A DNA stretch of 64,000 nt from the IMG/VR virus record IMGVR_UViG_3300036770_000877, positions 40,500 to 104,499 of that record; one strand, written 5' to 3'. This DNA is from a virus. Both the position numbers and the translations under genes were made by a program. The first letter of the stretch is position 1. Each line of letters begins with the position of its first letter. Positions 1 through 64,000 of the stretch are shown piece by piece. Under the pieces are notes generated by a model, which was given only the letters and a program-made list of their open reading frames with translations, did no database searches and was not told where the DNA came from.

Positions 1-1304
1 AGTTCATTAAACTTTAAAACAAAAGCATCTGTAAATTCTGCAATTAGACGATTTAATTTCTTTTCTAAATTTCTTTGGGCTGGTCTAGCAACCTGCTCTT
101 TAAATGTCTTATCTGCATCTTTAGCTGCTGCAAGAGAGACGCCCTCTGGCAGACCCAGTTTTGATATTGGGGTTCTATGTGCAATTAAAATTTCATCTCT
201 ATTTGATTGACGATATTTGTTGAATGATGAATCTTGTACGTCCGCCTCAACAGCTTCCATCTTAAACTCAACCTTATTTCCTTCATCGTCTGCTGGAAGA
301 GGAATATAAATTGATCTATGGTTCTTGCCCTTTAGATTGGTCTGGAAGAACTCAAGCAATTTGCGTTCTGCTTCACGGCTAAGAGTTGCACCCTTTACTG
401 TAATTATATATCTTGGGACAGCTTTATTCTCAAAATAATCTAAATTAAATCTTGAAGCAAATTCATCTCCCGCTAGGGCAGTCTTTGCTGGAATAATATC
501 TGGCACACCATAGTATCCATTTGTTGGTGTGTACTTCTTAATGTGAATAACTTCATTAGGACGAGCATCGTCTCCAATTGGATTAGGTGTCGAATCATCT
601 TGAAAATTACGGAAGAATACTACCTTATTTCCGATTACCTGAACAAATCCATCTCTGTCCTTACGAACACGCATGGATGTTGCTGGAATATGTCCAACGA
701 AACCAATCTCTCCATTTACTTTTCGGCCAACTTCGATATAACCATTGCCAGTTGCTTCGAAATCTAGGTATACCTTTGTTAGTGTCTCTGTAAATGTATC
801 CTCTTGGTTCATTGACTCAAGTAGGTCGTACAGGTCTTCTCTCATCCGCTCTAACTTAGCACGGAATCTTTGTAGGCTTTCTGGAGTATCAGAAAGATCT
901 GCAATCTTTTCTTTCGTTGCACGAGTGTGCGAAAAATCATATCCCAAGCCAACAATATTTGCTGCCTTAGCATTACATGCCGCAAAGTGTGGCGATGATA
1001 CTTCGTAAATCTTAGCTAGATAATCTAGGTTGTATGGTGGAGTAATAACATCAAGGATGTCGTAACCCATAAGTATTTCTTGCTCATACTTTTTAGACCT
1101 TGCTTGTCCGTCTGCACCCTGTTGGAACTTCTGGATTAATCTTGTGTTCTTTCTTTTAAAGTTAGGAGAGAATCCACGATATTTAGATAGGTCCTCTGCC
1201 TTTACATAAAACGGATCTGACTCTTCTGCTGGTCTTTCTGTAAAGAAGTCTCCAGACAATACCGCAGATACTTCGTTTAAATTATCTTCTATTGCGTCTG
1301 ACAT
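1..1304 (-). CDS. Phage portal protein (PBSX/HK97-like), 3' end runs off the window
   Basis: Not in the ORF track. Reading the minus strand from ATG at 1304 gives MSDAIEDNL...PPYNLDYLAKIYEVSSPHFAACNAKAANIVGLGYDF...YYGVPDIIPA...YFENKAVPRY, typical portal motifs. Confidence 0.85.
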   Translation of the reverse strand, partial: MSDAIEDNLNEVSAVLSGDFFTERPAEESDPFYVKAEDLSKYRGFSPNFKRKNTRLIQKFQQGADGQARSKKYEQEILMGYDILDVITPPYNLDYLAKIYEVSSPHFAACNAKAANIVGLGYDFSHTRATKEKIADLSDTPESLQRFRAKLERMREDLYDLLESMNQEDTFTETLTKVYLDFEATGNGYIEVGRKVNGEIGFVGHIPATSMRVRKDRDGFVQVIGNKVVFFRNFQDDSTPNPIGDDARPNEVIHIKKYTPTNGYYGVPDIIPAKTALAGDEFASRFNLDYFENKAVPRYIITVKGATLSREAERKLLEFFQTNLKGKNHRSIYIPLPADDEGNKVEFKMEAVEADVQDSSFNKYRQSNRDEILIAHRTPISKLGLPEGVSLAAAKDADKTFKEQVARPAQRNLEKKLNRLIAEFTDAFVLKFNE

Positions 1305-1633
1305 TAGTCGTTCCTCAAATTCTTTAGGCTATCTTTGTACTCACCAATATCCAGTGGATCTGGTGTTAGTCCCCACTTCAACCTCTGTTGCTGTTCTTCA
1401 TACTCTTCATCGTTAATCTTTCTTTGTCCCGACAAAAATACTGCTTGGCCTGTTTGAATGCCATAACCTTTGATAGCTTCGGTAAGAGCGTTAATTCTAT
1501 TTTGGTCTCCCTTAAATGCAGAAACTGATAAATAGTTTCCATTATCATCGCCTACCCAGCGTCCGTCTGGCATTTGCCACACATAAACCCCTAATCGGGT
1601 TTCTTCAACAATAGATGTTTTAATTGATTTCAT
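1304..1633 (-). CDS. Hypothetical phage protein upstream of portal
   Basis: 109 aa ORF, TAATG coupling to portal, leaderless after a GGTATCAT -10 element. Confidence 0.75.
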   Translation of the reverse strand: MKSIKTSIVEETRLGVYVWQMPDGRWVGDDNGNYLSVSAFKGDQNRINALTEAIKGYGIQTGQAVFLSGQRKINDEEYEEQQQRLKWGLTPDPLDIGEYKDSLKNLRND

Positions 1634-1693
1634 ATAGTAATGATACCATCTTTTATTGCAAATAGCCAGAGTTTGTAATAGAATATGCCAAAA

Positions 1694-4138
1694 CTATGCT
1701 CTTTGCCAGGCAACTAGGTACGGAGTAAGGCCATAATCAATTATATTAAACGCAATTTGTTCCTCGCCCAAGCTTTCTTGGGGAGACCCTACAAGAACCT
1801 CATACTCTGTTTCGGCATCAAACTGATCTAGGGTATATGCGGCCATAGCAAATAAGCCAAGAGTAATGTCCGTCTGATTTGCTCCCGCATCATCTGAACC
1901 CACATATATATTAGATCCAGCATTAATCTTTGAAGTCGACGTTAATACAACATGTACCCAATCGTTTATCATAGCTTGATTGTTAAATGATTCTTGTCCA
2001 TTTACATACATCTTAGAAAATCCTGAATGCTGCCAAGAAGTCCCGTCCCAGTATAAAGATTTTGAGCCAGACTCCAAAATGTACGTATTTGCCACTAAAG
2101 GTACATTTATCTTAAATACCATGGAAATAGACTTAGTTCCGTTAAATCCTCCAGAATCATAATTACTTGATTGAGACGGGATTGTTAAATATGAATCTCC
2201 AGATAATCTAATACCAGACTGATCTAGTCTATCTAATACTTCGACATCATCATCAAATATAATCGCATCATCGATATTTACTATTGTTGCAGATTCATTT
2301 GTATTATCTGAAACCACCCGCTTCATTCCTTGGGTATATGCATATAGACCAATGTTTGACAAGATTGGCAGATCGTCTTCGGAGTCATTAGTAAATAATG
2401 TAGCTTTTATATTATATTCCGTTACCTGATTTGCAGGGTTATCTACCAGAGTAGGCATAGAAGCCATTCTAGGCCATTGTAAGCCGTTATTATAGGTAAC
2501 TGATACATTTGATGAGGAAGTTGTATAAAAGGCCAGAGAACCGCTGTAATCGACAGCAGGCAATGTTATAAGGCCTTCTATCTTTCCATATTGAGACCAT
2601 TTAAGATTGTTATTCATCTTGAGAATGAATGTTGCTTCTTCATTATATAATGTGTAATCAGTTAAGCTTTCATTCTGAATTCCTGATTTAATTGCTATCC
2701 AAGTTACTGGACATACGGCATATAGGTCATTTACTTTTCCTACATATAAATCTGTTATTGTTTGCAAGTAGTCTACGGATGTAAATATGCTTGATCCATT
2801 TAGGTATACATTAAGAGAGCCTACTTTATTTTCTATTAGGATCTCATTCCATCCCGCCGCAGGGCTTGTTGTAGTTGTAGTATCAATACCGTTTAGACTA
2901 AAAACAAAATCATCTGAGGCATCTACTCTAATATTAAAACTCTGGCTTGACTGAAAATTATACATCGATACTAGACCTTTTTCTGGTGCTAGTGGATTAT
3001 GATAAAAGCTTAGAGATACTGCTGTACCACTTTCTGCCAATCTTATAACTGTTGATAAATCAAGGTAGGCCCCAGCCCCCAGGGACAAGCAGTTTCTGGC
3101 ATCTACTACAGAATGAGTTTCAGTACCACCAGATACCGTAGCGTGTGATATGTATCTTAAAGATACTTGATTATTTGAATTAACAAGAGCGTTATCAAAA
3201 TCAAATCCTGTCCAATTATTGGCGAACTTATAGGCTAGCAGGCAGTCTTTATTACTTGGTTCATAGTAAACCTGAGAGTTTGCATTATAGTATCTGTCTT
3301 TAAGAATTGTTTTTCTTGATAAGTTCATGTGCTCTGCTGCACGAACATAATCTAATACATATCCATATAGAGCAACTGCGTCAACTGTTATGTCGTAATT
3401 ATCAGATCCATAAGTTCTCATGGCTCCTGGGTTTTGGCTAAACTGAAATATTTCAGATAAATCTGCAGATGATTTTGTTGATACATTTACTCCATTTACA
3501 ATTAAAGATATTCCATTAGATGAATAGTTGGCAACAATGTGATATCTCCTCTTCCAGTCTGGAACCTGATAAGAAACATAATAATTTATTAGTGGGTCTG
3601 GCCTAAAATAAATCTTGTTCTTATAAACATAAACTCCATAAGGAGCTAATACTGTTGCATTTAATATTTGATCATATGTCTCAAATGCAGCTAAGACATC
3701 TGAGTATGTGTCGTAGTCGTCAATTAAATCTGTATATGTCTGTATCAAAGAGTTTTCTGATGTTTGTAAGCTGGCTTTGTTTCCAAACAATACAATTTCT
3801 TCAGAGATAGAAAGAGAGTCTTCATTTAATTTAAAATAAAGCTCTACGCTAAATGATTGATTGCTTTTTCCTTTTGTCCATAGGCTACCGTCAATCCATG
3901 ACTGTCCCGACCCTGAAGCACCTGGTATTGGATAATAAATGCTAGCAGTAGAATCTGTTAGCCTAGTACCATAAATACCATTGGCTACCAATGGTATTGC
4001 TTCATCGAATATCGATCCAGTATATGCGCCATTAGAACCACTGCCTGTGGCCTCTCTAGCTATACCAGTCGTAACGTCGTCATCTAAAGGCCAAAAAGAC
4101 AGCGGGTTCTGAGATATAATTACTTCTCTGTAACCCAT
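1694..4138 (-). CDS. Virion structural protein with LamG/ConA-like domains
   Basis: 814 aa, N-terminal PLSFWPLDD and FSVELYF/WVHVVLT LamG-like strands. Confidence 0.65.
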   Translation of the reverse strand: MGYREVIISQNPLSFWPLDDDVTTGIAREATGSGSNGAYTGSIFDEAIPLVANGIYGTRLTDSTASIYYPIPGASGSGQSWIDGSLWTKGKSNQSFSVELYFKLNEDSLSISEEIVLFGNKASLQTSENSLIQTYTDLIDDYDTYSDVLAAFETYDQILNATVLAPYGVYVYKNKIYFRPDPLINYYVSYQVPDWKRRYHIVANYSSNGISLIVNGVNVSTKSSADLSEIFQFSQNPGAMRTYGSDNYDITVDAVALYGYVLDYVRAAEHMNLSRKTILKDRYYNANSQVYYEPSNKDCLLAYKFANNWTGFDFDNALVNSNNQVSLRYISHATVSGGTETHSVVDARNCLSLGAGAYLDLSTVIRLAESGTAVSLSFYHNPLAPEKGLVSMYNFQSSQSFNIRVDASDDFVFSLNGIDTTTTTSPAAGWNEILIENKVGSLNVYLNGSSIFTSVDYLQTITDLYVGKVNDLYAVCPVTWIAIKSGIQNESLTDYTLYNEEATFILKMNNNLKWSQYGKIEGLITLPAVDYSGSLAFYTTSSSNVSVTYNNGLQWPRMASMPTLVDNPANQVTEYNIKATLFTNDSEDDLPILSNIGLYAYTQGMKRVVSDNTNESATIVNIDDAIIFDDDVEVLDRLDQSGIRLSGDSYLTIPSQSSNYDSGGFNGTKSISMVFKINVPLVANTYILESGSKSLYWDGTSWQHSGFSKMYVNGQESFNNQAMINDWVHVVLTSTSKINAGSNIYVGSDDAGANQTDITLGLFAMAAYTLDQFDAETEYEVLVGSPQESLGEEQIAFNIIDYGLTPYLVAWQRA

Positions 4139-4152
4139 AATATTCCCTACTA

Positions 4153-4356
4153 CTAAGCTAGAACAGCTGTTATTTGAGCTTGCTTTTCTGCAATTGAAGC
4201 ATTGAGCTCAGCAATCTTATCTGAGTCAGGAGATGTCTTTGCATTTTCTGCAATTTTTTCTACCTCAAGTGCGTACATCTGGTATTCAAGACTTCTTGCA
4301 GCCGCCTCTTGGATAGCTGTTTTTTCGTCTTCAGTTAGTTTTGTGTATGTTGGCAT
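4153..4356 (-). CDS. Small coiled-coil hypothetical protein
   Basis: AGGAGG RBS, upstream TGATATAAT promoter. Confidence 0.7.
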   Translation of the reverse strand: MPTYTKLTEDEKTAIQEAAARSLEYQMYALEVEKIAENAKTSPDSDKIAELNASIAEKQAQITAVLA

Positions 4357-4386
4357 TTTTCCTCCTTTCCAAATTATATCAGTATA

Positions 4387-4566
4387 TTATAAATCTGACA
4401 ATAGGTCTTGGCACACCTGCTTTTTTAATATAGCATCGTCCAATATTAACCTATTTGATTCTTTATCAGGGCCAACCTCATCTGCATATGGGGTAAGCCT
4501 TTCTATTAAATCTTCTAGTCTCTGTATTTCAGATAACAAGAATTCTGTTTTATCGCTTATGTTCAT
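4387..4566 (-). CDS. Hypothetical protein
   Basis: TAATG coupling with the upstream gene. Confidence 0.55.
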   Translation of the reverse strand: MNISDKTEFLLSEIQRLEDLIERLTPYADEVGPDKESNRLILDDAILKKQVCQDLLSDL

Positions 4567-6602
4567 TATAGCCACGCAGTATAACTTGAGTAGGAAGAGT
4601 TTCCTGCAGAGTTAGTTGCTCTTGCCCTCCATCTAGCATAAGAATAAGTTGAGCTATTTCTTGTAACTGTTTTTGTTCCGCTTCCGCTTACGCTACCAGA
4701 AGCAGAAGCTTCAACGGTAGAGGTATTGGAATCAGAAAGTTGTAGATCCCAGTCATAACCAGTTGGTGTTCCACCAGAACCCTGGTTAATTGTAAGAGTC
4801 CAAGTATAGTATCCGTTTATGTATCCATCATAATTATTTGACACCGACGGTACCCCAGGAGTTGTAACTGCAGATGTTGTAGATGCAGTAGCTGGACCAG
4901 ACCAAGCGGAAGTTCCCCCTGGACCAACTGATCTAACCCAAACATACCATGTTGTTCCAGATGCTAAACCACTAATTGTTTTAGATGTACCAGTTTGATT
5001 AAAATCTACATAACTTCCTGGATTATAGTTGGTGCTATTATAGTAAATATCATATGAAGTAGTATTAGCCATTGCATTCCAAGATGCCGTTATTGAAGAT
5101 GTTCCTCCAGAAGATGCACTTAGTCCAGTAGGAGCGCTTGGTGCTGGTACTGGATATGTTCCAGAACTTGTTCCAGTTCCGCTAGTAGCATCAGACAAAC
5201 TAAGGCTACTTGATCCAGATAGTGTTCCAGCTAACGAGGCCCCCGTTGTATAAGCAGTAACTGAAGAAACAGATATATTAGTTCCAGCAAGTGTCAGGGA
5301 GTTTCCATTCACCTGTTGACTTCCAGAAGATCCATCTGCAACATAACTAACAATATAATAAGAAGCTCCACTAGAACTTGTCCAAGATATCGTTGCCTGC
5401 TTATTTGTATTTACTGCATAAACTCCTACAGAGTAACTGCTACCTGGTGTTGCTCCCCAGTTATCATTTGTAACATATCTAGCATTAGATCTGTATCCTT
5501 CTGAACCGCCGCTGATATAAGAAAAATAATAACTAGCATTAGATGTAGCATTCCAGGTATAACTAACGTTGTTTGAGGCAAATGTTAGTCCAGAAACTGA
5601 TGGTGTACCAGGAGTTGCTGTAGCATTTGATATGCTATAAGTAAAAGCACTTAATGTTGTAATTGTTGCAGTTGAGCTATAAGTATATCCAGATCTTTTA
5701 TCTGAAGTTGCTACAGAATACTGTACTGCGTAACCTTGATAATTTGTCGATCTTGGTGCAATTGTATAAAAAGTTGTAGACGAGTTAGCGTTGGTATAAA
5801 TTTCCGTTATTGTTTGACCAACTGAATACCCAGATGCCGAAACAGTTTTCCAAGGGGATCCCGATCCAAAAGTACCAACCCAAATTTCATATGAAGAAGC
5901 TCCAGCTACATGCTGCCACTGAATAATAACCTGCCTGTTTGAATTAACAGATCTAATACCTACTTGAACATTTCCAGCCGTACCAGTTCCAGAATATGTT
6001 CTATTTATTTGATCAAAGCTAGATATAGAACCGTTAGTTGTAGTATATTCATAAGCGGTTGTATTTGCGGTTGCTGACCATGATCCAGAGTAGGTACCCG
6101 TCCCAGTACTAATGCTTACAGAACTTGGAGAGCTTGGTGTAATTGTATAATCATAAACTGTTGCGGATGCAAGATATGGCAACTCTATAACTGATGTAGA
6201 AACTGTAATAGGTGTTTGACCTCTACTGTTTGTTGCTGTTATGGTTACTGAAATAACTGTTTCAACATCATCTGATGTAGTTGTATACGTTTGAGATGTT
6301 GCACCAGATATATTTGCGCCATTTCTTTTCCATTGATAAGAGTATGAAGTTGGATTATATGCATCTTCATTTCTCCAAGTACCGCTACTAATTGAATAAG
6401 TTGATCCTAGTCTTCCTATAGAACCAACTGTAGCCACTATAGATGGGTATACAATTATGGATGGGTATTCTGGATAATTAATCTTCCATGAAGATCCATT
6501 CCAAATCCATCCTCTTACGGCTTTTTTAAATGTAGAATTGTTATAAACATTTAATTTTATTGCTTGCTTAAAATCTGAACCATTGTATATTTTTAAAGCC
6601 AT
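4566..6602 (-). CDS. Tail fibre/adhesin with Ig-like and fibronectin type III domains
   Basis: YSYQWKRNG Ig motif; APTGLSA...SITASWNA...TISGLASGTTWYVWVRSV Fn3 motif; S/T-rich. Confidence 0.75.
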   Translation of the reverse strand: MALKIYNGSDFKQAIKLNVYNNSTFKKAVRGWIWNGSSWKINYPEYPSIIVYPSIVATVGSIGRLGSTYSISSGTWRNEDAYNPTSYSYQWKRNGANISGATSQTYTTTSDDVETVISVTITATNSRGQTPITVSTSVIELPYLASATVYDYTITPSSPSSVSISTGTGTYSGSWSATANTTAYEYTTTNGSISSFDQINRTYSGTGTAGNVQVGIRSVNSNRQVIIQWQHVAGASSYEIWVGTFGSGSPWKTVSASGYSVGQTITEIYTNANSSTTFYTIAPRSTNYQGYAVQYSVATSDKRSGYTYSSTATITTLSAFTYSISNATATPGTPSVSGLTFASNNVSYTWNATSNASYYFSYISGGSEGYRSNARYVTNDNWGATPGSSYSVGVYAVNTNKQATISWTSSSGASYYIVSYVADGSSGSQQVNGNSLTLAGTNISVSSVTAYTTGASLAGTLSGSSSLSLSDATSGTGTSSGTYPVPAPSAPTGLSASSGGTSSITASWNAMANTTSYDIYYNSTNYNPGSYVDFNQTGTSKTISGLASGTTWYVWVRSVGPGGTSAWSGPATASTTSAVTTPGVPSVSNNYDGYINGYYTWTLTINQGSGGTPTGYDWDLQLSDSNTSTVEASASGSVSGSGTKTVTRNSSTYSYARWRARATNSAGNSSYSSYTAWL

Positions 6603-6604
6603 GG

Positions 6605-8500
6605 TTAAGCCTCATGCTGTATATATATGTCGCCAGCAACTAGATTAGAAACTGGTTGTGTTCCACTGCTATTATAATAAACCTTATTAGCATTTCCAGG
6701 TGTTGTACCATTAGAGTATGCTGATGTTGTTATTTGTGCCCATGAAGCCGTGGTGCCATTTGTTGTAAGAAAATAACCAGAAAATCCAGATTGAGAAGGA
6801 AGATCACTTACCGTAGTAGATCCACCCAAAGTAACGTTAGTTCCATTAATTGTTATGTAGTTATATTCTAGTTCGCTATTTAATACACTTGCTGTGCTTG
6901 TCAATATACCCGATGAATTTGTTTTTACAAATCCAGATATTACAAGCGGGGTTGTTATTGAACCAGTAAATATTGGAGATTCTGATGGAGCACGAGTATC
7001 TATTTGATCTTGTAAGTTGCTTTTAGCATTATCTAGATATGATATCTCTGTATCGGTAATATTTGCTACCGCATTTTGTAATTTTACCCATGTGCCACCG
7101 TGGGCAAAACTCATAGTCCCATCTTGATGAGAGTGTGCTAGTGCACCATGATATGTTGAAGCACTTGGAAACTCTGTCTGATTGTTGTAATAAAAAGGAA
7201 TTATATTTGAAACAGCTGGTGCTGTAATTGCCCCTGTATCAGATATAGTTACAAGAGAGTCTTGTAAAAGCTTACCAGTTGTAGCATCAAATCTTACTAT
7301 TGCGTTATCTGTTGAAGAAGCTGGACCTACTACATCTCCTAAACCGCCGCCTGTTGATGTTACCGTTGCCCATGAAACGCTTGTTCCATCTGTAGTTAAA
7401 TACTTACCAGAATTTCCTGTTTGTGATGGATAAACTCCGCTTAATGTTGCTCCAGTAAAATTAACACTTCCAGTAAATGTTGGGGAAGCTAGTGGTGCCT
7501 TTAAGTCTAAAGCAGACTGAGTAGCGGTAGATATTGGCTTGTTAGCATCTGATGTATTATCGACATTTGCTAACCCAACCATTCCTTTTGTAATACCAGA
7601 TACCGTTCCTGTAAATGTTGGATTATTTAATGGGGCTTTTGCTGCCAAAGAGTTTGTTACGGTTGTGGCAAATGATGCGTCTCCGCCTAATGCGTCTGAT
7701 AATTCTTTTAATGTATCTAGGGCTGCTGGAGCAGAGTTTACAAGATTGGATATTGCTGTATCTGTATATATGTTTGCTGCTGATTGTGCTGCCGCCGCAG
7801 ATCCATCTGCGTCATACAGAATGTCTGCTTCTGATTGTGTTAAATATTGTGGATGTGGGTCTGCTGCTGCTAGGTGTCCAGAAAGATCTCCACCAGTAGC
7901 ACTAATTGTAATTGTGTCTGTAAGTGGATCTGTTGTAATTGTAACATTGCTTCCAGCGGTAAGATTAAGAGTGTCAACTGTAGAGTCTGCAGATACTGTA
8001 GTCTGACCTGAAACTGCTATGTTAGAAAATGTATTTGGAACTACTGTTCCTACTGCTGCAACGTTTGCCCATTTGGTTCCTGTTGCAGTTGTGGAGTCGG
8101 AAACCAAAACATAATCGTTGGTTCCTGGAGTAATAATAGAAACACCGCCAGCGGTACCAATTGGGATAGCTCCCTTTACTCCGCTAATTGCTGATGTATT
8201 TAAATAATCTGTATGGACATGTGATAACCCTGAATAAAGGGTGTCATGTGTATGTGTATTTTGAGAATATCCTGCAAGGTCTGACGTCTCTAGGTATTCT
8301 GTATGGGTATGTGTTGTATTTGCATAAACCCCCTCATGTGTGTGAGTGGTTGTAGCGTAAACGCCATTATGAGTGTGGGTAGTCTGTGAATAATTATTTA
8401 AACTAGTATCTACTGCTTGTGCGAGTAATTGAATGTCCTGTGGGACATTTGGGTCATCAGACGAGGTGGGATATGGGAATCCCTTACTGGTATTTGGCAT
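6605..8500 (-). CDS. Tail fibre protein
   Basis: HxH repeats (THTH), APAALDTLKELSDAL and KAPLASPTFTG fibre motifs. Confidence 0.8.
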   Translation of the reverse strand: MPNTSKGFPYPTSSDDPNVPQDIQLLAQAVDTSLNNYSQTTHTHNGVYATTTHTHEGVYANTTHTHTEYLETSDLAGYSQNTHTHDTLYSGLSHVHTDYLNTSAISGVKGAIPIGTAGGVSIITPGTNDYVLVSDSTTATGTKWANVAAVGTVVPNTFSNIAVSGQTTVSADSTVDTLNLTAGSNVTITTDPLTDTITISATGGDLSGHLAAADPHPQYLTQSEADILYDADGSAAAAQSAANIYTDTAISNLVNSAPAALDTLKELSDALGGDASFATTVTNSLAAKAPLNNPTFTGTVSGITKGMVGLANVDNTSDANKPISTATQSALDLKAPLASPTFTGSVNFTGATLSGVYPSQTGNSGKYLTTDGTSVSWATVTSTGGGLGDVVGPASSTDNAIVRFDATTGKLLQDSLVTISDTGAITAPAVSNIIPFYYNNQTEFPSASTYHGALAHSHQDGTMSFAHGGTWVKLQNAVANITDTEISYLDNAKSNLQDQIDTRAPSESPIFTGSITTPLVISGFVKTNSSGILTSTASVLNSELEYNYITINGTNVTLGGSTTVSDLPSQSGFSGYFLTTNGTTASWAQITTSAYSNGTTPGNANKVYYNSSGTQPVSNLVAGDIYIQHEA

Positions 8501-8542
8501 TTATTCTCCTTGGTCTATTATACCAATTATAAGTGCTAAAGG

Positions 8543-10081
8543 CTAAGAAAAGCTTATTGTTCCTGAACCAGACGTAAATGATGTTACTTTATATCCAGCA
8601 ACTGCTGTAGATGTTGAATATGCTAATCCAGCAGAGACATTTATTGTCTTATCATTTGGATATTTAACAATCACTATACCAGAACCACCATTTCTACCAT
8701 AGTTAGTTGTATCTGTTCCTCCGCCGCCACCAGAACCAGTATTAGATGATGCAGCTGTAGCAGTAGTACCTTCTTGCTGACCACCGCCTTGTCCTGCTCC
8801 AGCACCTCCAGGAGCTCCACCTCCTACGTGTCCACCTCCACCACCGCCTGCTGCGTATACTACAGATGATCCAGTAATTGTTGAAGTAAACCCACTTCCT
8901 CCAGCACCTCCACGAGCAGCGCTAGTTCCATTTAATCCTGCGCTACCTTTACCACCTCCACCGCCTGCTCCTGCTGCGCTTCCTATATAACCAGCTCCTC
9001 CAGAATTACCTTGACCAGATGTTCCAGCACCTCCAGAAGACCCCTGACATCCCGCACCACCACCTGAACCACCAGGTCTACCATTGTTATCGTGTGGACC
9101 TCCTCCACCACCACCAACTGTTGTTAAATTATGAAATACTGAACTCTCTCCGTCTGTTCCATAACCAATCGACCCAGTTCTACCAAGGCCTCCAGATCCA
9201 ACTGTTACTGTGTAAGACAATGAAGGTGTAATAGATGTTGATCCAGAAAGAAGACCTCCAGCTCCACCGCCTCCGCCGCCTTCTCTATATGCTCCATTAC
9301 CCAATCCTCCTCCACCTCCACCTGCAACAACAAGATAATCTGTTGTAAATGGTTGTGGAACTATAGAGGTAATGCTAAATGTTCTTGATGTAGGTTGGTT
9401 CGACCCATCACTTGCATTAAGAGTAAATGTATATGTCGTATCTGAAGAAATGTCTGGCAATGTTCCAGATATAACTCCTGTTGATGAATTTAACGTTATT
9501 CCAGAAGGTAAGGTAGAGCCACTTGCTAGAGAATAGGTAATACTATTATTTTCTTCATCAGAAGCTGCGACTGAAACAGATATTGATGTTTGTTCATAAA
9601 ATGCACCTAAAGAACCACTTGATGTTGTCCAAATTGGTGAATCATTAACAGTAACTATATCATAGTAAACTCCATAAAGATTTGATGGATTTGTAACCTT
9701 AATATCATAGGGTTCTTTATCTTTTGATAACGGTCCAAACTGGGCCTGTATTAACTGTGTGTTTGATACAGTTGTAGTAGTTGCAACATATTCCGTTCCG
9801 TCATTTCCTACCAAAGTTGCAACTGCTCCAGTAGCAAAAGCAGTTCCTGTTATGTTTAATGAGTTAACAGAATTTGTTTCAAGAACTGAGCCAGTGTACC
9901 CTACAACCCCTGGAGTTTCTGCAATTATATTTTGCCAACCATAAGTGGGCCCTGTATAAAGCTCAAGTCTTTGAAGCTCACCATTTGAATATAATTTTCC
10001 AACCCCTGGATTTGCTGGACGACCAGCTGTATTACCATAGGGAATTCCTCCACCAGTAATATCTGAGAATTTAATTGTCAT
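8543..10081 (-). CDS. Virion protein: IPT/Ig (He_PIG-like) domains plus Gly-rich C-terminal domain
   Basis: LPSGITLNSSTGVISGT motif; YLVVAGGGGGG...GGSGIVIVKY; start moved to the ATGA overlap. Confidence 0.7.
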   Translation of the reverse strand: MTIKFSDITGGGIPYGNTAGRPANPGVGKLYSNGELQRLELYTGPTYGWQNIIAETPGVVGYTGSVLETNSVNSLNITGTAFATGAVATLVGNDGTEYVATTTTVSNTQLIQAQFGPLSKDKEPYDIKVTNPSNLYGVYYDIVTVNDSPIWTTSSGSLGAFYEQTSISVSVAASDEENNSITYSLASGSTLPSGITLNSSTGVISGTLPDISSDTTYTFTLNASDGSNQPTSRTFSITSIVPQPFTTDYLVVAGGGGGGLGNGAYREGGGGGGAGGLLSGSTSITPSLSYTVTVGSGGLGRTGSIGYGTDGESSVFHNLTTVGGGGGGPHDNNGRPGGSGGGAGCQGSSGGAGTSGQGNSGGAGYIGSAAGAGGGGGKGSAGLNGTSAARGGAGGSGFTSTITGSSVVYAAGGGGGGHVGGGAPGGAGAGQGGGQQEGTTATAASSNTGSGGGGGTDTTNYGRNGGSGIVIVKYPNDKTINVSAGLAYSTSTAVAGYKVTSFTSGSGTISFS

Positions 10082-10470
10082 CCTAGTCTCCATCCAAGAG
10101 TCGAACCAGTATATATTAATACCGCCGCTGCTTTATCTACGTCAATTATAGCATTTTCTGCTACCCCGTTAATATTTTTATTATTACGGTTAATAGTAAT
10201 GTTATGTGTTCCCGCCGTTCCAGATGCATCAAAGATCTGAACTTCGTCTCCTAAAGAAGGGTTTAATGGAAGTGTAATAATTCTTTCAGATGAAGTGTCT
10301 ACAAAGTAGCGATAACCAACCTGGGCGGTTATATTAGAGGCTACGGTTGCAGAAACTTCTTTCTTTCTTTGAATAAGATCTGCTTGTGTTACATAATCTG
10401 GCGGAATAGCAGCCATTATACCTACATTTACCCATTCAGTTCCGCTCCACACTTTAATTGTTTTAGCCAT
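10078..10470 (-). CDS. Small tail fibre-associated protein
   Basis: ITLPLNPSLGDEVQIFDA motif, shared with the C-terminus of 13852..15720. Confidence 0.65.
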   Translation of the reverse strand: MAKTIKVWSGTEWVNVGIMAAIPPDYVTQADLIQRKKEVSATVASNITAQVGYRYFVDTSSERIITLPLNPSLGDEVQIFDASGTAGTHNITINRNNKNINGVAENAIIDVDKAAAVLIYTGSTLGWRLG

Positions 10471-12008
10471 TAGAATGTCACCGTTCCACTTCCTGCGGTA
10501 AACTTGTAAACCTTATACCCAGGTCTACCAATAGTATCTAATGTATATGTTAATCCAGCACTAATACTTGAAATATTTAGATATGAATCTGGATATGCAA
10601 CAATAATCACTCCAGAGCCACCATTACCAGCTGGTGGCGCATCATCACCACGCATTGAACCTCCACCAGAACCTGTGTTGGCTGCACCACTAGTTGGAGT
10701 ACCTCCAGCATTTGCTCCATTTCCTCCAATACCAGACCCTCCAAGACCTATCGTTCCGTCTCCAGAACCACCGCCTCCGCCTCCATAGTAAAGAGTTGTT
10801 CCAGTAATAGAGCTGGCAATTCCAACACCTCCAGATGGAACGTTACCATTTCCGCCTGCTCCTCCACCGCCAGAAGAATTTTGAACTGTATATGAAACGC
10901 CAGGGTTATTTTGTGGAGATCCAGAAACTCCACCAGATCCAGTTGTTCCTGGTCCAGAGAATCCCCCTAAACCACCTCCTCCAGTAAATCCAAATGCTGA
11001 TGTTGGAAAACCATTTTGCTTGCTATTAGTTGCTGTAGATCCAACTCCACCAGCCCCCACTGTAAAAGTATATTGTGTTCCAGGTGTAACGGCAACTGTT
11101 CCTGTATAATAACCACCAGCTCCTCCTCCTGCTCCATAACAAGCACCAGGAGTTCCTTTAGCTCCAGAAGCACCTCCGCCTATTAAGAAATACTCTACGC
11201 TTGATGGAGCAACTACATTACTTACAACAACATTGAATGATCTAGATGAAGTATTAACTCCATCTGAAGCGGTAACAGTAAAAGAATAAGTTGTATCTGA
11301 TAAAATTTGAGGAGCTGTTCCAGTTAATAAACCAGTTGATGAGTTAATAGATATCCAAATAGGAAGATCAGATGATGAATAAATTATTGAGGTTCCATCT
11401 GGGTCTGTTGCAGAAACAGAAACGTTTAATTGTGTTCCTTCATAAATATTAGCAATATTTCCAGATGCTGTATTCCATATTGGAGTACCACCAGCGTCCA
11501 AAGAATTTTCTAATAAACCAAATTGTCCGTCTGGGTTTACAACTCTAATGTCATATGGTTCGTAGGCTACTGGTAAAACAGGTGTTGTCGCTGTTGCTGA
11601 AGTAACATCTATAAAAGTAGCAGTTGGAGAATTATATGAAATTAAATTTGTTCCAATAAATTGAACTGTTAATCCTGGTTTAAAATTTGAACCAGATATA
11701 GTAATCACTGTTCCAGATATTGCAGATGTTGTAGGCAATATGCTAGCAACTTGTGGAGCTGGATCTGTAGACACCTTTTCCCATCCTGCGACTCTATATG
11801 CAATTAAAGCATTCAATGTTGTGTCAAAGTATAAGTCGCCTATTGATGGTGATAAAGGTCTATTTAATGTTGTTCCACGCCCAACGTGTCCGTTTGCTGC
11901 CGTCGCATGTGTTGAAACTGCGGCGGATACAGCAGAAGAAACCTCAGCATCAGTAGCAATAGCTGTATTTGCTGATAGTATATTTGCTATATCTCTGGCT
12001 TTAGACAT
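10470..12008 (-). CDS. Virion protein: Ig-like domains plus Gly-rich domain
   Basis: Paralogous architecture to 8543..10081. Confidence 0.7.
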   Translation of the reverse strand: MSKARDIANILSANTAIATDAEVSSAVSAAVSTHATAANGHVGRGTTLNRPLSPSIGDLYFDTTLNALIAYRVAGWEKVSTDPAPQVASILPTTSAISGTVITISGSNFKPGLTVQFIGTNLISYNSPTATFIDVTSATATTPVLPVAYEPYDIRVVNPDGQFGLLENSLDAGGTPIWNTASGNIANIYEGTQLNVSVSATDPDGTSIIYSSSDLPIWISINSSTGLLTGTAPQILSDTTYSFTVTASDGVNTSSRSFNVVVSNVVAPSSVEYFLIGGGASGAKGTPGACYGAGGGAGGYYTGTVAVTPGTQYTFTVGAGGVGSTATNSKQNGFPTSAFGFTGGGGLGGFSGPGTTGSGGVSGSPQNNPGVSYTVQNSSGGGGAGGNGNVPSGGVGIASSITGTTLYYGGGGGGSGDGTIGLGGSGIGGNGANAGGTPTSGAANTGSGGGSMRGDDAPPAGNGGSGVIIVAYPDSYLNISSISAGLTYTLDTIGRPGYKVYKFTAGSGTVTF

Positions 12009-13852
12009 TATGCATTATTCAGGTATCTTACGATAACAATACCCGACCCTCCGTTTCCTCCAGTAGATCCAGTTGTATTTGTAAATCCTCCTCCGCCACC
12101 GCCAGTATTGGCAGCACCAGAAACTCCAGGCACTCCAGAACCATTTGATCCTGCACCACCACCGCCTTGACCTCCAGTGCTACCAGGATATGGAGATGTA
12201 TGAGCAGAACCGCCACCACCACCAGCAAACCAACCTGCAGCACCATATGTTGTACCAAAGTACGAGCTCATGTTTCTTCCTACACCACCATTACCATTTG
12301 AACTTTGTGTTGTAGGTCCACCAGCTCCACCAGCTCCGCCTCCACCTGCTGAATAATAAGGAGGGCTTTGTGATGCACTACTTGGATCATCTCCTCCAGG
12401 AAATCCTTGACCAGGTGTATATCCACCACCTACGTAAGGACCGCTTGATGATTGAGTTCCTCCTGATCCGCTACCCCAAACATTTAGAGTTGTTGGTGGT
12501 TGCCAATCCCAACCATATGCACCTTGTCCTCCATTTGCAATAGAGACTCCAGTTATTGCTGGAGTTATGGATGTATTTTGACCATCCTTAGATGTTGATT
12601 GATCTGAACCACCAGGTCTTGGAGTATATCCAGTGCCTCCCGCTCCTACTAAAACGCTATATGTTCCTGCTGGTGCTGTAATATTTTCGGCAAACATCAA
12701 GCCGCCAGCTCCACCGCCTGCTGCTCCACCAGCTCCGCCTCCTGCAATTAACATGTAGTCTGCTGAAACAGGTTTATTTATTTTAAGTGTTGAGGTTCCA
12801 GTTGTCGTAAAAACATGCATCTTATAGTTTCCAAAAGTTGTTATCGTTCCACCTTCCATTGCTGGACCTAAATAAAATATTCTATCTACATAGTTTCCAC
12901 CAGTATCTATAGCTCTTACTGTTATTTCTGAAAATACTTCTTGAGATGGTGTTCCAGAAATAACGCCAGTTTCTTGATTTAAAGATAATCCACTAGGTAA
13001 AGTTCCATACACAATTGAATAATCAATATCTGTATTTTCAGTATCAGATGCTAATAATGTTGTAGAATAAGGAACTCCAGTAGAAATTACTGGCAGATTT
13101 GAATTTGTTTGCCATGATGGAGAAGATCCAGCAGTTATACTATTTGAAAGAATATGTAAATTAGATCCTGTAGGAGATGTTACTCCTGGATTTGTTACCT
13201 TTAAAGAATATGTTCCTGGTGCAAAGCTATCTGGTCTTACAAATGTAATTGATGTATTAGATACACGAGTAAATGATTTAGGTGTTATTTCATTATTATT
13301 TGAGTCTACTATTTTTAAATCTACGTTTAATGCAAAATTTCCACCAGTAATAGTTGCTGAATCATCTATATTTACTAAAGCTGTTGGTGTAACTGAAGAT
13401 AAAAATGGTCCTGCGGTTGTTTGAGATGTAGTTGTATCTGCAGTAAATGTTGTTTTATAGCTAAATGAAAGCAGGTCTCCCTGTGACCCACCTATAACTA
13501 CTATTTTATTAAAGTTACCAGTAGCATTTAATGATGGGGACTTTGTGTATCCAACAACTGAGCCATCTCCTGAATATACATATATGTCGTAAGTAGCATC
13601 TCCAAGAGCTGAATTAATTGTGTAAGCTCCAGCAAAGTATTCTTTTGTAAATGTGGCAGTTGTAACTGACCCATTGAGAGTTACGTTAAAGTCATTTGCT
13701 CCTGTTGCTGGAAGCCATCCAGAAGATGTATAAATTTCTTGTACGCCGAGTGTACCATTATAAAATGTTTGGCCAATTGCTGGATTTGCAGGTCTATCTG
13801 AAGATGTACCAAAAGGTACCCCTCCAAGCGCAGATGTTCTAATATCGCTCAT
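12008..13852 (-). CDS. Virion protein: Ig-like domains plus Gly-rich domain
   Basis: LPSGLSLNQETGVISGTP, Gly-rich tail; start at TAATG overlap. Confidence 0.7.
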   Translation of the reverse strand: MSDIRTSALGGVPFGTSSDRPANPAIGQTFYNGTLGVQEIYTSSGWLPATGANDFNVTLNGSVTTATFTKEYFAGAYTINSALGDATYDIYVYSGDGSVVGYTKSPSLNATGNFNKIVVIGGSQGDLLSFSYKTTFTADTTTSQTTAGPFLSSVTPTALVNIDDSATITGGNFALNVDLKIVDSNNNEITPKSFTRVSNTSITFVRPDSFAPGTYSLKVTNPGVTSPTGSNLHILSNSITAGSSPSWQTNSNLPVISTGVPYSTTLLASDTENTDIDYSIVYGTLPSGLSLNQETGVISGTPSQEVFSEITVRAIDTGGNYVDRIFYLGPAMEGGTITTFGNYKMHVFTTTGTSTLKINKPVSADYMLIAGGGAGGAAGGGAGGLMFAENITAPAGTYSVLVGAGGTGYTPRPGGSDQSTSKDGQNTSITPAITGVSIANGGQGAYGWDWQPPTTLNVWGSGSGGTQSSSGPYVGGGYTPGQGFPGGDDPSSASQSPPYYSAGGGGAGGAGGPTTQSSNGNGGVGRNMSSYFGTTYGAAGWFAGGGGGSAHTSPYPGSTGGQGGGGAGSNGSGVPGVSGAANTGGGGGGFTNTTGSTGGNGGSGIVIVRYLNNA

Positions 13853-15720
13853 TATCCAACCTTCCATCCATAGGTGCTACCAGTATAAAGTAATGTATAC
13901 CAGCCACCATTATTGTCAATTATTAAATTGCCAGTCCCGCCATTTATTTTATTGCCGTTTCTAGCCACAGTTATATTATACGTTGAAGCGTTCCCAGAAG
14001 CATCTACGATCTGAATCTCATCGTTTAGCGCAGGTGACGCAGGTAGCGTCAATGTAAGCGCAGAAGCCGATGTAACAAAATATCTCTTTTTAGCTACCAA
14101 GTTAGTGTTAGCAGATATTGATAATGGGGCTACTGAAGTATTGGCAGCAAGTAAGGCATCTGTTTCTGCCTGTGTATATGTATCTACTGCATTAAAATTA
14201 GTTACTGTAAGTACTTCAATTATATCCCCCGCCGTTGCGTCGGCAGTAAGAACAACTGTATGCTCTGTAGGTGTTGTATAGTCTGTAGTACGAATAAGCA
14301 GAATACCATTCATAAATACCTGCTCGTATCCAGGAATGAATGGAACAGTTGTAGTAAATGTATCTTGTTCTGCTACTGCTGTAAATACTTGACGACGTAC
14401 TAGATTTGGATCAAATACGTCAACCTCATCATCTGAGTCAATCCATATCTGTCCTACTTCTGGAGATGTTGGAGCAGTTGTTTGATACAGGGCACCTGGT
14501 TGTGTAGATGCATCAATCTGATCAATAACGAATGCTGTTGTAGCAATTTGTGTAGTATCTGTTCCTACCGCTGCTGTCGGCGCTGTAGGTGTACCTGTAA
14601 ATGTAGGCGATGCTGATGGAGCCTTAGTTCCAAGAGCTGTTGTTACCGTGGCTGCAAATGATGCGTCATCATTAATAGCCGCTGCTAATTCATTTAAAGT
14701 ATCTAGTGTTGCAGGAGCTGCATCTACAATTGCAGCAGCCGCTGCTGAAGCAGCGTTATCTGCATAAGTCTTTGTAGCTAGGTCTGCGGTATTTGCAATA
14801 CCGTGAATATTAGTTGTGTCTGATTCATGTGATGATAAAGCAGATGCTGCAGCAGATTGTGCTGCTGCTGCTGATCCAGCGGGATCAAATAGGTTATCAA
14901 TAGTCTGATTAGTCCATAGCCCAGTAGTTGAGTTATATCTTAGTACCTGATTATTTTGCTTCCCGCTTATGTAGACATCATGAATTTCATCTAGCTCAAA
15001 CCCGTTTTGAACCTTTACAAAGATAGATCCTGTGTTTACTTGGGCTCTAGTTACAATACCTACAAATACTAAATGCTGTGGAGCATATGGCTTATTAGCC
15101 AAACCATAAATTACTGAACCTGGAGTAGATCCTAGCCATACTGGATCTCCTGGTTGAGCTGTTGAAGTATCAATGCCTTCAATAAGACCTTCGGTTACTA
15201 CCGTTCCAATTGCACCGTCTGCTACGGTATCTTCCATAATTCCAAAAGTTTTAGATGATGTTGATTCGGCAGAGTTTGAAGAAAGAACTACTCTAAGTTG
15301 ACCCGATGCTCCTACAGCCCCAGCTGCGGAAACTACCTGACCTTTATAAATAGTTGAACCAGTATTATTTACTACTTCTTGAGAAATTTTATTTGCAGTT
15401 CCACCAACACCAGTTAGTATTACTTGGTTTCCTACGTCGTCATATGTGGCGGTAAGGTTGACATGGTTTGCATGGTTAAAAAGGGCTGCCGAAGCATCCT
15501 GAGCCATTTCGTCTGTATATGTAGGAACAGTCTCTAATTGACGTACTCTATAGTCAAGGCTAGTGGTATTTGCCGAGTTGTTTATTCCAACCTTAGTCTC
15601 TAAGGCTTCAATGGCATCATTCGCATCCGCATGTTGCTGAGAGTGCGATGGAGCATCTAGTTCGTTTGTGCTGGCGGGATTTGTTAGGTTATCCAGCGAA
15701 GTCGGGAAATTGGTAGCCAT
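13852..15720 (-). CDS. Tail fibre protein
   Basis: MATNFPTSLD start, APATLDTLNELAAAI and SPTFTGTPTAPT fibre motifs. Confidence 0.8.
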   Translation of the reverse strand: MATNFPTSLDNLTNPASTNELDAPSHSQQHADANDAIEALETKVGINNSANTTSLDYRVRQLETVPTYTDEMAQDASAALFNHANHVNLTATYDDVGNQVILTGVGGTANKISQEVVNNTGSTIYKGQVVSAAGAVGASGQLRVVLSSNSAESTSSKTFGIMEDTVADGAIGTVVTEGLIEGIDTSTAQPGDPVWLGSTPGSVIYGLANKPYAPQHLVFVGIVTRAQVNTGSIFVKVQNGFELDEIHDVYISGKQNNQVLRYNSTTGLWTNQTIDNLFDPAGSAAAAQSAAASALSSHESDTTNIHGIANTADLATKTYADNAASAAAAAIVDAAPATLDTLNELAAAINDDASFAATVTTALGTKAPSASPTFTGTPTAPTAAVGTDTTQIATTAFVIDQIDASTQPGALYQTTAPTSPEVGQIWIDSDDEVDVFDPNLVRRQVFTAVAEQDTFTTTVPFIPGYEQVFMNGILLIRTTDYTTPTEHTVVLTADATAGDIIEVLTVTNFNAVDTYTQAETDALLAANTSVAPLSISANTNLVAKKRYFVTSASALTLTLPASPALNDEIQIVDASGNASTYNITVARNGNKINGGTGNLIIDNNGGWYTLLYTGSTYGWKVG

Positions 15721-15744
15721 ACCTTCCTATTATACCCCGAATAT

Positions 15745-16029
15745 CTACCAAAAGTGCTTTATGATAGCAGCTGAAGCCAAAATAGACCATCCTATATTAA
15801 AATATATAATAGTAGGCAAAGTCTTGACTGTTGAAGTAAGTATCAAGGTCAAGCTTGATGCGAGAGCAAATATGTAAAGCCACCAAAACTGAACCCCGAA
15901 AAGAAGTCCAGGAAATATGATTGCAAGTTTTGTTGAGAATGCCCAGAACTCAATAATATTGGTTTTGTTCCAATATGACTTTTGTCCTAGTTGTTTTGTT
16001 ACTTCTACGATTTCTTTAGGCTTTATCAT
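15745..16029 (-). CDS. Small membrane protein (about 3 TM)
   Basis: Hydrophobic segments, ATGA overlap with the upstream gene. Confidence 0.6.
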   Translation of the reverse strand: MIKPKEIVEVTKQLGQKSYWNKTNIIEFWAFSTKLAIIFPGLLFGVQFWWLYIFALASSLTLILTSTVKTLPTIIYFNIGWSILASAAIIKHFW

Positions 16030-16730
16030 TCGTAGCTTTTCTTTGCCCAAGCATTGTCTCTATACCACCCTAAAATTTTTCTTACGGACTTACTAGATGC
16101 TTTCCAACCTTCTAAAATAATATCTTTACAGTATTCTGAGATCCACTTATCTCTTTTAAATGGAATAATCTGGAAAAGAGGTGTTCCCATTTCTATGATA
16201 CCGCTAAAATCTTCTTTTAAAAATATTGAATAGTTTCCTGGAAATAAAGGATATTTATCAGTATCTATAATTGCAGACAAACCATAGAATGGTAGGTCTG
16301 GTCTATTAAATGGTTGAGTTATAAGTATGCTATATCCTGGTGGTGTTTTTATATATAACGGATGGCTTAATGTATAGTGAACATCTGAATATCCAGCCAT
16401 TTTTGGCATAAATCCAGATTGGGCGCTATCTCTAACTCCAATTATGTTATCTTCTTTTTCTTTCCATCTTATATTTTGAATCCCAGTATTTTCATCTTTT
16501 ATCACATAAAGATCTGCCCATAGCTCAAAAATATATCCAGAAATCATAGCGTCCGTAAATGGCATACAAACTTTAAAAGTTTTTTTAGCATTTAGCAAAT
16601 TTTCGTCTGGCGTCCCCATGAATCTAGGAGTTTTTTTAAACCACTCTGGAAGATAAGACTTTGCTGGCTTTGGAAAAGATATATCCCAAAGCCTGTCTGA
16701 TAGAGCAAACTTTATTGTTTTATTTTTCAT
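16026..16730 (-). CDS. Conserved phage protein, possible dUTPase-like beta fold
   Basis: PEWFKK, CMPFTDAM, KTPPGYS, GTPLFQIIPFKR motifs. Confidence 0.5.
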   Translation of the reverse strand: MKNKTIKFALSDRLWDISFPKPAKSYLPEWFKKTPRFMGTPDENLLNAKKTFKVCMPFTDAMISGYIFELWADLYVIKDENTGIQNIRWKEKEDNIIGVRDSAQSGFMPKMAGYSDVHYTLSHPLYIKTPPGYSILITQPFNRPDLPFYGLSAIIDTDKYPLFPGNYSIFLKEDFSGIIEMGTPLFQIIPFKRDKWISEYCKDIILEGWKASSKSVRKILGWYRDNAWAKKSYE

Positions 16731-18309
16731 TATGGATATTTTCCTTTAGCCATTGATACATAGTTGGTGAAGCATCTGCTTCTTCCTGCCAAAGTTTACG
16801 GAATAGATCCCATGTCTTCCACGTATCTTTGCAGTATTCATAATAATCGATACCGTCATAGTGATGCCATCTTTCTACTGTATCTTTAGTAACAGGGAAA
16901 TAATTAAGTCCTGTAGCAATACAGTGGATTCCACCAACCCCGTCATATCTTTGACGATTAATGTGAATATCACCCATATCTTGGAATCCAATAACCATAG
17001 ATGGATTTAATTCTTGAAGATCTGGCTGGAATGTCTTATCTGTAATATCCTGCCAATATTTTGTATCTTGTCTATTTGAAAGAGCATAATGTTGAGCAAC
17101 AAACTCCTTAAATCCAAGATACTGTCTACGTGTTGTCATATTATAAACATCACGATCTGTTTGTGTTACCGTTCCACGGCTTAATGTCTTTACTAGCTTA
17201 TCTAGAAACTCATGGACTGTAAATAGACCATTAGATTCTAGCGGCTCAATAAATCCAGCAGCAAATCCAATAGCAACAACATTCTTTACAAATGTGCGCT
17301 TATGAATTCCCACCTTAAACTTAATATACCTGTATTCAAAATTATCTACATCACGATTTGGATCATGTATAGTCATCTTATCTGATCTTAAGTGATCCTT
17401 AAATTCCTGCAGAGCATCTTCCTTTGAGATGTACTTATCGCTAAATACATATCCTGTTCCGATACGTTCCCATGAAGGAATATTCCATACCCAGCCATTT
17501 TCAATGGCAATACAGTTAGTGTATGGCTCCATCTCTTTTTCCTTATCCGTATAAGGAATACGAGTAGCCCATGCGCTGTTATTTGGAAGCATATGCTCAA
17601 AATCATCCCATGGCTCGTTCAATGCACCTTCGAGCAACATTGATTTAAATCCAGTACAGTCAATAAATAGATCTGCAGTTATCTTTTCTCCAGTAGTTAG
17701 AGTTACTGATTCAATTCCCGCATCATTTGTAGAAACCTCAGTTACTGTATCTGCTACTACTATAACTCCACGAGGAATACAGTAGTTATTCTTTAGCCAC
17801 TGACCAAACTTAGTAGCGTCAAAGTGGTATGCGACATCTTGCTTAAAGTTAAAGTTACCCAACTTGCCCGATTCATTCCATGACAGCTTATTCTGTTCTG
17901 CCAAAGTAAGGGCGGGGAAGAAAGTGCGAGCATAATCTGCTACATCTAGATCTGGAAACTTAGCCTTCTTAACATACCAGTCATTAAGACCATTAACTGT
18001 TCCATCTAGGAATACCTTACCAAATGGGTAGTGGAATCCACCAGCATCCTTATTATAAAAATCTGTAAACTTAATAGACATCTTATATACAGCATCTGTT
18101 GCTGGCATAAAGTCTTTTTCATCAATACCAATCCAATTAGCCCATCCAGTAATCCCGCCTAATGTAGATTCTCCCACACCAATAATCGGATAATCTGGGG
18201 ATTCTATTACAACAATTTCCTTATCTGGAAATGCTCTAATCATGGAAGCGGCTGACATCCAGCCAGCTGACCCTCCACCAACAATAACAATCTTATTTAA
18301 ATTAATCAA
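16720..18309 (-). CDS. Flavin-dependent tryptophan halogenase family protein (PrnA-like)
   Basis: GGGSAG FAD motif, IGVGEST, catalytic-Lys region VYKMSIKF, WVWNIP, FIEPLES. Confidence 0.9.
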   Translation of the reverse strand: MINLNKIVIVGGGSAGWMSAASMIRAFPDKEIVVIESPDYPIIGVGESTLGGITGWANWIGIDEKDFMPATDAVYKMSIKFTDFYNKDAGGFHYPFGKVFLDGTVNGLNDWYVKKAKFPDLDVADYARTFFPALTLAEQNKLSWNESGKLGNFNFKQDVAYHFDATKFGQWLKNNYCIPRGVIVVADTVTEVSTNDAGIESVTLTTGEKITADLFIDCTGFKSMLLEGALNEPWDDFEHMLPNNSAWATRIPYTDKEKEMEPYTNCIAIENGWVWNIPSWERIGTGYVFSDKYISKEDALQEFKDHLRSDKMTIHDPNRDVDNFEYRYIKFKVGIHKRTFVKNVVAIGFAAGFIEPLESNGLFTVHEFLDKLVKTLSRGTVTQTDRDVYNMTTRRQYLGFKEFVAQHYALSNRQDTKYWQDITDKTFQPDLQELNPSMVIGFQDMGDIHINRQRYDGVGGIHCIATGLNYFPVTKDTVERWHHYDGIDYYEYCKDTWKTWDLFRKLWQEEADASPTMYQWLKENIHNEK

Positions 18310-18385
18310 TGATATACCTATCTCTAAAAAGACTAATGCCTCTACTTATAGGTTACTATAATAGAGGCATTTTGTCAATGCTTTT

Positions 18386-18670
18386 TTATGAAAGCTTTAT
18401 CCAAGCTGTGGTTTCTTCGTCCCAGCGATAAACTCCATCTTGAGGGGCTAATCCTGCTGGAGATTCCCACTCATAAGTTTCTTCATTAAATATCCAGGAA
18501 TTCCATGGTTTAATATCTATAAATTTATTGGACTCAAAATCATATGTTGATCCAATATGAGCATCTCTTGTTGACTCTGTTACTCTTACGTATCCAGCAG
18601 AGTTAAAAGATTCATCTCCAACAATTATATTAACTACTGTATTATTTATTACTTGTGCAAACTTAATCAT
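18386..18670 (-). CDS. Tail fibre accessory/chaperone-like protein
   Basis: FAQV...KPWNSW...WESP...WDEE; paralog of 22711..23004. Confidence 0.65.
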   Translation of the reverse strand: MIKFAQVINNTVVNIIVGDESFNSAGYVRVTESTRDAHIGSTYDFESNKFIDIKPWNSWIFNEETYEWESPAGLAPQDGVYRWDEETTAWIKLS

Positions 18671-19755
18671 ACGATATAGTACCTCACTATCACTGCACCA
18701 GACACTGCATTTTCAGTGCTTGAACCACCAGTTCCTCTTCCTCCAGCGCCATAATATCTTTCTGTAGCATATACTCCAGCTCTTCCAGGGCTATGCTGAG
18801 CTCCGCCGCCGCCAGATCCATAATATCTAGTTGTTCCTTCAATGTCTGAAGCATGCCCAGGTCCACCTGGCCAATCGCTATTAAATGAATTTCTTGTAAA
18901 TGCGCTTGGTGAACCAGCTGCGCCTGCTCCACCTACTCCATAATGATCTCCATTATTATGCTGAACATTGCCACCAGCAAAACCTCCGTGATGGGTTGGT
19001 GAGCCTGTAGTACCTAATCCAGTTCCTGCTGTTTGTGCTATTCCAGCTCCTCCAGTATATAATGATCCATTACTGTGCGCTCCAGCTCCGCCACCATTAC
19101 CTCCAGCAATTCCGTTTTCATTATTACACCTTCCGCCGCCGCCGCCGAGAGCGTAAACATTTCCAAAATAAGTTGAGCCACCTACTTGCCCCGTACCAGA
19201 ACTAGAACCACCATATCCAACTGTAACTGAAGTGGTTCCCACTGCTTGGTATGCATTAAGCTTAACAACGTTTCCGCCACCTCCGCCGCCTCCATAGTGT
19301 GCTCCACCTCCGCCGCCTCCAACTAAAAGAACATTGATTAGTGGAAGTGCGTTATTAGGTAATACAAAGTTTCCTGATGATGAGATTACGGAAGGGAATG
19401 AAGCAATTGCTAGTTTACCTATAGATGGGTCTGCATCAAACGGGTTATTGTAAACAGATGTTGCCTTAACTTGCGCCTTATACAAAGAAATCATATCATT
19501 TGTGGGGGCAATTATATCAACTCTTGTAAATGAATGGCTAATGTAGGTAAGTTTATTTAATGCTGCTCCAGTACTTGTTCCAGCTCCAACAAAATATGCA
19601 TAACCATTTTCTTGGTTAGTTGAGTAAAGAGCATAGTACCCTGCTGAACCTCCTTGAGACCAAGAGCGATTGAAAGTTTCCATATGAACAGAAGCTATAA
19701 AATTTAAATTTGCTTGGCCTCCGCCAGCTTGAGAAGGAAAACTGTTAATTGCCAT
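18667..19755 (-). CDS. Gly-rich domain virion protein
   Basis: Close paralog of 23001..24086. Confidence 0.7.
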   Translation of the reverse strand: MAINSFPSQAGGGQANLNFIASVHMETFNRSWSQGGSAGYYALYSTNQENGYAYFVGAGTSTGAALNKLTYISHSFTRVDIIAPTNDMISLYKAQVKATSVYNNPFDADPSIGKLAIASFPSVISSSGNFVLPNNALPLINVLLVGGGGGGAHYGGGGGGGNVVKLNAYQAVGTTSVTVGYGGSSSGTGQVGGSTYFGNVYALGGGGGRCNNENGIAGGNGGGAGAHSNGSLYTGGAGIAQTAGTGLGTTGSPTHHGGFAGGNVQHNNGDHYGVGGAGAAGSPSAFTRNSFNSDWPGGPGHASDIEGTTRYYGSGGGGAQHSPGRAGVYATERYYGAGGRGTGGSSTENAVSGAVIVRYYIV

Positions 19756-20087
19756 TAAACGTCAAGCTCCGCTCCAAAGACGTTGAATGATACTAGGCCA
19801 GATGACGACTGAACTGTAACTACGTCATTTTGATTAAGTGTAATTCCAAGATTGAGCGATGTTGTTGAGTTTGAATTAACTTGAACATCATATGCTAGAT
19901 ACATGTCGTCTGTTAATGTAGCTCCATCTGGGCGTACTGAAATTCTATATGTAGCAGAGTTTGCATCTCTATTCGCTACTGTAATACAGTTAATAATAGC
20001 GTCTTTTGTTCCGCTAACTGTGTAAATGTCCCAGCTAGTATTTGCTGCTGGTGACTTTTGTCCTAAAACCTTATATCTAATTGCCAT
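19755..20087 (-). CDS. Small virion structural protein
   Basis: YKVLGQ...FNVFGAE; paralog of 24086..24421. Confidence 0.65.
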   Translation of the reverse strand: MAIRYKVLGQKSPAANTSWDIYTVSGTKDAIINCITVANRDANSATYRISVRPDGATLTDDMYLAYDVQVNSNSTTSLNLGITLNQNDVVTVQSSSGLVSFNVFGAELDV

Positions 20088-20091
20088 ATTT

Positions 20092-20454
20092 TTATATTCC
20101 TACCGTAAAGAATGGATGTAGCGATGCTCCCGCTCCAGATACCTGGTTAATTGCGGAAACTCTTGCAGATTCAATATCAGCTAACGCAGTCGCCCTGTCT
20201 GAGTTAACATCTGACAAAGAGTTTACACGCTTTGTCTCTAATGAAGCTAAAGAAGTTGTTGTCTTTGTATCAAGTTCTGTGATCTTTGCTGCTGTGGCTG
20301 CTACGATGTCATTAACACCTAGTAGTCCTCCAAGTTCGCCTAGAGCCTTAGCCATGTAAATCATGTCTTGGGCGTTCATAGCCGTGCTTGAAATTGCGCT
20401 TGTCATTTCTGACTTTAGCGCATCAATTTGTGTTGATAAACTATCGTATGCCAT
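20092..20454 (-). CDS. Helical virion protein
   Basis: Paralog of 24423..24791. Confidence 0.65.
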   Translation of the reverse strand: MAYDSLSTQIDALKSEMTSAISSTAMNAQDMIYMAKALGELGGLLGVNDIVAATAAKITELDTKTTTSLASLETKRVNSLSDVNSDRATALADIESARVSAINQVSGAGASLHPFFTVGI

Positions 20455-20492
20455 TCATAATCACCAACCTTAGTATAGCACGAGTCATATTA

Positions 20493-21083
20493 TTAGATCC
20501 CCAATCCTAGCTCTAGGCTTGTTATTCTAGCATTAAAGCTATTTACTGTGGCTGTTAGGGAAGCTATTTGAGATGCTACCTCCGCCGCAAAGTTGGGGTT
20601 GTCGTTTAGAGCGTCTGACAGTTCGCTAAGCGTATTAAGAAGGGCTGGGGCAGCTCCTACAAGATTTGATATTGACGTGTCAGTATACGAGTTAGCAGAA
20701 GACAGAGCGTTGGCTGCCGCTGAGGTTGCAAAAGTCTGGGTAGCCAGGAGAGCTGTATTGGCAATACCATGAACATTTGTAGTTACTGAGTTGTGGGTAG
20801 ATATATCTGAAGCCACTGATGAATTTGTAGCAAGAACTGCGGTGTCTGCAATTCCGTGGACATCTGTAGTATCATTATTATGAGCAGTAATTGCTGATGT
20901 TAAGTCTGAGGCTAGTAAGTTAGCATAATTTAAAATTCCCCAGGCTGAGGATCCATTACCAATCTTAAACTTATTTAATGTAGTATCAATTCCAATTTCC
21001 CCCGCTTGAAGAACTGGATTATAGGTAGTCCAATTTGCTGTAGTGTCTCTACGCAACTTAAAAGTAACATTCATTGTTGTCAT
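20493..21083 (-). CDS. Tail fibre protein with hyaluronidase/Mtd-like N-terminal domain
   Basis: LRRDTTANW..NPVLQAGEIGIDT..KFKIGNG motif. Confidence 0.75.
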   Translation of the reverse strand: MTTMNVTFKLRRDTTANWTTYNPVLQAGEIGIDTTLNKFKIGNGSSAWGILNYANLLASDLTSAITAHNNDTTDVHGIADTAVLATNSSVASDISTHNSVTTNVHGIANTALLATQTFATSAAANALSSANSYTDTSISNLVGAAPALLNTLSELSDALNDNPNFAAEVASQIASLTATVNSFNARITSLELGLGI

Positions 21084-21286
21084 GCTGGGTTTGCGTCCCC
21101 TCCGTCATAAGAGACCATTGATGCTAGTCCACCTGTAACTAAATCTCCATCATATGTATGAGTATGTTCAAATACTACTGCTGGATCTGTAAATAGTTCC
21201 CAAAAAACTCCAGTCCAACGCCATCTAATGCCGTTAGATTCATATGTTTGACCAACCGCAGGGCTGGATGGAAATATTGTAGCCAT
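21080..21286 (-). CDS. Small fibre-associated protein
   Basis: FPSSPAVGQTY...WRWTG motif; leaderless after GGTATAAT. Confidence 0.65.
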   Translation of the reverse strand: MATIFPSSPAVGQTYESNGIRWRWTGVFWELFTDPAVVFEHTHTYDGDLVTGGLASMVSYDGGDANPA

Positions 21287-21293
21287 AAAACTA

Positions 21294-22697
21294 TTATACC
21301 CTAACAGCGTATGAAGGAACAGTAATCTGTGATTGTGTTTGTGCAACTAAATAATAGTTGCTATTCTCTGTATAGTGTGCATATTGTGTTGCGCTTCCAG
21401 GTGTCTTTGCAACATTAAGAACTGGTGTTGGAGCCCAATACTGTGGTTTTTCAACTGGTGTTGGAAGGAATCCTGTAGCGATATAATCAGCCTTTGAATA
21501 CTTGTTATTAAACTTATCATACAAGTGTGTGGCATCTTCGTGGTATGTTCTACCATTCATGTGTCCGAGGGTAGTAAATGATGGTCCCTCTGAGAGCCCG
21601 ACGGTCTTAAAGTTCTTAATAGTTGTATATGAGTTAGTTGCTGGGTCGTAATATCCAAACCAGTAGTCAAATAAGACTCTTGATCCCTTATCTACTGCTG
21701 TATAACGAGCACCTGAAATATAAACCTTACCCTGATAGGTAAAGATAAATGTTTCGTCTGCAGAAACTGACGGGAACCCATTCATCTTAGCAATTGGAGA
21801 CCATGTATTTGTAGTACCATTCCACTTATAGGCTAGATTTCCATAGTAATGAGATGTAGGAACATTTGATGTTTCTAAATAGTGCTGTCCAAATGTGTAG
21901 ACATTTCCGTCTCCAGGAGCAGCCATAAGAATATTCATTGTATTTAATGAGTCTGGGTATGCAGCCTTTGCTGTTTGAGTAAATGAATGTGTTGACATAT
22001 CTTTTTCAATAAATGTTGTATACATTGTCTGGCTATGAGATTGAACTCCACCGCTTGAATTGTATACGCCGCCGCCAATGACATAAACTTTATTGTTTAC
22101 ATAATCATGTGCAAATGAAGCACCACGATAGTTATTTGAATATAAATCTTGTGAAGCAAATGTTGAGCAGTTTACTACCTTACCAGCATAGTAAGCATTT
22201 GTAGATACATTATATGTAGGGTATGTCCATGCATAGTCAGTCCCGCCAACATTTCTTGTTGTAATAGTATTTGTTAGCTGAGTTGCTGGGGTTGTAGGAA
22301 TAGTAATGCTTGGTGTAGTATTAGTATTTGAACTAAGACCAGAAGCTACTGTAGCATTTGAGTTTGCTGGCCAGTAGATATAATCGCTATCGCTAACAAG
22401 AATTATCTTTGCCCATTGCTTTGATGGGTTAAAGTTAAATGTAGTAGTTAGGTCTGGGTTTTCAAAAGACTCGTCAATTACGTTTCCGTCGCCATCTAAA
22501 ATATTAATATAGGCAACATTTGTAGGATTTGCTCCTGTAAATGTTAGGTTATAAATACCAGCATTTACAAGCATACCTACGTTAAGAATAAATATTCTTT
22601 GTTTGATTTGTGTTGATGTAGATGGGGCCTTAAACGTCAAAGTACCGCCTAGTGCGGGTAAGGAGTTTTTAGATACTAGATCTAAGGTTACTGCCAT
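21294..22697 (-). CDS. Putative beta-propeller (Kelch-like) receptor-binding protein
   Basis: KVYVIGGG, VYTFG, NTWSPIAKM, KVYISG, YDPATNSY Kelch-like repeats. Confidence 0.55.
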   Translation of the reverse strand: MAVTLDLVSKNSLPALGGTLTFKAPSTSTQIKQRIFILNVGMLVNAGIYNLTFTGANPTNVAYINILDGDGNVIDESFENPDLTTTFNFNPSKQWAKIILVSDSDYIYWPANSNATVASGLSSNTNTTPSITIPTTPATQLTNTITTRNVGGTDYAWTYPTYNVSTNAYYAGKVVNCSTFASQDLYSNNYRGASFAHDYVNNKVYVIGGGVYNSSGGVQSHSQTMYTTFIEKDMSTHSFTQTAKAAYPDSLNTMNILMAAPGDGNVYTFGQHYLETSNVPTSHYYGNLAYKWNGTTNTWSPIAKMNGFPSVSADETFIFTYQGKVYISGARYTAVDKGSRVLFDYWFGYYDPATNSYTTIKNFKTVGLSEGPSFTTLGHMNGRTYHEDATHLYDKFNNKYSKADYIATGFLPTPVEKPQYWAPTPVLNVAKTPGSATQYAHYTENSNYYLVAQTQSQITVPSYAVRV

Positions 22698-22710
22698 TTA
22701 TTTCCTCCTA

Positions 22711-23004
22711 TTAAGAAACTTCAAGCCAATCTTGTTCTTGTTCGCTCCAGGCCCATTTTCCACTAGCAGGCTTTTCTTTTGGTGGAGTCCATTCAAAAGA
22801 TTCTTCATCTAGAGTCCACGAATCAAATGGCCTGGATATAATAAACTTATTTTTTTCTTTAGAATAAAGTGATCCTGGTCCAGCCCATCCAGTTTCTTCT
22901 GTAACTTCAACATAGATTCCTTCTATCTCATCGATAAGAGATGGAACTGCTACTATTACTGATTCAACAATATTTTCTGAATTAATTTTTGCAAAGTTTT
23001 TCAT
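22711..23004 (-). CDS. Tail fibre accessory/chaperone-like protein
   Basis: Paralog of 18386..18670. Confidence 0.65.
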   Translation of the reverse strand: MKNFAKINSENIVESVIVAVPSLIDEIEGIYVEVTEETGWAGPGSLYSKEKNKFIISRPFDSWTLDEESFEWTPPKEKPASGKWAWSEQEQDWLEVS

Positions 23005-24086
23005 GGTATATAGTACCTCACTATAACAACTCCTTGATCTGATCTATAAGGATTATTATTTCCGCCGCCTGAATCATGACTATGTCCACCTGATCTTCCA
23101 CCAAATCCGTAACCAGAGAATCCTGCAGTGTATTGTTCTGATCCGCTTCCATTATGGTGACCAGCACCACGACCTCCACCAGCATAAGATAAGTTTGTTC
23201 CAGTTATGTCAGAGTTATGGGCTAGACCTCCATTGCCTCCGCTGCCGTCAGCACCATTTCCTCCAGCACCGCCTGCTCCACCGCCGCCGCCGCCTCTACT
23301 GTTATGACTATTTCCTCCAGTAGAATTTCCTCCAGCAAAACCTCCGTGATATACGGGAGAACCTGCTGTTCCTAAACCTGTTGATGAAGTTTGTGTTATT
23401 CCAGAACCACCAGAGAATTGGCTATTATGTGCACCTGCGCCACCACCATTTGCACCAGAATGACCATTTCCACCATGGTGATTTCCATAACCTCCACCTA
23501 AAGCATAAACATTTCCAAAATATGTAGGATTTCCATTATTTCTTCCATTTGTTTGAGCACCTACAGTTACAGAAGTTGTACCGACTGCTTGATAAGCTGT
23601 AAGCTTTACAACTCCACCGCCACCGCCACCTCCGCCGCCATGATGGTCTCCACCAGATCCTCCTCCACCACCGACAAGCATTACGTTTACTAGTGGTAAA
23701 GCATTGTTAGGTAAAACAAAGTTTCCTGATGATGAGATTATTGATGGAAATGATGAAAAGTTTGCAAAGGCGTTTGGAAACTCTGTTGTTGCCTTAACTT
23801 TTGCTTTATACAAAGAAACCATGTCATTTTGAGGTGCTATAATATCAATCCTTGTAAAGCTATGAGAAATATTTGCAAGTCTGTTTAAAGCTACTCCTGT
23901 TGTAGTTGCTCCAACAAAATAGGCGTATCCATTTTCCTGATTTGTTGAATAAAGAGCATAGTATCCTGGAGTTCCACCTTGAGCCCATGAACGATTGTAT
24001 GTAGACATATGAATAGATGCTACATATGTCATATTAGCCTGGCCCCCGCCACCTCCGACGGCTGGTAGTGTGTTAAATCCTGGCAT
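23001..24086 (-). CDS. Gly-rich domain virion protein
   Basis: Paralog of 18667..19755. Confidence 0.7.
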   Translation of the reverse strand: MPGFNTLPAVGGGGGQANMTYVASIHMSTYNRSWAQGGTPGYYALYSTNQENGYAYFVGATTTGVALNRLANISHSFTRIDIIAPQNDMVSLYKAKVKATTEFPNAFANFSSFPSIISSSGNFVLPNNALPLVNVMLVGGGGGSGGDHHGGGGGGGGGVVKLTAYQAVGTTSVTVGAQTNGRNNGNPTYFGNVYALGGGYGNHHGGNGHSGANGGGAGAHNSQFSGGSGITQTSSTGLGTAGSPVYHGGFAGGNSTGGNSHNSRGGGGGGAGGAGGNGADGSGGNGGLAHNSDITGTNLSYAGGGRGAGHHNGSGSEQYTAGFSGYGFGGRSGGHSHDSGGGNNNPYRSDQGVVIVRYYIP

Positions 24087-24421
24087 TATGCATCAAGCTC
24101 CGATCCGAATAGATTGAATGCGATTGATGTTGAGGCTGCATAAACTTCAACGATATCGCCTGCTGATACTGTCATAGAGAGTTGTAGTGCCTGTGAGACA
24201 CCGCCAGCTGCTGCTGTGTCATAAACAAGAGTTTGCTTGTTTGCTGCTGCTTCGCCAGCTACACGAACACGCACACGATATAAAATGTCGTCTGCTGTTA
24301 AATTTGCTACGGTAAGAGATGAGCATACTGCCTCCTTACCTGTTGGAACAGCGTATAGCTGTGTCCATGTGGCATTAGCAGATGGTACTGCTTGCCCTAA
24401 AACCTTATAATGAATTGCCAT
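24086..24421 (-). CDS. Small virion structural protein
   Basis: Paralog of 19755..20087. Confidence 0.65.
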   Translation of the reverse strand: MAIHYKVLGQAVPSANATWTQLYAVPTGKEAVCSSLTVANLTADDILYRVRVRVAGEAAANKQTLVYDTAAAGGVSQALQLSMTVSAGDIVEVYAASTSIAFNLFGSELDA

Positions 24422-24422
24422 A

Positions 24423-24791
24423 TTAAATCATGCTCCCTATGAATAGCACATTGAAATTTGTTGATGCGCCAGTAATTTGATTTAGAGCACTTGTTTTAGC
24501 AGAATCAATATCTGCCAATGCTGTTGCTCTGTCAGCATTTACGTCAGCTAATGAGTTAACTCTCTTTGTTTCGAGGTTAGCCAAAGCTGTAGTCTTAGCT
24601 GTATTAACTTCAGTAATTTTATCTGCTGTAGCTGCTACAATGTCATTTACTCCGAGCATCCCGCCCAAAGTTTGTAGTGCTGATGCAAGGTAGACTAGAT
24701 CTTGTGCGGTATAGGTAGAAGTACCTACGCTTGCAGCGATCTCCGACTTGATAGCGGTAATTTCATTCGCTAACGAAGTATAATCAGGCAT
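24423..24791 (-). CDS. Helical virion protein
   Basis: Paralog of 20092..20454. Confidence 0.65.
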   Translation of the reverse strand: MPDYTSLANEITAIKSEIAASVGTSTYTAQDLVYLASALQTLGGMLGVNDIVAATADKITEVNTAKTTALANLETKRVNSLADVNADRATALADIDSAKTSALNQITGASTNFNVLFIGSMI

Positions 24792-25015
24792 TACATCAAC
24801 TCCATTTTATTCATTTTTAGTGCCATGGCTATTTGGTAACCCATTTTTTGCCAGCCACCTTTTGTGTACTGCTCAAGTGTATCATGAGTGGTATTAAAAT
24901 ACAGGTCCCCGTGTGAAGGATTCTGTGGTCTTTCTTCTGCTGTTCCGACTGGAATTGCTGAGGCTGGAGCGGTAGAAGTAACAATTGTTGACGAGCTAGC
25001 CACTCTTATACTCAT
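24791..25015 (-). CDS. Small fibre-associated protein
   Basis: IPVGTAEERP..P..GDLYFNTT motif. Confidence 0.6.
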   Translation of the reverse strand: MSIRVASSSTIVTSTAPASAIPVGTAEERPQNPSHGDLYFNTTHDTLEQYTKGGWQKMGYQIAMALKMNKMELM

Positions 25016-25314
25016 GGTGTTATTACACCTGAAATATGAAATTTAACACCAGCTGTAGAAGCTAGTCCTGTAATTTGCAGATTCTGTGCAAGCACAGTAC
25101 GCATGTCAAGGATCATGGTGTCGTTTGCGCTAACAGCAATTTCGTCTAGATACTCTACGCCGTCAAATAGAATTGTTGCGGTAGTTGCTGAAGCTCCTGT
25201 ATTTGTAATAGAGATATTGGTTACGATGGCAGTCTTGTTTGCGGGAACGGTATACAACAATGTTGATGTTGTATTTGCTGCTCCCCTGAAAAACTGTACT
25301 GGTGTATTTGCCAT
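25012..25314 (-). CDS. Small virion structural protein
   Basis: LYTVPANKTAIVTNISITN motif, related to 24086..24421. Confidence 0.65.
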   Translation of the reverse strand: MANTPVQFFRGAANTTSTLLYTVPANKTAIVTNISITNTGASATTATILFDGVEYLDEIAVSANDTMILDMRTVLAQNLQITGLASTAGVKFHISGVITP

Positions 25315-25320
25315 AATCTC

Positions 25321-26031
25321 CTACAATGCTCCCATAATTATACCAATTTCAGTGTCCAAAACGGAAGCTTTTGTTGCATTGATTTCATTATACACTGAAG
25401 TAGCAAAATCTGCATTATCTCCAATAGCCGCTGCAATTTCATTAAGCGTATCTAGGGCTCCAGGAGCTGAATCTATAAGATTTGTTACTCTTGTGTCAGT
25501 ATAAGCATTTGCGGTTGTTATAGCCCCAGCAACGGCTGTTGCAGTGGCATCTATGGCTCTTTGATTGGTAAAGTATCTATTATTTGTGCCTTCAGATAAT
25601 GAATCTGTAGTTCTAGCTAGAAAATCAGAGGCAAAACTAGTTGATGAATATGGTGTTACCCAAGTTGTATCATAATCATTTGTTGAAGATTTTGCTGGAA
25701 CCTGCCCAACTGTACCGCCAGTTGGAAGACCAGGGCCAGAAGGTCCAACAGGTCCAAGCGAAACTTCTACCCAATATGTTCCATCATAAGTATAGAAATG
25801 TGGATCTACGTTATTAAACCAAAGATCGCCTTCTGTTTGTGATGTTGGTGGGTTTGACCCAATGTGTACTGCTGCTCCGCCGCCAGATCCAACTTCGACC
25901 CAGCCTGTGGCGGTATAAACTCTAAAATTATTTGTAGTGGTGTTTAAATAAAAATCACCAAGTTTTGGATTGGTTGGATTAGATGCTAATGAAACTGCAT
26001 TTAAGGGAACTAATCTCTTTATAGAAGACAT
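25321..26031 (-). CDS. Tail fibre protein
   Basis: GDLWFN, short collagen-like GPVGPSGP, LSEGTNNRYFT, APGALDTLNEI. Confidence 0.7.
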   Translation of the reverse strand: MSSIKRLVPLNAVSLASNPTNPKLGDFYLNTTTNNFRVYTATGWVEVGSGGGAAVHIGSNPPTSQTEGDLWFNNVDPHFYTYDGTYWVEVSLGPVGPSGPGLPTGGTVGQVPAKSSTNDYDTTWVTPYSSTSFASDFLARTTDSLSEGTNNRYFTNQRAIDATATAVAGAITTANAYTDTRVTNLIDSAPGALDTLNEIAAAIGDNADFATSVYNEINATKASVLDTEIGIIMGAL

Positions 26032-26042
26032 TTATTTCCCCC

Positions 26043-27350
26043 TTAGCCTACTATTACTACCTTGTATGCTCCTGAAGCTGGTGCTACTGCAAATGTTAGT
26101 GCTACTTTTGCCTGAGTAGGTCTTGAAATTCCACATTCTACGTTTTCGTAAGTAGCAGCGTCGTAAACCTGAACTTGTACATCATATGTATCCATTCCAT
26201 GGCTTACTTCAAATGATGTTGCTGCTCCGTCACCGATTGTTGCTACGAACTTCTTTGCTAATCCATAATATGTAGATCCGCCATCAGAAATTGTCCATGT
26301 GTCTGCTGTTTCGTCCCACAGAATTTCAACATCTGTTTCTGTTCCACGCTCTACACGAAGTCCTGCATTTGCTACTGGTGTTCCAGTAACATTAGAATTA
26401 AGGTTTACCTTGTTATCAACAATGTTGATTTCTGTAGTGTTTACAGAGTTTACTGTACCTACTACGTTTAGGTTTCCGCCAACTTGTAGGTCTCCAGTAA
26501 TGTTTACATTATCTGGCAAGCCAATTGTTACGCTTGTGCCTTCTCCAGAAGTTGGAGTTACTGTTACCTCACCTGTGGTTCCAGTAATGTTAGCTACATA
26601 ATCACCTGTGGTTTGTGTTCCAAGGTTTACGTTCTTGATTGTAACCGCACCAGATGTTACTGTAAAGTCTGTTGAATCGAATGAAGCAACACCCTTATTA
26701 GTATAAGTTGCATCTTCTGCAGCTACTGTAATTGTATTGTTTGTTACAGCAACATCGATTCCTTCTCCACCAGATACTGTTAGAGTGTCAGTAAGAAGAT
26801 TTACTGTATCTGTTCCAGTGTCACCTGCGATTGAAAGTGATGTTGCTACTGTTACAGTTCCTGCTGCGGTCAAACGACCTTGTGCATCTACTGTAAATGT
26901 TGGGATCGCTGTTTGTGATCCATATGAACCTGCTGTAACGCCTGTGTTGGGAAGGTCAACGTTAACTGCAGCTGTTTCAGATCCTGAACCAGTTACTGTA
27001 ATTGTACCGCCAGAAGACGCTACTGTTGCTACATAGTTACCAGTTGTATCTGTACCTAGGTCGATGGAGTTTGCATTAATTGTGGCATTAAGTGTTACAT
27101 TTCCATCTGTATCTGTTGTTGCGGTTCCTGAAAGGTCGCCGCCAAGAGTAATTGAGACAAGACCAGTTGCTTGCCAGTTAGTTCCATTATAATAATAAAG
27201 CTTATTTGTAGTAGTATTGAAGAATACTCTACCCTTAAATACCGATTCTGAACCTGACGCTACTGTTGGATTCGAAAGTGCATTTTCAATGCGAAGCTTT
27301 TGAATCTCCAGACCCGTCATATCAATCGGGGTTAAAAATTTACGTGCCAC
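26043..27350 (-). CDS. Tail fibre/baseplate structural protein
   Basis: GTG start with AGGAG RBS; VTAGSYGS..IPTFTVDAQGRLT fibre motif. Confidence 0.7.
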   Translation of the reverse strand: MARKFLTPIDMTGLEIQKLRIENALSNPTVASGSESVFKGRVFFNTTTNKLYYYNGTNWQATGLVSITLGGDLSGTATTDTDGNVTLNATINANSIDLGTDTTGNYVATVASSGGTITVTGSGSETAAVNVDLPNTGVTAGSYGSQTAIPTFTVDAQGRLTAAGTVTVATSLSIAGDTGTDTVNLLTDTLTVSGGEGIDVAVTNNTITVAAEDATYTNKGVASFDSTDFTVTSGAVTIKNVNLGTQTTGDYVANITGTTGEVTVTPTSGEGTSVTIGLPDNVNITGDLQVGGNLNVVGTVNSVNTTEINIVDNKVNLNSNVTGTPVANAGLRVERGTETDVEILWDETADTWTISDGGSTYYGLAKKFVATIGDGAATSFEVSHGMDTYDVQVQVYDAATYENVECGISRPTQAKVALTFAVAPASGAYKVVIVG

Positions 27351-27375
27351 TTTGTATAACTCCTAGGTTTTTAAA

Positions 27376-27831
27376 TTACGACAGATATGCCTTCCCAGAA
27401 AACTCTGCCGCAAAACTAATTATAACAGTATTGTCATTCTGGTACTGGACATGCCCTTCCACTTGGTTTCCATTATTATCTACCACAGTAACGTTTGGCT
27501 TAAAGGCCAATTTATGCATTGAAACTGGAATTGTCCATGTTGTTGAAGAGATTAGCTGCTCAAAAGCATATACTGACTCTGGTAGGGTAAATAGATCAAC
27601 TGGAGTACCCCAGCTACCTGAATAGGTTCTTGGACCATACATCAGATACTCTGGAAGCTTTAGGTAGAAATCTCCTTCTACTGCTTCTGATGGAAATGTT
27701 GATGTAGGTGTTTGGGTACCACTTAATATTGATTTACCTCTAGGACCTGGTTGACCAGTATCAGAAATGATTACATCATTATCTACTGTGGTAATATCAA
27801 TGATATTAGAATTATCAATATAATTTACCAT
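27376..27831 (-). CDS. Virion structural protein
   Basis: GQPGPRG, WTI..H.L...PNVTVVD...FSGKAYLS. Confidence 0.65.
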   Translation of the reverse strand: MVNYIDNSNIIDITTVDNDVIISDTGQPGPRGKSILSGTQTPTSTFPSEAVEGDFYLKLPEYLMYGPRTYSGSWGTPVDLFTLPESVYAFEQLISSTTWTIPVSMHKLAFKPNVTVVDNNGNQVEGHVQYQNDNTVIISFAAEFSGKAYLS

Positions 27832-28181
27832 TAAACTACCGTCACCGCCCTAGAAACTTCTAACCATCCTTCTACAAGTCTTGTTAGTTGACCTGTTGGT
27901 ATATGTTCAACAACTAAATCATATGCTGATTTTGGATAAGCAAACTTTGATGTTTTATCTGGAGCTGCATTTACTTCAATTTTTCCCTGGAGGGGAGTAA
28001 CAGTAATGCCATTACCTTGAGTCAAAGAAGCTAATACTTTCTTTGAACCTGGTGCAGATTTGATATCCATAAATACACGATATTGTGTTAAATCAATTGG
28101 ATCTCCGTCGGGATCTTTATAAATAAGGGTAAAGGTAAAGTTAGTAGATTGATCTACTTTAAAATTTTTAATACCAGCCAT
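27831..28181 (-). CDS. Baseplate/tail adaptor-like protein (BppU-like)
   Basis: PIDLTQY...AYDLV...RLVEG motif. Confidence 0.6.
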   Translation of the reverse strand: MAGIKNFKVDQSTNFTFTLIYKDPDGDPIDLTQYRVFMDIKSAPGSKKVLASLTQGNGITVTPLQGKIEVNAAPDKTSKFAYPKSAYDLVVEHIPTGQLTRLVEGWLEVSRAVTVV

Positions 28182-28226
28182 TAATTAATCCCTCCAGATT
28201 AATTCAATTTTATCACAAAAGCCGTT

Positions 28227-30161
28227 CTATGCTGATGTGGTAGTTAGGTCTACTACTTCGCAATTATCTGCGCTGCAGGCAAAGGTCTGGCTACCAGAAG
28301 TCATATCTTCTTTTTCATAGAAAGACAAATCTGACCAATTAATTGCTGAAGGCATCTTGGCCAAGAGCTCTAGGTATTCCAGTTCGGTTACTTCTTGATA
28401 CGGAGCCTGCTTATAGGTATGATCTGAATACGGTAAAAATGAAATTCCAGATACCTCGTCAAAATGGTCGTATACCCATGCCCCTACAGCCATCCATTCA
28501 TCATCACGAACAGATACGGTAATTGAAGGCTTATGCTCACACCATTCTCTCTGATATACCAACCATGTATTTAAATGGTCAATAGCAGTAAGGTCATTTC
28601 TAACAATTGCACCCTCTGGTGCTTTTACTGGGAATGAAAATACAGTTGTTGAGTCTGGCTTCATAAAGTCTGGTTCATTTGGAACCTCGTATGCCTTCAT
28701 CAATTCTGTTAATGGATCTTTATTGTCTGCACGTACTGTACGGATATAGTATTCTGAGTGCCATGGGTGCATTCCTGAAGATACCCCAACCAACTGTGAT
28801 ACTGTACCTGAAGGCTTAACGCATGTAATAGCTGCGGACTCAGGAATAGAAAGCTTTGCTGCTTCTTCCTTATTAGTCTCTCTTGCATAATCACGAAGAC
28901 GGGCCAAGAAGTCAGAAAGGTCTTTAAGGTCTTCTTTTCCAGACATAAACTTGTGACCAAATTGTCCTGTTAAAGATACTCCTAGTAGTCTTTCTTCTTC
29001 TGTATTATCTTTCCATATTTTACGAAGATACTTAAAGTCTGTAAGTGTTGACTGCCATGTTCCAAGAACTGTGGCTAGACGAACCTTGTTTGCAATTGTT
29101 TCCTTAGTGTCATTTTCACGAATTACAACTTCGGATAGATTACAAAATTGATAAGGTCTAAGGATAATTTCTGAGCATGGGTTAGTTCCGTAGTGGATTT
29201 CTGGATCTCTACGCCCCCATCTGGCTGCCTGCTTTTGAGCAGCTGCCACATTGTATATACCACGCTCTCCTGATTTTGAGTCATATAAGTTTTTCCATTC
29301 TGCTATAAATTGTTCCATCTCTGGCTTACGAGAATATGCAACAGAGTTGTTAGACAAAGCACGTTGAGAATTATTCTCCCACCAGTTTCCAGTTTTTGCT
29401 TGTGCCATTTCAATATCATTGATATTAGAAAGTGAAATCATTGCAGAACGACGAACACCACCTACAACAACAATCTCACCAATCTTGCACATGATGTCAT
29501 GACATTCGATTGGCTTTAGTTGACGACCAACTGCATTCTTAAACTTTGCAATTGTAAAGTCAAAAAGATTTACTAGCGGTTGAGGTCCTGAAGAACGACC
29601 ACCCATTGTCTTAAGACGTGCACCAGCTGGGCGAAGTCTAGAAACATCAATTACTGGAATCTGTCCTGCCCAAAGCATTGCAAGAAGTTCCTTGTATGCC
29701 TTTGCCCATCCCTGCTTGGAATCTTCTACAACTATTGTGGTTGTAGTCTTTTCTAATTTTTCGGGGACAGCAGGAAGTTTATTAATGTATTTATACTCAA
29801 CAGAGAATCCTACACCTGTTCCACACATCAAGATATACATTGTTTCATCAAATGATCTTGGAGAATCAACTGGAACAAACGAACAGTTATAGCCTGCAAC
29901 ATTATCTCTTTCTAGTGCAGCACCTGCAGTCATGACAGATCTCATTGATGGCATGATATCTAAATTGTAAACTGCATTACGAAGTTCTTTAAGTAGTTTT
30001 TCGTCTGGAGTATATCCGTGATTTTTACCTAAGTGATTTGTAACAAATGCAAAATATCTATCTACTGTCTCACCCCAGGTTTCTCTACGATTCTCGGACT
30101 CTATATATCTTGCATAGCGAGATAAAGCAATAAACTCCTGATATGGTGATGGTAACGACAT
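28227..30161 (-). CDS. nrdJ: Class II adenosylcobalamin-dependent ribonucleotide reductase
   Basis: MPSMR, YNCS, LMCGTGVGF, GTNPCSEI, TCVKPSGTVS, C-terminal CSADNC; start reassigned to the ATG after AGAAGGAG. Confidence 0.93.
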   Translation of the reverse strand: MSLPSPYQEFIALSRYARYIESENRRETWGETVDRYFAFVTNHLGKNHGYTPDEKLLKELRNAVYNLDIMPSMRSVMTAGAALERDNVAGYNCSFVPVDSPRSFDETMYILMCGTGVGFSVEYKYINKLPAVPEKLEKTTTTIVVEDSKQGWAKAYKELLAMLWAGQIPVIDVSRLRPAGARLKTMGGRSSGPQPLVNLFDFTIAKFKNAVGRQLKPIECHDIMCKIGEIVVVGGVRRSAMISLSNINDIEMAQAKTGNWWENNSQRALSNNSVAYSRKPEMEQFIAEWKNLYDSKSGERGIYNVAAAQKQAARWGRRDPEIHYGTNPCSEIILRPYQFCNLSEVVIRENDTKETIANKVRLATVLGTWQSTLTDFKYLRKIWKDNTEEERLLGVSLTGQFGHKFMSGKEDLKDLSDFLARLRDYARETNKEEAAKLSIPESAAITCVKPSGTVSQLVGVSSGMHPWHSEYYIRTVRADNKDPLTELMKAYEVPNEPDFMKPDSTTVFSFPVKAPEGAIVRNDLTAIDHLNTWLVYQREWCEHKPSITVSVRDDEWMAVGAWVYDHFDEVSGISFLPYSDHTYKQAPYQEVTELEYLELLAKMPSAINWSDLSFYEKEDMTSGSQTFACSADNCEVVDLTTTSA

Positions 30162-30251
30162 TTTATGAAAACTCCTTCTAGTGCCCCCTGGCACTTTTAA
30201 ATTTTTGTTGGAATACAATCTTACCACAAGCTTTTACAAGTGCGGAAGTGT

Positions 30252-31235
30252 TTATGCAATGTTTTTTAAATGGGAAAAAGCTTTTTCGGTAAGTGTGTCC
30301 CAATTAAACTGATCATAAATTTTTGTAGTATTCTTTAGTGCAACTGCACTGTGTTTCTCAAAGTTTGATACTGCGTCTAACATTAAAGTCTTTAAGTGGT
30401 CTTTATTTGGGAAGAAAACTTTTCCAGGATGCATTAAAGGCCAAGGTGAGTCCCCAAGTGTTGACTCTAGCTTTAGAGTTATAAGATCTGCATATGGAGC
30501 CCAGGCGGATGTGCAAATGGTTGGCATTGCTGTAGCCATTGCTTGAAGCGGGATAAATCCAAAACCCTCTCCATAGCTAGGATATACAAGACAGTCATGT
30601 TGATGCATTAACATTACTAGACCTTCATCGGTCATTTCATTTACAACAAACTTAATATTGGGATATTGTGATTTTATATCCATATGGTTTCCAAACATGT
30701 CTTTATATCTAATCGTATTAGCATTATGACATTTTAATGTTAATTCATATTGGGGGTCATTTCCAAATAATTCTATAAAAGCTTGAATTACTAACTCTCC
30801 GCCTTTTCTAGGGGCAGGTTCTCCAATGTGTAAAAATCTAAACTTTGATCCAGGCTTTCTTACTTTAGGCTTCTTCCAAACATCATGTATTCCGTGACGA
30901 TAAACTTTAATAGGTTTTTCTACACCAGCATCTATAAAGAACTTAGCAGTCATTGCTGATGTAGCCCACACCTCATCACATTTATTCATATTTTCTAGCC
31001 AATACATAGGCAAAACAGTTGACTCCCAGGGTGTATATCCGATAGTATATTGAGTAGGGTTGTTGAACTTATAGTATGTAGGTTGAACAAAATTAAGCTG
31101 AAGATCGGCATCTTCGTTATTCAAAGTGACGAGATGCCCTAATTTTTGGAGTGAGGAGACTATTCCGATTCCCGCCTGGCCGTATCCAACGGTGGAGTTA
31201 AATCCAGACTCAGACGAGAAAAAACTTATATGCAA
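30252..31235 (-). CDS. Glycosyltransferase family 4 (GT-B)
   Basis: RKGG, YPSYGEGFGFIPLQAMA motif. Confidence 0.85.
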   Translation of the reverse strand: MHISFFSSESGFNSTVGYGQAGIGIVSSLQKLGHLVTLNNEDADLQLNFVQPTYYKFNNPTQYTIGYTPWESTVLPMYWLENMNKCDEVWATSAMTAKFFIDAGVEKPIKVYRHGIHDVWKKPKVRKPGSKFRFLHIGEPAPRKGGELVIQAFIELFGNDPQYELTLKCHNANTIRYKDMFGNHMDIKSQYPNIKFVVNEMTDEGLVMLMHQHDCLVYPSYGEGFGFIPLQAMATAMPTICTSAWAPYADLITLKLESTLGDSPWPLMHPGKVFFPNKDHLKTLMLDAVSNFEKHSAVALKNTTKIYDQFNWDTLTEKAFSHLKNIA

Positions 31236-31333
31236 GGGGTATTACCTTTCGCTTCAGAATATTTTCAGTATATCACAAAGATTTTTTAAAAAAAAGTCTT
31301 GACAAGGTACAAGAAAGAGGTTATTATAATAAT

Positions 31334-31957
31334 ATGAGTAAAAACCTAAGTATTAGGTTACTTAGTTATTTATTAGTATTTATATTAGGAATTAATATTA
31401 CTCCTAGTATAGATTTTAGTAAATATACAAAAGAACCGTTAAAAAAGGTAAGTAACTTAGAAGATTTAAAGACTACTAAGGAATATCAAGAGTATCTTGA
31501 ATCTTTAAAGAAAACCATGGAAATTGTGAAAGCTAGAACTAATAAGCTTGAGCAATTTAAAAAGGCTAAGAAGTTAACCGATGAAGACCTTGCTATTTTA
31601 TTATATTTAGTAGGCTTTGAGGGTAATGAGCTTAAGAAGGCCTGGGCTATCGCTAAAACGGAGTCTAATGGCCGCCCCGTGGCATATAATGGTAATACAA
31701 AAACTGGAGACAGTTCTTATGGCATATTCCAAATCAACATGATTGGAAGCCTAGGGCCAGAGCGTCGAGAGAAGTTCGGGCTTGAGAGCAATAAGGAGTT
31801 GCTAAATCCAGTTACCAATGCAGAAATTGCATTTCATATGTCTAAGGGTGGAGAAAATTGGTCCTCATGGGTCAATTCAATCCAGAAAGCCAAAACATGG
31901 GTACTTAACTTCCCGAAAGTGGATCTAACCCCTTATAAAATACCTGTCGAAGCATAA
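31334..31957 (+). CDS. Secreted lysozyme-like/lytic transglycosylase
   Basis: N-terminal signal/TM; AIAKTES...GDSSYGIFQIN...WSSW. Confidence 0.8.
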   Translation: MSKNLSIRLLSYLLVFILGINITPSIDFSKYTKEPLKKVSNLEDLKTTKEYQEYLESLKKTMEIVKARTNKLEQFKKAKKLTDEDLAILLYLVGFEGNELKKAWAIAKTESNGRPVAYNGNTKTGDSSYGIFQINMIGSLGPERREKFGLESNKELLNPVTNAEIAFHMSKGGENWSSWVNSIQKAKTWVLNFPKVDLTPYKIPVEA

Positions 31958-31995
31958 CCTTGACATTCGGTAAAATAAAATGATACAGTTAATCT

Positions 31996-32208
31996 ATGAC
32001 AATAGATAACACTGGGGTAATTGATATCAGAGTCGTAAGGCAATGGCTTGATACTCGCACAGACTTTTCCCATAATGTTTCTTGCGGTGTCAAGCTACTT
32101 GCTGGTTTTGACGACGACGGAGTATATCTTTTTTGTCTAGAATGTAGTGATAGAGTGTATGTAGGAATGGACACATATAGAACAATGGAACGGGAATTAA
32201 ATGGCTGA
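31996..32208 (+). CDS. Hypothetical Zn-binding protein
   Basis: CLEC motif; leaderless after TTGACA-N17-TACAGT. Confidence 0.6.
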   Translation: MTIDNTGVIDIRVVRQWLDTRTDFSHNVSCGVKLLAGFDDDGVYLFCLECSDRVYVGMDTYRTMERELNG

Positions 32209-32386
32209 AGAAAACGACAACATCTTACTTGGAATCTATATACAACTATCAAGGGTGTATGATATGCTTATGATAATAGCAGATGGTGTTGGTAAAGGTG
32301 AAGAAGCATTAGAGATTAGAAATCTACATGCAGAAGGAAAGATTCTCACACCACCGCCATCATTAGTGGAGGATGAAGATGCCTAA
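32201..32386 (+). CDS. Hypothetical protein
   Basis: ORF track, coupled to neighbours. Confidence 0.6.
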   Translation: MAEENDNILLGIYIQLSRVYDMLMIIADGVGKGEEALEIRNLHAEGKILTPPPSLVEDEDA

Positions 32387-32555
32387 ATATTTTGTCACAT
32401 TGAATCTGGAAGTGGATATTAATAAGTATGACAACATAGAGGCCATAGTCGACTCTTTTGACCTAATCGGTTCTGCTGAAAACACAGAAGTGTTAGATGT
32501 TAGTTACGAGAAGGAAGAAGAGTTTGAAGATGACTTCGAAGAAGAAGAATATTAA
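32379..32555 (+). CDS. Acidic hypothetical protein
   Basis: GGAGG RBS, E/D-rich. Confidence 0.55.
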   Translation: MPKYFVTLNLEVDINKYDNIEAIVDSFDLIGSAENTEVLDVSYEKEEEFEDDFEEEEY

Positions 32556-32595
32556 AAAATAATCCCCCAGGATTTCTCCTAGGGGATTATTTTTT
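32554..32595. terminator. Bidirectional intrinsic terminator
   Basis: AAAAAATAATCCCC...GGGGATTATTTTTT between convergent genes. Confidence 0.8.
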
Positions 32596-32603
32596 AGAGC
32601 TTA

Positions 32604-33401
32604 TTAGCCCTTTAGAGCCTTGAATGTTTTTTGATCAACAATACCAGTCTCTGGAAGACCTTTGGCCTTCTGAAATGCTTTTACAGCCTTTTCTGTTACT
32701 GGACCAAAGTCTCCGTCATCCTTAAGTTTTAGAGCCGCTTGAACAACTTTTACTTTTTGTCCTTTAGATCCAACTTTTAGATTAACAAACTCCTTTGGCG
32801 CAGCAGGTGCTGCTGGTTTAGCTGGTTTAGCAGGTGTTGCAGAAGTATCAGAAGATCCAACCTTAGACAATAGCGGTAGGTTTTCTTCGCCAGCATATAC
32901 TGGACGACCCCAACCAACTACAGCATTAATTAGCTTCTTCTTGTTATTCTTTACATATGCACGAGTTTTCTCTACGCACATACCACCGTTACGCTGATCC
33001 CCTTTAGCAGTTCCTGAAGTATTTCCTTCAATGACTTGGATTGTTCCATCGCCATTATTTTTAATACAAAGACCTACGTGTGAAATACGATTTACTCCAT
33101 CATCTGGGAAATCGAAATAAATCCAGTCTCCTGGAGTAGGATCATCGTTACGAGCATCTGCCCAACGATTATTTTTCTTAAACCAATCAGACGCTGCAAT
33201 TGTTGCAGCAGTTTTAGGGTACTTCTTTGGATCTAGTCCAGAAGTAAATGCACACCAAGAAACAAATGATTGGCACCATGGAAGAAAGTTTGCACCTGTC
33301 CACTTTCCATACTTTGTCTCGTTGTCTTTAGGACCTTCAATAGTCCCAACTTCCTTTTTAGCAATTTCAATAATTGCTTCTAAAGATCCCTTTGTTGCCA
33401 C
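32604..33401 (-). CDS. Endolysin: CHAP amidase plus C-terminal peptidoglycan-binding domain
   Basis: PWCQSFVSW, SHVGL, IEGNT; DGDFGPVTEKAVKAFQ...TGIVD. Confidence 0.9.
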   Translation of the reverse strand: MATKGSLEAIIEIAKKEVGTIEGPKDNETKYGKWTGANFLPWCQSFVSWCAFTSGLDPKKYPKTAATIAASDWFKKNNRWADARNDDPTPGDWIYFDFPDDGVNRISHVGLCIKNNGDGTIQVIEGNTSGTAKGDQRNGGMCVEKTRAYVKNNKKKLINAVVGWGRPVYAGEENLPLLSKVGSSDTSATPAKPAKPAAPAAPKEFVNLKVGSKGQKVKVVQAALKLKDDGDFGPVTEKAVKAFQKAKGLPETGIVDQKTFKALKG

Positions 33402-33403
33402 TA

Positions 33404-33715
33404 CTACTTCACCGTCTTCTTAGATGCTGTTTTCTTAGCTGCTGATGTAGACGCTGCTGTCTGTAGTTTCTTTGTTGCTTCTGCAGCAACTGATGTTGCT
33501 ACACGACCAAATGCTGGGTCCTTCTTATTCGCCCAACGGATTAATGTTGGAACGGCAGATGACCAAAGAGCATTTGCTACTAGTAACCATTCAGATGCAC
33601 CAAAATCAACTGGTGATCCGACATTAGCTGTTTGCATTACGATTACAATAGCACCTACTACTTGACCAGCAAGGTTACGTGCATATGAATCTAGCATTGC
33701 TTTATTGATTGACAT
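33404..33715 (-). CDS. Putative holin
   Basis: 2 TM segments, basic C-terminus, directly upstream of endolysin. Confidence 0.7.
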   Translation of the reverse strand: MSINKAMLDSYARNLAGQVVGAIVIVMQTANVGSPVDFGASEWLLVANALWSSAVPTLIRWANKKDPAFGRVATSVAAEATKKLQTAASTSAAKKTASKKTVK

Positions 33716-33774
33716 ATATGTTTTCTCCTTCTAATATCCTCAATGGATATTATATATTGTATCAGATAAATAAA

Positions 33775-33869
33775 AAATGAGCAGTTTACATGGCCATGCT
33801 CAGGGCCCTTATGCCCGCACTAAGCTATCCGCAAGAAAGGTAGAACGGAAAGTAACACGGCGGTGCACA
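33775..33869 (-). ncRNA. Putative sRNA: long hairpin with anti-SD loop plus 3' pseudoknot
   Basis: Own promoter TAGACA-N18-TATAAT (33904-33875); stems GUGC/GCAU, CCGC/GCGG, GUUA/UAGC, UCCGU/GCGGA; loop UCUACCUUUCUU; ends in pseudoknot plus U-tract. Confidence 0.6.
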
Positions 33870-33882
33870 TATTAATTATAGC

Positions 33883-34305
33883 CTATTTTATTTTAATTTG
33901 TCTAGGCTTTTTCTCTTCTGGAATTTCTCTTTTTAGAACTACATAGAGAATTCCATCATTGTAGTCAGCAGAATCTACTTCCCAATACTCCCAAAGAGTA
34001 ATAGTTTTAGCAAACTTCCGAGTTGCAATACCCTTATGTAGGTACTTTGGCTCTTCTTCCTGCTTTTCTTTTTCTCCTGAGATAGTTACAACATCGTCTT
34101 CGATCTTGATGGTTAGCTCGTCCTTTGCAAAACCAGCGGTAGCTAGTTCAAGGACACGAGTATCCTCATCGATTTCTCTGATATTAAATGGCGGGTATGA
34201 ATCCTGCCATGATGTTGCCGTAGTAGTCCATGTTTGATTCCATAACTGATCTACGAACTTGAATGGGTCATAAATGCTGACCATTGAGTTATTGTAATTT
34301 ACCAT
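33883..34305 (-). CDS. Small heat shock protein Hsp20 (IbpA-like)
   Basis: YPPFNI, LATAGF, YLHKGIATRKF, ADYNDGIL, IPEEKKPRQIKI. Confidence 0.92.
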   Translation of the reverse strand: MVNYNNSMVSIYDPFKFVDQLWNQTWTTTATSWQDSYPPFNIREIDEDTRVLELATAGFAKDELTIKIEDDVVTISGEKEKQEEEPKYLHKGIATRKFAKTITLWEYWEVDSADYNDGILYVVLKREIPEEKKPRQIKIK

Positions 34306-34310
34306 TTTTG

Positions 34311-34327
34311 CTCCTTTATTAAGCGAG
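34311..34327 (-). promoter_or_regulatory. ROSE-like RNA thermometer over the hsp20 RBS
   Basis: mRNA CUCGCUU-AAUA-AAGGAG: UCGCU pairs with the SD leaving a bulged G. Confidence 0.65.
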
Positions 34328-34333
34328 TTTAAA

Positions 34334-34360
34334 TTAGCACTCCCCGAAGCAGAGTGCCAA
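34334..34360. promoter_or_regulatory. CIRCE element (HrcA operator) upstream of hsp20
   Basis: TTAGCACTC-N9-GAGTGCCAA, 1 mismatch to consensus, just downstream of a TGATATAAT -10. Confidence 0.9.
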
Positions 34361-34524
34361 CTATATTATATCATCTGGATAGAGGTCTAGCCAGTCTGGG
34401 CCATCTTCCCTATCACATCTACCATCATTTTTTTTATTTCTACTCATATAATCATAATATCATATGGAGTGATCAGTGCGCCGAAAATATGACACCCCCA
34501 ATAAATATGCCGTATAATAGCTAT

Positions 34525-34869
34525 ATGAACCTATACGATCAATTAACCCCCGTAGAGAAAGCCTACCACGATGCCTTGCTTTCAGTAGTAGATAAATTTG
34601 GACCTTTCGATAAGGGCAGCGGATCTGTCTGGGTCGGATATGAAGATGGCTCTAATAATGAAAATGCCTCCATTGGAGTAAAATGCGGAAACTGCTCCTT
34701 CCATGTAGAAATGCAGGGGATGTCAGAGCTAGGATGTAAAATTTTATCCTTTAAGGTAGAAGAAAATGGATTATGTAGATTGGCTGCTATTCCAGATGGA
34801 TTAGTGAATGCCGAAAATGATAACACCGATAATGAAAATATGGATAAATTCTGGAAGGGCATATTCTAA
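34525..34869 (+). CDS. Cys-rich hypothetical protein (HiPIP-like Cys spacing)
   Basis: CGNC...C...VEENGLC; leaderless after TATAAT at 34513. Confidence 0.55.
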   Translation: MNLYDQLTPVEKAYHDALLSVVDKFGPFDKGSGSVWVGYEDGSNNENASIGVKCGNCSFHVEMQGMSELGCKILSFKVEENGLCRLAAIPDGLVNAENDNTDNENMDKFWKGIF

Positions 34870-35249
34870 TGTATACTTATTACACTAAAATTGAAAATGT
34901 CGTCGATGGCGACACTGTAGATGTTTTTATCGATCTTGGCTTTAAGGTATGGAGATCAGAGCGTATTCGCCTTGTAGGGGTAGATACAGCCGAAAAGAAT
35001 ACTCCCTATGGCAAAGCTACCAAGGCATACCTTACCCAACTTTTGGCGGGGAAGCTCGTAAAACTCGAAGTCTTTAAACCAGATAAGTACGGTAGATACC
35101 TAGGTAAGATATATATCAATAGCGATATTTCGATCAATGACCAAATGGTAGCTAAAGGTATGGCTAAGGGTTATATGGGAGATTCCAAAGTAGGACTTTG
35201 GACTCAAGAAGAGCTTAATAAGACTACTATAGATATTACTCTGGAATAA
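34869..35249 (+). CDS. Thermonuclease (SNase-like)
   Basis: VVDGDTVD, RIRLVGVDT, DKYGRYL. Confidence 0.88.
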   Translation: MYTYYTKIENVVDGDTVDVFIDLGFKVWRSERIRLVGVDTAEKNTPYGKATKAYLTQLLAGKLVKLEVFKPDKYGRYLGKIYINSDISINDQMVAKGMAKGYMGDSKVGLWTQEELNKTTIDITLE

Positions 35250-35780
35250 AGTCATCTAGGGCAAGGAGAATTTCTCTTGCTATCCCGTCGAAATTTATTG
35301 ATCCATTATTAAAATACTTACCTGACTGTATAAGCTTTTGTAGCGTATCAGCTAGATATTGCTGTTTTGTCATATCCCGTCCTCCTAATTTATTAGACGT
35401 AGATAATCAATTATAAGTTATATAGTCATTATTAGCAAAATACTCTATATGCCCTGTTTATTTATATATTGGTATTTTGTTAATAAAATTTTAAATTTTA
35501 CAAAGGTGTTTTCGTATATAGCTATGGGATCCTATTTTGAAAATCCCCCCACCCTTTCCATATTTACCAAAATGTTAGTAAATTTTTAATTTGTATGATG
35601 CAGCATTTTGCGATGTCCGATTTGTCCTAATAGCGAGCACAGATTTGTGAGCAAGGTCACAAAGTTTTTTTTCAAAATGTCCGATTTATCCGTGTTGTCC
35701 CCTTGAAAATGTCAGACCCCTCTGCTAGACTTTAGTCATAGAAAGTTGATAAAGGTTATCAACAAAGAAAGGAAAACAAA

Positions 35781-35993
35781 ATGTTTTCACTAAGTTATAA
35801 AATTCAATCAAAGTCCGAAAGTAATGTGTTCGGCACTTGTCTAGGTGTCGTGTTCGATACCGAACAAAAGGCTTGGTCATATCTTGACCTAGTAGAAAAG
35901 GATAACTACATCCTTGAATGTAATCTAAAAGAATTAGAAAACTACAAGCCTAGCAAGCGTGTAGTATTCGCTACTACTAGAAGTTGGGAGTAA
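35781..35993 (+). CDS. Early hypothetical protein
   Basis: AAGAAAGGAAAA RBS after the first promoter. Confidence 0.75.
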   Translation: MFSLSYKIQSKSESNVFGTCLGVVFDTEQKAWSYLDLVEKDNYILECNLKELENYKPSKRVVFATTRSWE

Positions 35994-35997
35994 TTCA

Positions 35998-36198
35998 ATG
36001 AATGAACAAACTCTACTAACTAAAATGGGTTTCTCTACTCATTCCGCCGTTTCATCTTCTATCGTATCCGATGGGTGGGAGCGTTTTGCCACCTGCTCAA
36101 AATGCGGTTTAGATATATCTGCCTTTTGGGTAGATGATGAAGACCGCCTTAGCGGTTGGTCATCTTGGAAAGCCACTAGTGGCTTATGCCAGGCGTGA
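35998..36198 (+). CDS. Early hypothetical protein (CxxC)
   Basis: ORF track. Confidence 0.6.
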   Translation: MNEQTLLTKMGFSTHSAVSSSIVSDGWERFATCSKCGLDISAFWVDDEDRLSGWSSWKATSGLCQA

Positions 36199-36305
36199 TA
36201 TAAATCACATCCAGCTCTCGGCGTGTCGCCTTGATATTGTCGGGAGTATCTGATAGTATTTACATATACAAATAAATAAATAAGAACCTAAAGAAAGGGG
36301 ACAAA

Positions 36306-36506
36306 ATGTCCGCAAATGTATATTCAATCGAAAACCTATTAGTAGGTAAAACCTATCGCTCAAATAGCCTAACAGGTGAAATAATCTCAGCCGAGCCTCA
36401 CCCTAAAGGTGTATGGTATGAGGGTTGCGATTCCTACTTAGTAGAAATCCGTAATGCTAATGGCGGTTATTCTTATCGCACAATAGCGGTAAAGGTAGGT
36501 GAGTAA
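36306..36506 (+). CDS. Early small beta-rich protein
   Basis: AAGAAAGG RBS; paralog of 39294..39509. Confidence 0.75.
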   Translation: MSANVYSIENLLVGKTYRSNSLTGEIISAEPHPKGVWYEGCDSYLVEIRNANGGYSYRTIAVKVGE

Positions 36507-36508
36507 TA

Positions 36509-36667
36509 ATGAAAATCACTTACTCAATATGGCAGGGCTCTATTATCAAGGGCTCAGGATTCACCGCCTCTAAAATGTCGGAGGTCGCTGATACAATAAA
36601 AGAACTAAACGCAACAGACACTAAACCAAAGTTTGAGGCGTATATTAGCAAAATCGAACAGAACTAA
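36509..36667 (+). CDS. Early hypothetical protein (52 aa)
   Basis: MKITYSIWQG...; below the ORF-track cutoff. Confidence 0.55.
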   Translation: MKITYSIWQGSIIKGSGFTASKMSEVADTIKELNATDTKPKFEAYISKIEQN

Positions 36668-36685
36668 CGAAAGGAAAACTAAAAA

Positions 36686-36850
36686 ATGGAAATACAAATC
36701 GAATTCTCAAAATGGGGTTTTGGTTTTTACTCTGATTTTCTTGCGCTAGATTTTACTTGGGGTTTTCTTGGCTCTCTTGTAGTAATCTATTTCGTAAATA
36801 AAATTCTAAAGCGTAATGAAATAAAATTATTTCGTAAAAGAGTAAAATAA
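36686..36850 (+). CDS. Early small membrane protein (54 aa)
   Basis: GAAAGGAAAA RBS, one TM, basic tail. Confidence 0.6.
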   Translation: MEIQIEFSKWGFGFYSDFLALDFTWGFLGSLVVIYFVNKILKRNEIKLFRKRVK

Positions 36851-36851
36851 A

Positions 36852-37022
36852 ATGATGACTAGAAAAGACTACATCACCGCTGCGGATATTCTAAATCAAG
36901 CATATCCAGAAAATCCCGAACTAATTTTAGAGATGGCTTCTGATTTCTCTGATTATTTCGCAAAGGATAATCCTAGATTTTCCCGCCCTCGATTTTTTGA
37001 GGCAGTAAAAAAGGGCTGGTGA
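36852..37022 (+). CDS. Early hypothetical protein (MTRKDY...DNPRF type)
   Basis: Motif pattern seen in small phage proteins. Confidence 0.65.
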   Translation: MMTRKDYITAADILNQAYPENPELILEMASDFSDYFAKDNPRFSRPRFFEAVKKGW

Positions 37023-37065
37023 GATAACTCACAAAACTGATCGGCGTGTCGCCTTGACAAATCTG

Positions 37066-37089
37066 CGACACGCCCGACAGCGGCGGGCC
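37066..37089 (+). repeat. 24-bp GC-rich repeat CGACACGCCCGACAGCGGCGGGCC, copy 1
   Basis: Identical at 39103 and 40344. Confidence 0.95.
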
Positions 37090-37091
37090 TT

Positions 37092-37107
37092 TCGAACAGA
37101 TGTTCGA
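37092..37107. promoter_or_regulatory. Actinobacterial SOS box (LexA site)
   Basis: TCGAAC-AGAT-GTTCGA, perfect match to TCGAAC-N4-GTTCGA. Confidence 0.8.
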
Positions 37108-37252
37108 TTTAAGAGAGCCCCAAAATGTGGTGTAAATCACAAAACAAAATGTCCGATTTATCCGATTACTGGTCAGTAAATGTCAGTGGTCTATGGTAGG
37201 ATACTAGGTATCAAGATGAGATAAAGGTTATCTCAAAGAAAGGTGGTCTAAA

Positions 37253-37465
37253 ATGGCTACATTAGAAATATTCGAAATGAACGAAAATGGTGCTGGTTGG
37301 GTATCATTAGAAAATGCTTCACAATCTACAAAACTAGATTTGGAATTAGCAATCATAACAAATGCTCCCGTGCAAATGTTGTGCTTCAAATGTCATACAC
37401 CAATTCCAAAAGGAAATGTGTGTTTCAATCATAAAAATGTGAGAGGTGGTATCTACCTTGACTAA
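37253..37465 (+). CDS. Early Zn-finger-like protein
   Basis: AAGAAAGGTGG RBS, CFKC...C..H. Confidence 0.7.
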   Translation: MATLEIFEMNENGAGWVSLENASQSTKLDLELAIITNAPVQMLCFKCHTPIPKGNVCFNHKNVRGGIYLD

Positions 37466-37564
37466 AGATGTTTTTGGATTTGAAAATGCAATTCAATTAG
37501 ACCATTTAACTTTAGAAGAGTTAAAAGAATTAGAAAATATTTTAGAAAAAATAAAATAATTTTT

Positions 37565-37637
37565 GGTGCGTTAGATTAGTGGTTAAATCACTACACTGTC
37601 ACTGTAGAGATCATGGGTTCAAATCCCATACGCATCG
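37565..37637 (+). tRNA. tRNA-Asp(GTC)
   Basis: Acceptor GGTGCGT/ACGCATC, anticodon arm CTACA-CTGTCAC-TGTAG, GGTTCAAATCC; no encoded CCA. Confidence 0.85.
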
Positions 37638-37644
37638 CTAGCTG

Positions 37645-37668
37645 CGACACGCCCGACAGCGGCGGCCC
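37645..37668 (+). repeat. 24-bp GC-rich repeat, copy 2 (1 mismatch)
   Basis: CGACACGCCCGACAGCGGCGGCCC. Confidence 0.92.
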
Positions 37669-37677
37669 TGTGGATAA
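37669..37677 (-). promoter_or_regulatory. DnaA box
   Basis: TGTGGATAA = TTATCCACA on the minus strand, intergenic; second perfect copy at 48052-48060. Confidence 0.55.
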
Positions 37678-37851
37678 CTTTGTCAATACGACACGCCGTA
37701 AAAACGCTGGAAATTTTTGTGATTTCTAACACAATGTGACGCACAACACATGTGATGTGGCTCACAATGTCCGATTTATACCTATTTTCGGCGGGAAAAT
37801 GTCAGTCCCCCCTGCTAGAATTGTGGCATAGAAAAAAGAAAGGATAACTAA

Positions 37852-37980
37852 ATGAAAATTTGTTGCTTCTGCGAAATTGACTTAGATAATGACGCTAAGT
37901 TTTGCTGGAATTGCCTAGAGTATAAAGGCGTAATGTCCGTTGAGGATTTTGAAAAATACTATGGAGAAAGGATTTCCTAA
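37852..37980 (+). CDS. Early Zn-ribbon peptide (42 aa)
   Basis: AAGAAAGGA RBS; CCFC...FCWNC. Confidence 0.65.
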   Translation: MKICCFCEIDLDNDAKFCWNCLEYKGVMSVEDFEKYYGERIS

Positions 37981-38072
37981 TGTCAGATTATCTTGATTAT
38001 CTAGATGAAATCTACGAGGAACTCGTAGACGAATTCGGTCATGAAATTGAAAGTAATTGTATTCATGACTAA
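37980..38072 (+). CDS. Early acidic peptide (30 aa)
   Basis: AGAAAGGA RBS; MSDYLDYLDEIYEELVDEFG. Confidence 0.55.
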   Translation: MSDYLDYLDEIYEELVDEFGHEIESNCIHD

Positions 38073-38171
38073 AATGTGAGGTATCTCACACCGACACTAG
38101 GGGCTAAATCCCCCAAAATGTCAGCCCCCAATGCTAAAATTGTATCCATAAAATAAAGAAAGGAAGTCAAA

Positions 38172-38354
38172 ATGACTTACACGATTAGACTAGAAACCTT
38201 CAATGGTTCAGTATCCAAAATCAACCTACCTTCTAAAGGTGCGGTTGCTCAATTCATCAACACTTATCCAAATCAACTCCCTGTCGGTATTTCCGTCAAG
38301 TTTGATTGCGACTTGCTCGGTGTTCGTGGTGTTCTAAAAGGAAAGGGAAAATAA
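38172..38354 (+). CDS. Early hypothetical protein
   Basis: Promoter at 38119 plus AAGAAAGGAA RBS. Confidence 0.75.
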   Translation: MTYTIRLETFNGSVSKINLPSKGAVAQFINTYPNQLPVGISVKFDCDLLGVRGVLKGKGK

Positions 38355-38355
38355 A

Positions 38356-38547
38356 ATGGAACTTTCTACACTAAATAAAATCAGCGATTTATTCAAGCAA
38401 CTAGAGGAAAAAAGATTTCCTAATAGTTCATCAAATAGCACGACCTCAATGGCTCGACAAATCGGCACAATGTCGGTTTTCGTTTCAGAAAAAAATGCTA
38501 AGCAAATAATTAAAATGTTAGAAAGAGAAATTGGAGAAATTGAATAA
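38356..38547 (+). CDS. Early hypothetical protein
   Basis: ORF track, GAAAGG RBS. Confidence 0.65.
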   Translation: MELSTLNKISDLFKQLEEKRFPNSSSNSTTSMARQIGTMSVFVSEKNAKQIIKMLEREIGEIE

Positions 38548-38699
38548 TGAAAAAAAATGTTTTAATCTCGTATGTTGTAGAGGCTGATACCGACCTATCC
38601 GCTATCTTTGCTTTACAAAAATCCCTGCGCTATTTACCTGATAGCGAATTAATTAAGTTTGACGCTTTCGAAGTTCTAGAAGTAAAGGAAAATAAATAA
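38547..38699 (+). CDS. Early hypothetical protein (50 aa)
   Basis: TAATG coupling on both sides. Confidence 0.6.
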   Translation: MKKNVLISYVVEADTDLSAIFALQKSLRYLPDSELIKFDAFEVLEVKENK

Positions 38700-38968
38700 T
38701 GATTAGCACCGCTCTAAAAATTCAAGACGCAACACAAAAAGCCGTTATGGATGAAAACATAATGAAAATGGCAGGCTTTATTTATACTCATAGAAATGAT
38801 GTTGATGACGAAATGATGGCTAAAATCATTTTTGAATATTCCGCAAATTTATCTGCTCTCGTTGCTACTTTGGTAAGCGAAGCAATTTTATCAGAAACCC
38901 AAATGAAAGAAATGATTTCAGAAATCGAAAGTTTTGAAAAAATTTCTAAAGAAGTTTTAGGAGAATAA
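38699..38968 (+). CDS. Early helical protein
   Basis: ORF track. Confidence 0.7.
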   Translation: MISTALKIQDATQKAVMDENIMKMAGFIYTHRNDVDDEMMAKIIFEYSANLSALVATLVSEAILSETQMKEMISEIESFEKISKEVLGE

Positions 38969-38969
38969 A

Positions 38970-39083
38970 ATGACAACAAATAGAATTTTAACAACGCTGG
39001 TTCAATTAATTTTAGCTGGCGTAACAATTCCACTTTTAATTTTAGCGATTAAAGATTTTAAACACGATCTAAAAAATAGATAG
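38970..39083 (+). CDS. Early single-TM peptide (37 aa)
   Basis: AGGAG RBS, hydrophobic stretch. Confidence 0.55.
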   Translation: MTTNRILTTLVQLILAGVTIPLLILAIKDFKHDLKNR

Positions 39084-39102
39084 TTTAATTTTCAACTAAA
39101 TC

Positions 39103-39126
39103 CGACACGCCCGACAGCGGCGGGCC
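39103..39126 (+). repeat. 24-bp GC-rich repeat, copy 3
   Basis: Exact copy. Confidence 0.95.
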
Positions 39127-39293
39127 TGATTTGTCCGATTTACGGCATTATGTCCGTTTTGCCAGAATTTCCAGATTTTTTTGTGAAATTTATCACACGA
39201 CACGCCGTATCAAAATATGAGATTACTTACGAGTAGGTTGAAAAATGTCAGTGGGTTTTGGTAAACTTGTAGGTATAAAGAAAGGAAAAACTA

Positions 39294-39509
39294 ATGCGTT
39301 CATACTCAATTGTAGATTTGCTAGTAGACCAATACTATGCGCCTACTTCTCTCCGCCGTCGTTTCAACGGAGGTATCATAAACTTTGCGGAAAAGCGTGA
39401 AGATGTCTATTTATCTGAAGGCTATGAAGCCTTCGCTATTCGCTTCCGCCCTACGGGATCTTTTCAAGACCAATGGGCGACAGTTGCCGTCAGGGTTTCC
39501 GACTACTAA
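39294..39509 (+). CDS. Early small beta-rich protein
   Basis: AAGAAAGGAAAA RBS; paralog of 36306..36506. Confidence 0.75.
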   Translation: MRSYSIVDLLVDQYYAPTSLRRRFNGGIINFAEKREDVYLSEGYEAFAIRFRPTGSFQDQWATVAVRVSDY

Positions 39510-39557
39510 ATGTCGGAGGCTTCTGCTAGACTTGTTCTATAAAGAAAGGAAAAGAAA

Positions 39558-39719
39558 ATGTCTGCTATAAAAAGACTAATTGAAAACATACTCGCTTGTG
39601 ATACCTGCTATGGAAAAGGTTTTATGGGTTGGGTTTCTCCAGACGGAGACTATGACTTTGAGTATTGCGATTGTAATCCTCATAACCTAGTTTTGGAAGG
39701 AAGCGAGGTAATTTTCTAA
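39558..39719 (+). CDS. Early Zn-finger peptide (53 aa)
   Basis: Promoter at 39511, RBS, CDTCYGKG...CDC. Confidence 0.65.
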   Translation: MSAIKRLIENILACDTCYGKGFMGWVSPDGDYDFEYCDCNPHNLVLEGSEVIF

Positions 39720-39829
39720 TGGAAATTTTTCTCTGCGATAAATGCGATACTCTCGCCCAAGTATCCCGAATTGGTGATACAATAAAAATAACTAAGTGTG
39801 CTTGCCTAGCACTAGATTGGAAAGACTAA
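39719..39829 (+). CDS. Early Cys-rich peptide (36 aa)
   Basis: CDKC...CAC, TAATG coupling. Confidence 0.5.
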   Translation: MEIFLCDKCDTLAQVSRIGDTIKITKCACLALDWKD

Positions 39830-40038
39830 TGGACTACTTATACTCGCTAACTATCTCCTATGACGGAGAATTGGTTTCAACAACCCGCTCATCGGATTTG
39901 CTAGAAATAGTAAATGCGTGGAATAAATGCGTGGACTTTGGAGATGCTAAAGAATACGCAACCTACAATTTATCAGACCCTAGTGGTAAGATGTATACCA
40001 AGAATTTCTACAGAAATGGAGTAGTAAATGGGAAGTAA
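39829..40038 (+). CDS. Early hypothetical protein
   Basis: Start reassigned to the ATG at the TAATG overlap. Confidence 0.65.
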   Translation: MDYLYSLTISYDGELVSTTRSSDLLEIVNAWNKCVDFGDAKEYATYNLSDPSGKMYTKNFYRNGVVNGK

Positions 40039-40306
40039 TCTATCAACCGAACTATCAAGTGGGCTATTGGATTTGGATTTGGAGCAACAGATAACTATTC
40101 AGTTGCGTTCTAATCATTACCCGCCCGTTCCGTATTCAATGGTTTCAGTTTGTATTGAAGCGATTGACGCATACAACGAAGGCGAACACAATAAAGAAAT
40201 AACTTTGCCTGAAGGCGTAAGTTGGCGTGGAAAAAATTCTGCACCTGCTTATTCAATTATTGACGGGCACCACTTGTGGGATTGGATTATCGAAAGCGAA
40301 TTGTGA
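40028..40306 (+). CDS. Early hypothetical protein
   Basis: QLRSNHYPPVP...HHL motif. Confidence 0.7.
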   Translation: MGSNLSTELSSGLLDLDLEQQITIQLRSNHYPPVPYSMVSVCIEAIDAYNEGEHNKEITLPEGVSWRGKNSAPAYSIIDGHHLWDWIIESEL

Positions 40307-40343
40307 TCTAAATCATAAAAGCTGCGGCGTGTCGACTTGACAA

Positions 40344-40367
40344 CGACACGCCCGACAGCGGCGGGCC
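40344..40367 (+). repeat. 24-bp GC-rich repeat, copy 4
   Basis: Exact copy. Confidence 0.95.
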
Positions 40368-40448
40368 TCAAATGTCCGATTTATGAGCTTTAAGTAGAAA
40401 CGCCGAAATTTTGTGGAATGTCAGTGGGTTATGCTAGACTAGTTTATT

Positions 40449-40583
40449 ATGAGAAAGAAAACGACTGAGGAATTACGGCGACTAATGGAGTTGCGCCGTA
40501 GTAATGCAGCCACGCCTGTAAAAAATAAAAAGGCGTATTCTCGCAAGCGCAAGCATAAATGTCGCCCCTATGGTGTAGAATAA
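40449..40583 (+). CDS. Basic 44-aa peptide with ArfA-like motif
   Basis: Near-leaderless after the promoter at 40419; KNKKAYSRKRKHK. Confidence 0.55.
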   Translation: MRKKTTEELRRLMELRRSNAATPVKNKKAYSRKRKHKCRPYGVE

Positions 40584-40605
40584 AATAAAGAAAGAAAGGT
40601 GCCCC

Positions 40606-41325
40606 ATGAAACTAAAACGCTCTAATGATAGAAAGGTTGCAAATGCAGTCTCAAGAAATGGAAAAACCCCAACAATTGCCAACACTTTTGGATTGCCTGC
40701 TGGAAAAGACTTCTCGTGTCCTGGTGCCACTAGTGTTTGTGAAAGCGTTTGCTATGCAGGAAAACTCGAAAGAGTATACAAGGGAGTAAAGGCTGTCCTG
40801 CTGCATAACTGGGAACTCCTACGCAATGCAGATATGGAAACAATGTCTCTATTGATTGATGAGATGATTGTTGACTTTGTTGCAGATTGTGAGAAAAAGT
40901 CTGCAGATAAATTATTCCGTATCCACTGGGACGGTGATTTCTTCAATGACACTTACGCATACGCATGGAAGGCTGTTATTGCTAATCATCCCGACGTACA
41001 ATTTTGGGTATACACTCGTGTAAAGTCTGCTGCTCTAATTCTAAAAGATATTCCTAACCTATCACTCTATTATTCTACTGATGATGAGAATAAAGAAATT
41101 GCTCATGAACTAAAACTAAATGACGGTATTCGCCTTGCTTATCTAGGAAAAACTTTCGCTGTCACCGAAGACAAAATGAAAGAACTAACTGGCAAGCCTG
41201 GTGCAAAATGCCCTGAGAATGCAAAACGTATTCCGTTGATTTCAACTAACGGTAGCGCATGCGTGTCATGCGGTCTATGCGTTTATGGTAAAGCAGATAT
41301 TCGATTTAGCGCAACTAAAAAATAA
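40606..41325 (+). CDS. GP88-family (radical-SAM-like Fe-S) phage protein
   Basis: FGLPAG..SCPGAT.VC..VCYA, FRIHWDGDFF, FWVYTR, C-terminal CVSCGLC. Confidence 0.75.
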   Translation: MKLKRSNDRKVANAVSRNGKTPTIANTFGLPAGKDFSCPGATSVCESVCYAGKLERVYKGVKAVLLHNWELLRNADMETMSLLIDEMIVDFVADCEKKSADKLFRIHWDGDFFNDTYAYAWKAVIANHPDVQFWVYTRVKSAALILKDIPNLSLYYSTDDENKEIAHELKLNDGIRLAYLGKTFAVTEDKMKELTGKPGAKCPENAKRIPLISTNGSACVSCGLCVYGKADIRFSATKK

Positions 41326-41333
41326 GGAGAAAA

Positions 41334-41447
41334 ATGAAACTATACAATGCATACATGGCCCTGTACTTAGGAAATGAAGAACAACAACAAGCTGCACAAG
41401 AATATCTCGACTCCTTGGAAGAATTAAAAGAAGAGGACCAGGAGTAA
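41334..41447 (+). CDS. Early acidic peptide (37 aa)
   Basis: AAGGAG RBS. Confidence 0.5.
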   Translation: MKLYNAYMALYLGNEEQQQAAQEYLDSLEELKEEDQE

Positions 41448-41686
41448 TTGGGTTACGTATTTGTAGCTTTATCTGTTGGGATCTTCTTGGTCCCCGCCGC
41501 TATAGTTTATTTACTATATAAGAAAAGCTGAGGCCCGCCCCGCATAAAGCGATTTGTCAAATTACGACACTGTGATTTTTCCCACAAAAGTTTTTGAGAA
41601 AATGTCCGATTTGACCCATTTCTAAGTTGCGCTCTGTCGGTCTGAAATGCTAAACTATTATTACCAACAAACGAAAGGAAGCAAAA

Positions 41687-41836
41687 ATGGCTAAGACACC
41701 AAAAATCGGTGAAACCATTACAACTGCTCAGAGCAAAGTTTCTGGCGTTGTAAAGGAAGTCGTAAAGAACCCATCTGGCTCGGTGCGTGTTCGTCTTGAT
41801 GTAGAGGGCGAAACTCGCTGGACTACTATCAAGTAG
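41687..41836 (+). CDS. Early small SH3/KOW-like beta protein (49 aa)
   Basis: Promoter at 41635, GAAAGGAA RBS; paralog of 42449..42631. Confidence 0.7.
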   Translation: MAKTPKIGETITTAQSKVSGVVKEVVKNPSGSVRVRLDVEGETRWTTIK

Positions 41837-41851
41837 TTTATCAGATAAAAC

Positions 41852-41882
41852 TGACCTGAGCAAGTCAATGCTAAACTGCTCA
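41852..41882 (+). ncRNA. Small H-type pseudoknot motif
   Basis: UGAC-CUGAGCAA-GUCA-AUGCUAAAC-UGCUCA; covarying copy at 33807-33778 (-). Confidence 0.6.
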
Positions 41883-41943
41883 CCAAGTTTATTCTGTCGG
41901 TGTGGTCTGATAGAATAGTAATACCAACTAAGAAAGGAAAAAA

Positions 41944-42366
41944 ATGGCAAGAAACGGCAAGGCGATAAATGTAAAAATCGCTACAACCAAAGTAATCAAG
42001 GCACTTGAGGGTGCGTTGGCTAAATTGGAAACTGAGTATGCTTCACAAGAAGCAAACGAGGCTAAGTATGAAAAGGCTCGTAAGGCTTGGGCTAAAGAAG
42101 TGGGTAAGTTAGCACTTGCTCAAATCTCAAAGGCAGAGAACCTAACTGCTTCTAAACGCTACAACAACGAGGTAAATGTTGATTTCAACTTACCTGCTGG
42201 AACTATCGTTCTACCTGATGAACCTAAAAAGGATTTCACCACAATGAACGAGTGGAACTATCGTGAGCAGAAAGAGGAAATTGAGAACGCTATTCGTATT
42301 CTCAAGATGACCGACGAGGAAGTCGTTTCCACTTCAACTTACAACGCTATCGCTAGATACTTGTAA
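41944..42366 (+). CDS. Early helical protein
   Basis: Promoter at 41895, AAGAAAGGAAAA RBS. Confidence 0.8.
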   Translation: MARNGKAINVKIATTKVIKALEGALAKLETEYASQEANEAKYEKARKAWAKEVGKLALAQISKAENLTASKRYNNEVNVDFNLPAGTIVLPDEPKKDFTTMNEWNYREQKEEIENAIRILKMTDEEVVSTSTYNAIARYL

Positions 42367-42448
42367 TCCTGATGGGGGAGGGGTGTTTGACCTCCCCCAC
42401 CAAATCTGATAAACTAAATATAAGCAAACAAAACGAAAGGAAAAACGA

Positions 42449-42631
42449 ATGTCCCCAGTATTCGGAAATAACAGCGATAGTTTCTATCGCAAGGGTGATG
42501 TATTCACAACTGGCAAGTCAGGTATCACAGGTCGCTTGGAGGAAATCGTATCAGTTAGACCAAATCTAACTAAGATTGCTCTACGCACACCTAACAACCA
42601 ACTTCGCTGGGCAATGGTAAAGATTGGCTAA
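42449..42631 (+). CDS. Early small SH3/KOW-like beta protein
   Basis: TTGACC-N17-TAAACT promoter (42387-42415), GAAAGGAAAA RBS. Confidence 0.7.
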   Translation: MSPVFGNNSDSFYRKGDVFTTGKSGITGRLEEIVSVRPNLTKIALRTPNNQLRWAMVKIG

Positions 42632-42797
42632 TCGATAGCCGATAGAAACAGTGGCAGTTTCGGGAATGTTCTCGCCACATGTCTTAAGTAAGAATTCCCA
42701 CCAAATTTCCCCTGGATGATCATGCGGAGTACAAAACAAAAATAGTAGACTCGTCAGAAGACGTCCAGGGGCCCAATTGGGCCACGGTCCATTCGAA

Positions 42798-42837
42798 TGC
42801 AGTCAGCTTGGTTACCTTTCTTTCCAGGCTGGCTGCA
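42798..42837 (+). ncRNA. Hairpin with anti-SD loop UUACCUUUCUUU
   Basis: 14-bp stem with two G-U pairs (plus strand favoured). Confidence 0.6.
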
Positions 42838-42989
42838 AGGCCCGCCCCGCCAAACCACGCTTGTCAAGTTACGACGATGTGATTTTGCCCACTAAAAAAT
42901 GTCCGAATTGCCCTAGTTTGCCAATCTAACTAGACATAGCCCACCTATGTATGCTAGACTTGATAAGTATCCAATAGAAAGGAAAAAAA

Positions 42990-44021
42990 ATGGCTACAAA
43001 TCTCGCTCATAAGCAAGAAGTAGAAAACGGCGATGTGTCGTTTGCTCTTGTTGATTCCCGCTCAAATCCTGCTTGGCACTCTTTTGCCAATAAGGTGTTC
43101 GATTCAGATTCAGGAGATGTTTCAATCTCCGACATAATGAATGGTGCTAAACTATCCAACTGGAATGTCCGTCTTGAAGATGTTGCGCCTCTTGCGCCAC
43201 AACACAATTTCATTACTGATTCATTCCTTGTTGTTCGTGATAACCCAATGACCGATGGTGCTACTGATGTGCTATCTGTTGTCGGTTCTCGCTATAAGGT
43301 TGTTCAGAATGAAGAACTATTCTCATTCGCTGAAAATCTCCACGATGGAAATCCTGATGTAAAGGTTGATTCTGCTGGTTCTCTAAAGCAGGGTCGCATT
43401 GTTTATGGTTCTTGGTCTTTGCCAAATGAACTAATCATTGACCCAAAGGGTGTTGCTGATAAGACAAAACTTTATCTTATCGTTTGGACATCTCACGATG
43501 GTTCTGTTGCTGTTCAAGCAGCAATCACACCTGTTCGTGTTCGTTGCCAAAACACTCTAAACCTTGCGATGAAATCTGCTAAGCAATCTTTCAAGATTCG
43601 CCACACGCAGACCGCAGATGGAAAGATTCTCGCTGCTCGTGAGGCTCTTGGTTTATCTGTTGCTTACTTTGACCAATTCTCAAAGCAGGCTAATGAACTT
43701 TATCAGGCTTCTATTACCGATAAGCAGTTTTCTGACCTTATCCGTAATCTTTACCCAAAGCCTGAAAAAGACGCTAAGGGTGCGTTGAAGAAGTGGGAAA
43801 ATAAGGTTGTCTTGATTGACGAACTTTATCATAACTCACCAACTAACGCAGGAATCAAAGGCACAAAGTGGGGTGCGCTAAATGCTCTAACTGAGCGTTT
43901 GGATTATTTCCGTTCTGCTCGTAAGGGTAATACGGAATCTCTTTCCGCTTCCGCTTCAGGTTTTGACCCTGTTATCACCGCAGAGAAAAATAAAATTCTC
44001 AAAGCGGTTGTCGCATTGTAA
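42990..44021 (+). CDS. DUF932 / phage-plasmid-like protein (TIGR03299 type)
   Basis: PAWH, VGSRYKVVQNEELF, AGSLKQG, TSHDGS, TPVRVRCQNTL, IRHT, GTKWGALNA. Confidence 0.88.
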   Translation: MATNLAHKQEVENGDVSFALVDSRSNPAWHSFANKVFDSDSGDVSISDIMNGAKLSNWNVRLEDVAPLAPQHNFITDSFLVVRDNPMTDGATDVLSVVGSRYKVVQNEELFSFAENLHDGNPDVKVDSAGSLKQGRIVYGSWSLPNELIIDPKGVADKTKLYLIVWTSHDGSVAVQAAITPVRVRCQNTLNLAMKSAKQSFKIRHTQTADGKILAAREALGLSVAYFDQFSKQANELYQASITDKQFSDLIRNLYPKPEKDAKGALKKWENKVVLIDELYHNSPTNAGIKGTKWGALNALTERLDYFRSARKGNTESLSASASGFDPVITAEKNKILKAVVAL

Positions 44022-44030
44022 AATGCTACG

Positions 44031-44060
44031 GGGGCGCAGAAATGCGCCCCCTATTTTTTT
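44031..44060 (+). terminator. Intrinsic terminator
   Basis: GGGGCGCA-GAAA-TGCGCCCC plus T-tract. Confidence 0.8.
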
Positions 44061-44215
44061 GATCTAAAGCTCGGCGTGTTGATTTGACAAAACAAGTTTT
44101 GCGGGGCGGGTCTGACTGTTTATTTTATCATTACGTCACAAGTTAAAAATGCCCTGGAATTTGCAGGATGTCAGTCCCATGGTGTAGTATTGTATTAAGG
44201 ATAGAAAGGTAGATT

Positions 44216-44425
44216 ATGAGTTGGCAATTAGAAGCCAGTTGCAGCGAGGACCAGCATGACTTGTTTTTCTCGCAGGCTAAAGGTAAAATGGATAGAGCAA
44301 TACAAATTTGTGGCTCGTGCTCTGTAAAGGGTGAGTGTCTTAAGTTTGCTATTGATGAAAAAGTAGAGTTCGGCATATTCGGTGGTCTCACACCGCAAGA
44401 GAGGAAAAAGAAATGGCTGATATGA
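44216..44425 (+). CDS. whiB: WhiB-family transcriptional regulator
   Basis: W..EASC...DLFF...ICGSCSVKGECL...FGIFGGLTPQERK. Confidence 0.9.
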   Translation: MSWQLEASCSEDQHDLFFSQAKGKMDRAIQICGSCSVKGECLKFAIDEKVEFGIFGGLTPQERKKKWLI

Positions 44426-44646
44426 CAGACGACCTATTCTCAGATAGAATAGGAGAACATATTTTAGGTGCTATTCAAGTAGATATCGAAGAGCAACTAT
44501 TTGAAGATTGGAATAACTCTAATCTAGATGAAGGCAATCTTTATGCAGAATGGAGATTTTTTGAATTCGCTACACCTGAAATCAAGAAACAATACAACGA
44601 GCACTACGGATATACAGAAGAGGATGAGTATTACTTATCATGCTAG
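44413..44646 (+). CDS. Acidic hypothetical protein
   Basis: ORF track. Confidence 0.65.
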   Translation: MADMTDDLFSDRIGEHILGAIQVDIEEQLFEDWNNSNLDEGNLYAEWRFFEFATPEIKKQYNEHYGYTEEDEYYLSC

Positions 44647-44813
44647 GTTATACTGCAGATGATGTTGAACGTATGATTAATGCGGTTCATGATTCTAAAT
44701 TATTTTATCTTAGATACCCGTCAGACTTAATTGATAAGTCACAGTTACGTGCAGATCTAGAAGATACGGTCAGCTTTTTACAAGGTGTACTAGCCGAGGG
44801 GCACGTCCAATGA
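44640..44813 (+). CDS. Hypothetical protein (57 aa)
   Basis: MLGYTADDVERM..., overlaps the upstream stop. Confidence 0.55.
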   Translation: MLGYTADDVERMINAVHDSKLFYLRYPSDLIDKSQLRADLEDTVSFLQGVLAEGHVQ

Positions 44814-45072
44814 GCACTAGACATAAACAGTGTACACAATGCTATAATGGAAAGTATTACTTTTACAATGGTAAAGACGAACTAGTCGCTATCCCGTGCC
44901 CATTTTGCTAGGAGATAAAATGAGTAAAGAGTTTAAAGAACTTGTTGGAAAAGGCATTCTAGGTTTTTTGGGCCTAGGTGCCATAGTTATATACGTTATC
45001 TACAAAATATTTGTGGCCTAAGTCACACCTATATTCGTTGAATTTGTCCCCGTTAACTGTTAGGATAGATAT

Positions 45073-45282
45073 ATGGAAAAACTAATAGAATATATGAATA
45101 TACATCTTGTCAGTCTTCTGCAAGATTTAGAATCTTTGGAAGAACAAATGGAGCGATTGGATATGAACTCTAAGGACTTTATTGAGTTAGACTTTGAATT
45201 CAATAATATCTCAGGGCAAACCATTGCTACCCGCCACCTAATGTCAGTTGCTCGTGATATCCTAGAAGAACAGAAAGGATAA
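45073..45282 (+). CDS. Acidic helical hypothetical protein
   Basis: Leaderless after the promoter at 45045. Confidence 0.65.
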   Translation: MEKLIEYMNIHLVSLLQDLESLEEQMERLDMNSKDFIELDFEFNNISGQTIATRHLMSVARDILEEQKG

Positions 45283-45284
45283 CA

Positions 45285-45566
45285 ATGATTGAATCAGCCG
45301 AGGCTATCGAACCACGCTTACAGAAACTAGTTGATTTGGGTTGCACTGGTATTGACATAATGCACGGGGAACTCAAGAATCTTATGCTTGAAGCAGAGCA
45401 GGAATATTCTAACTATGTAAAGATTGAAGAAGAAACTGACTATGATGACGCTATGGATTCTATGGAGCGTAAATATTGGGAGGGCATGCTAGACGCATAC
45501 TCCCACATGTATAAAATGACCTACGACCTATCGTTTGCTATTAGTGCTAAGGAGGCAGGAGAATGA
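45285..45566 (+). CDS. Acidic hypothetical protein
   Basis: AGAAAGGA RBS. Confidence 0.7.
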   Translation: MIESAEAIEPRLQKLVDLGCTGIDIMHGELKNLMLEAEQEYSNYVKIEEETDYDDAMDSMERKYWEGMLDAYSHMYKMTYDLSFAISAKEAGE

Positions 45567-45862
45567 AGGCAGGAGACAAAGACAAACTAAATAAATGTTT
45601 AGAGATTCTAGATACAACTGACCTAGGCCTATCATTAGTTTGGCTATGGACATGGAGTACTATCAAGAACTTTATGGAAGATGAAACATTTATCATGAAG
45701 AAAACTGAAGATGAAATGTGGGATTGTCTATGTGAGGCTGTTGAGGCTGGACATGGATTTTCTTTGGAGTATGGAGCAGAACAACATCATGACGACGTAA
45801 TGGAATGGATGTTAAATCGGGAGTACATGGTAGATTCCATGTTTGAAGAGGAAGAGGAATAA
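45563..45862 (+). CDS. Acidic hypothetical protein
   Basis: ORF track. Confidence 0.7.
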   Translation: MKAGDKDKLNKCLEILDTTDLGLSLVWLWTWSTIKNFMEDETFIMKKTEDEMWDCLCEAVEAGHGFSLEYGAEQHHDDVMEWMLNREYMVDSMFEEEEE

Positions 45863-46086
45863 TGTATCACAAACCAATGCTTGAAATACTTGAAGTAGAA
45901 TACTCAGTTTCCCCTGGTGGTGTAGATGAGTTTGAGGTTTATTCATTACATGAAGAAGATGTTATGAATCCCCCGCTATTTACTACCACCGATCTTTTGG
46001 AAGCAGTTCAATTCTGTTATAGTTTAGGAAAAGATTTTGTTGTGCGAACATTAGCAGAGTGGGAAGAAAGACAAATGCTTATCTAA
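45862..46086 (+). CDS. Acidic hypothetical protein
   Basis: ORF track. Confidence 0.65.
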   Translation: MYHKPMLEILEVEYSVSPGGVDEFEVYSLHEEDVMNPPLFTTTDLLEAVQFCYSLGKDFVVRTLAEWEERQMLI

Positions 46087-46167
46087 AGCTGGCGGGTCGG
46101 GTCTGTCTCAAAATATGGACATTACGTACAACTTGAAAAATGCCCTGGAATCCTGTATTATTAAGAT

Positions 46168-46359
46168 ATGACTGAAACAACCCTGGAATATGTGTTAACA
46201 AATAATGATAGATGTGACCGTTGTTCTGCCCAAGCTTTATATTTATGCAAAGGTATTACGGGTGAGCTAATGTTTTGCGGTCACCATTTCAATTCAAATA
46301 AAGAATCATTAACTAACTGGGCTTACGAGATCGTAGACGAGTCCTCTAAAATTTCTTGA
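46168..46359 (+). CDS. Small actinobacterial-type Zn-binding protein
   Basis: DRCDRCSAQA...LMFCGHH. Confidence 0.7.
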   Translation: MTETTLEYVLTNNDRCDRCSAQALYLCKGITGELMFCGHHFNSNKESLTNWAYEIVDESSKIS

Positions 46360-46411
46360 CAATCCGCCCTGAATTTTCTATAATTAATATATAGACAGAA
46401 AGGAGATGCAA

Positions 46412-46534
46412 ATGACAAAGCGAGAGTACCTAGTTTCCCTTGGACAAAAAGTCGGCAAGCGTGGACGTTTTTCCAAAGAGCAGGTAGAATTGATTAAGAA
46501 GGCTGAAGCACAAGGCACAGTTTTCACAAAGTAA
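46412..46534 (+). CDS. Lsr2-like DNA-binding peptide (40 aa)
   Basis: AGAAAGGAG RBS; REYLVSLGQKVGKRGRFS resembles the Lsr2 C-terminal RGR domain. Confidence 0.6.
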   Translation: MTKREYLVSLGQKVGKRGRFSKEQVELIKKAEAQGTVFTK

Positions 46535-46563
46535 ATATCCACTACTAAGAAAGGTAGGCCCCC

Positions 46564-47328
46564 ATGCCAAATTGGGTATATAACACTTTGACCATACAAG
46601 GTCCTAAAGAGGAAATTGATTCAATTAAAGAAAGATTGAATCGTCCTTTTACACTAGCGCAAGAGACATTCGGAATGGGCGATATTAGTTCATCTGGATT
46701 CCCGACTAAAATCACACAGGTAAGTTATTCTAATCCTGTATTTTCATTTCATAATATCCATTCGTATAAGGACGAAGGCATTACTGATGAAGAGTATGCC
46801 TGCCAGCCTGACCGTAGTGGTGTAGATATGAATGACCCTGACTGGTTCCGCAAGTCTGTTGAGTTTGCTAAAACTCAAAAGGATTGGTATTCATGGAACA
46901 ACTCCAACTGGGGCACCAAATGGGATGTCGCAGTTCGTGATGATGACGAATATCCAAATACTGAGTTACTTGAGTATAAGTCAGAGGGTCATGACAACTG
47001 GCTTGTATACAAGTACGAGACTGCTTGGTCACCTGCAGTAACTATCTTAACTAAACTATCTAACTTGGTTCCTAACTCTCTCCTTACACTGGAGTATGAA
47101 GAGGAACAAGGTTGGGGCGGAGAACTAGAAATTCTTCGTGGTGATGTTAAAACAATTCTAGAATATGAAACTCGTTGCTATGCATGTCAATCTTATGACT
47201 GTGTTGAGTATTGTGAGAATGACTGTGGTCAATTCTGCTCTGAATGCAATGAGGGTTCATGGCGAGATGAAGAAGCAATGGCAGAATGCGAAGAGCACAA
47301 GCCTTTACTTGAAAAGGTAGAGGTGTAA
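46564..47328 (+). CDS. YubB/DUF1281 ferredoxin-like domain protein
   Basis: MPNWVYN, WYSWNNSNWGTKWD, YETAWSP. Confidence 0.8.
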   Translation: MPNWVYNTLTIQGPKEEIDSIKERLNRPFTLAQETFGMGDISSSGFPTKITQVSYSNPVFSFHNIHSYKDEGITDEEYACQPDRSGVDMNDPDWFRKSVEFAKTQKDWYSWNNSNWGTKWDVAVRDDDEYPNTELLEYKSEGHDNWLVYKYETAWSPAVTILTKLSNLVPNSLLTLEYEEEQGWGGELEILRGDVKTILEYETRCYACQSYDCVEYCENDCGQFCSECNEGSWRDEEAMAECEEHKPLLEKVEV

Positions 47329-47981
47329 TGTTTGACCAAAGCTTTACGTCAACCAAGCACACATTTGTCTGTGACCCAGACGAATGTGACACCTTGGTGG
47401 AAATAACTACTTCAGACAAGTTTGGATTCCCTTCTGGATGGATCCATAATACATGTCCCTGCGGTAGACAAATGTCACTGATATCCAGTACAATAGAAGA
47501 AAACCCAACTATAGAAAGGCACCAACCCATGGAATCAACAACTACGGTCCCTGAGACCTATAATGCAAATCTTCTTGTAACATATAAGAAGATTGAGAAT
47601 GGCGAGACATCCTTCCCAGTCATCAAGGTAAATGACCTTGAATGGACCTTGGAGCAGGCCCGCCGCACAGATACCCGTGCAAACAATCTGCAGTCGACAA
47701 TTAATAAAATCATTGATTGTTTAACTGAAGACCACTGGTTTAATCCAAACACAGAACTATCAGACGTCCTAGAAGAACTGTGCGAAATCCTTAACCACAA
47801 CCCAGTTAAGACTGTAACGTGGGAGGCCAGCATAACGGTCCGAGGAGAAGTTGAAGTTCCTCTGGCTGAATTCGAAGACTTCGATTTAGATTCTCATATT
47901 TCTGAGAACTTAACTATTGACTCATATGACGGCAATACCACAATTGACACATATGATGTTGACTATGTAACTGAGCGATAA
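47328..47981 (+). CDS. Acidic hypothetical protein with N-terminal Zn ribbon
   Basis: CDPDEC...CPCG; internal AGAAAGG RBS before MESTT. Confidence 0.7.
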   Translation: MFDQSFTSTKHTFVCDPDECDTLVEITTSDKFGFPSGWIHNTCPCGRQMSLISSTIEENPTIERHQPMESTTTVPETYNANLLVTYKKIENGETSFPVIKVNDLEWTLEQARRTDTRANNLQSTINKIIDCLTEDHWFNPNTELSDVLEELCEILNHNPVKTVTWEASITVRGEVEVPLAEFEDFDLDSHISENLTIDSYDGNTTIDTYDVDYVTER

Positions 47982-48059
47982 CATGGGGATGAGTGGTGGG
48001 GGTCATCTTGCCGACCCCCACCCTCTTATGATACAATCAAATGCGGAAAGGTGTGGATA

Positions 48060-48356
48060 ATGGCAATAGGCGATAAAGACATAGACGAAGGTAAGTTGGC
48101 TGGCATTGTTGAAGACTACTTATCTGATGTCAGATTTAGCAAACTCAACTTCGCTTGGCACATGGGCAACAAGTCCCCACGAATACAGGAAGAGTTTTGG
48201 AATACTCTGTGGGCGTGGATAGAGGAGATGTCTGAGTATTACAGGCGAGGCATGGTAGATACCAAGCACTTCAGAGTGGCAAAAATGTGTCATGAGATTA
48301 GGGCTCACATGGAGGGCGAAACTTGGGTGGATAACCAACTCACGCTTGAGTTGTAA
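48060..48356 (+). CDS. Hypothetical protein
   Basis: GAAAGG RBS; start reassigned to ATG. Confidence 0.65.
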   Translation: MAIGDKDIDEGKLAGIVEDYLSDVRFSKLNFAWHMGNKSPRIQEEFWNTLWAWIEEMSEYYRRGMVDTKHFRVAKMCHEIRAHMEGETWVDNQLTLEL

Positions 48357-48491
48357 GCTGCCCTGGTTTTTGATATAATATATATGATCAATCTTAGTAG
48401 ATGGTGCAGCTATCAGGTGCCGACCAAGTTGTTAAATAAAGCCCGTCCTGGGGGTGTTGACGGAACAGCAGCCATCTGCTATATTTGATAT

Positions 48492-48740
48492 ATGGAACTA
48501 AATGAATATATAACCAAGGTCAAGCAGGATTTCCCTAATGGCTTCTCTGATTACGTCAAAGAGCACGGGGATAAGACAGAATGGTGGTTTCAATACTATA
48601 AGGCTAATAACCTTGTAGAGCAAGTAAATGGCTACGTGTTTGATTATTCTGAGATGGCTATGATGAGCCATTGGGAGAATGAGAAATGGTGGTCGTTTAT
48701 GGGAAATGTAGAATACGAGTTCAACAAAGAATATAACTAA
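48492..48740 (+). CDS. Hypothetical protein
   Basis: Leaderless after TTGACG-N17-TATATT. Confidence 0.65.
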   Translation: MELNEYITKVKQDFPNGFSDYVKEHGDKTEWWFQYYKANNLVEQVNGYVFDYSEMAMMSHWENEKWWSFMGNVEYEFNKEYN

Positions 48741-48754
48741 CAAAGGAGCAAGGT

Positions 48755-49111
48755 GTGGGAGCAAGATGTACGTTCGTATTTAAAACAGATGAGAATCATG
48801 CAGTGGCATTGTATAGCCATTGGGGTGAAGATTCTCTCTATGAAGATTTAGCCGCAGCATTAAATCATGCAAAGCCTAGATGGTCTGACCCATCGTATGG
48901 CACCCGTATGGCAATTAGTTATCTAATGCAGGATAGCATTTTAGATGAAACGGGATTCGGGATTTATGGATGTGACCCATCAGACCAGGGATTTATGGAT
49001 ACACCAATCACAATTGATTTTACAGATAATACTGTAGGCAATGGGGAGGATTGGCATTCCTTTGAAGAGTTTGTTAATTATCATGGGAATGTGTTAGTTA
49101 AATCCAGTTAG
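48755..49111 (+). CDS. Conserved phage hypothetical protein
   Basis: AAAGGAG RBS; LYSHWG, RWSDPSYGTR. Confidence 0.7.
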   Translation: MGARCTFVFKTDENHAVALYSHWGEDSLYEDLAAALNHAKPRWSDPSYGTRMAISYLMQDSILDETGFGIYGCDPSDQGFMDTPITIDFTDNTVGNGEDWHSFEEFVNYHGNVLVKSS

Positions 49112-49116
49112 CTTAT

Positions 49117-49136
49117 GTCCCCGCTTCGGCGGGGAC
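49117..49136 (+). terminator. GC hairpin with UUCG tetraloop ending the plus-strand island
   Basis: GTCCCCGC-TTCG-GCGGGGAC. Confidence 0.7.
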
Positions 49137-49909
49137 TAAGACTCTAAACTTAATAAAATGTCTACCATTACGACTAGATCTAAAAAATCGTGGAATATTT
49201 GAGAAATATATCTCTAAATATCTAGTTAGACATTACGACCATATGTAAAAAATCGCAGAATTATAGCAATATGACAATAGATTGTCAAGAGCTATTTTCT
49301 GCATATAGATCTATTATCCTTTCTTCTGTGGTTTATTTATTCTCTTAGTGTTATTGTTACCTTTAGATTTCCCGCCTTTAAAATCTCTGCCAAACTTATT
49401 ATTCTTCTGTGGGCCCCGCTTCGGGGCGGCGGAATCAGAAGTAACTACATTATCCTTGCTCATTAATACCTCCTATATTACGAAGCATATCATAAAATGC
49501 TAGAAATATCTACAAAAATGTACAAATATGATCATAATAATGTAAAATAGAATAAATATTGATCTATATTGTACGAAATTTAGTCAAAATAAATGCCATA
49601 TTTAGGCATAATTTATGCCATATTTTGGCATATCTATTGACAATATTTTATCCATATGGTATATGCTTATTAGCCCTGTATTTATATATGTCCATATATT
49701 GAGATTTATATATAAAAGCTATTGACATTACGAACGGATTATGATAGTCGTTCCAATACCCATATAAATAACATATAACTATCTAACACTGTTTATTCTA
49801 TTTACTATACTCCATATCTCTCCACTTTACTCCACAATACACCACTATAAAGCCTTAAAAAGGTCTATAACAAGGTGAAAATGGGAGGGGGTAGTGGAAA
49901 AGCTTGATA

Positions 49910-50116
49910 CTATCTTATAGGTCCTATAAAGGGTGTTATTGGACCTTTGTAATCATCATCTGACCATTTGCCTGTAGCAAATCCTACTCTTTGATCATTA
50001 TCCTTGTATTGTTCTATATGGGGAGAATGCTCTTCTTGAGCTTCCCGCCCTAAATTTCTATACCATACATATAATAAAAACAGGGCATATGAGCATGCAA
50101 AAAATATTTCGATCAT
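49910..50116 (-). CDS. Small membrane protein
   Basis: N-terminal TM. Confidence 0.55.
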   Translation of the reverse strand: MIEIFFACSYALFLLYVWYRNLGREAQEEHSPHIEQYKDNDQRVGFATGKWSDDDYKGPITPFIGPIR

Positions 50117-50652
50117 TGGTCTTCACTTTTCGCTTCACTCTTAGAGCCTTTAATATCCCATAACTTTTCCATATTATAATATCTAGCCATAACAAATAAT
50201 AGATCAGATAATCTATTTAGATATCTAGGGATATCACGACTAAACTTAATTTCATCATTTGTCTCATGTATTTCTATAGCAAGCCATACTGTTCTTTCGG
50301 CTCTTCTTACTATTGCCCTAGCATTATGTAATGGTCCTGTAGGTAGGATAAAAGACCTTAGTGGCTCTAGGTATTCGTTATAATCATCTATAAGGGATTC
50401 TAGCCACTCTATTCTTTCTGGGGTAATTTTGATATCTTTAGACCCCGCCAATTCTGCTCCAAGATCAAATAGGTCCTGCTGGATACTATCTATGATATCG
50501 GTTCTATCAGTCATACCTATGGCTGAGTTTGCCTCATCAACCGTACCTATAGCTTCTATCAGAGGCGTTATCTTGCTTAGCCTTTGGTTATTGGCAATTG
50601 ATGTAAATCCATCATCACCCGTCTTTGTGTATATTTTAGTTAGGTTTACCAT
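50113..50652 (-). CDS. pduO: ATP:cob(I)alamin adenosyltransferase (PduO type)
   Basis: KIYTKTGDDG, GTVDEANSAIG, QQDLFDLGAEL, RAIVRRAER, YLNRLSDLLF. Confidence 0.92.
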   Translation of the reverse strand: MVNLTKIYTKTGDDGFTSIANNQRLSKITPLIEAIGTVDEANSAIGMTDRTDIIDSIQQDLFDLGAELAGSKDIKITPERIEWLESLIDDYNEYLEPLRSFILPTGPLHNARAIVRRAERTVWLAIEIHETNDEIKFSRDIPRYLNRLSDLLFVMARYYNMEKLWDIKGSKSEAKSEDQ

Positions 50653-50753
50653 CAGTGCCCCGTAACCGATCTCCATAGATCAATGCTTATTTTATTTGCT
50701 ACATATAATGCAAATAAAGTTATACCTACTTGAAAGATTATTTCAATAGACAT
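50652..50753 (-). CDS. Single-TM peptide (33 aa)
   Basis: MSIEIIFQVGITLFALYVANKISIDLWRSVTGH, TGATG coupling to pduO. Confidence 0.5.
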   Translation of the reverse strand: MSIEIIFQVGITLFALYVANKISIDLWRSVTGH

Positions 50754-50767
50754 TCTGTTCTTAGTTT

Positions 50768-51223
50768 TTAAGGCCATCTTAATTTCCCTTCAGTTGAAAA
50801 TACTAGACCTAATGAATCCCCTTCAGAAAGGTATGTCTCATTGATACCTTTTTGAGCCCACCCCCACTCATTATTCGGAAATGGGATTACATTCTTTTTC
50901 TTTATGATGACTGCCCAATACGCCTCTGCTGGTGGCATTGATTCACAAGATTCAAATGATTCTCCTGGCAAACCATTGACCCTGCATACAACAGCATCTC
51001 CATATTTTTGGGTTCCTTCAATTTTATAATTTTCATTCTTTAAAAGCTCTAGTGCATTTACTTCCCCGCTAGCAGGAATACATTTTGTTATTTTAGATCC
51101 ATTGTCCAATGTACCATAATCAATATATAGATTAATACAACCCTTATCAGAGTTTATATGATTAATTCCACCAAGAATCAATCCAATTAGCATCAAATAT
51201 CCTATTAGTTTTTTTATGTCCAT
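50768..51223 (-). CDS. Membrane-anchored protein with transcobalamin-beta/DUF4430-like domain
   Basis: N-terminal TM; ALELL...VCRVNGLP...YWAV...WAQKGI...LSEGDSLGL. Confidence 0.6.
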   Translation of the reverse strand: MDIKKLIGYLMLIGLILGGINHINSDKGCINLYIDYGTLDNGSKITKCIPASGEVNALELLKNENYKIEGTQKYGDAVVCRVNGLPGESFESCESMPPAEAYWAVIIKKKNVIPFPNNEWGWAQKGINETYLSEGDSLGLVFSTEGKLRWP

Positions 51224-51414
51224 CGTCTCTCCTCTGGTAAATCTAATGGGGTAGGGGGAGTGATCTTACATCCACATGCATAACATTCACACTCTTTTAG
51301 CCCATACCCCGCTATTTCATAGGTTTCTGGGTCGAACATTACGACCATTTTAAAATGATCATTTCCACACATTGGGCATATTGGTGTGGGGAGTCCTTCT
51401 AGTTCGGCGTTCAC
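51214..51414 (-). CDS. Zn-ribbon protein
   Basis: CPMCG...CYACG. Confidence 0.65.
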   Translation of the reverse strand: MNAELEGLPTPICPMCGNDHFKMVVMFDPETYEIAGYGLKECECYACGCKITPPTPLDLPEERRWT

Positions 51415-51590
51415 TTTTTCGGCCCCATATTATCTAATAACTTTTTAGCAGTATCAGTATCATCTAAATCCATATTCATGGTTACACAATATACATATTC
51501 TCCACGCATACCTATAATCCATGCCACTGCTCGTAATACCTTTGACTTCCATCTAGGCATCTCAAGTATTTCGATAAAATTGTCTGACAC

Positions 51591-51977
51591 TTACTTGCCT
51601 TCTGTCCCCGAAGCTTCGTGGACAAAGCCATGCTCTCTATCGAACAATATGAAATCTAATACCTGCACATCAAAGGTCTCCTTGAATATAGACAAGACCT
51701 TATCTAGTTCTAGTTGGCCACATGTGTATAGGTCGAACTGTACCAATGCTGGATCAACCTCATCCCAGATATGGAAAGCAATATGGCTAGTTTCTATCAT
51801 TACAATAGCAGTAAGACCCTTGTTGCCGTCTTTATCTACATAGCTGGCAAATGGGCCCTTGATGATCTTCATATCAATTCTATTAACTAGATTGGTAAGA
51901 AAATCTATACCTTCTTGTTCTGTATTTATTGGGTTTCGCACCTTAGCATTTACCAATAAATGTTTGTGATATATCAC
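51591..51977 (-). CDS. speD: S-adenosylmethionine decarboxylase proenzyme
   Basis: GLTAIVMIETSHIAFHIW, FDLYTCG; GTG start after AGAAGGAG. Confidence 0.85.
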   Translation of the reverse strand: MIYHKHLLVNAKVRNPINTEQEGIDFLTNLVNRIDMKIIKGPFASYVDKDGNKGLTAIVMIETSHIAFHIWDEVDPALVQFDLYTCGQLELDKVLSIFKETFDVQVLDFILFDREHGFVHEASGTEGK

Positions 51978-52108
51978 CTTTTCTCCTTCTCGTAATCTTT
52001 GAAGCATTTACTGCATACAAAGAATATCTTTTCTCCTACCGTCACAATCTGCATTAAATTCTGTGGAAATTGTTTTAAACAGTCGTGACACCTGCCTTTT
52101 AAACCCAT

Positions 52109-52552
52109 TTAATCCCCTTCAAAATTTATGCCGTCAAACGGCAATTGGCTATCTTCATATTTCGGCTCACTCTCGACCAAATATATTACTTCATCTATAA
52201 GATTAGCTCTTAATGCAGTATTAATCATCTGGTCTGATGATCCACCTTCTCTAGGCTTAGATGAGAAATAGACTGTGTAATGAGCCTCTGGGTTTACTGC
52301 TTTTAGCAGGGCACCGTTGGCTATAGCCTTCTTTACACTGTCCGTTCTCTTGGCTCCTGGACGCTTCTTGTTGCCCTCGTAGCCACCTTTAGCCTCTATG
52401 TATCTACCATCAGCAAGGAAGTCTATCTCGACCCCAGCTCCTGGAATAAATACATTCTTCTGTATATCTGTAAGTCCTAAGTTTGTTAGTTCTTCAAAAA
52501 CTATGTCTTCGAAATCTCCGCCAGACTTTTTAGACTCTGACTGGAAATTCAT
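52109..52552 (-). CDS. PD-(D/E)xK nuclease
   Basis: GGDFE...EIDF...IEAKG. Confidence 0.7.
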   Translation of the reverse strand: MNFQSESKKSGGDFEDIVFEELTNLGLTDIQKNVFIPGAGVEIDFLADGRYIEAKGGYEGNKKRPGAKRTDSVKKAIANGALLKAVNPEAHYTVYFSSKPREGGSSDQMINTALRANLIDEVIYLVESEPKYEDSQLPFDGINFEGD

Positions 52553-52785
52553 TTCTTTTTCTTGACTTGGGCCTTCTTAGCTATTTTCTTTGGAGCATCT
52601 TCTGCTTCCAATATTTGTCTAATTAGACTGTTGGTATGGGTAGCAATAGCAACCTCTTCCTTTGTCCAAACTTCAATGACAAAATAAAAATGAATAATCT
52701 CAAATGTAAGTGCTTTTATATAGTGGCAGTAGTTAATACCAAAACCCCATGAGTCCCATTTTCCTGCAAAAAACTTAATCTTCAT
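52549..52785 (-). CDS. Hypothetical protein
   Basis: ORF track. Confidence 0.55.
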   Translation of the reverse strand: MKIKFFAGKWDSWGFGINYCHYIKALTFEIIHFYFVIEVWTKEEVAIATHTNSLIRQILEAEDAPKKIAKKAQVKKKK

Positions 52786-52984
52786 TGTTCTCCTCTATTT
52801 CTGGTCTGTTTATCCAGATCCATTTACCGTACCCAATCCCTCTGTAAGATCCTTGGTACATTCTTCCGTTCTCCATATCAATAAGCACCCATTTTTCTGG
52901 CGCTTTTGTATGGACAGTTAATTCAACAACATCGTCAAGCTCTGGAACCTCTCCACCGCTTGCTAATTTTCTACTTTTTGCCAT
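52775..52984 (-). CDS. Hypothetical protein
   Basis: ORF track. Confidence 0.6.
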   Translation of the reverse strand: MAKSRKLASGGEVPELDDVVELTVHTKAPEKWVLIDMENGRMYQGSYRGIGYGKWIWINRPEIEENNED

Positions 52985-53423
52985 ATTTCATTTGAATGTA
53001 GCATACAAACCAGCCAACAGCAAAACCTGCTAGCAACCACAATGGGTGTAGGTAAGTAACGTCCATTACTTGTGCTCCTTTAATATATGATTGTTTAATG
53101 TCATGTGTGCAAAACCTGAGCGTACCTCGATATCACGATTACACTTAGGGCATGTAACTAATCTACTGCTAGCCATATCTACCATTTCTCTAGTGGACAA
53201 CTGTTATATATATATTGTACAAGATATTCACCAGATTGTCTACACCTTCCGTCCTTTAATATAAATAAAGGACATTCTAAGCATATCTCTGTGCGCTTAT
53301 CTAGCTCATCAAATGTTATATTCATCGTCTTCTTCATCTGAGAAGTCAAAATCTACTTCTTTAAAAGCGTCCATAATAGACATTACGACGAAGTAAACTG
53401 CCCCTCCCAAGATTGCGAAGATG

Positions 53424-53612
53424 CTACCTATTTGTAGTAGTTTTTTCATTCTTCTCCCATAGCACTAGGTTACTATCATTGATCCAAGCATTCTTATACT
53501 TGTCTCTTTCATTCTTTAAATCTTTAATTATCTTGTTAGACTTCATCCACTTTTGGGCATTCCACCATACAGCTATGATTAAATAGAATATGACTACTTG
53601 TTCGATACTCAT
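53424..53612 (-). CDS. Small membrane protein
   Basis: N-terminal TM. Confidence 0.5.
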   Translation of the reverse strand: MSIEQVVIFYLIIAVWWNAQKWMKSNKIIKDLKNERDKYKNAWINDSNLVLWEKNEKTTTNR

Positions 53613-53911
53613 GGCCTACCAGCGTCTTCCCAGAACTTTTCCCGACCCATAGCATCAGTTACCTGCATTGGACTTGACTCGTATTCTTGTGTATCTGGAT
53701 AGGATGCGAGTATGTGATTACATAGCGGAACTATAGCTTTATTAGATTTGTTTAGTTCCATTAAAGCTGGAGAGACATTAAGATCTTCTGAATATTTTCG
53801 CAGAAAGTCTACAAAAAGCTTATCAAATTCTGTAGAAATTGGGTGTGCCTCTGCTGCTGCAAGCACAATGTTTGATAAACCAAAGGGTGGTGGCAAAGGA
53901 ATGTCTGACAT
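53609..53911 (-). CDS. Hypothetical protein
   Basis: ORF track. Confidence 0.55.
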   Translation of the reverse strand: MSDIPLPPPFGLSNIVLAAAEAHPISTEFDKLFVDFLRKYSEDLNVSPALMELNKSNKAIVPLCNHILASYPDTQEYESSPMQVTDAMGREKFWEDAGRP

Positions 53912-54195
53912 TAGAAAAGTTTCCTTATCTCTGGTAGTGGTAGAGCACCTACATTTCTAGTATATTCACCGTTATTATAAGAAATAAGGGTAGGGACGGA
54001 TTGAACTTCCATCTCTCTTGAGATCCCAGCATTTTCATCTACGTCGATTCTAACGTACTTTATGTCTGGCTGTTCCTGCAAAAATGTGTCAATGTTTGGC
54101 TGCATACGCTTACATGGATTACACCATTCAGCAGTAAAATGTACTAAAACCCTGTCATTTTGGGCCACTATGTCATTTAATTCATGCTTGTTCAT
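53911..54195 (-). CDS. Thioredoxin
   Basis: FTAEWCNPCK, IDVDE, VQSVPTL. Confidence 0.9.
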   Translation of the reverse strand: MNKHELNDIVAQNDRVLVHFTAEWCNPCKRMQPNIDTFLQEQPDIKYVRIDVDENAGISREMEVQSVPTLISYNNGEYTRNVGALPLPEIRKLF

Positions 54196-54370
54196 TTAAA
54201 GCCTTCTCTACTTCCTCTTTAAAAGTCTTTAAAACAAAGTCGGTAACGGATGCACAATAGGCCATCTTGGTGTCCGCTTCGACAAGATCCATATCCTTTC
54301 CGTTATATAGGGTATGGAAAAGCTTTTTGGCTACTTCTGCTGCAATAATACTTAGATCTTCGTTATCCAT
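54182..54370 (-). CDS. Hypothetical protein
   Basis: GGAG RBS. Confidence 0.55.
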   Translation of the reverse strand: MDNEDLSIIAAEVAKKLFHTLYNGKDMDLVEADTKMAYCASVTDFVLKTFKEEVEKALNEQA

Positions 54371-54526
54371 TTTTACTCCATTTGATTATGTTTTGTAGGT
54401 TTTTTATTTTTTCTTCTAGCCTAGTATCCATCTCTAATCTTTTAGATTCAGACATCTGGTTATATACGGCCAGTAATTCTTCTATTGCACCCAGCATATT
54501 TGCCAGATGCTTTGTTATATCGTCTC

Positions 54527-55063
54527 TCATTCGCTTAGGTAAAGGAATGGGGGCTCTACTCCCATTGTATATTCAGCAGACGCCTCTAGAGCTTTTGTAA
54601 GGCGTGTGCGAGGGCTCTTGATGTGCTTTGTTGAGTGTAAGCTTCCAAGAGCAAACTGGTAACCGCTTCCAATGGCAAAATACTTGTCGTAGTACTCTCC
54701 CATATTAAAGTCAGTGTCCATTACAAATAGTCGACCATGGATACCAATAATTAAATCTGATATATTGTCGTCATCTTTGTCAATAACAAAATTATTTTTG
54801 GCAAGACACTTCTGAATAGCATCAACAAAGTCAATGCACATTGTCTTTTCTAAGTTTCTTTTACTAGGAACTGGAGGATAAAAGTCATACTGTAGAAGTT
54901 GACCCATTCTAAAGCTATTTGAAAAACCAATTATGTATTCATCTACCATAAAAACTTTGGCATCTTTTCTTTTGTGAACTGATCCAATATCTGAATCGCT
55001 GGCTGCGCTGTCACAAGCCATGTGAACTTTACCGTTATGAATTACTCCTACTACACAGGTCAT
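54527..55063 (-). CDS. HslV/proteasome-beta-like Ntn peptidase
   Basis: N-terminal Thr (MTCVVG), ACDS, AIGSG..FALGSL. Confidence 0.8.
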   Translation of the reverse strand: MTCVVGVIHNGKVHMACDSAASDSDIGSVHKRKDAKVFMVDEYIIGFSNSFRMGQLLQYDFYPPVPSKRNLEKTMCIDFVDAIQKCLAKNNFVIDKDDDNISDLIIGIHGRLFVMDTDFNMGEYYDKYFAIGSGYQFALGSLHSTKHIKSPRTRLTKALEASAEYTMGVEPPFLYLSE

Positions 55064-55177
55064 ATTTTGGCCCCCTCTGCCCTCATTCTATGATACCCTA
55101 AGTTTTTCATCAGGTCAATAACCCTGTTATAATTAGATAGAAATCCATTTACAATTAAATAAGGAGACATTTTACGC

Positions 55178-55522
55178 ATGGAAAGCACTATAGTAGTTGC
55201 CATATTAGGTATTTTGGGTAGTTTTTTTACATACCTATTTACCAAGCCCCAGCAAAAAGCTGATGTTACTGGTGTAATTTCTGCGGCAGCAGAAACTTCT
55301 GTAGATACATTACTTAAAGTAATGGAAGAATTACGTGCTGGAATGGATGAAATTAGATCCACCAATGAACTCCTAAAGTGTGAGATTGATAAACTTGTTG
55401 AAGAAAACGTTCTTCTTCAGGGAGAAATTCACGAACTTAAATTGCAAAACGAAAAGCTTTTGGCAGAGAATGTCAAGCTTCGTAAAGAAATTCATAAACT
55501 TACTAACGAACTCTCTAAATAA
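55178..55522 (+). CDS. Membrane-anchored coiled-coil protein
   Basis: AAGGAG RBS, N-terminal TM, heptad repeats. Confidence 0.7.
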   Translation: MESTIVVAILGILGSFFTYLFTKPQQKADVTGVISAAAETSVDTLLKVMEELRAGMDEIRSTNELLKCEIDKLVEENVLLQGEIHELKLQNEKLLAENVKLRKEIHKLTNELSK

Positions 55523-55742
55523 TTATTTCTGTAGCTGTAATATCTTTACCATGATATTTACGTTTAACTATATAGTCTCTAACCTTTTCAGGACCATATT
55601 GTCTCCCCGCTAGAATAATTGTCCAGCGTGGTTCAAACTTCTCATTGATACAGGCATCACACATTATAAGATTGATATCAAATAAAGATGACTTTACTGG
55701 AGTCAACCTGTGCTTTTGTTTACCGCAAGAGTAGCAAAGCAT
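55515..55742 (-). CDS. Zn-finger hypothetical protein
   Basis: CYSCG...CDAC, FEPRW. Confidence 0.65.
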   Translation of the reverse strand: MLCYSCGKQKHRLTPVKSSLFDINLIMCDACINEKFEPRWTIILAGRQYGPEKVRDYIVKRKYHGKDITATEIII

Positions 55743-55933
55743 TATTCTTCCTCTTCTTCCCAGAACTCTGGGTATCGTATTTCTTCGACAATATCAAAAT
55801 CATCGTTCTCCACATATGTTTCGTACATGTTTTTATCTTTAAAGTATCTAACCTTTGAGACATGTGCCCCATAGGATATAAGTTCTCCATATACCCCTTC
55901 TGAATGGATGTATATAAAATCCCCGTCGCTCAT
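55742..55933 (-). CDS. Hypothetical protein
   Basis: ORF track. Confidence 0.6.
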   Translation of the reverse strand: MSDGDFIYIHSEGVYGELISYGAHVSKVRYFKDKNMYETYVENDDFDIVEEIRYPEFWEEEEE

Positions 55934-56178
55934 ATTCCTTCTGCCCCTTCAAGATCGCATTTGATTCCAAATGACTCTATTATCGCCTTCATGGTGTGTA
56001 AATACTCCATGATTGTAATGTGTTCCATTGGACTAAATTCTGTTATATTAGATTCATAGATTCTCAATGAGAGCATCCCTGGATATTCAACAACAGAAAC
56101 CTTGAGTTTGGGATAGGGAGCTTTTATCTCCCGCAGAGCTTTTTGTATCTCTTTGCTATATAGCACGATATACCCCAA
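55930..56178 (-). CDS. Hypothetical protein
   Basis: ORF track. Confidence 0.6.
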   Translation of the reverse strand: MGYIVLYSKEIQKALREIKAPYPKLKVSVVEYPGMLSLRIYESNITEFSPMEHITIMEYLHTMKAIIESFGIKCDLEGAEGI

Positions 56179-56479
56179 GTTTTTCTAACACTAGTCTCCA
56201 GTCCTCCTGTGACTTGTGCATATTACGAGCACGGTCTACTTTACCGCTATTTAAATATATTCCACCCCAAACACCTACCTCGTTACCATCTATACCAGCT
56301 TGATGACAATATTTTATTACTGGACACGATAGACACATAGAGTCAATTGTGGAAGCATGTACTGCATCTTCTTCATACTTATCGAAGAAGTAGTCTGTTG
56401 GCATTCCATTGCATGCAGCAAGGTCTTGCCATCTAAAATTCTTTTTATCTAACCCTAGCTTATTTAATATTTCCGACAC
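56156..56479 (-). CDS. whiB: WhiB-family transcriptional regulator
   Basis: WQDLAAC...FF...CLSCPVIKYC...GVWGG. Confidence 0.9.
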   Translation of the reverse strand: MSEILNKLGLDKKNFRWQDLAACNGMPTDYFFDKYEEDAVHASTIDSMCLSCPVIKYCHQAGIDGNEVGVWGGIYLNSGKVDRARNMHKSQEDWRLVLEKLGVYRAI

Positions 56480-56693
56480 TGGTAGGTACTTTCCAAAGCC
56501 CGTCGTTGTTTACGACGATTCTCTTTGCAGTTCCCCATTGGCCATTATGAAATCTACCATTTTTCTTTGACCATCCTGTGTGTGTTGGAGTCCATACGAT
56601 CATGTCGTAATTCTCCCACCAAGTATTAGGGGTTGTTCTAACAAATTTTTCCGCCTGATTTAGATTTAACATTCTGAATTTATATTCAGCCAT
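56460..56693 (-). CDS. Hypothetical protein
   Basis: ORF track. Confidence 0.6.
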   Translation of the reverse strand: MAEYKFRMLNLNQAEKFVRTTPNTWWENYDMIVWTPTHTGWSKKNGRFHNGQWGTAKRIVVNNDGLWKVPTSVGNIK

Positions 56694-56861
56694 TACCGTT
56701 CTTTCTAATAGTTGTTTGTTCGGACTTTTCTATTTGAGCAATATAACCAACAATATACTTTAAACATCTCTCAATACTTCTTAATGATGATGAGATATCT
56801 TTTAGTGTCTCTAGGATTTGCTTAAACATATATATATAATATCAAATTTATAGGGTATATG

Positions 56862-57236
56862 TCAAGCGTTTTTGTACTCTATGACACGTATTTTATTAGA
56901 CTGGGCTGCTTCTCGGATTTTACCCGCCTTGTAATCAGCCCCTTTATTGAACAAAAGCATAAAGTCTGGGGACTGGTCTAAAACCTTTTGAATTCTTTCT
57001 TCCATAGATGCAGACTTGTTTGGTATAAATTCAGATACCTTAAAGCCCTTTCCAGTTAAAAAACTTTTGGTCTTAGCAACATATGATCCAGCCATTTGCT
57101 CAGCACCTTCACGATCCAAATGTAAGAAATTAATTTGATTGTCATCTTCTGACATTTCTTGAATTGCTAATGTGATTGCTCTGGCCAATATCATATCGTT
57201 ATCCCAATCTTGGGATCCAGTAACCCACAGCTTCAT
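56862..57236 (-). CDS. SLOG/YspA (DUF2493)-like protein
   Basis: MKLWVTGSQDW...GAEQMA; start reassigned. Confidence 0.6.
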   Translation of the reverse strand: MKLWVTGSQDWDNDMILARAITLAIQEMSEDDNQINFLHLDREGAEQMAGSYVAKTKSFLTGKGFKVSEFIPNKSASMEERIQKVLDQSPDFMLLFNKGADYKAGKIREAAQSNKIRVIEYKNA

Positions 57237-57243
57237 GGTGCAC

Positions 57244-57906
57244 CTACGCTGTTGGTTCTGTAGCTGGTGCTTCTTCAGCAGGAGCTTCAGCAGGCGCTGC
57301 AGACTCTTCTGCTGGCACAACTGTTTCGGCTGGTGCTGGTGCTGCAGATTCTGTTGTTACAACATTCTCTACAGGAGTTTCTACCACTGGTTCTGCTGGT
57401 GTTTCTGCAACTGGTGCAGGAGTTTCAGCAGGAGCAGAAGCTTCTGTTACAACTTCTGGCTCAAGTGGTTCGTCATTTTCTTCTTCAAGATCAACTAGTG
57501 CTTCTGCATTAGCTGCTTCTGTTTGTTCTTTTCCTAATGTGCCTAGGAATGCTCCATCCCAAATGGAACTCATCTTATTGGTCCTCTTATTCTTGATAGA
57601 TGCTGCTTTTTGACGAGACCAGGAAAACCCTGCGTCTCCACCCCATAGATCCCAAGCAACACGGCCTGGGCTAGGGAATCCTTCTTCGCCACTGCTAAAT
57701 CCAGTAGCTTTCTTATCAACTTCATGACGACTAAAGAAAGAATACATACGCATAACTGTACTGTCACTTAGAGCAGTACCATTAACAATTTGATTAGCAC
57801 GAGTTAATCCAACTCTTGTACCACCACGCTTGCCTTCTTTTTTCCATTGTAAAGCACGGCGAGCTGCCGACTTCATGCCACTAGTAGGTGTGTGTCCTTC
57901 TGCCAT
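57244..57906 (-). CDS. Conserved phage protein with acidic Pro/Ala/Glu-rich tail
   Basis: GGTRVGLTRANQI...RMYSFFSRH...AWDLWGGDAG. Confidence 0.75.
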   Translation of the reverse strand: MAEGHTPTSGMKSAARRALQWKKEGKRGGTRVGLTRANQIVNGTALSDSTVMRMYSFFSRHEVDKKATGFSSGEEGFPSPGRVAWDLWGGDAGFSWSRQKAASIKNKRTNKMSSIWDGAFLGTLGKEQTEAANAEALVDLEEENDEPLEPEVVTEASAPAETPAPVAETPAEPVVETPVENVVTTESAAPAPAETVVPAEESAAPAEAPAEEAPATEPTA

Positions 57907-57953
57907 TATATTCTCCTTAAACCGTAGTTACGGTACATATTATTATACCATTT

Positions 57954-58271
57954 TTACTGGTCTTCGTCTATAGCAAAAAACCCAAATCTTTCCATTTCTT
58001 TCTTAGCCTTGTCGCTCATCTTAAACCTAGCCTCAAGGTTATCGTCGTATTCCATGTCTACCATGCCCTCTTTGTATAATTCTAATAGGCTAGATTCTAT
58101 ATCAGCCTGCATCATTTCATACATTTCTGGAGCATATTCTTTCATTTTTTCTGGGTTAGGCTTGAACATTAATTGTCCATCTGGAGCCACACCCTGAATT
58201 TCCATAGCACCAACTTCAAGAAGGTAAGCGAAATACTCATCTTCTCTCTGCTTCATTTCATCTTCTTCCAC
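57954..58271 (-). CDS. Hypothetical protein
   Basis: AAGGAG RBS, GTG start. Confidence 0.7.
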   Translation of the reverse strand: MEEDEMKQREDEYFAYLLEVGAMEIQGVAPDGQLMFKPNPEKMKEYAPEMYEMMQADIESSLLELYKEGMVDMEYDDNLEARFKMSDKAKKEMERFGFFAIDEDQ

Positions 58272-58295
58272 TTGATCTCCTTTTATTATATTGCG

Positions 58296-58367
58296 AGCCC
58301 CCCGTCAGGATTGAACTGACGACCTTCCGCTTACAAGGCGGATGCTCTACCACTGAGCTAGGGAGGC
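58296..58367 (-). tRNA. tRNA-Thr(TGT)
   Basis: Cloverleaf, anticodon loop CTTGTAA. Confidence 0.93.
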
Positions 58368-58368
58368 G

Positions 58369-58440
58369 TAGCCCCAACGGGAATCGAACCCGTCTTGCCA
58401 GATTGAAAATCTGGAGTCCTGACCGATAGACGATGGAGCC
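58369..58440 (-). tRNA. tRNA-Glu(TTC)
   Basis: Cloverleaf, anticodon loop TTTTCAA. Confidence 0.92.
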
Positions 58441-58441
58441 T

Positions 58442-58515
58442 TGGAGCGGGTGACCAGAATCGAACTGGCACTATCTGCTTGGAAGGCAGAGGCACTACCA
58501 TTATGCAACACCCGC
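58442..58515 (-). tRNA. tRNA-Gly(TCC)
   Basis: Cloverleaf, loop CTTCCAA, encoded CCA. Confidence 0.93.
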
Positions 58516-58519
58516 ATTG

Positions 58520-58592
58520 CGCCCTTGGCAGGAATCGAACCTGCGACCTGCGGATTAGAAGTCCGTCGCTCTATCCCCTGAGCTACAAAGGC
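58520..58592 (-). tRNA. tRNA-Arg(TCT)
   Basis: Cloverleaf, loop CTTCTAA. Confidence 0.93.
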
Positions 58593-58593
58593 A

Positions 58594-58821
58594 TTATTCG
58601 ACGTAAACATCAACCAATCCATTAGATTTAAGCCAATCAAATGTTGCCATCAATTGTTCTCGTGTATCACAAACTTCACAACCATCATATAAATCATATG
58701 GCTCCCAACCTTCTCTAACATCCTCTTCATCATATAAATGCATGTAACATGCGTTTCTGTGATCAGTTACAAAAGCTTGGAGTTGTTCCGCCTGCTCTGT
58801 TGTTAGTTTAATTTCTTGCAT
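58594..58821 (-). CDS. Hypothetical protein
   Basis: ORF track, GCEVC. Confidence 0.6.
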   Translation of the reverse strand: MQEIKLTTEQAEQLQAFVTDHRNACYMHLYDEEDVREGWEPYDLYDGCEVCDTREQLMATFDWLKSNGLVDVYVE

Positions 58822-59306
58822 TACTTACTCCTAAGTGGATGTGTTGCCCAAAAGTACTGGCATTTGTCACAGCATGTAACATTGTATGGGCTTGATAACT
58901 CTGGCTGAAACTTAGCATAGTACAAAGGATCTTTCTTAAATAGATTTACTTTGTGTGTTGTAACAATGCACATTAACATTACATCGCTTTCCATCCAAAA
59001 TGGAATCTCGTTGCCCCACTTATGACCATATTCTGCTTCTAGTTGTCGTAGGTTAGACTTGTTTTTGTCTGTCTTGATACCACGCCATTCTGCTTCATAG
59101 ATCATATGACCAATGTATCGGCGTAGCTCACGCTCTGAGCGTTGCCACATAAGTACTGCTGGATGATTGCGCCATGCGCCAGATGGTGATGCGCCTGAAA
59201 GAACTTTAAGGATTTGGTATCCCTCTAGTATTTGTTTATTTAATCTCTTATTGTCAAGAGTTTGTGCTGATGCTTCGTAGTCTGAATATGGTAAGAATGT
59301 TTGCAT
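58821..59306 (-). CDS. Pyrimidine dimer DNA glycosylase / endonuclease V family protein
   Basis: MQTFLP, LDNKRLNKQ.LE..QIL, WRNHPAVLMW. Confidence 0.8.
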   Translation of the reverse strand: MQTFLPYSDYEASAQTLDNKRLNKQILEGYQILKVLSGASPSGAWRNHPAVLMWQRSERELRRYIGHMIYEAEWRGIKTDKNKSNLRQLEAEYGHKWGNEIPFWMESDVMLMCIVTTHKVNLFKKDPLYYAKFQPELSSPYNVTCCDKCQYFWATHPLRSK

Positions 59307-59398
59307 TCTATATCTTTCTCTAGTAGGTATATATTAAGTATAGACTATAAAAGAGGGGGAAGTCAAGAGCGGTGTGGTGGTGGAACTCTTGACCTCCC

Positions 59399-59475
59399 TG
59401 GCGATCCCAACCAGACTTGAACTGGTGACCTCCTGCTCGACAGGCAGGCGTTCTGACCAACTGAACTATGAGACC
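59399..59475 (-). tRNA. tRNA-Asp(GTC)
   Basis: Cloverleaf, loop CTGTCGA, encoded CCA. Confidence 0.92.
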
Positions 59476-59517
59476 TTGGTGGGGCTATTTATACACAGAC
59501 CCCATGTGTTGTTAAGA

Positions 59518-60612
59518 TTACTTAACTAGAGTTACTTTTGCCTTTGGATTCTTTGCATTCCACTTCTTAGCAAGAGCATTAAATGCCTTCTTTAGGTCTG
59601 CAAGAGCCTTGGCGTTGTCTGCCTTTAGCTTAACAATTTCTGCATCCTTAGATGCAATTGTTGCTGTTGCTGAGTCAGTTGCAGCCTTTAGGTCTGCTGC
59701 TGCCTTAGTTGCTGCTGCTGCAGCGTTAGCGTTTGCTGTTGCAAGTGCTGCTTCGGCTGTTGCCTTTGCTGCAAGTGCTGCATCACGAGCAGCAGATACT
59801 GCTGCTAGTTCGCCAGCCAAGTCACGGACTGTGATTGACTTTACTGCAGAAGATGTAACTGTGTTAAATCCTGCTACAGTTGCAGCGATTTCGGCTGCTG
59901 CTGCTGAAATTACAAGTGTTGTAGTTCCAGTTGTTGGAAGTGTAACCTTGAACTCCTTTGTACCGAAATCGGCCAAAGTAGATCCTGTTACTGCAGTTGT
60001 TGTATCAACTGTACCATTTACAACAAGTGCTGACAAAGCTCTTCCAGAAATCTTGTTTCCGAATACGTCTGTCGCTGTTGCTGTAACTGTTACAACGCTT
60101 GATGTTGAACCAGAATCATTGCCTGTAAGAGCAACTGTGTTGACCTTACCTGCTGTACCCTGAACATAGAATGTTAGAGTTGTTCCACCATTTTGGACAA
60201 CTACTGTTCCAATTGCTGTTGTCTTTGTGTAGACATAGAAGGTAGCAGTTGTTCCTGTACCTGTAGCAATTGTCAAAGAGGCTGAGCCTGATGATGCTGT
60301 TACTGGTGCTGCAAGTGTGCTTGTAGCTGCAACAATCGTTGCGTTTGTAGCAGTTGCTGTTACTGCTGTTCCTGTGTCAACAGTAGCAACGAACTTAACA
60401 ACATCGCTGTCGTCAATTACGTTATCTTCTGGGACTGGACGAGCAATAGCATTGCTTGTTGATGTACCTGTGGTCACAGTTGTCCAAGTGGTTACTCCAC
60501 CTGCTACTGCTCCCGTTGATGTTGCAACTGTCATTGGAGCCGCATGTGCTGGAACTGCAGCAAGTGCTGACATTCCCAATACAGAAGCGACTAGAATTGA
60601 TAGTTTCTTCAT
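59518..60612 (-). CDS. Secreted Ala/Thr-rich Ig-like surface protein
   Basis: Signal peptide MKKLSILVASVLG...PAHA, beta-rich core, coiled-coil and Lys-rich tail; start reassigned. Confidence 0.75.
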   Translation of the reverse strand: MKKLSILVASVLGMSALAAVPAHAAPMTVATSTGAVAGGVTTWTTVTTGTSTSNAIARPVPEDNVIDDSDVVKFVATVDTGTAVTATATNATIVAATSTLAAPVTASSGSASLTIATGTGTTATFYVYTKTTAIGTVVVQNGGTTLTFYVQGTAGKVNTVALTGNDSGSTSSVVTVTATATDVFGNKISGRALSALVVNGTVDTTTAVTGSTLADFGTKEFKVTLPTTGTTTLVISAAAAEIAATVAGFNTVTSSAVKSITVRDLAGELAAVSAARDAALAAKATAEAALATANANAAAAATKAAADLKAATDSATATIASKDAEIVKLKADNAKALADLKKAFNALAKKWNAKNPKAKVTLVK

Positions 60613-60672
60613 ATAGTTTTTTATATCCTTTTCTCTATATAGATTTTTGGACATATCCTTTTGGATATACCG

Positions 60673-60744
60673 CTGGTCTTCCTGGGATCGAACCAGGGGC
60701 CTAGGAGTTAACAGCTCCCCGCTCTGCCTCTGAGCTAAAGACCA
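60673..60744 (-). tRNA. tRNA-Asn(GTT)
   Basis: Cloverleaf, loop CTGTTAA. Confidence 0.92.
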
Positions 60745-60808
60745 ATAAAGCCACACAATTAACTATACCCTAATTGCAAGGGTTTTGGCAAGGGTCTTTT
60801 ATGAGAAA

Positions 60809-61255
60809 TTACTTAGAGTTGTATTTTCCACCACGACGCTTATATTCTGCCACCACCCAAGCATTTGCTACTGCTGAAGGATATACGTCAAATTTGCGCT
60901 TAGCTTCAGCGACTATTCTAGCATACAATTCTTTATTTGCTGGGGATCCTTTTCTTGGTTTAATAATGTTTCCATAGTTTGGCTTTGATGCTTTGGTAAT
61001 TACTGGACTAAATACTCCACCCCAAGCTAAAGGAGAATCTTCATTTTCTAATACCGCTTCACGCTCTTCTCCAGTAATTGGGTCCGTATCAGTGTCCATT
61101 GATTTATCCATAGAACCCTCATTTGCATAAAGAGCTCTTTGCTGTGCTAGTGCTTCTTCTCTTGTTTTATGGCATCCCATAACCTTACCGTCATCTTTTA
61201 CAACTGGGTATCCTGAACAACCGTTGGATCCTTTTTCTCCAATATTATATGGCAT
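60809..61255 (-). CDS. Conserved two-domain phage protein
   Basis: GCHKTREEALAQ..ALYANE; AKRKFDVYPSA.AN.W....YKRRGGKY. Confidence 0.7.
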   Translation of the reverse strand: MPYNIGEKGSNGCSGYPVVKDDGKVMGCHKTREEALAQQRALYANEGSMDKSMDTDTDPITGEEREAVLENEDSPLAWGGVFSPVITKASKPNYGNIIKPRKGSPANKELYARIVAEAKRKFDVYPSAVANAWVVAEYKRRGGKYNSK

Positions 61256-61394
61256 TATTCTTGCTCCTTTGTTTTGTATGTTTAACTAAATAAGGACCAA
61301 TAATAGCCTTTATGGTTCCGTCTTTACGTAGTCTAACAATCATTCCATTTTTAATTTGAGTAGGATTAAATGCAGTTGCTTTCTTCTTAGGCAT
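61245..61394 (-). CDS. Small basic protein (49 aa)
   Basis: GGAGG RBS, MPKKKATAFNP...VRLRKDGT. Confidence 0.55.
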   Translation of the reverse strand: MPKKKATAFNPTQIKNGMIVRLRKDGTIKAIIGPYLVKHTKQRSKNNAI

Positions 61395-61633
61395 TATTTT
61401 CCCTCCTCCAAAATTTTTTTTAATTCCTCGTCGATATTGTAATTAAATGATTCTTCAAAAGCTTCATCTAACATATCTGCAAGGATGTGTGGCAAGTTAA
61501 ATATAACTGCCTGCGCTAGCATTGGATCAGAATATCTTATATCTATCTTAATAGTATCGTTAGCTTCTAGGGTCATATTTATAGACCCGTCTTCGTCTTG
61601 ATAACCGCTAAGATTAAAGTTTATTCCTTCCAC
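61394..61633 (-). CDS. Acidic hypothetical protein
   Basis: ORF track. Confidence 0.6.
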   Translation of the reverse strand: MEGINFNLSGYQDEDGSINMTLEANDTIKIDIRYSDPMLAQAVIFNLPHILADMLDEAFEESFNYNIDEELKKILEEGK

Positions 61634-61748
61634 TGCCCCTCGCTTCCTTAGACAATTGTACCAAATTGGGCCCCATATGGCAATCCCTGCTGCACAGGCA
61701 GGATTTTGGGAGATGTGTAACTATCCATCCTAAGTAGGCCATATGGGG

Positions 61749-61825
61749 TGGTGCGCTGTGTAGGACTTGAACCTACGACGACCCGATTATGAGTCGGGGG
61801 CTCTAACCAACTGAGCTAACAGCGC
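61749..61825 (-). tRNA. tRNA with CAT anticodon (Met or Ile2)
   Basis: Cloverleaf, loop CTCATAA, encoded CCA. Confidence 0.92.
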
Positions 61826-61864
61826 TGGCATATATATTACTATACACGCCTATAATGGGTTTGT

Positions 61865-62182
61865 CTACTCCTGTGCGTTCTTGTCAATTTTAGCGAATGC
61901 TGAATTGATTTCTGAAGCAGAAAGCTTTCCATCGTCTAGGAATGCTCGTGCTAGTCTTTCAACTACAGTTGCTACTCCAAGAGTACCTGCAAGAATTACA
62001 GCCTTCATTGTGTCAATTCCGACCAATGAACCTGCGCCAATTACTGAAAGTCCTGATGCTGCAAATACTGCAACAATTCTCATGAGGATATTCCAAATAT
62101 TAGTTACGGCTGATGAACCAATTACTTCTTCTCCTGTAGCAGGATCTGTAACTGTTATATCAATTTCTTTTCTCTTTGCCAT
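61865..62182 (-). CDS. Membrane protein (2 TM)
   Basis: AGAAAGGAGG RBS, hydrophobic segments. Confidence 0.7.
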   Translation of the reverse strand: MAKRKEIDITVTDPATGEEVIGSSAVTNIWNILMRIVAVFAASGLSVIGAGSLVGIDTMKAVILAGTLGVATVVERLARAFLDDGKLSASEINSAFAKIDKNAQE

Positions 62183-62183
62183 A

Positions 62184-62390
62184 TTAGTCCTCCTTTCTGA
62201 GCGGGATTGTGATTAACCAGATAGCTGTTGTTATCAATACTGCAATACCAACAATATCTCTGGCGGATCCCGTCAAAGTTAACCATGCTATAAAGAAGCC
62301 GAGGAGGGTAAAGGCTTGTGCAATTACTTCAACTCCTGCGTCCTTCAGCCATGTGAAAAAGCCTTTTACGACTTTTTTAATTATCTTCAT
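62184..62390 (-). CDS. Membrane protein (2 TM)
   Basis: AGGAGG RBS, hydrophobic segments. Confidence 0.7.
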   Translation of the reverse strand: MKIIKKVVKGFFTWLKDAGVEVIAQAFTLLGFFIAWLTLTGSARDIVGIAVLITTAIWLITIPLRKED

Positions 62391-62391
62391 G

Positions 62392-63999
62392 TTACCTCCT
62401 CATTCCAATCAAAGTGCTAGCAATCTGCGACACAATGACTACTGGAATAATTACTTCCTGTGCTTTTTCTCTCTGATCGTCTGTCATATCCATACCTAAC
62501 TCAGAGAAATTAGATAGGAGTTCTAGTGGGTCTATATCAAATACCGCCCCAAGTGGGTCTGCTAAGAACGCTTCTGTTTGTACTTCTGTTGTAGCGTCTG
62601 CAAGGGTGTACGGCATAGGTGCATCCAAGTTAGCATTTGCACGGTCACCGAACTCTTCTAGTGCTGTTGCTACTTCTGGATTAGACTTGGCTAACTCTGC
62701 TACTACCGCTAACTCTTTTACAGAAACACCCAGGGATTGAGAAACTACTGCCGCTTGCTCTGGCGTTAATTTAGCTAAAGTGTTAGAATTAGTTAAGTCA
62801 GCAATTAAGTTTGCTGTTGCATTATCGATTGGAGAATTGTCTGTTTTACTTGGATTTTCAGAAACATCTTGAGTTGGTTCAGGCTCTGGAGTTGGATCTG
62901 TATCCTCTGGCTGAGGTGAAGGCTCTTCAGAAGGCTCTGTTTCAGGCTCAGGTGTTGGGGTGGGATCTACGGTCTCCTCATCTGTGGTATCAGGCGTTGG
63001 AGAAGGATTGGCTTCTTCTGGTTCAGTTTGCTCAGGAGTTGGCTCCTCAGTAGGTTCTTGTGTTGGCTCTTCTGTAGGTTCTTTAATAGGCTCTTCTGTA
63101 GGTTCTGTTGATGGTTCTGGTGTTGGATCAACTGTTGGCTGATTTGCTGCTGCATTTGCAGCAGCTTGAGCTATAGCAGCGGAGACCCTCTGTTGTTCTT
63201 CAAATTTAAATTGTTCATTATATGAATCCCATGCCTCATCGATAGCGTCATTCATTTCATTTACTGCCTGTGTATAGTTTGTATTAGCAGTATTTTTAGC
63301 AGACAAAGAGTTTGTTAGGTTTTCTTGAGCTGTTGTTAGGTTTTGTGTAGCATTTGTTAGGTTTGAGCTATATGTTGTGAGGTTTTGGTTTTGAGTATTG
63401 TAGTAAGCAAGTTTATTATTATAAATTGTTTGCTTAGTTGCTTGATCTTCTACCGCCTGATTGTATGCATCTATTTGTGCTTGTGTTGCACCAGATCCAT
63501 ATGAGAATGTATTTAAGTTACAGCTAAACCCTACTCCCCAGCCTCCAGTATAATCACATCCTGCTCCAGTCCATCCCCCAGGAATTGCCCATCCAAGATG
63601 ATAATAACCTGGTCCTCCGCCGTTATACCACCAAATTTCTACATCTAAAGTCTTATCTTGGCTAACATCATAAACTGGAGAATATGGACTCCAAGTAGAT
63701 CCTTGTTCTCTCCAATTGTCAACAGCAAGTTGTCCATTAATATACATTTTAAATCCATCATCTGTATATCCTGCAAAATATGTTGAAGTCCAATGAGATG
63801 GGACAGTAATAGTTCCAGTAAACTTAACTATAAAATCCTCATACCTACCACACACTGGTGGCTGCATTGAATTTGAATTCCATACTCCACTACATATAAC
63901 TGCGTCTGGGATTGCTACCCCTCCAAATCCCCTTGTGAGGTAGTAGACTGTATATTGTAATCCTGAGCTACCAGAATTTTGAACTGCTGATTGTGTTGT
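62392..63999 (-). CDS. Large surface protein with PA14 domain, coiled coil, Pro/Glu/Thr linker and C-terminal TM; 5' end beyond the window
   Basis: FTGTITVP...TDDGFKMYING..VDNWREQG PA14 motif; frame open to the window edge; EEPT repeats. Confidence 0.75.
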   Translation of the reverse strand, partial: TTQSAVQNSGSSGLQYTVYYLTRGFGGVAIPDAVICSGVWNSNSMQPPVCGRYEDFIVKFTGTITVPSHWTSTYFAGYTDDGFKMYINGQLAVDNWREQGSTWSPYSPVYDVSQDKTLDVEIWWYNGGGPGYYHLGWAIPGGWTGAGCDYTGGWGVGFSCNLNTFSYGSGATQAQIDAYNQAVEDQATKQTIYNNKLAYYNTQNQNLTTYSSNLTNATQNLTTAQENLTNSLSAKNTANTNYTQAVNEMNDAIDEAWDSYNEQFKFEEQQRVSAAIAQAAANAAANQPTVDPTPEPSTEPTEEPIKEPTEEPTQEPTEEPTPEQTEPEEANPSPTPDTTDEETVDPTPTPEPETEPSEEPSPQPEDTDPTPEPEPTQDVSENPSKTDNSPIDNATANLIADLTNSNTLAKLTPEQAAVVSQSLGVSVKELAVVAELAKSNPEVATALEEFGDRANANLDAPMPYTLADATTEVQTEAFLADPLGAVFDIDPLELLSNFSELGMDMTDDQREKAQEVIIPVVIVSQIASTLIGMRR

Positions 64000-64000
64000 T

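What the first reader, a model, noticed from the sequence alone, without database searches (positions are those of the whole stretch)
33775..33869. Candidate phage sRNA displaying an anti-Shine-Dalgarno loop (16S 3'-tail mimic)
Seen: a ~95-nt minus-strand unit with its own promoter (TAGACA-N18-TATAAT just past the hsp20 stop). It folds into a long hairpin whose G-U pairs favour this strand, with a 12-nt loop UCUACCUUUCUU, and ends in a pseudoknot plus U-tract. The loop is complementary to AAGAAAGG, the RBS of most early-island genes, with 11-nt matches to the whiB RBS (AGAAAGGTAGA, near 44203) and the 46564 gene RBS (AAGAAAGGTAG). Late genes mostly use AGGAG or are leaderless. Known: actinobacterial 16S rRNA ends in ...CCUUUCU. 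Inference: a trans-acting RNA that occludes AGAAAGG-type RBSs, shutting off host and/or early translation while sparing late mRNAs. I do not know of a described system like this.
Basis: partly seen in the sequence, partly recalled or inferred. Interest (0 to 1): 0.88.

Follow-up and report, generated by a model that had tools for sequence, protein, structure and literature searches.

The report
Phage small RNA with anti-Shine-Dalgarno loop
A freshwater phage carries a conserved ~95-base structured RNA whose exposed loop is the exact complement of the ribosome-binding sites of its own early genes; whether it switches those genes off is plausible but untested.

Summary
On the minus strand at 33772-33868 there is a near-consensus promoter, a 58-nt hairpin with an open 12-nt loop (UCUACCUUUCUU), a 30-nt H-type pseudoknot and a U-tract.

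Relatives show that the RNA is real and modular.
- The basal stem covaries.
- The pseudoknot is one copy of a very widespread, uncatalogued "gene-end" pseudoknot. This scan has already met it in other genomes.
- The CCUUUCUU loop stays invariant on at least nine different stems. It occurs in two RNA architectures and two genomic contexts.
- Sister phages replace the loop with UUCG or other sequence, although they use the same early ribosome-binding sites. The loop is therefore accessory.

AAGAAAGG, the loop's perfect complement, occurs 10 times in the window. All 10 are in the plus-strand early region. Two actinobacterial 16S genes read here contain CCUUUCU at their 3' end.

My best reading (about 0.4) is an sRNA, derived from the hsp20 3' UTR or independently transcribed, that pairs with AAGAAAGG-type Shine-Dalgarno sites. 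That mechanism class is already known (6C sRNA, icaR 3' UTR). Rival readings are a purely cis gene-end module, a lysis-gene leader, a protein decoy and an intramolecular contact. I have no expression data.

The parts
33875..33904 (-). Promoter-like site P1: -35 TAGACA (33904-33899, inside the last hsp20 codons), 18-nt spacer, -10 TATAAT (33880-33875)
   Evidence: Scores 11/12 in the scan. TAGGCTATAAT is conserved after the stop codon in all hsp20-linked relatives that carry the GUGC hairpin. The first paired base, G33868, is the 7th nt after the -10.
33772..33868 (-). Whole predicted RNA (~91-97 nt): hairpin, linker, pseudoknot, U6
   Evidence: Sequence. 33778-33868 (hairpin to pseudoknot) is 100% identical in L004, L005 and L008, while flanking hsp20, spacer and holin-like DNA are 82-92% identical.
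33811..33868 (-). 58-nt hairpin: closing stem GUGC/GCAU, a covarying basal stem, an imperfect apical stem
   Evidence: ViennaRNA folds of 7 variants. The basal stem is CCGC/GCGG, CUAAUGAC/GUCGGUUAG, UCUA/UAGA or UUUUC/GAAAA in different relatives.
33833..33844 (-). 12-nt loop UCUACCUUUCUU; invariant core CCUUUCUU = 33840-33833
   Evidence: Mean P(unpaired) is 0.99. The loop is identical in types A and B despite wholly different stems. The core is invariant in 25 unique family members on at least 9 different stems.
33778..33807 (-). H-type pseudoknot. S1 GGCC (33807-33804) pairs with GGCC (33795-33792). L1 is C33803. S2 UGAGCA (33802-33797) pairs with UGCUCA (33783-33778). L2 is U33796. L3 is AUGUAAAC (33791-33784).
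   Evidence: Scan of the genome. S1 covaries: GGCC/GGCC versus GGAC/GUCC in relatives. Family-wide, the S1 pairs are 98-99% paired with four Watson-Crick types and 0/500 shuffles reach the score. The middle of S2 covaries with no non-complementary case.
33766..33777 (-). U-tract UUUUUUAUUUAU directly after S2
   Evidence: A U-rich tail follows in most members of the sRNA subfamily. The generic terminator scan does not call it, because the S2 'loop' is 13 nt.
33756..33764 (-). Second promoter-like element: extended -10 TGATACAAT, for the holin-like gene
   Evidence: TGATA(C/G)AAT is conserved in types A, B and C while its surroundings diverge.
33734..33750 (-). Small hairpin at the start of the holin-like 5' UTR (AUAUCC AUUG AGGAUAU)
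   Evidence: It covaries with GUGUC UAAG GACAC in type C relatives.
33883..34305 (-). hsp20 gene, immediately upstream
   Evidence: PF00011, E = 3.5e-18.
33404..33715 (-). 103-aa holin-like membrane protein, followed by the CHAP + PG_binding lysin (32604-33401)
   Evidence: ORFs. The 103-aa protein has no Pfam hit, so 'holin' is inferred from its position and hydrophobic stretch.
41852..41882 (+). Second copy of the pseudoknot motif (UGAC C UGAGCA A GUCA AUGCUAAAC UGCUCA), after a 49-aa ORF and before the next early promoter
35765..46554 (+). Candidate targets: 10 perfect AAGAAAGG sites starting at 35765, 36291, 37236, 37836, 38156, 39278, 39542, 40592, 41930 and 46547, plus the whiB RBS AGAAAGGUAGA at 44203-44213
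   Evidence: 13 sites on both strands against 3.66 expected, and 0/100 shuffles reach 13.. Predicted duplex energies are -9.2 (consensus), -16.0 (whiB) and -17.0 (gene 46564) kcal/mol.

Best explanation
The element is a phage small RNA of about 95 nt, built from three modules.
1. A hairpin with a conserved closing stem and a freely varying body.
2. An exposed loop with the invariant core CCUUUCUU. This is the same sequence as the 3' tail region of actinobacterial 16S rRNA.
3. A 3' module made of a generic 'gene-end' H-type pseudoknot plus a U-tract. It probably fixes and shields the 3' end.

The RNA would be made from its own sigma-70-type promoter, which overlaps the end of hsp20. It would probably also arise as the tail of hsp20 transcripts, that is, as a 3'-UTR-derived sRNA.

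Proposed action: the loop pairs with AAGAAAGG-type Shine-Dalgarno sites. These are typical of this phage's early genes, and the longest matches are at whiB and gene 46564. Pairing would compete with the 30S subunit and lower translation of those mRNAs, while GGAG/AGGAG-type late mRNAs pair poorly.

Shown: the RNA's structure and conservation, loop invariance, complementarity, and the split in RBS usage. Inferred: transcription, its timing, pairing in vivo, and repression.
For: Structure and selection:
- 33778-33868 (hairpin to pseudoknot) is 100% identical where the flanks are 82-92% identical.
- The basal stem and pseudoknot S1 covary.
- L003 has flanks 93-96% identical to the window, yet its stems are entirely replaced while the 13-nt loop is unchanged.

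Loop:
- CCUUUCUU is invariant in 25 unique RNAs on at least 9 stems. These span two architectures and two genomic contexts: after hsp20, and upstream of a DUF932-like gene.
- In the second architecture 13 base pairs show compensatory changes around invariant loops.
- Because the loop recurs away from hsp20 and the lysis genes, a trans role fits better than a cis role.

Transcription signals: a -10 box lies 6-7 nt before the first paired base in the hsp20-linked architecture, and 6 nt before it in the one second-architecture locus I read by eye (L215).

Accessibility and targets:
- Loop P(unpaired) is 0.99.
- There are 10 perfect AAGAAAGG sites, all in the plus-strand early island.
- (A)GAAAGG RBSs precede 12/24 early ORFs against 3/127 others.
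- Predicted duplexes are -9.2 to -17 kcal/mol for early sites and about -5.5 for hsp20 and late AGGAG sites.

16S tail: CCUUUCU was read in two actinobacterial genomes.

Precedent: chaperone-independent pairing through pyrimidine-rich loops in Actinobacteria, 6C sRNA (PMC6486639).
Against: - There is no expression evidence.
- The loop is dispensable. Type C relatives cap the same stem with UUCG or CCCAGGGG, and L241, L254 and L262 carry other sequence. Type C, L254 and L262 still show AAGAAAGG-type early RBSs; L241 showed none on the early strand in the piece held.
- The loop is invariant, so loop-target covariation cannot be tested. whiB relatives found were all near-identical.
- Eight A/U-rich base pairs are a weak, generic interaction, and global repression would need high RNA levels.
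- The P1 promoter looks constitutive, so a late-specific switch is not evident.
- In the second architecture a GAAAGG-containing loop in the same RNA could occupy the loop in cis.
- The match between loop and RBS could simply reflect that both mirror the host 16S tail.
Confidence: 0.4

Rival explanations
1. A purely cis-acting gene-end module. The RNA would be the structured 3' UTR of hsp20. The pseudoknot and U-tract set and protect the 3' end, the hairpin is a variable stability spacer, and the CCUUUCUU loop has no trans target.
For: - The pseudoknot is a generic module found just after stop codons in hundreds of phages and in many prokaryotic genomes.
- In L213, L289 and L302, hsp20 is followed directly by a short hairpin plus the same pseudoknot, with no promoter.
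- L019 and L020 have the pseudoknot downstream of hsp20 without any CCUUUCU loop.
- The hairpin body is hypervariable and the loop is missing in several sister lineages.
Against: - A spacer would not keep a 13-nt loop identical while both stems are replaced.
- The same core loop recurs in a different RNA architecture at a different locus.
- TATAAT is conserved exactly 6 nt before the first paired base.
Confidence: 0.25
2. A leader or attenuator of the lysis cassette. P1 would drive a short terminated transcript just upstream of the holin-like and endolysin genes, as with lambda PR'-6S RNA-tR'. Read-through, or protection of the downstream mRNA by the pseudoknot, would time lysis. The loop could mask the holin-like SD in cis.
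For: - The element lies directly upstream of the holin-like gene and the CHAP lysin.
- In L254 the pseudoknot is followed after 12 nt by the holin-like RBS, with no U-tract or second promoter, so there the RNA is the leader.
- The loop can form 5-6 bp with the holin-like RBS, predicted -8.0 kcal/mol.
Against: - An extended -10 (TGATACAAT) and a covarying 5' hairpin lie between the U-tract and the holin-like RBS in types A to C.
- RNAs with the same loop occur far from any lysis genes.
- Type C has the same holin-like RBS type but no loop.
- No antiterminator was looked for.
Confidence: 0.1
3. A decoy that mimics the 16S 3' tail for a protein rather than for mRNA. The protein could be a nuclease or toxin that attacks the anti-SD region, or a pyrimidine-binding factor such as ribosomal protein S1.
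For: - The loop shares the 7-mer CCUUUCU with the 16S 3' end read in two actinobacterial genomes.
- It is presented on a stable, probably nuclease-resistant scaffold.
- From my own knowledge, not tested here: some MazF toxins of mycobacteria cut the anti-SD region.
Against: There is no partner gene or candidate protein. The resemblance covers only 7 nt and lacks the CCUCC part of the anti-SD. This is entirely inferential.
Confidence: 0.1
4. The loop is an intramolecular or structural contact, such as a kissing loop or tertiary dock, needed for the RNA's own fold. It would not be a targeting seed.
For: In the two-hairpin architecture, the invariant loop 1 (UUCAUGAAAGG) is complementary to invariant loop 2 (CUUUCAUCCUUUCUU) over 6-8 nt. 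The invariant AAGGG before the pseudoknot could pair with CCUUU.
Against: The window's RNA has no GAAAGG loop, and none is found elsewhere in the window. The AAGGG overlaps pseudoknot stem S1, so the two pairings exclude each other. Both loops are invariant, so no covariation supports the contact.
Confidence: 0.1

Closest known systems
6C sRNA of Mycobacterium/Actinobacteria (PMC6486639), and the C-rich-loop sRNAs of Firmicutes such as RsaE (PMC6158497)
   Same: A small RNA that displays pyrimidine-rich single-stranded hairpin loops. These loops pair with purine-rich ribosome-binding regions of several mRNAs without a chaperone.
   Different: No sequence or structure homology, since Rfam gives no hit. 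The RNA is phage-encoded, the loop is U/C-mixed and equals the extreme 16S 3' tail, there is a single loop, and the 3' end is a pseudoknot rather than a plain terminator.
icaR mRNA 3' UTR anti-SD motif of Staphylococcus aureus (PMC3868564)
   Same: An anti-SD-like pyrimidine motif located in the 3' UTR of a protein-coding gene that pairs with a Shine-Dalgarno region.
   Different: icaR acts in cis on its own 5' UTR. Here the hsp20 RBS is a poor match (-5.7 kcal/mol) and the best matches lie in other genes.
Widespread phage 'gene-end' H-type pseudoknot, unnamed and absent from Rfam; noted earlier in this scan (e1-5867220, e1-5955828, e1-5976585, e1-6033022)
   Same: The 3' module at 33778-33807 has every feature of it: covarying S1, one-base L1 = C, S2 UGAGCA/UGCUCA, one-base L2, and an L3 ending in AAAC.
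   Different: Typical copies start about 5 nt after a stop codon. This one lies about 75 nt after the hsp20 stop, behind an inserted promoter and hairpin. It belongs to a subfamily with AAGGG before S1 and a longer L3 (AYGUAAAC).
Coremin motif / xrRNA-C of plant and other RNA viruses (PMC10520033, PMC10321173)
   Same: A short 4-bp hairpin whose loop starts with a required C and is followed by ...UUAAAC..., with a loop-to-spacer pseudoknot. The published motif blocks a 5'-3' exonuclease and ribosomes.
   Different: The coremin loop obeys YGAD/YGNNAD, and its loop-spacer pairing is non-canonical or only 3 bp. It needs a second hairpin. The phage motif has a 6-bp Watson-Crick S2, a CUGAGCAN loop and no second hairpin. 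No nuclease test exists for it.
Lambda PR'-6S RNA-tR' late leader
   Same: A strong promoter, a short structured terminated transcript, then the lysis genes.
   Different: No Q-like antiterminator was identified. A second promoter lies between the RNA and the holin-like gene. There is no sequence similarity.

Membership tests
Trans-acting SD-occluding sRNA (functional class: 6C, RsaE and similar) | A discrete transcript with its own start and end | tested here: inconclusive
   There is a conserved 11/12 promoter whose -10 lies 6 nt before the first paired base, and a pseudoknot plus U6 at the end. No RNA data were available.
Trans-acting SD-occluding sRNA (functional class: 6C, RsaE and similar) | A single-stranded pyrimidine-rich seed that is conserved | tested here: met
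   P(unpaired) is 0.99. CCUUUCUU is invariant on at least 9 stems.
Trans-acting SD-occluding sRNA (functional class: 6C, RsaE and similar) | Complementarity to the ribosome-binding sites of target mRNAs beyond chance | tested here: met
   There are 10 perfect AAGAAAGG sites, all in the early island, and 13 sites against 3.66 expected overall. Two sites match over 11 nt. Both loop and sites may simply mirror the 16S tail.
Trans-acting SD-occluding sRNA (functional class: 6C, RsaE and similar) | Demonstrated repression of targets | not testable with these tools
   This needs reporters or toeprinting.
6C sRNA (Rfam) or any other Rfam family | A match to the covariance model | tested here: not met
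   cmscan of the window at gathering thresholds finds only tRNAs. A scan of 33600-34000 at E <= 10 gives only a chance snoRNA hit.
Widespread gene-end H-type pseudoknot (unnamed) | S1 of 3-6 covarying bp ending in C-G; L1 = C; S2 UGNNCA/UGN'N'CA; L2 of 1 nt; L3 ending in AAAC | tested here: met
   The window copy reads GGCC C UGAGCA U GGCC AUGUAAAC UGCUCA.
Widespread gene-end H-type pseudoknot (unnamed) | Begins a few nt after a same-strand stop codon (stop to L1 distance at least 9 nt, mode 9) | tested here: not met
   This copy starts about 75 nt after the hsp20 stop. The second copy, at 41852, starts 15 nt after its ORF's stop. In L020 the same hsp20 context has it 10 nt after the stop.
Coremin / xrRNA-C | hp1 loop consensus YGAD or YGNNAD, and an obligatory second hairpin | tested here: not met
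   The loop here is CUGAGCAU and no conserved hp2 follows. Criteria are from PMC10520033.
Coremin / xrRNA-C | Resistance to a 5'-3' exoribonuclease | not testable with these tools
   This needs RNase J or Xrn1 digestion assays.
Canonical intrinsic terminator | A G+C-rich stem with a 3-8 nt loop, followed by a U run | tested here: not met
   The terminator scan does not call it. S2 is 5-6 bp with a 13-nt 'loop', although U6 follows. Elsewhere the motif is followed within 6-25 nt by a tRNA or an RBS, so there it is read through.

The most novel reading that the evidence does not exclude
A family of phage small RNAs uses a nuclease-resistant pseudoknot scaffold to display a copy of the host 16S rRNA 3' tail. 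These RNAs would act as soluble 'anti-Shine-Dalgarno' competitors. By titrating AAGAAAGG-type ribosome-binding sites they would switch translation from early (and host) messages to GGAG-type late messages. The swappable hairpin cassette would let related phages retarget or drop the function.
Probability: 0.25. Interest if true: 0.85.

Novelty: new variant of a known kind. Interest (0 to 1): 0.6.

Why it matters
If the loop does occlude early-gene ribosome-binding sites, this would be an RNA-only way for a phage to time its gene expression at the level of translation. It would exploit the fact that early and late genes pair with different parts of the 16S tail.

Apart from function, the work defines an uncatalogued, modular family of phage RNAs, built as promoter, variable hairpin cassette and generic pseudoknot. 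It also adds a new use for the widespread gene-end pseudoknot, as the 3' scaffold of small RNAs.

Both ideas can be tested directly with reporters in model actinobacteria and with in-vitro nuclease assays.

Tried and rejected
- Rfam: no family fits.
- Cultured-phage DNA search: blastn of 32600-34900 found nothing. The 106-nt element alone hit only the pseudoknot in two crAss-like phages, plus chance matches.
- Coding readings: the 32-aa plus-strand ORF (33777-33875) and a 16-codon minus-strand ORF starting at ATG 33870 are not conserved once the stems are replaced in types B and C (read by eye). Rejected.
- tRNA or tRNA-like: ARAGORN finds none here. CCA follows the pseudoknot in only 17/129 copies. 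Not supported.
- Stop-codon read-through or frameshift signal for the pseudoknot: the in-frame position of its UGA is not consistent (54/40/32). Not supported.
- Pseudoknot as a complete terminator: rejected as a general role, because many copies are followed within 6-25 nt by a tRNA or an RBS.
- DNA-level palindrome or operator: rejected, because S1 covaries and the motif is strand-specific.
- Loop-target covariation through whiB relatives: only near-identical loci were found, so it is uninformative.
- Short peptide next to bacterial copies of the pseudoknot: no Pfam or NCBIfam match.
- A GAAAGG-loop partner in this window: none found.
- Literature: no paper in the library holds the motif sequence in a phage context or describes a phage 16S-tail mimic.

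Full report
**Setting.** The window is bases 40500-104499 of a 104.5-kb IMG/VR virus record, about 85% complete. The element lies on the minus strand. Upstream is hsp20 (33883-34305; PF00011). Downstream are a 103-aa membrane protein with no Pfam hit, which I call holin-like from its position, and a CHAP + PG_binding lysin. The phage encodes WhiB (PF02467), which points to an actinobacterial host.

**Observation.**
- TAGACA-N18-TATAAT (33904..33875) scores 11/12, joint best of 12 promoter-like sites in 3 kb.
- The -10 ends 6 nt before G33868, the first base of a 58-nt hairpin (33868-33811).
- The hairpin's 12-nt loop is UCUACCUUUCUU (33844-33833).
- Downstream come a 30-nt H-type pseudoknot (33807-33778: GGCC C UGAGCA U GGCC AUGUAAAC UGCUCA) and U6.
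- The single-sequence folding energy is unremarkable (z = -0.49). No Rfam family matches. The case for structure rests on relatives.

**Relatives of the hsp20 locus.** Searching IMG/VR with Hsp20 gave 80 loci. Reading downstream of hsp20 shows three versions of the RNA.
- Type A (the window, L001, L002, L004-L012) is identical over the RNA from hairpin to pseudoknot (33778-33868). Measured in L004, L005 and L008, the flanking hsp20, spacer and holin-like DNA are only 82-92% identical.
- Type B (L003, L016, L017) has entirely different stems (GGGG/CCCC and CUAAUGAC/GUCGGUUAG) but the same 13-nt loop. L003's flanks are 93-96% identical to the window, so the hairpin body behaves as a swapped cassette with the loop retained.
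- Type C (L013-L015, L018) keeps type A's apical stem but caps it with UUCG or CCCAGGGG.
- L241, L254 and L262 carry other inserts.

All versions share the closing stem GUGC/GCAU, a covarying basal stem, GCAU-AAGGG and the pseudoknot. The pseudoknot's S1 changes GGCC/GGCC to GGAC/GUCC. The box TAGGCTATAAT after the stop codon is conserved in all of them.

**The pseudoknot is a generic module.**
- A second copy lies at 41852-41882 (+), after a 49-aa ORF.
A stricter pattern hit more than 119 prokaryotic genome contigs, from Saccharibacteria to Methanobrevibacter.
- In 129 unique viral contexts, S1 is at least 3 bp in 123 and L2 is one base in 117.
- In a 110-sequence alignment, the two central S1 pairs are 98-99% paired using all four Watson-Crick types. 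No shuffle out of 500 reaches the covariation score.
- Where the middle of S2 differs, it is always complementary: AA/TT, GA/TC, AC/GT, AT/AT, GC/GC and a G.U case. None is non-complementary.
- Copies sit just after same-strand stop codons, with a sharp minimum of 9 nt from the stop to the L1 base (mode 9).
- Many copies are followed within 6-25 nt by a tRNA gene or an RBS, so the motif is read through and is not in general a full terminator.
- Two crAss-like phages carry it. In cr124_1 it lies directly 5' of a tRNA, and in cr7_1 at the equivalent site ahead of the primase gene.
- Earlier agents of this scan reached the same description on other genomes and pointed to the plant-virus coremin motif. 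From the two coremin papers, the layout is alike: a 4-bp hairpin, a required C as first loop base, a ...UUAAAC spacer, and loop-spacer pairing. The loop consensus and the obligatory second hairpin are not met (PMC10520033, PMC10321173).

I take the pseudoknot to be a nuclease or ribosome roadblock, or an end-fixing module. That role is inferred and untested.

**A wider sRNA family.** Searching for the subtype AAGGGNCCTGAGCA..CAYGTAAAC gave 123 hits, 73 of them unique. Besides the hsp20 context there is a second context. It lies between a gene of about 140 aa and a gene starting MAHDLETQNG..REPAWHGLG (DUF932-like, identified from memory and not tested).

One architecture in that context has two hairpins.
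- A 17-sequence alignment shows 13 base pairs with compensatory changes.
- Two loops are invariant: UUCAUGAAAGG and CUUUCAUCCUUUCUU.
- L215, the one locus I read by eye for this, has a TATAAT 6 nt before the first hairpin.

Further variants (L169 group, L276) display UUCAUCCUUUCUUUC or UUCUUAUUCCUUUCUUUU on yet other stems. Overall, CCUUUCUU is invariant in 25 unique RNAs on at least nine stems. Another architecture in the same context lacks it and has a UAGUAGGGGGCUACUA hairpin instead.

The recurrence of the loop at a locus unrelated to hsp20 or lysis genes is my main reason to prefer a trans role.

**Targets.**
- AAGAAAGG occurs 10 times on the plus strand, all between 35765 and 46554. Counting both strands there are 13 sites against 3.66 expected, and none of 100 shuffles reaches 13.
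- A crude gene list shows (A)GAAAGG before 12 of 24 plus-strand ORFs in 35.7-48.8 kb, plus whiB and the 49-aa ORF, against 3 of 127 elsewhere. Other genes use GGAG, GAGG or AGGAG.
- The whiB RBS (AGAAAGGUAGA, 44203-44213) and the RBS of gene 46564 (AAGAAAGGUAG) extend the match to 11 nt.
- Predicted duplex energies are -9.2 (consensus), -16.0 and -17.0 kcal/mol. This compares with -8.0 for the holin-like RBS, -5.7 for hsp20 and -5.4 for a late AGGAG site. The loop is unpaired with probability 0.99.
- The 16S genes of a 1.3-Mb Actinobacteria MAG and of Nocardia nova both read ...GGAUCACCUCCUUUCUA at the 3' end of the gene. The loop therefore copies the tail 7-mer.

**Limits.**
- Type C relatives, L254 and L262 lack the loop but use AAGAAAGG-type early RBSs. 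The loop is accessory, and the loop-RBS match may only reflect the shared host 16S tail.
- The loop never varies, so loop-target covariation cannot be tested. whiB relatives were too close to help.
- In the two-hairpin architecture the GAAAGG loop could pair with the CCUUUCUU loop in cis. No such partner exists in this window.
- In L254 the pseudoknot is followed after 12 nt by the holin-like RBS. There the RNA is a leader.
- In types A to C a conserved TGATACAAT and a covarying 5' hairpin separate the U-tract from the holin-like RBS.
- In L213, L289 and L302 the pseudoknot follows hsp20 with no promoter. The module therefore probably began as the hsp20 3' end, and the promoter-plus-hairpin form is derived.
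- No expression data could be obtained.

**Verdict.**
- The RNA is real (about 0.9).
- The anti-SD mechanism is the best single reading, at about 0.4.
- A purely cis gene-end module stands at 0.25.
- Lysis leader, protein decoy and intramolecular contact stand at about 0.1 each.

The mechanism class is known: 6C sRNA (PMC6486639) and the icaR 3' UTR (PMC3868564). New here would be a phage-encoded 16S-tail copy aimed at the phage's own early RBS type, mounted on an exchangeable cassette with a pseudoknot 3' scaffold. I found no description of this in the library searched.

Noticed in passing
window 41852-41882 (+): A second copy of the gene-end pseudoknot (UGAC C UGAGCA A GUCA AUGCUAAAC UGCUCA). 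It starts 15 nt after the stop of a 49-aa ORF, and a TGTCGG..TAGAAT promoter-like site follows about 12 nt downstream.
   Followed up: yes
L094-L212 (IMG/VR) and L309-L427 (prokaryotic genomes): The pseudoknot keeps a sharp minimum of 9 nt between the upstream stop codon and its one-base loop 1. G is almost absent in the 4 nt after it. It often sits 6-12 nt before a phage tRNA gene, frequently tRNA-Asp.
   Followed up: partly
L329, L331, L339, L341, L346, L355, L377, L397, L400, L417, L418 (bacterial MAG contigs): In diverse bacteria the UGA inside pseudoknot stem S2 is the stop codon of a roughly 20-aa ORF, M[KR]R[YF]x[IV]PRxAHC[SD][ED]GCxxxS. Its variation pattern looks like that of a coding sequence. 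In several of these loci (for example L397, L417, L418) an intrinsic terminator-like hairpin follows. There is no Pfam or NCBIfam match.
   Followed up: partly
window 34334-34360 (-), hsp20 5' UTR: The inverted repeat TTGGCACTC-N9-GAGTGCTAA is one mismatch from the CIRCE consensus, and several relatives have the perfect TTAGCACTC. In L014, L015 and L018 the arms change to AGTGGCA/TGCCGCT while keeping complementarity. This suggests either an RNA hairpin or a changed operator.
   Followed up: partly
window 35700-48800 (+) versus the rest of G000: Early-island genes use AAGAAAGG-type ribosome-binding sites, which pair with the extreme 16S 3' tail. Structural and late genes use GGAG, GAGG or AGGAG, which pair with the inner anti-SD. 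The two gene sets are cleanly split by RBS type.
   Followed up: yes
L215, L219, L221, L224, L229 and others (alignment A2): A two-hairpin sRNA architecture upstream of a DUF932-like gene has two invariant and mutually complementary loops, UUCAUGAAAGG and CUUUCAUCCUUUCUU, on strongly covarying stems. It ends in the same pseudoknot subtype.
   Followed up: partly
L214, L216, L218, L223, L226 and others: A third architecture at the same locus has a hairpin UAGUAGGGGGCUACUA with a G-rich loop and covarying stem. A degenerate first pseudoknot and then the standard pseudoknot follow in tandem.
   Followed up: no
L003 versus window 33778-33868: L003's flanking genes are 93-96% identical to the window, but the sRNA hairpin stems are completely replaced. 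L004-L012, with flanks about 90% identical, have an identical sRNA. The sRNA cassette therefore does not follow the phylogeny of its flanks, which suggests exchange by recombination.
   Followed up: partly
L428 (crAss-like phage cr124_1, NC_055899.1 17866-19098): About 500 nt without an annotated gene precede the pseudoknot and two tRNA genes. The stretch contains a tRNA-like T-arm and acceptor end (GGGTTCGAATCCCTAC..AGCCA), so it may be a larger non-coding RNA.
   Followed up: no

Follow-up and report, generated by a model that had tools for sequence, protein, structure and literature searches.

A widespread family of compact phage RNA pseudoknots with a coremin-like core at the boundaries of translation and transcription units

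Small H-type pseudoknots are familiar from the preQ1-I aptamer (RF00522), in which an A-rich tail ends in AAC before the second helix, while the PeSL (promoter-early stem-loop) cassettes of T4-type phages are plain hairpins tied to a promoter. The closest described parallel to the elements reported here is the coremin motif (xrRNA-C), which is found in beny-, cucumo- and other eukaryotic RNA viruses and has a Watson-Crick variant, xrRNA-WCC, in Sanxia picorna-like virus 5 (PMC6546385, PMC10520033, PMC10321173). Its resistance to Xrn1 requires a second hairpin directly downstream (PMC6546385, PMC10520033, PMC10321173), and coremin also stalls scanning ribosomes and promotes -1 frameshifting (PMC10520033, PMC10321173).

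The window analyzed here, a stretch of 64,000 nucleotides of viral DNA (positions 40,500 to 104,499 of IMG/VR record IMGVR_UViG_3300036770_000877), contains two sites that are members of a widespread phage RNA family, a compact H-type pseudoknot of ~27-31 nt (Table 1). The first-pass annotation had described a small pseudoknot motif present twice, and both of the sequences it quoted are indeed found in the window. In the family, the first helix (P1) has 3-5 bp with a C-G closing pair, a single L1 C crosses to the second helix (P2), P2 consists of 6 bp between UGAGCA and UGCUCA, and an A-rich linker, which would run back along P1, ends in AAAC. The pattern CTGAGCA-N10-22-CTGCTCA matches the window twice, with 0.02 matches expected from shuffles, and the whole 104.5-kb genome contains no copies of it beyond these two. 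Window sites at 22164 and 31549, which carry TAAACTGCTCA or a near match, were rejected, as they lie within coding sequence without the remaining motif. When the Rfam covariance models were run over the window, tRNAs alone reached the gathering score. An Rfam 15 search with E values up to 10 returned a few unrelated families near the copies, all far below gathering scores and none overlapping either knot, and the earlier remark that no family could be assigned therefore holds for Rfam.

Table 1. Coordinates of the two pseudoknots, their parts and the neighboring features within the window.
Feature	Position	Strand	Basis
Promoter-like site, sigma-70 type, TAGACA-N18-TATAAT, 11/12 matches	33875..33904	-	consensus scan
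Hairpin inside putative ~100-nt small RNA, 12-nt loop	33828..33849	-	sequence
Pseudoknot copy 1	33778..33807	-	sequence, pattern search, family covariation
Copy 1 P1, GGCC with GGCC	33807-33804 with 33795-33792	-	
Copy 1 L1, C	33803	-	
Copy 1 P2, UGAGCA with UGCUCA	33802-33797 with 33783-33778	-	
Copy 1 U following UGAGCA	33796	-	
Copy 1 linker, AUGUAAAC	33791-33784	-	
U-run UUUUUUAUUU, terminator-like tail directly 3' of copy 1	33768..33777	-	sequence
Extended -10-like element TGATACAAT	33756..33764	-	read from sequence
49-codon ORF ending in ETRWTTIK and stop	41687..41836	+	sequence, relatives
Small A-U hairpin UUUAU-CAG-AUAAA, between stop codon and copy 2	41837..41849	+	sequence
Pseudoknot copy 2	41852..41882	+	sequence, pattern search
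Copy 2 P1, UGAC with GUCA	41852-41855 with 41864-41867	+	
Copy 2 L1, C	41856	+	
Copy 2 P2, UGAGCA with UGCUCA	41857-41862 with 41877-41882	+	
Copy 2 A following UGAGCA	41863	+	
Copy 2 linker, AUGCUAAAC	41868-41876	+	
Extended -10-like element TGATAGAAT, between copy 2 and 140-codon gene	41908..41916	+	sequence
140-codon gene 3' of copy 2	41944-42366	+	

A fully covarying P1 had been claimed from the two copies, which alone could agree by chance, but the family shows that the pairing is kept. Using a pattern that left P1 pairing free, we obtained 81 distinct relatives from a viral collection, 75 of which have at least three perfect P1 pairs, and the double-sided changes in P1 numbered 51 compared to 18.9 ± 2.7 in shuffles (0 of 500 shuffles reached 51). 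For P2, the central A of the loop was forbidden and its partner left free. Among the 45 P1-bearing hits, this position is paired in 40 (G-C in 35, U-A in 2, C-G in 2 and G.U in 1) and the five non-pairs resemble GC-rich coding sequence; in hits without P1, the partner base is scattered. Additional P2 variants in the family include UAAGCA/UGCUUA and UGAGUA/UGCUCA. Since the U.G variants pair on the knot strand only, the constraint acts on RNA. The pairing of loop and tail, which had been singled out beforehand as the decisive point, is thus backed by compensatory changes, and the structural reading as a whole (an H-type knot with a conserved loop, a UAAAC linker, a loop-tail helix and a covarying P1) is supported by the covariation that both helices show across the family. 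P1 is 4 bp long in 229 of 318 family hits, and its closing pair, which was not fixed by the pattern, is C-G in 63 of 75 rows. A separate search in which P1 was fixed as GUC/GAC and everything else, including L1 and the linker, was left free gave 103 hits, with C as L1 in 102 and U in one, a linker ending in AAAC in 100, and GUUAAAC as the commonest linker.

The resulting core, GUC-C...GAC-GUUAAAC, matches that of coremin/xrRNA-WCC. Both coremin and the phage knot have a first hairpin of 3-4 bp, mostly GUC/GAC, with a C-G loop-closing pair (coremin also allows U-A), and both have C as the first loop base, although coremin tolerates U. The A-rich spacer ends in AAAC in both, and the commonest phage linker is the coremin spacer itself (PMC6546385, PMC10321173). 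In coremin/xrRNA-WCC as in the phage knot, the loop pairs with the segment after AAAC, and both types of element occupy untranslated or intergenic sites, often in tandem or multiple copies. The xrRNA-WCC GAG/CUC core lies within the phage UGAGCA/UGCUCA, and the loop pairing is antiparallel Watson-Crick in both, as the compensatory P2 changes indicate for the phage knot. Conversely, the phage loop has 8 nt (C-UGAGCA-N) rather than the 4-6 nt of coremin and departs from the coremin consensus YGAD / YGNNAD (6-nt loops), with U as its second base and six middle bases that pair canonically. P2 has six canonical pairs, whereas coremin/xrRNA-WCC have 0-3 (3 bp in xrRNA-WCC). The phage knots lack the additional hairpin on which coremin depends immediately 3' of its spacer: the 30 nt 3' of the knots are no better folded than shuffles (-2.23 vs -2.00 kcal/mol, p = 0.54), and a hairpin begins within 4 nt in only 68 of 311 cases. 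The carriers differ as well, being DNA phages whose hosts are without Xrn1 (an enzyme absent from bacteria, to our knowledge), compared to eukaryotic RNA viruses for coremin. By analogy with coremin/xrRNA-WCC and luteoviral knots, we infer that the loop bases form triples with the helices.

The luteoviral -1 frameshifting knots (BWYV, PLRV) are likewise compact and H-type, with a C-containing L1 of 1-2 nt and an A-rich L2 whose last bases ahead of stem 2 are AAA, but the phage knot has no upstream slippery site, stands behind stop codons or in non-coding RNA, and has a stem 2 of 6 bp instead of 3. In size and topology it also resembles the preQ1-I aptamer, another small H-type knot with an A-rich 3' tail along P1. 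A small-molecule-binding, preQ1-I-like riboswitch is nonetheless highly improbable. Even at E = 10, no Rfam covariance model matches either knot; the knot is not linked to queuosine genes, P2 does not contain a ribosome-binding site, and the loop and P2 sequences differ from those of preQ1-I. In addition, the knot is often found at RNA 3' ends or before promoters, and its position is tied to the upstream stop codon rather than the downstream start. The ligand-binding knot that the first-pass annotation had offered as one option is unlikely, because the class of the downstream gene is not constant and an expression platform is absent.

The family is carried by many unrelated phages and is absent from Rfam. 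Applied to 3.1 Mb of fetched viral loci, a general family definition gave 323 distinct hits, compared to 5 on reversed sequence. In short-query searches, the cultured phages with clean copies infect Actinobacteria, Firmicutes, Cyanobacteria and Rhodobacterales, and no Escherichia, Salmonella, Klebsiella or Pseudomonas phage was among them; knot queries against 28 Gb of E. coli genomes likewise gave no match. The four host lineages are known to have RNase J. In these cultured phages the knot is intergenic. For example, it stands behind the stop of a gene in Mycobacterium phage Labelle, Paracoccus phage ParMal1, Lentibacter phage ICBM1 and Synechococcus phage S-H35, and lies just 5' of the scaffold gene in Staphylococcus phage 80, Geobacillus phage D6E and Lactobacillus phage phiEF-1.1. 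Very high conservation of the L1 C, AAAC and UGAGCA across phages of such different hosts could mean that the knot is bound by a conserved protein of host or phage origin (an RNA chaperone, nuclease adaptor or regulator), with the invariant loop and linker bases serving recognition, not tertiary structure. We regard this as quite improbable, given that pairing and covariation are seen for the conserved loop bases, that in related solved knots such as that of BWYV the bases corresponding to the conserved single-stranded ones form triples, and that no common neighboring protein gene was seen, the flanking genes varying widely.

Relative to long ORFs, the knots are co-oriented in 262 of 318 cases and opposed in 13, and many lie inside operons, 20-60 nt before the next ribosome-binding site. 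Counted from the last base of the upstream stop codon, L1 lies at a distance of 9 nt in 45 cases and 10 nt in 27, with a sharp floor and only 4 cases below; 5-6 nt between stop codon and P1 are thus the minimal distances, held by 72 of ~307 knots and comparable to the luteoviral spacing of 5-8 nt to the A-site codon. At this floor, the first P1 pair would lie ~12 nt beyond the first nucleotide in the P site of the terminating ribosome, just outside the helicase site that Takyar and colleagues reportedly described in 2005, and the knot therefore need not be melted by that ribosome. The floor and the pile-up above it, with a geometry as in frameshift-stimulating knots, might also reflect a translation-linked element, which would stand at the mRNA entrance of the ribosome with the stop codon in the A site and affect termination, recycling or re-initiation, for example by preventing onward sliding and thereby uncoupling neighboring genes; the ribosome stalling and frameshifting by coremin (PMC10520033, PMC10321173) argue in its favor. 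Such a role seems unlikely to us, since the nearest stop is 19 and 79 nt away from the two window copies, well beyond the floor, non-coding small RNAs are also closed by knots, and the same floor is expected for any structure kept folded during translation of the upstream gene.

The 30 nt 5' of the knots fold better than shuffles (-4.21 vs -2.41 kcal/mol, p = 1e-20), and the 8 nt immediately 3' are G-poor and unstructured. At least six of these 8 nt are U after 34 of 311 knots, as opposed to 2 of 311 control positions. Knots also end promoter-driven small RNAs in several lineages, where they stand between the small RNA and the next promoter with no alternative hairpin. Together with UUUUUUAUUU directly 3' of copy 1, these features are compatible with a pseudoknot-type intrinsic terminator, in which P2 would close at the RNA exit channel and the U-run would release host RNA polymerase, ending transcripts rather than protecting them. 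This, too, we judge to be unlikely: 89% of the knots, copy 2 included, are without a U-run (present in 11%), a terminator scan calls none at either copy, and many knots are intra-operonic, some just before scaffold or capsid genes, where termination would be counterproductive. RNA-library contigs of relatives also bridge both copies, but as assembled contigs these cannot show RNA ends and are weak evidence. The knot acts as part of the transcript, on the gene strand, and is positioned where translation and transcription units meet.

Around copy 1, the promoter-like site overlaps the Hsp20 stop and would start a ~100-nt non-coding RNA ending in the knot. The hairpin inside this putative RNA carries CCUUUCUU in its loop (33840-33833), complementary to the AAGAAAGG ribosome-binding sequence before the gene at 41944, and similar CU-rich loops precede knots at loci L008, L036, L113 and L385. 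The TGATACAAT element stands between copy 1 and a 103-codon ORF, which is followed by the endolysin gene, and was missed by the consensus promoter scan because its -35 is weak. Around copy 2, homologues of the 49-codon ORF in many relatives are also followed by the knot, and the place of the A-U hairpin is taken in relatives by a covarying one (UUAGC..GCUAA, UUCCU..AGGAA, UUCCC..GGGAA). At the place of TGATAGAAT, relatives have promoters of the TTGATT-N17-TGCTAGAAT type, one of which was seen in a relative at the loose end at 41883. Both copies had been placed at transcript 3' ends, which is plausible: behind copy 1 come UUUUUUAUUU and an extended -10, and behind copy 2 an extended -10. Copy 2 has no U-run, however, and RNA-library contigs of relatives continue through both copies.

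When this phage is compared to relatives in RNA-library contigs, homology ends precisely at the borders of the motif, with joints at 41854 and 41883 and a loose end at 41883, as might be expected of a DNA-level element, either a shared boundary for recombinational module shuffling or part of a promoter. PeSL cassettes similarly combine a structured element and a host-type promoter between small early genes and coincide with mosaic joints; the phage element differs in being a pseudoknot and in having a promoter behind it in some lineages only. There is very little to recommend a DNA-level function, however, as only selection on a folded single strand would account for the strand asymmetry, the U.G pairs and the compensatory changes in two helices, family-wide there is no enrichment of promoter-like sites 3' of the knots (58 of 307 vs ~50 in controls), and mosaic joints at a conserved island may be a by-product.

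Of the functions originally suggested for the motif, analogy and context speak most for nuclease blocking or processing. We give an even chance to the family being a mechanically robust roadblock that defines stable RNA ends, acting on exoribonucleases first but also on ribosomes. Such a knot would be hard to pull apart for processive machines on RNA and would thereby fix stable ends. Copy 1 would cap, and with its U-run perhaps terminate, the promoter-driven small RNA behind the Hsp20 gene, while the message of the small-gene block would be capped by copy 2, immediately before the next promoter-like site. As to the direction of blocking, knots before promoters and at small-RNA ends suggest protection of upstream RNA, and those just before scaffold and capsid genes suggest protection of downstream RNA. 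That the knot resists RNase J, PNPase, RNase R or scanning by RNase E is conjecture. More tentatively, and with the balance of probability clearly against it, the family might represent the first class of exoribonuclease-resistant RNA in prokaryote viruses, namely a knot of the coremin type at which RNase J, perhaps along with further processive enzymes, is stopped, so that long phage transcripts are divided into segments of differing stability. This would fit the hosts of the cultured carriers from the short-query searches, which belong to lineages with RNase J and include no Escherichia, Salmonella, Klebsiella or Pseudomonas, and the position of the knot just before scaffold and capsid genes in the three Firmicute phages.

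Whatever its function, the family is large, sharply defined and missing from Rfam, and therefore merits a curated model. If RNA-degrading enzymes or ribosomes are indeed held up by the knot, it would be a portable 27-nt phage module that determines where message segments and small RNAs end and how long they last; we know of no such mechanism described for bacteria. It would also provide a compact part for stabilizing RNAs in bacteria, and would connect the RNA biology of phages with the exoribonuclease-resistant RNAs known from RNA viruses of plants, fungi and insects, via convergence or an ancient shared fold. Should it block RNase J, DNA phages and eukaryotic RNA viruses would share the same ~27-nt solution.

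Both copies of a small RNA pseudoknot (knot) quoted in the first-pass annotation are present in the window exactly as given there. Their joint pattern occurs twice in the window compared with 0.02 occurrences expected from shuffles, and no third copy exists anywhere in the 104.5-kb viral record from which the window is taken. Other sites carrying TAAACTGCTCA or a near match were rejected as chance occurrences in coding sequence, where the rest of the motif is missing. When a very loose knot definition was applied to the whole genome, it returned noise, with reversed sequence yielding as many matches as the real one. Single-sequence folding was not significant (z of -1.7 to +0.6) and was given no weight, since the program cannot draw knots. 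The annotation had been unable to assign the motif to a family, and there is indeed no Rfam family for it: Rfam 15 at gathering score recovers only tRNAs, while searches around both copies with E up to 10 gave just far-sub-threshold unrelated families, none overlapping the knots. Pistol, HDV-like, hammerhead, and twister ribozymes were rejected, as their helix order is wrong and the existing Rfam models gave no match.

Features of the two knots, their surroundings, and comparison loci (window positions unless a locus is named; P1, hairpin stem; L1, first loop base; P2, loop-tail helix)
Feature	Position	Strand	Detail
Copy 1 P1	33807-33804 with 33795-33792	-	GGCC with GGCC
Copy 1 L1	33803	-	single C
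Copy 1 P2	33802-33797 with 33783-33778	-	UGAGCA, then U 33796; UGCUCA
Copy 1 linker	33791-33784	-	AUGUAAAC
Hsp20 gene	33883-34305	-	one side of copy 1; on the other, 103-codon ORF, then endolysin gene
Promoter-like site	33875-33904	-	TAGACA-N18-TATAAT, 11/12 matches; strong; overlaps Hsp20 stop
Candidate ~100-nt non-coding RNA	33770-33868	-	behind Hsp20 gene; predicted start near 33868
Extended -10 element	3' of copy 1 and its UUUUUUAUUU	-	TGATACAAT
Copy 2	19 nt after 49-codon ORF	+	small A-U hairpin between
Copy 2 P1	41852-41855 with 41864-41867	+	UGAC with GUCA
Copy 2 L1	41856	+	single C
Copy 2 P2	41857-41862 with 41877-41882	+	UGAGCA, then A 41863; UGCUCA
Copy 2 linker	41868-41876	+	AUGCUAAAC
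Extended -10 element	3' of copy 2	+	TGATAGAAT; then ribosome-binding site of 140-codon gene
phrog_1392 protein	40606-41325	+	239 residues, cysteine-rich
tRNA genes, seven of eight	58296-61825	-	clustered
tRNA gene, eighth	37565-37637	+	inside small-gene block
Small RNA of L020	L020:5278-5400	+	~115 nt, knot at end
Small RNA of L044	L044:6790-6903		knot at end
Staphylococcus phage 80 knot	L465:1492-1535		degenerate
Geobacillus phage D6E knot	L471
Lactobacillus phage phiEF-1.1 knot	L472

We then scanned a viral contig collection with CTGAGCA and AAACTGCTCA as the sole fixed parts, leaving P1 unconstrained. Among the matches listed, total motif length peaks sharply at 25-28 nt, and in 75 of the 81 distinct hits the loop is closed directly by at least three perfect P1 pairs. 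The pair types in the family include GUC/GAC, GAC/GUC, GCC/GGC, CAC/GUG, CUC/GAG, AUC/GAU, and AGC/GCU. The alignment of these 75 P1-bearing hits contains 51 double-sided changes in P1 versus 18.9 +/- 2.7 after shuffling (0 of 500 shuffles reach 51), and shifting the P1 partner by a single column lowers pairing from 96% to 20-23%. The covariation proposed for P1 from the two copies is thus real, with double-sided changes across the family far above shuffles. P2 was tested separately because it had been fixed in the first search. Variant helices in the fetched loci are UAAGCA/UGCUUA, UGGGCA/UGCCCA, and UGAGUA/UGCUCA. In a scan that excluded A at the centre of the loop and put no constraint on the base opposite, the 45 P1-bearing hits comprised G-C (35), U-A (2), C-G (2), and G.U (1), with the remaining five unpaired and resembling GC-rich coding sequence, while the 54 hits lacking P1 were scattered over all base combinations. 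The proposed loop-tail pairing is accordingly supported by compensatory changes. As the U.G cases pair on this strand only, the selected object is the RNA of the gene strand, and we consider an element acting at the DNA level very improbable. With a general definition (P1 plus any 6-bp P2 behind C...AAAC), 323 distinct members were found across fetched viral loci totalling 3.1 Mb, compared with 5 on the reversed sequence.

A search that fixed P1 as GUC/GAC and P2 as UGAGCA/UGCUCA, with no constraint on the first loop base or on any part of the linker, gave 103 hits. Of these, 102 have C as the first loop base and 100 have AAAC at the end of the linker, GUUAAAC being the most frequent linker. 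A typical knot therefore reads GUC-C-UGAGCA-U-GAC-GUUAAAC-UGCUCA. This is close to coremin, a motif found in plant RNA viruses that reads GUC-C-GAA-GAC-GUUAAAC-UAC (PMC6546385, PMC10520033), and to its Watson-Crick variant, in which a loop GAG pairs with CUC after AAA (PMC10321173). As published, the coremin core stops both Xrn1 and ribosomes. Phage knots share its stem, closing pair, first loop base, AAAC, and loop-tail pairing, but they have neither the coremin loop consensus (YGAD/YGNNAD) nor the second hairpin needed for Xrn1 resistance, and are for these reasons filed as coremin-like rather than as coremin members. Folding of the 30 nt 3' of the knots does not exceed that of shuffles, and the first 8 nt are markedly poor in G. 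Our literature search found no paper linking coremin or exoribonuclease-resistant RNAs to phages.

Long ORFs around the knots have the same orientation in 262 of 318 cases and are opposed in 13, and most knots shortly follow a same-strand stop codon, with medians of 17 nt between the stop and the 3-bp core of P1 and 54 nt between the end of the motif and the start of the following ORF. Spacing between the last base of the stop codon and the loop C shows a hard floor, as 45 knots stand at 9 nt and 27 at 10 nt but just 4 are closer; the upstream genes in this count range from 46 to 859 codons. Given a 4-bp P1, this floor leaves 5-6 nt between stop and knot. For a ribosome whose A site is occupied by the stop codon, the first P1 pair would then lie just outside the helicase site. 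The knot is thus set as near the gene as is possible if the terminating ribosome is neither to melt it nor to be blocked by it. The same spacing could be read as the mark of a translation-linked element, which we regard as unlikely. A U-rich tail follows 11% of the knots versus <1% of control positions; such tails would suit a terminator, a reading for the knot that we hold to be similarly doubtful. Promoter-like sites downstream of the knots show no family-wide enrichment, and knot-plus-promoter is a trait of some lineages, the present phage included. Several lineages have a promoter-driven small RNA of ~100-115 nt that contains multiple hairpins with covarying stems of its own and ends with the knot as its final module.

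Homologues of the 49-codon and 140-codon ORFs flanking copy 2 are also followed by knots in relatives. Parts of the region appear as assembled contigs of relatives in six riverine metatranscriptomes, and each of the two copies is bridged by such contigs. These contigs belong to relatives, may in part be DNA, and cannot reveal where an RNA ends; neither depth nor uncovered stretches were taken as evidence. The edges of copy 2 (41854 and 41883) are the exact points at which homology between the relatives' contigs and the present phage stops, a pattern consistent with a conserved island flanked by exchanged modules. The first-pass annotation had placed both copies at transcript 3' ends; judged from sequence context, both are likely to lie at the ends of upstream RNAs, while the assembled contigs neither support nor refute the claim. 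No close relative emerged from near-identity, protein, and distant-DNA searches of a cultured-phage collection; the queries were the window region, both ORFs beside copy 2 (49 and 140 codons), and the small RNA of L020.

The candidate RNA containing copy 1 includes a hairpin whose CU-rich loop holds CCUUUCUU, then the knot, and then UUUUUUAUUU. The loop sequence resembles the 3' tail of 16S rRNA and is complementary to AAGAAAGG, a ribosome-binding sequence of the phage's own genes; similar CU-rich loops precede knots in the fetched loci L008, L036, L113, and L385. Masking of ribosome-binding sites is a possible function of this small RNA. Two further small-RNA families likewise end in a knot. 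The promoter-driven family of ~115-nt RNAs in L020 has several covarying hairpins, including a T-arm-like GGAGUCGAAUCUUC, and recurs in L003, L004, L015, L024, L035, L050, L052, and others. A TGCTATAAT promoter directly follows the terminal knot in this family, and in L020 it drives an Hsp20 gene. ARAGORN identified no tRNA or tmRNA in the family. The second promoter-driven family (L044, L073, L082, L072, and L031) has the core GUCGGGGGAGACAGCGAC, and tRNA clusters lie close by in these phages. Rfam returned no match for either family, the L020 and L044 RNAs included. In L051, L085, L098, and L115, a half-degenerate unit, UAGAC-CUGUCAAAU-GUCU-UUAAAC-UGGAUGA, stands in tandem ~45 nt upstream of a canonical knot, its loop-tail pairing mostly gone.

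The phage comes from freshwater and subsurface samples. The only hint at its host group is the phrog_1392 protein, whose closest matches, at 55-60% identity, are proteins from phages of Streptomyces and Mycobacterium; this is a weak pointer to Actinobacteria. Pattern hits in cellular genomes are mostly fortuitous, P1 accompanying 16 of 119 versus ~7 by chance, and knots of this family are thus uncommon beyond viral contigs. In 28 Gb of E. coli genomes, a 30-nt query, which detects only near-identical copies there, found no match. Four queries of 30-35 nt, of limited sensitivity, recovered clean knots from cultured phages of Mycobacterium, Arthrobacter, Synechococcus, Nostoc, Microcystis, Paracoccus, Lentibacter, Bacillus, Geobacillus, Lactobacillus, and gut Clostridia, a degenerate form from a Staphylococcus phage, and none from Escherichia, Salmonella, Klebsiella, or Pseudomonas phages. 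Given that sensitivity, the host pattern is only a lead. Hits in Erwinia and Vibrio phages were rejected for poor P1, mismatched P2, or an antisense position to annotated genes. Three unrelated Firmicute siphophages (Staphylococcus phage 80, Geobacillus phage D6E, and Lactobacillus phage phiEF-1.1) carry the knot shortly before the scaffold gene, with portal or minor-head genes on its other side; in phage phiJB, the corresponding stretch is annotated as 'putative promoter P5R'. Canonical knots with a U-run also occur on two rumen contigs (L270 and L316, genome_contigs) binned as Methanobrevibacter and a related genome; these contigs may represent viruses of archaea or phage assigned to the wrong bin.

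Among the single-stranded bases, one C and the AAA before P2 are invariant, and these are the positions that form base triples in solved knots of similar size; a very compact fold of high mechanical stability therefore best accounts for their conservation. We judge a protein site improbable and a riboswitch highly improbable. A stable fold of this kind could act as a roadblock to RNA-threading enzymes, and such a roadblock would fix stable RNA ends. The placement at gene and RNA boundaries, the strand specificity, the stop-codon spacing floor, and the published blocking by the coremin core all fit a roadblock, and we give this barrier role for the knots overall about an even chance. Different contexts favour different directions of protection. 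Knots ahead of promoters and at the ends of small RNAs favour a role in shielding the upstream RNA from 3'-5' decay, sometimes with termination, while those ahead of capsid genes, together with the host pattern viewed against the distribution of RNase J among host lineages, favour shielding of the downstream RNA from RNase J.

Follow-up and report, generated by a model that had tools for sequence, protein, structure and literature searches.

A conserved array of PafBC-like promoters and CRP-like palindromes in the small-gene block of a predicted freshwater actinobacterial phage

The only plus-strand gene block of this virus, a ~105-kb phage whose predicted hosts are freshwater actinobacteria, consists of small genes whose transcription is predicted to be controlled by an island of recurring promoters and boxes, and this motif array is real, conserved and mostly cis-regulatory. 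Judged from the sequence, and with confidence a little above even, we favor the reading that the block would be driven by the host activator PafBC at -26 promoters, tuned by a CRP-type regulator and given lineage-specific extra inputs. The block is probably a host-takeover or early block, and the array suggests that the phage links its small genes to the stress and nutrient sensors of the host.

A motif island in the plus-strand block

The window analyzed here is a 64,000-nucleotide stretch, bases 40500 to 104499 of one virus contig (104,499 bp, ~85% complete), and genome-wide counts cover the whole contig. The preliminary description had seen mosaic spacers assembled from recurring boxes, and this is borne out by the genome-wide counts, Markov simulations and recurrence in relatives. 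The motifs cluster within one 8.6-kb stretch within the plus-strand block (Table 1) and recur across 80 related viral contigs. Enrichment over the mean of 200 second-order Markov simulations was found for the promoter TGTCRG-N10-TAnnnT (16 observed versus 1.5 simulated, 15 of them on the plus strand), the palindrome TGTGA-N6-TCACA (4 versus 0.07), CGACACGCC (9 versus 0.05), TGTCCGATTT (8 versus 0.23) and the SOS box (1 versus 0.01). All exact genome matches to the palindrome (4/4), CGACACGCC (9/9) and CGACAGCGGCGG (4/4) and 7/8 of those to TGTCCGATTT lie inside the island, and 12 of the 16 promoter matches, all on the plus strand, fall at 35710 to 44169. With one mismatch allowed, 11 of 15 CRP-like sites, 10 of 11 G-boxes and 10 of 12 D-boxes are within the 8.6 kb, where about one each is expected.

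Other words from the same initial list occur here about as often as expected by chance: TTGACA alone (62 genome-wide), TTATCCACA (2 versus 1.4 simulated) and TTACT-N4-AGTA (4 versus 1.35). The TTACT-N4-AGTA call is thereby left without support, as is the assignment of TTATCCACA to DnaA. In this genome TTATCCACA is neither enriched nor clustered; it is enriched in relatives (244/87), and in host-type genomes its copies are grouped at the ends of the chromosome. The box order of the worked example, 37018 to 37202, was given correctly. Promoters are spaced by 0.26 to 2.3 kb, not at the proposed intervals of 0.6 to 1.5 kb, and the array extends to 45263, past the island end first set. Most spacers do end in a promoter of the TGTCRG type, as described, but those at 42367 to 42448 and 42632 to 42989 end in an ordinary -35/-10. 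To call the whole an undescribed system was an overstatement, as the array consists of promoters and operators. The island also encodes many tiny CxxC proteins without an assigned function.

Table 1. Features of the promoter array (positions in the window)
Feature	Coordinates	Strand	Details
Spacer 1	35610..35780	+	Divergent junction with minus-strand lysis genes; D-box 35613, perfect CRP-like palindrome 35646-35661, D-box 35677, PafBC-type promoter 35710-35731
Spacer 2	36194..36305	+	CRP-like 36194-36209 overlapping upstream TGA stop; GGCGTGTCG 36220 + 2 nt + TTGATA; promoter 36238-36259, -35-like hexamer and -26 element together
PafBC-type promoter match	36576..36597	+	Within small ORF 36509-36667
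Spacer 3 (worked example)	37018..37252	+	CRP-like 37018; G-box 37043 + TTGACA 37054, no -10 after; G-box 37066 + GC core 37080; SOS box 37092-37107; CRP-like 37126; two 9-bp D repeats 37149; TTACT-N4-AGTA 37166; promoter 37181-37202
19-nt string CCTTTCGAACAGATGTTCG	37088..37106	+	Equals recA promoter-operator of streamlined actinobacterial genomes G095, G140, G161, G201
tRNA-Asp (GTC)	37565..37638	+	Inside island
Spacer 4	37639..37851	+	G-box 37645 + GC core (1 mismatch), TGTGGATAA 37669, G-box 37689; three tandem CRP-like 37718/37735/37751, D-box 37767; promoter 37800-37821
Spacer 5	38073..38171	+	Perfect CRP-like palindrome 38075-38090, centre 36.5 nt ahead of -26 element; promoter 38119-38140
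Spacer 6	39084..39293	+	G-box 39103 + GC core 39117, two D-like boxes, perfect CRP-like 39182-39197, G-box 39198; promoter 39246-39267
PafBC-type promoter	39511..39532	+	48-nt gap before gene at 39558; without accessory boxes
Spacer 8	40302..40448	+	CRP-like over TGA stop 40302; G-box 40326 + orphan TTGACA 40337, G-box 40344 + GC core 40358, D-box 40372; promoter 40419-40440
Spacer 9	41520..41686	+	Inverted GC module GGCCCGCCCCGC 41532, TTGTCAA, CRP-like 41571, D-box 41602; promoter 41635-41656
PafBC-type promoter	41895..41916	+	Ahead of gene at 41944; without accessory boxes
Two spacers, 42367-42448 and 42632-42989	42367..42989	+	On either side of small gene 42449-42631; ordinary sigma-A-type promoters TTGACC-17-TAAACT at 42387 and TAGACA-18-TAGACT at 42931; in 42632-42989, GC module 42839 and D-like box 42899
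Spacer 13	44022..44215	+	Strong intrinsic terminator 44030-44051 (z = -4.3), G-box (1 mismatch) 44073 + TTGACA 44084, GC module 44101; promoter 44169-44190 ahead of phage WhiB gene
Phage WhiB-like gene	44216..44425	+	PF02467, E = 1.6e-18
Last array unit	45012..45263	+	CRP-like 45012 (1 mismatch), promoter 45242-45263

Architecture of the -26 promoters and their accessory boxes

TGTCRG-N10-TAnnnT combines a -26 element with a -10 and has no conserved -35. As had been proposed, it agrees with the published PafBC consensus, tGTCgg(N10)tA(N3)T (PMC8635444), and PafBC-dependent (RecA-NDp) mycobacterial promoters are a case of sigma adaptation (PMC8635444, PMC11804915). In about 13 array promoters, aaaTGTCAGtg stands exactly 10 nt ahead of an extended -10 (TGnTAtAAT), and the GTC triplet of the TGTCRG element is invariant, as in a PafBC-dependent promoter. 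An unbiased within-locus word count in relatives returned AAATGTCAG as the top recurrent word after the RBS. The spacing is essentially unique, with N10 giving 1098 matches on the plus (gene) strand and 9 on the minus strand in 1.23 Mb of relatives, and the other spacings from 5 to 16 giving 3 to 242 each. The sequence logo holds no information upstream of AAA-TGTC, and a scan for sigma-70 promoters with a classical -35/-10 gives no enrichment (49 versus 40.7 +/- 7.2). A usable -35-like hexamer is present at a few promoters (35703, 36231 and 39238), which might be independent of PafBC. Contigs whose sampled stretches give few or no protein matches to the phage, one contig encoding WhiB, have 9 to 16 such promoters each and no CRP sites, and the presence of the same promoter in such contigs points to a shared host factor. 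No WYL, CRP-HTH, sigma-70 region 2 or integrase was found in the ~85% complete phage contig, and none of the 38 plus-strand-block proteins scanned shows an HTH; a factor of phage origin could be encoded in the missing part or be of novel fold.

The palindrome fits the CRP consensus (PMC2844151), in agreement with the initial assignment. The island has 4 perfect sites and 7 with one mismatch, and relatives have 396 perfect sites. After de-duplication, the centers of the CRP-like sites in relatives peak at -26.5, -36.5, -46.5 and -56.5 from the -26 element, a 10-bp register to which 259 of 457 clusters conform (Rayleigh R about 0.6), each phase class comprising 7 to 26 unrelated intervening sequences. 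For an assumed start 7 nt past the -10, the centers lie near -54.5, -64.5, -74.5 and -84.5, which differs from the textbook -41.5/-61.5/-71.5. Such helical phasing points to a cis-acting regulator site and is nothing that a passive sponge needs. The multi-input sensor of host state that was first imagined is, in its cis-regulatory side, compatible with the phasing.

The CGACACGCC box and a TTGACA hexamer make up a phage-specific composite. A TTGACA-like hexamer comes after GGCGTGTCG in 69 of 127 contexts left by de-duplication, compared to 4% at random positions, and the gap is 2 nt in 64 of the 69. A GACAC motif is found ahead of the -35 on either strand, as in the WhiA/WhiB layout, making the composite, by its sequence, compatible with WhiA/WhiB as a candidate binder, and the phage WhiB is a possible partner. 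However, a -10 at 16 to 18 nt is present in only 15 of the 69 contexts, the composite has 0 matches in five host-type genomes, and GGCGTGTCG is not enriched in host-type genomes. The earlier WhiA call is a compatible layout only; the conserved unit is a 9- to 10-mer fused to TTGACA.

The LexA box and the candidate host order

The LexA assignment also held up: the box at 37092 is a perfect match to the SOS box consensus TCGAAC(N4)GTTCGA (PMC3381160) and, flanks included, equals a host-type recA operator. Its first 15 nt are those of the recA box in 45 of 51 candidate-order genomes, and four genomes of this streamlined actinobacterial order have, as their recA operator, the very 19-nt string in which the box lies; by these sequence identities, the lone LexA box is not noise. 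It has no adjoining -10 and does not overlap a promoter, the next -26 element being 74 nt downstream, and in some relatives a LexA box directly follows TATAAT. From the 19-nt identity we infer the host order, and the phage WhiB-like gene is a marker of an actinobacterial host. The identity is a rare sequence-based host clue for this phage group, whose likely hosts are without CRISPR spacers (PMC10202952).

The candidate order (closed genomes of ~1.4 Mb, ~45 to 50% GC) encodes PafB/PafC, CRP, LexA and WhiA. The tandem PafB/PafC (7p5x, E = 4e-39 and 9e-22) have the DNA-reading RMFERDK arginines, and the order uses the motif, with 4 to 9 strict PafBC matches per genome versus 0 to 1 in the control; recA, carD and a LysM gene that diverges from lexA are among the genes preceded by a site. 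The host-type recA promoters and the phage promoters have TGTCAGTGG and the exact spacing in common, and the CRP recognition helix is identical to that of Mycobacterium tuberculosis CRP.

Possible mechanism, alternatives and related systems

In the PafBC-driven reading, the array promoters would copy the architecture by which actinobacterial PafBC adapts sigma-A RNA polymerase. Host PafBC, always present, would be switched on by single-stranded DNA (ssDNA) arising from phage DNA entry, nuclease attack or replication and would then fire the array promoters. More than half of the promoters would have a CRP-type dimer sitting on TGTGA-N6-TCACA on one helix face and tuning the output to the cAMP or energy state of the host. 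Subsets of promoters may receive extra inputs from the LexA box, from the G-box that contains GACAC and is joined to a -35 hexamer, from another TGTC element placed upstream by three turns of the helix or, in relatives, from a DnaA-type box. The motifs with their geometry, strand bias, phasing and conservation, and the occurrence of the regulators in the candidate order, are observed, and we infer from them the binding proteins, the ssDNA trigger and the timing. If this holds, it would explain how phages of the most abundant freshwater actinobacteria start their program without a polymerase, sigma factor or activator of their own, PafBC would gain a role in infection, and the promoters would be compact, testable units integrating ssDNA and cAMP inputs. 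A bolder and rather doubtful extension is that the lytic freshwater actinophages of one abundant family use ssDNA-sensing PafBC as the ignition of their takeover genes, with the replicated array, by its orphan sites, also draining LexA, CRP and sigma-4/WhiA-type regulators. The repair alarm, perhaps that of defense islands too, would then fire phage takeover genes, and a host activator would be hijacked purely by promoter mimicry, without a phage transcription factor.

It is unlikely, in our judgment, that proteins of the phage, made early or brought in with the virion, recognize the -26-like element, the palindromes or both; the promoters would then be a class specific to the phage, comparable to T4 MotA boxes, and resemble PafBC and CRP sites by convergence. 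The extended consensus aaaTGTCAGtg is tighter than that of the host, the composite is missing from the five host-type genomes, the accessory boxes turn over between lineages as expected of phage-encoded specificities, and there are the unassigned CxxC proteins and the incompleteness of the contig to consider. Yet the phage contig yielded neither a DNA-binding domain nor a sigma factor or WYL protein, TGTCAGTGG with its exact spacing is common to host-type recA promoters, the same promoter occurs in contigs where few shared proteins, or none, were detected, and a first wave of transcription cannot rely on proteins not yet made.

The preliminary description had also offered a DNA sponge, whereby replicated genomes would titrate PafBC, CRP, LexA and sigma-A/WhiA and blunt the damage or defense response of the host. 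Boxes without a working promoter (the composite in most contexts, the SOS box), the three tandem CRP-like sites at 37718 to 37766, the 4 perfect CRP palindromes compared to 0 to 1 per whole host-type genome, and the 16 loose PafBC-type matches (3 strict) compared to 4 to 9 strict per host-type genome would fit this. We consider it improbable, as the helical phasing and the fixed order A-C-G-promoter among boxes point to cis action, 96 to 98% of the boxes have a promoter within the next 300 nt downstream, each genome has only a modest number of sites, and titration could be a side effect rather than a function; for phased, promoter-linked sites, a sponge is superfluous. There is also little likelihood that the spacers are chiefly recombination substrates shuffling small gene cassettes, comparable to the promoter-early stem-loops of T4-type phages, with the boxes being ordinary promoter parts without a sensing role. 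Related strains in four RNA-library assemblies do skip or replace cassettes, the joints are at repeated promoter and RBS sequences (36243>36665, 37851>38355 and 38538>38695), and relatives have 73 different box arrangements, but this accounts neither for the exact geometry of PafBC promoters nor for the bias to one strand, the phasing by 10 bp or the identity with a host recA operator. Recombination is compatible with the PafBC-driven reading, and both can hold.

To our knowledge, sigma adaptation by PafBC has been described only at DNA damage genes of hosts, and our literature search found no paper on phage promoters of the PafBC type. Mycobacterial PafBC promoters likewise have tGTCgg at about -28 to -23, exactly 10 nt, tAnnnT, a -10 of the housekeeping-sigma type and no conserved -35, a comparison in which the PafBC dependence of the phage promoters is predicted from sequence. 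The phage promoters differ in serving phage genes, with about 13 of them grouped into a single block per genome, and in having a more A-rich consensus (TGTCAG in 80%, AAA before it) and, in many cases, a phased CRP-like site. Short conserved sites throughout a small-gene block and dense promoters before small genes are also seen in the stoperators of Cluster A mycobacteriophages, where a phage repressor binds and elongation is blocked, and in the host-takeover modules of SPO1, T4 and T5 with their many early promoters. No such arrays were found in the Cluster A phage AnnaL29 or the Streptomyces phage Mandalore, both of which share Gp88.

A mode related to sigma adaptation is the sigma appropriation of T4 middle promoters by the MotA box and AsiA (PMC8635444), where an activator element near -30 similarly replaces the -35, the -10 is normal and host RNA polymerase is redirected to phage genes. 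T4 brings factors of its own, whereas the phage contig revealed none, and its element equals the site of a host activator. At sepX, the WhiA/WhiB activation complex uses a GACAC motif that is asymmetric, can be on either strand and shortly precedes the -35 (PMC10243135). The phage has this order of motifs and a WhiB protein available, in this case phage encoded, but its unit is GGCGTGTCG-NN-TTGACA, mostly without a -10 and absent from the five host-type genomes. At M. tuberculosis whiB1, CRP sites at -58.5 and -37.5 are on one helical face (PMC2844151), and the phage palindromes are similarly upstream, in helical register and sometimes tandem. Unlike at CRP-dependent promoters of this kind, the partner promoter in the phage is of the -26 type, the predicted centers are not the classical ones, and the phage sites are nearer to the consensus than any in host-type genomes.

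Composition of the island and its promoters

The virus contig is a single sequence of 104,499 bp (its bases 40500-104499 form the window), is estimated to be 85% complete and has a GC content of about 39%. The minus strand encodes nearly all of its genes, apart from one plus-strand block of small genes at window ~34.3-49.1 kb, within which the promoter island is found. The WhiB and Gp88 genes of this block suggest an actinobacterial host; homologues of Gp88 are present in L5-like mycobacteriophages and in Streptomyces phages of ~120 kb. The phage is present in metagenomes of 15 studies, which cover freshwater, lakes, rivers and the subsurface, and more than 590 related viral contigs were recovered. 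No cultured phage was matched by the island in a megablast search, an Hsp20 query of the protein atlas returned viral clusters only, and an RNA-family scan for known families recovered tRNA alone.

The preliminary description had placed a set of motifs in the spacers of the island, and exact genome-wide counts confirm this placement. All four genome copies of the perfect palindrome TGTGA-N6-TCACA (0.07 expected from Markov simulations), all nine of CGACACGCC (0.05 expected) and seven of the eight of TGTCCGATTT (0.23 expected) are in the island, as are 12 of the 16 matches to the promoter pattern TGTCRG-N10-TAnnnT, all on the gene strand, with 1.5 expected genome-wide. Variants with one mismatch are still clustered, with 10-11 sites in the island versus ~1 expected. 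TTGACA alone, TTATCCACA (a DnaA-type box) and TTACT-N4-AGTA, which had been listed as members of the same kit, occur at chance level in this genome.

The promoter logo reads aaaTGTCAGtg...cTGnTAtAAT, with zero information at -35 and with the 10-nt spacing as essentially the only one in use. The in vivo consensus of PafBC is tGTCgg(N10)tA(N3)T, where the helix-turn-helix (HTH) of PafB contacts the -26 element (-23 to -28) and a canonical -10 is used without a -35 (PMC8635444); single-stranded DNA is required for PafBC activation (PMC8635444; PMC11804915). The phage promoters share both the 10-nt spacing and the absent -35, and matches to classical -35/-10 promoters are not enriched in the island. 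A search of the phage contig (85% complete) found no WYL protein, CRP-type HTH, sigma-70 region 2 or integrase, and no HTH was seen in any of the 38 plus-strand-block proteins scanned. Several tiny island ORFs carry paired CxxC motifs (zinc-ribbon-like) without a family match, and from their sequence they are candidates for nucleic-acid or RNA-polymerase binders.

Features of the promoter island and of the sequences compared with it
Feature	Sequence	Position	Strand	Remark
Gp88 (PF17338), DUF932, WhiB gene	window	within plus-strand block	+	
CHAP lysin, Hsp20	window	just left of plus-strand block	opposite strand	
CRP-like sites	window	35646, 39182, 41571		centre -56.5
CRP-like sites	window	36194, 38075		centre -36.5
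ORFs with paired CxxC motifs	window	35998-36198, 37253-37465, 37852-37980, 39558-39829, 44810-44911		
Bases shared with recA promoter	window	37088-37106		19 consecutive bases
tRNA-Asp (GTC)	window	37565-37638		alone in promoter island
tRNA-Asp (GTC)	window	59399-59475		in tRNA cluster at 58-62 kb
Terminator	window	44030-44051		sole clear terminator
Cassette differences	window	36243>36665, 37851>38355, 38538>38695, 36000>37040		four RNA-library assemblies
Cluster of PafBC-type promoters	G140 (host-type genome)	C1:443341-467143		~25 kb; loci L117, L120, L123, L126
PafBC-type matches	L136 (Mycobacterium phage AnnaL29)	41919, 48723	minus (gene strand)	

Conservation and arrangement of the boxes among relatives

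The architecture is retained in 80 viral contigs (1.23 Mb in total) whose Gp88 is 82-98% identical; counts from these contigs are in part interdependent. Matches to the promoter pattern number 1098 on the gene strand versus 9 on the other strand, and there are 396 CRP palindromes, 388 copies of GGCGTGTCG (the G-box), 134 of CGACACGCC and, split by strand, 244 and 87 of TTATCCACA; GCGGCGGGCC is found in the closest kin only. An unbiased count of words recurring within loci was headed by the ribosome-binding site, followed by AAATGTCAG, GGCGTGTCG and G-TTATCCACA-G. Of the 455 promoters left after de-duplication, 57% have a CRP-like site, about one-third a G-box, ~14% a DnaA-type box and 7% a D-box, while 36% have none of these. 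These mixed frequencies and the 73 arrangements observed mean that the earlier wording of one kit in varying order holds. In the more distant relatives (L003-L080), g.gggTTATCCACAgg, that is, TTATCCACA with G-rich flanks, is frequently found 60-115 nt ahead of promoters. The closest kin of the phage have D-boxes and the GC core in place of TTATCCACA, so the accessory boxes turn over between lineages.

The CRP-like sites are phased to the promoter, with centres that precede the T of TGTCRG by 26.5, 36.5, 46.5 or 56.5 nt and a minor class at 41.5. When 1109 upstream segments were collapsed to 457 clusters, 259 of which had a site, the Rayleigh R was ~0.6. Each spacing class is represented by 7-26 unrelated intervening sequences, and the register is therefore kept while the sequence between diverges.

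In 54% of de-duplicated contexts, against 4% at random positions, a TTGACA-like hexamer comes after the G-box, and the gap is 2 nt in 64 of 69 cases; only 15 of the 69 composites are followed by a -10. The layout resembles the arrangement of WhiA (GACAC), WhiB and sigma-4 described in PMC10243135; however, none of five host-type genomes contains the composite. We rejected the G-box as a common host operator, as GGCGTGTCG is not enriched in five small genomes, and also the idea that the G-box and GC-core modules are terminators, their folds being no stronger than those of shuffled sequences (z = -0.8 to -1.75). In the D-box, AAAATGTCCGATTT, the opening 9 bases of the -26 element recur; at four window promoters the TGTC of this box precedes the promoter TGTC by 31-32 nt, equal to three helical turns. 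At least seven complementary bases bracket the -26 element in 4.1% of the relatives' promoters versus 0.5% of mismatched-pair controls; such inverted repeats were rejected as a general trait, being a minority feature. Where present among the relatives they are G/C-rich, and the window has none.

Contigs from four RNA-library assemblies join across, or differ between, pairs of island positions; therefore, related strains differ by whole small-gene cassettes, the boundaries of which fall in repeated promoter and ribosome-binding sequences. Six riverine metatranscriptomes contained 34-42% of island words, as contigs only and with DNA carry-over possible.

Candidate hosts and the recA operator

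A search with NrdJ matched phage contigs that had been wrongly binned with MAGs from many phyla and yielded one actinobacterial handle, the class of which was sampled on the host side; querying genome contigs with the phage WhiB gave no match. WYL proteins are encoded by 200 of 201 genomes of this class, a tally that includes the unpublished genomes G007, G015, G024, G030, G032, G036 and G043; these enter the class-wide tallies alone, and none of the individual findings depends on them. Three closed genomes of ~1.4 Mb (G095, G140 and G201; local GC 45-50%) were examined in detail, and they encode tandem PafB/PafC (the G140 pair matching 7p5x chains with E = 4e-39 and 9e-22, with RMFERDK retained in PafB), one CRP each, WhiA and LexA. 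The CRP of G201 is an orthologue of M. tuberculosis CRP (E = 7e-77), and the two have the same recognition helix. Perfect CRP palindromes number 0-1 in each host-type genome, and TTATCCACA is concentrated at the chromosome ends of these genomes. TGTCRGTG-N8-TAnnnT occurs 4-9 times in host-type genomes versus 0-1 for the reversed control and precedes recA, carD and a LysM gene in divergent orientation to lexA.

In these genomes, the recA promoter runs ...TACCTT directly into TCGAACAGATGTTCGG, and an uninterrupted run of 19 of its bases is identical in the phage, at the phage SOS box (chance roughly 4e-5). Of 151 genomes sampled from the class (the same unpublished genomes being counted), 3 carry the 19-mer, as does G201, always at recA. 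The 15-mer formed by the first 15 nt of the box, tested within the order of G140, occurred in 45 of the 51 genomes sampled there, and the control in none. Sampled genomes of this order are 1.2-2.2 Mb, with 45 of 51 at ≤1.5 Mb, and the order agrees with acI/Nanopelagicales in genome size and GC (PMC10202952). From these sequence matches, we consider it somewhat probable that the phage host is a member of this streamlined order. SOS-like boxes in the relatives occur in at least four contexts, often right after TATAAT. The idea that CGACACGCCCGACAGCGGCGGGCC is a decayed copy of the recA promoter was discarded, since similarity beyond the 19-mer is within shuffle range.

Seven of the nine strict PafBC-type matches of G140 are clustered in one stretch, where they precede trypsin-like peptidases, a TPR protein and genes without known function; this stretch may be an island inducible by damage or by phage. 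In G095 (L125), a matching promoter sequence precedes a C5 DNA methylase.

Occurrence beyond close relatives

Cultured Gp88-bearing phages do not have such arrays. A scan with the strict motif returned more than 120 further stretches. Five contigs (L171, L181, L186, L190 and L198) have 0-4 weak protein matches to the phage and carry 9-16 same-strand PafBC-type promoters per 9-15 kb, without CRP palindromes; the group is of low GC, its completeness estimates imply genomes of ~90-95 kb, and one contig has a WhiB. Mycobacterium phage AnnaL29 (Cluster A) has only two PafBC-type matches, one a short way upstream of the repressor gene, the other close to the right end of the genome.
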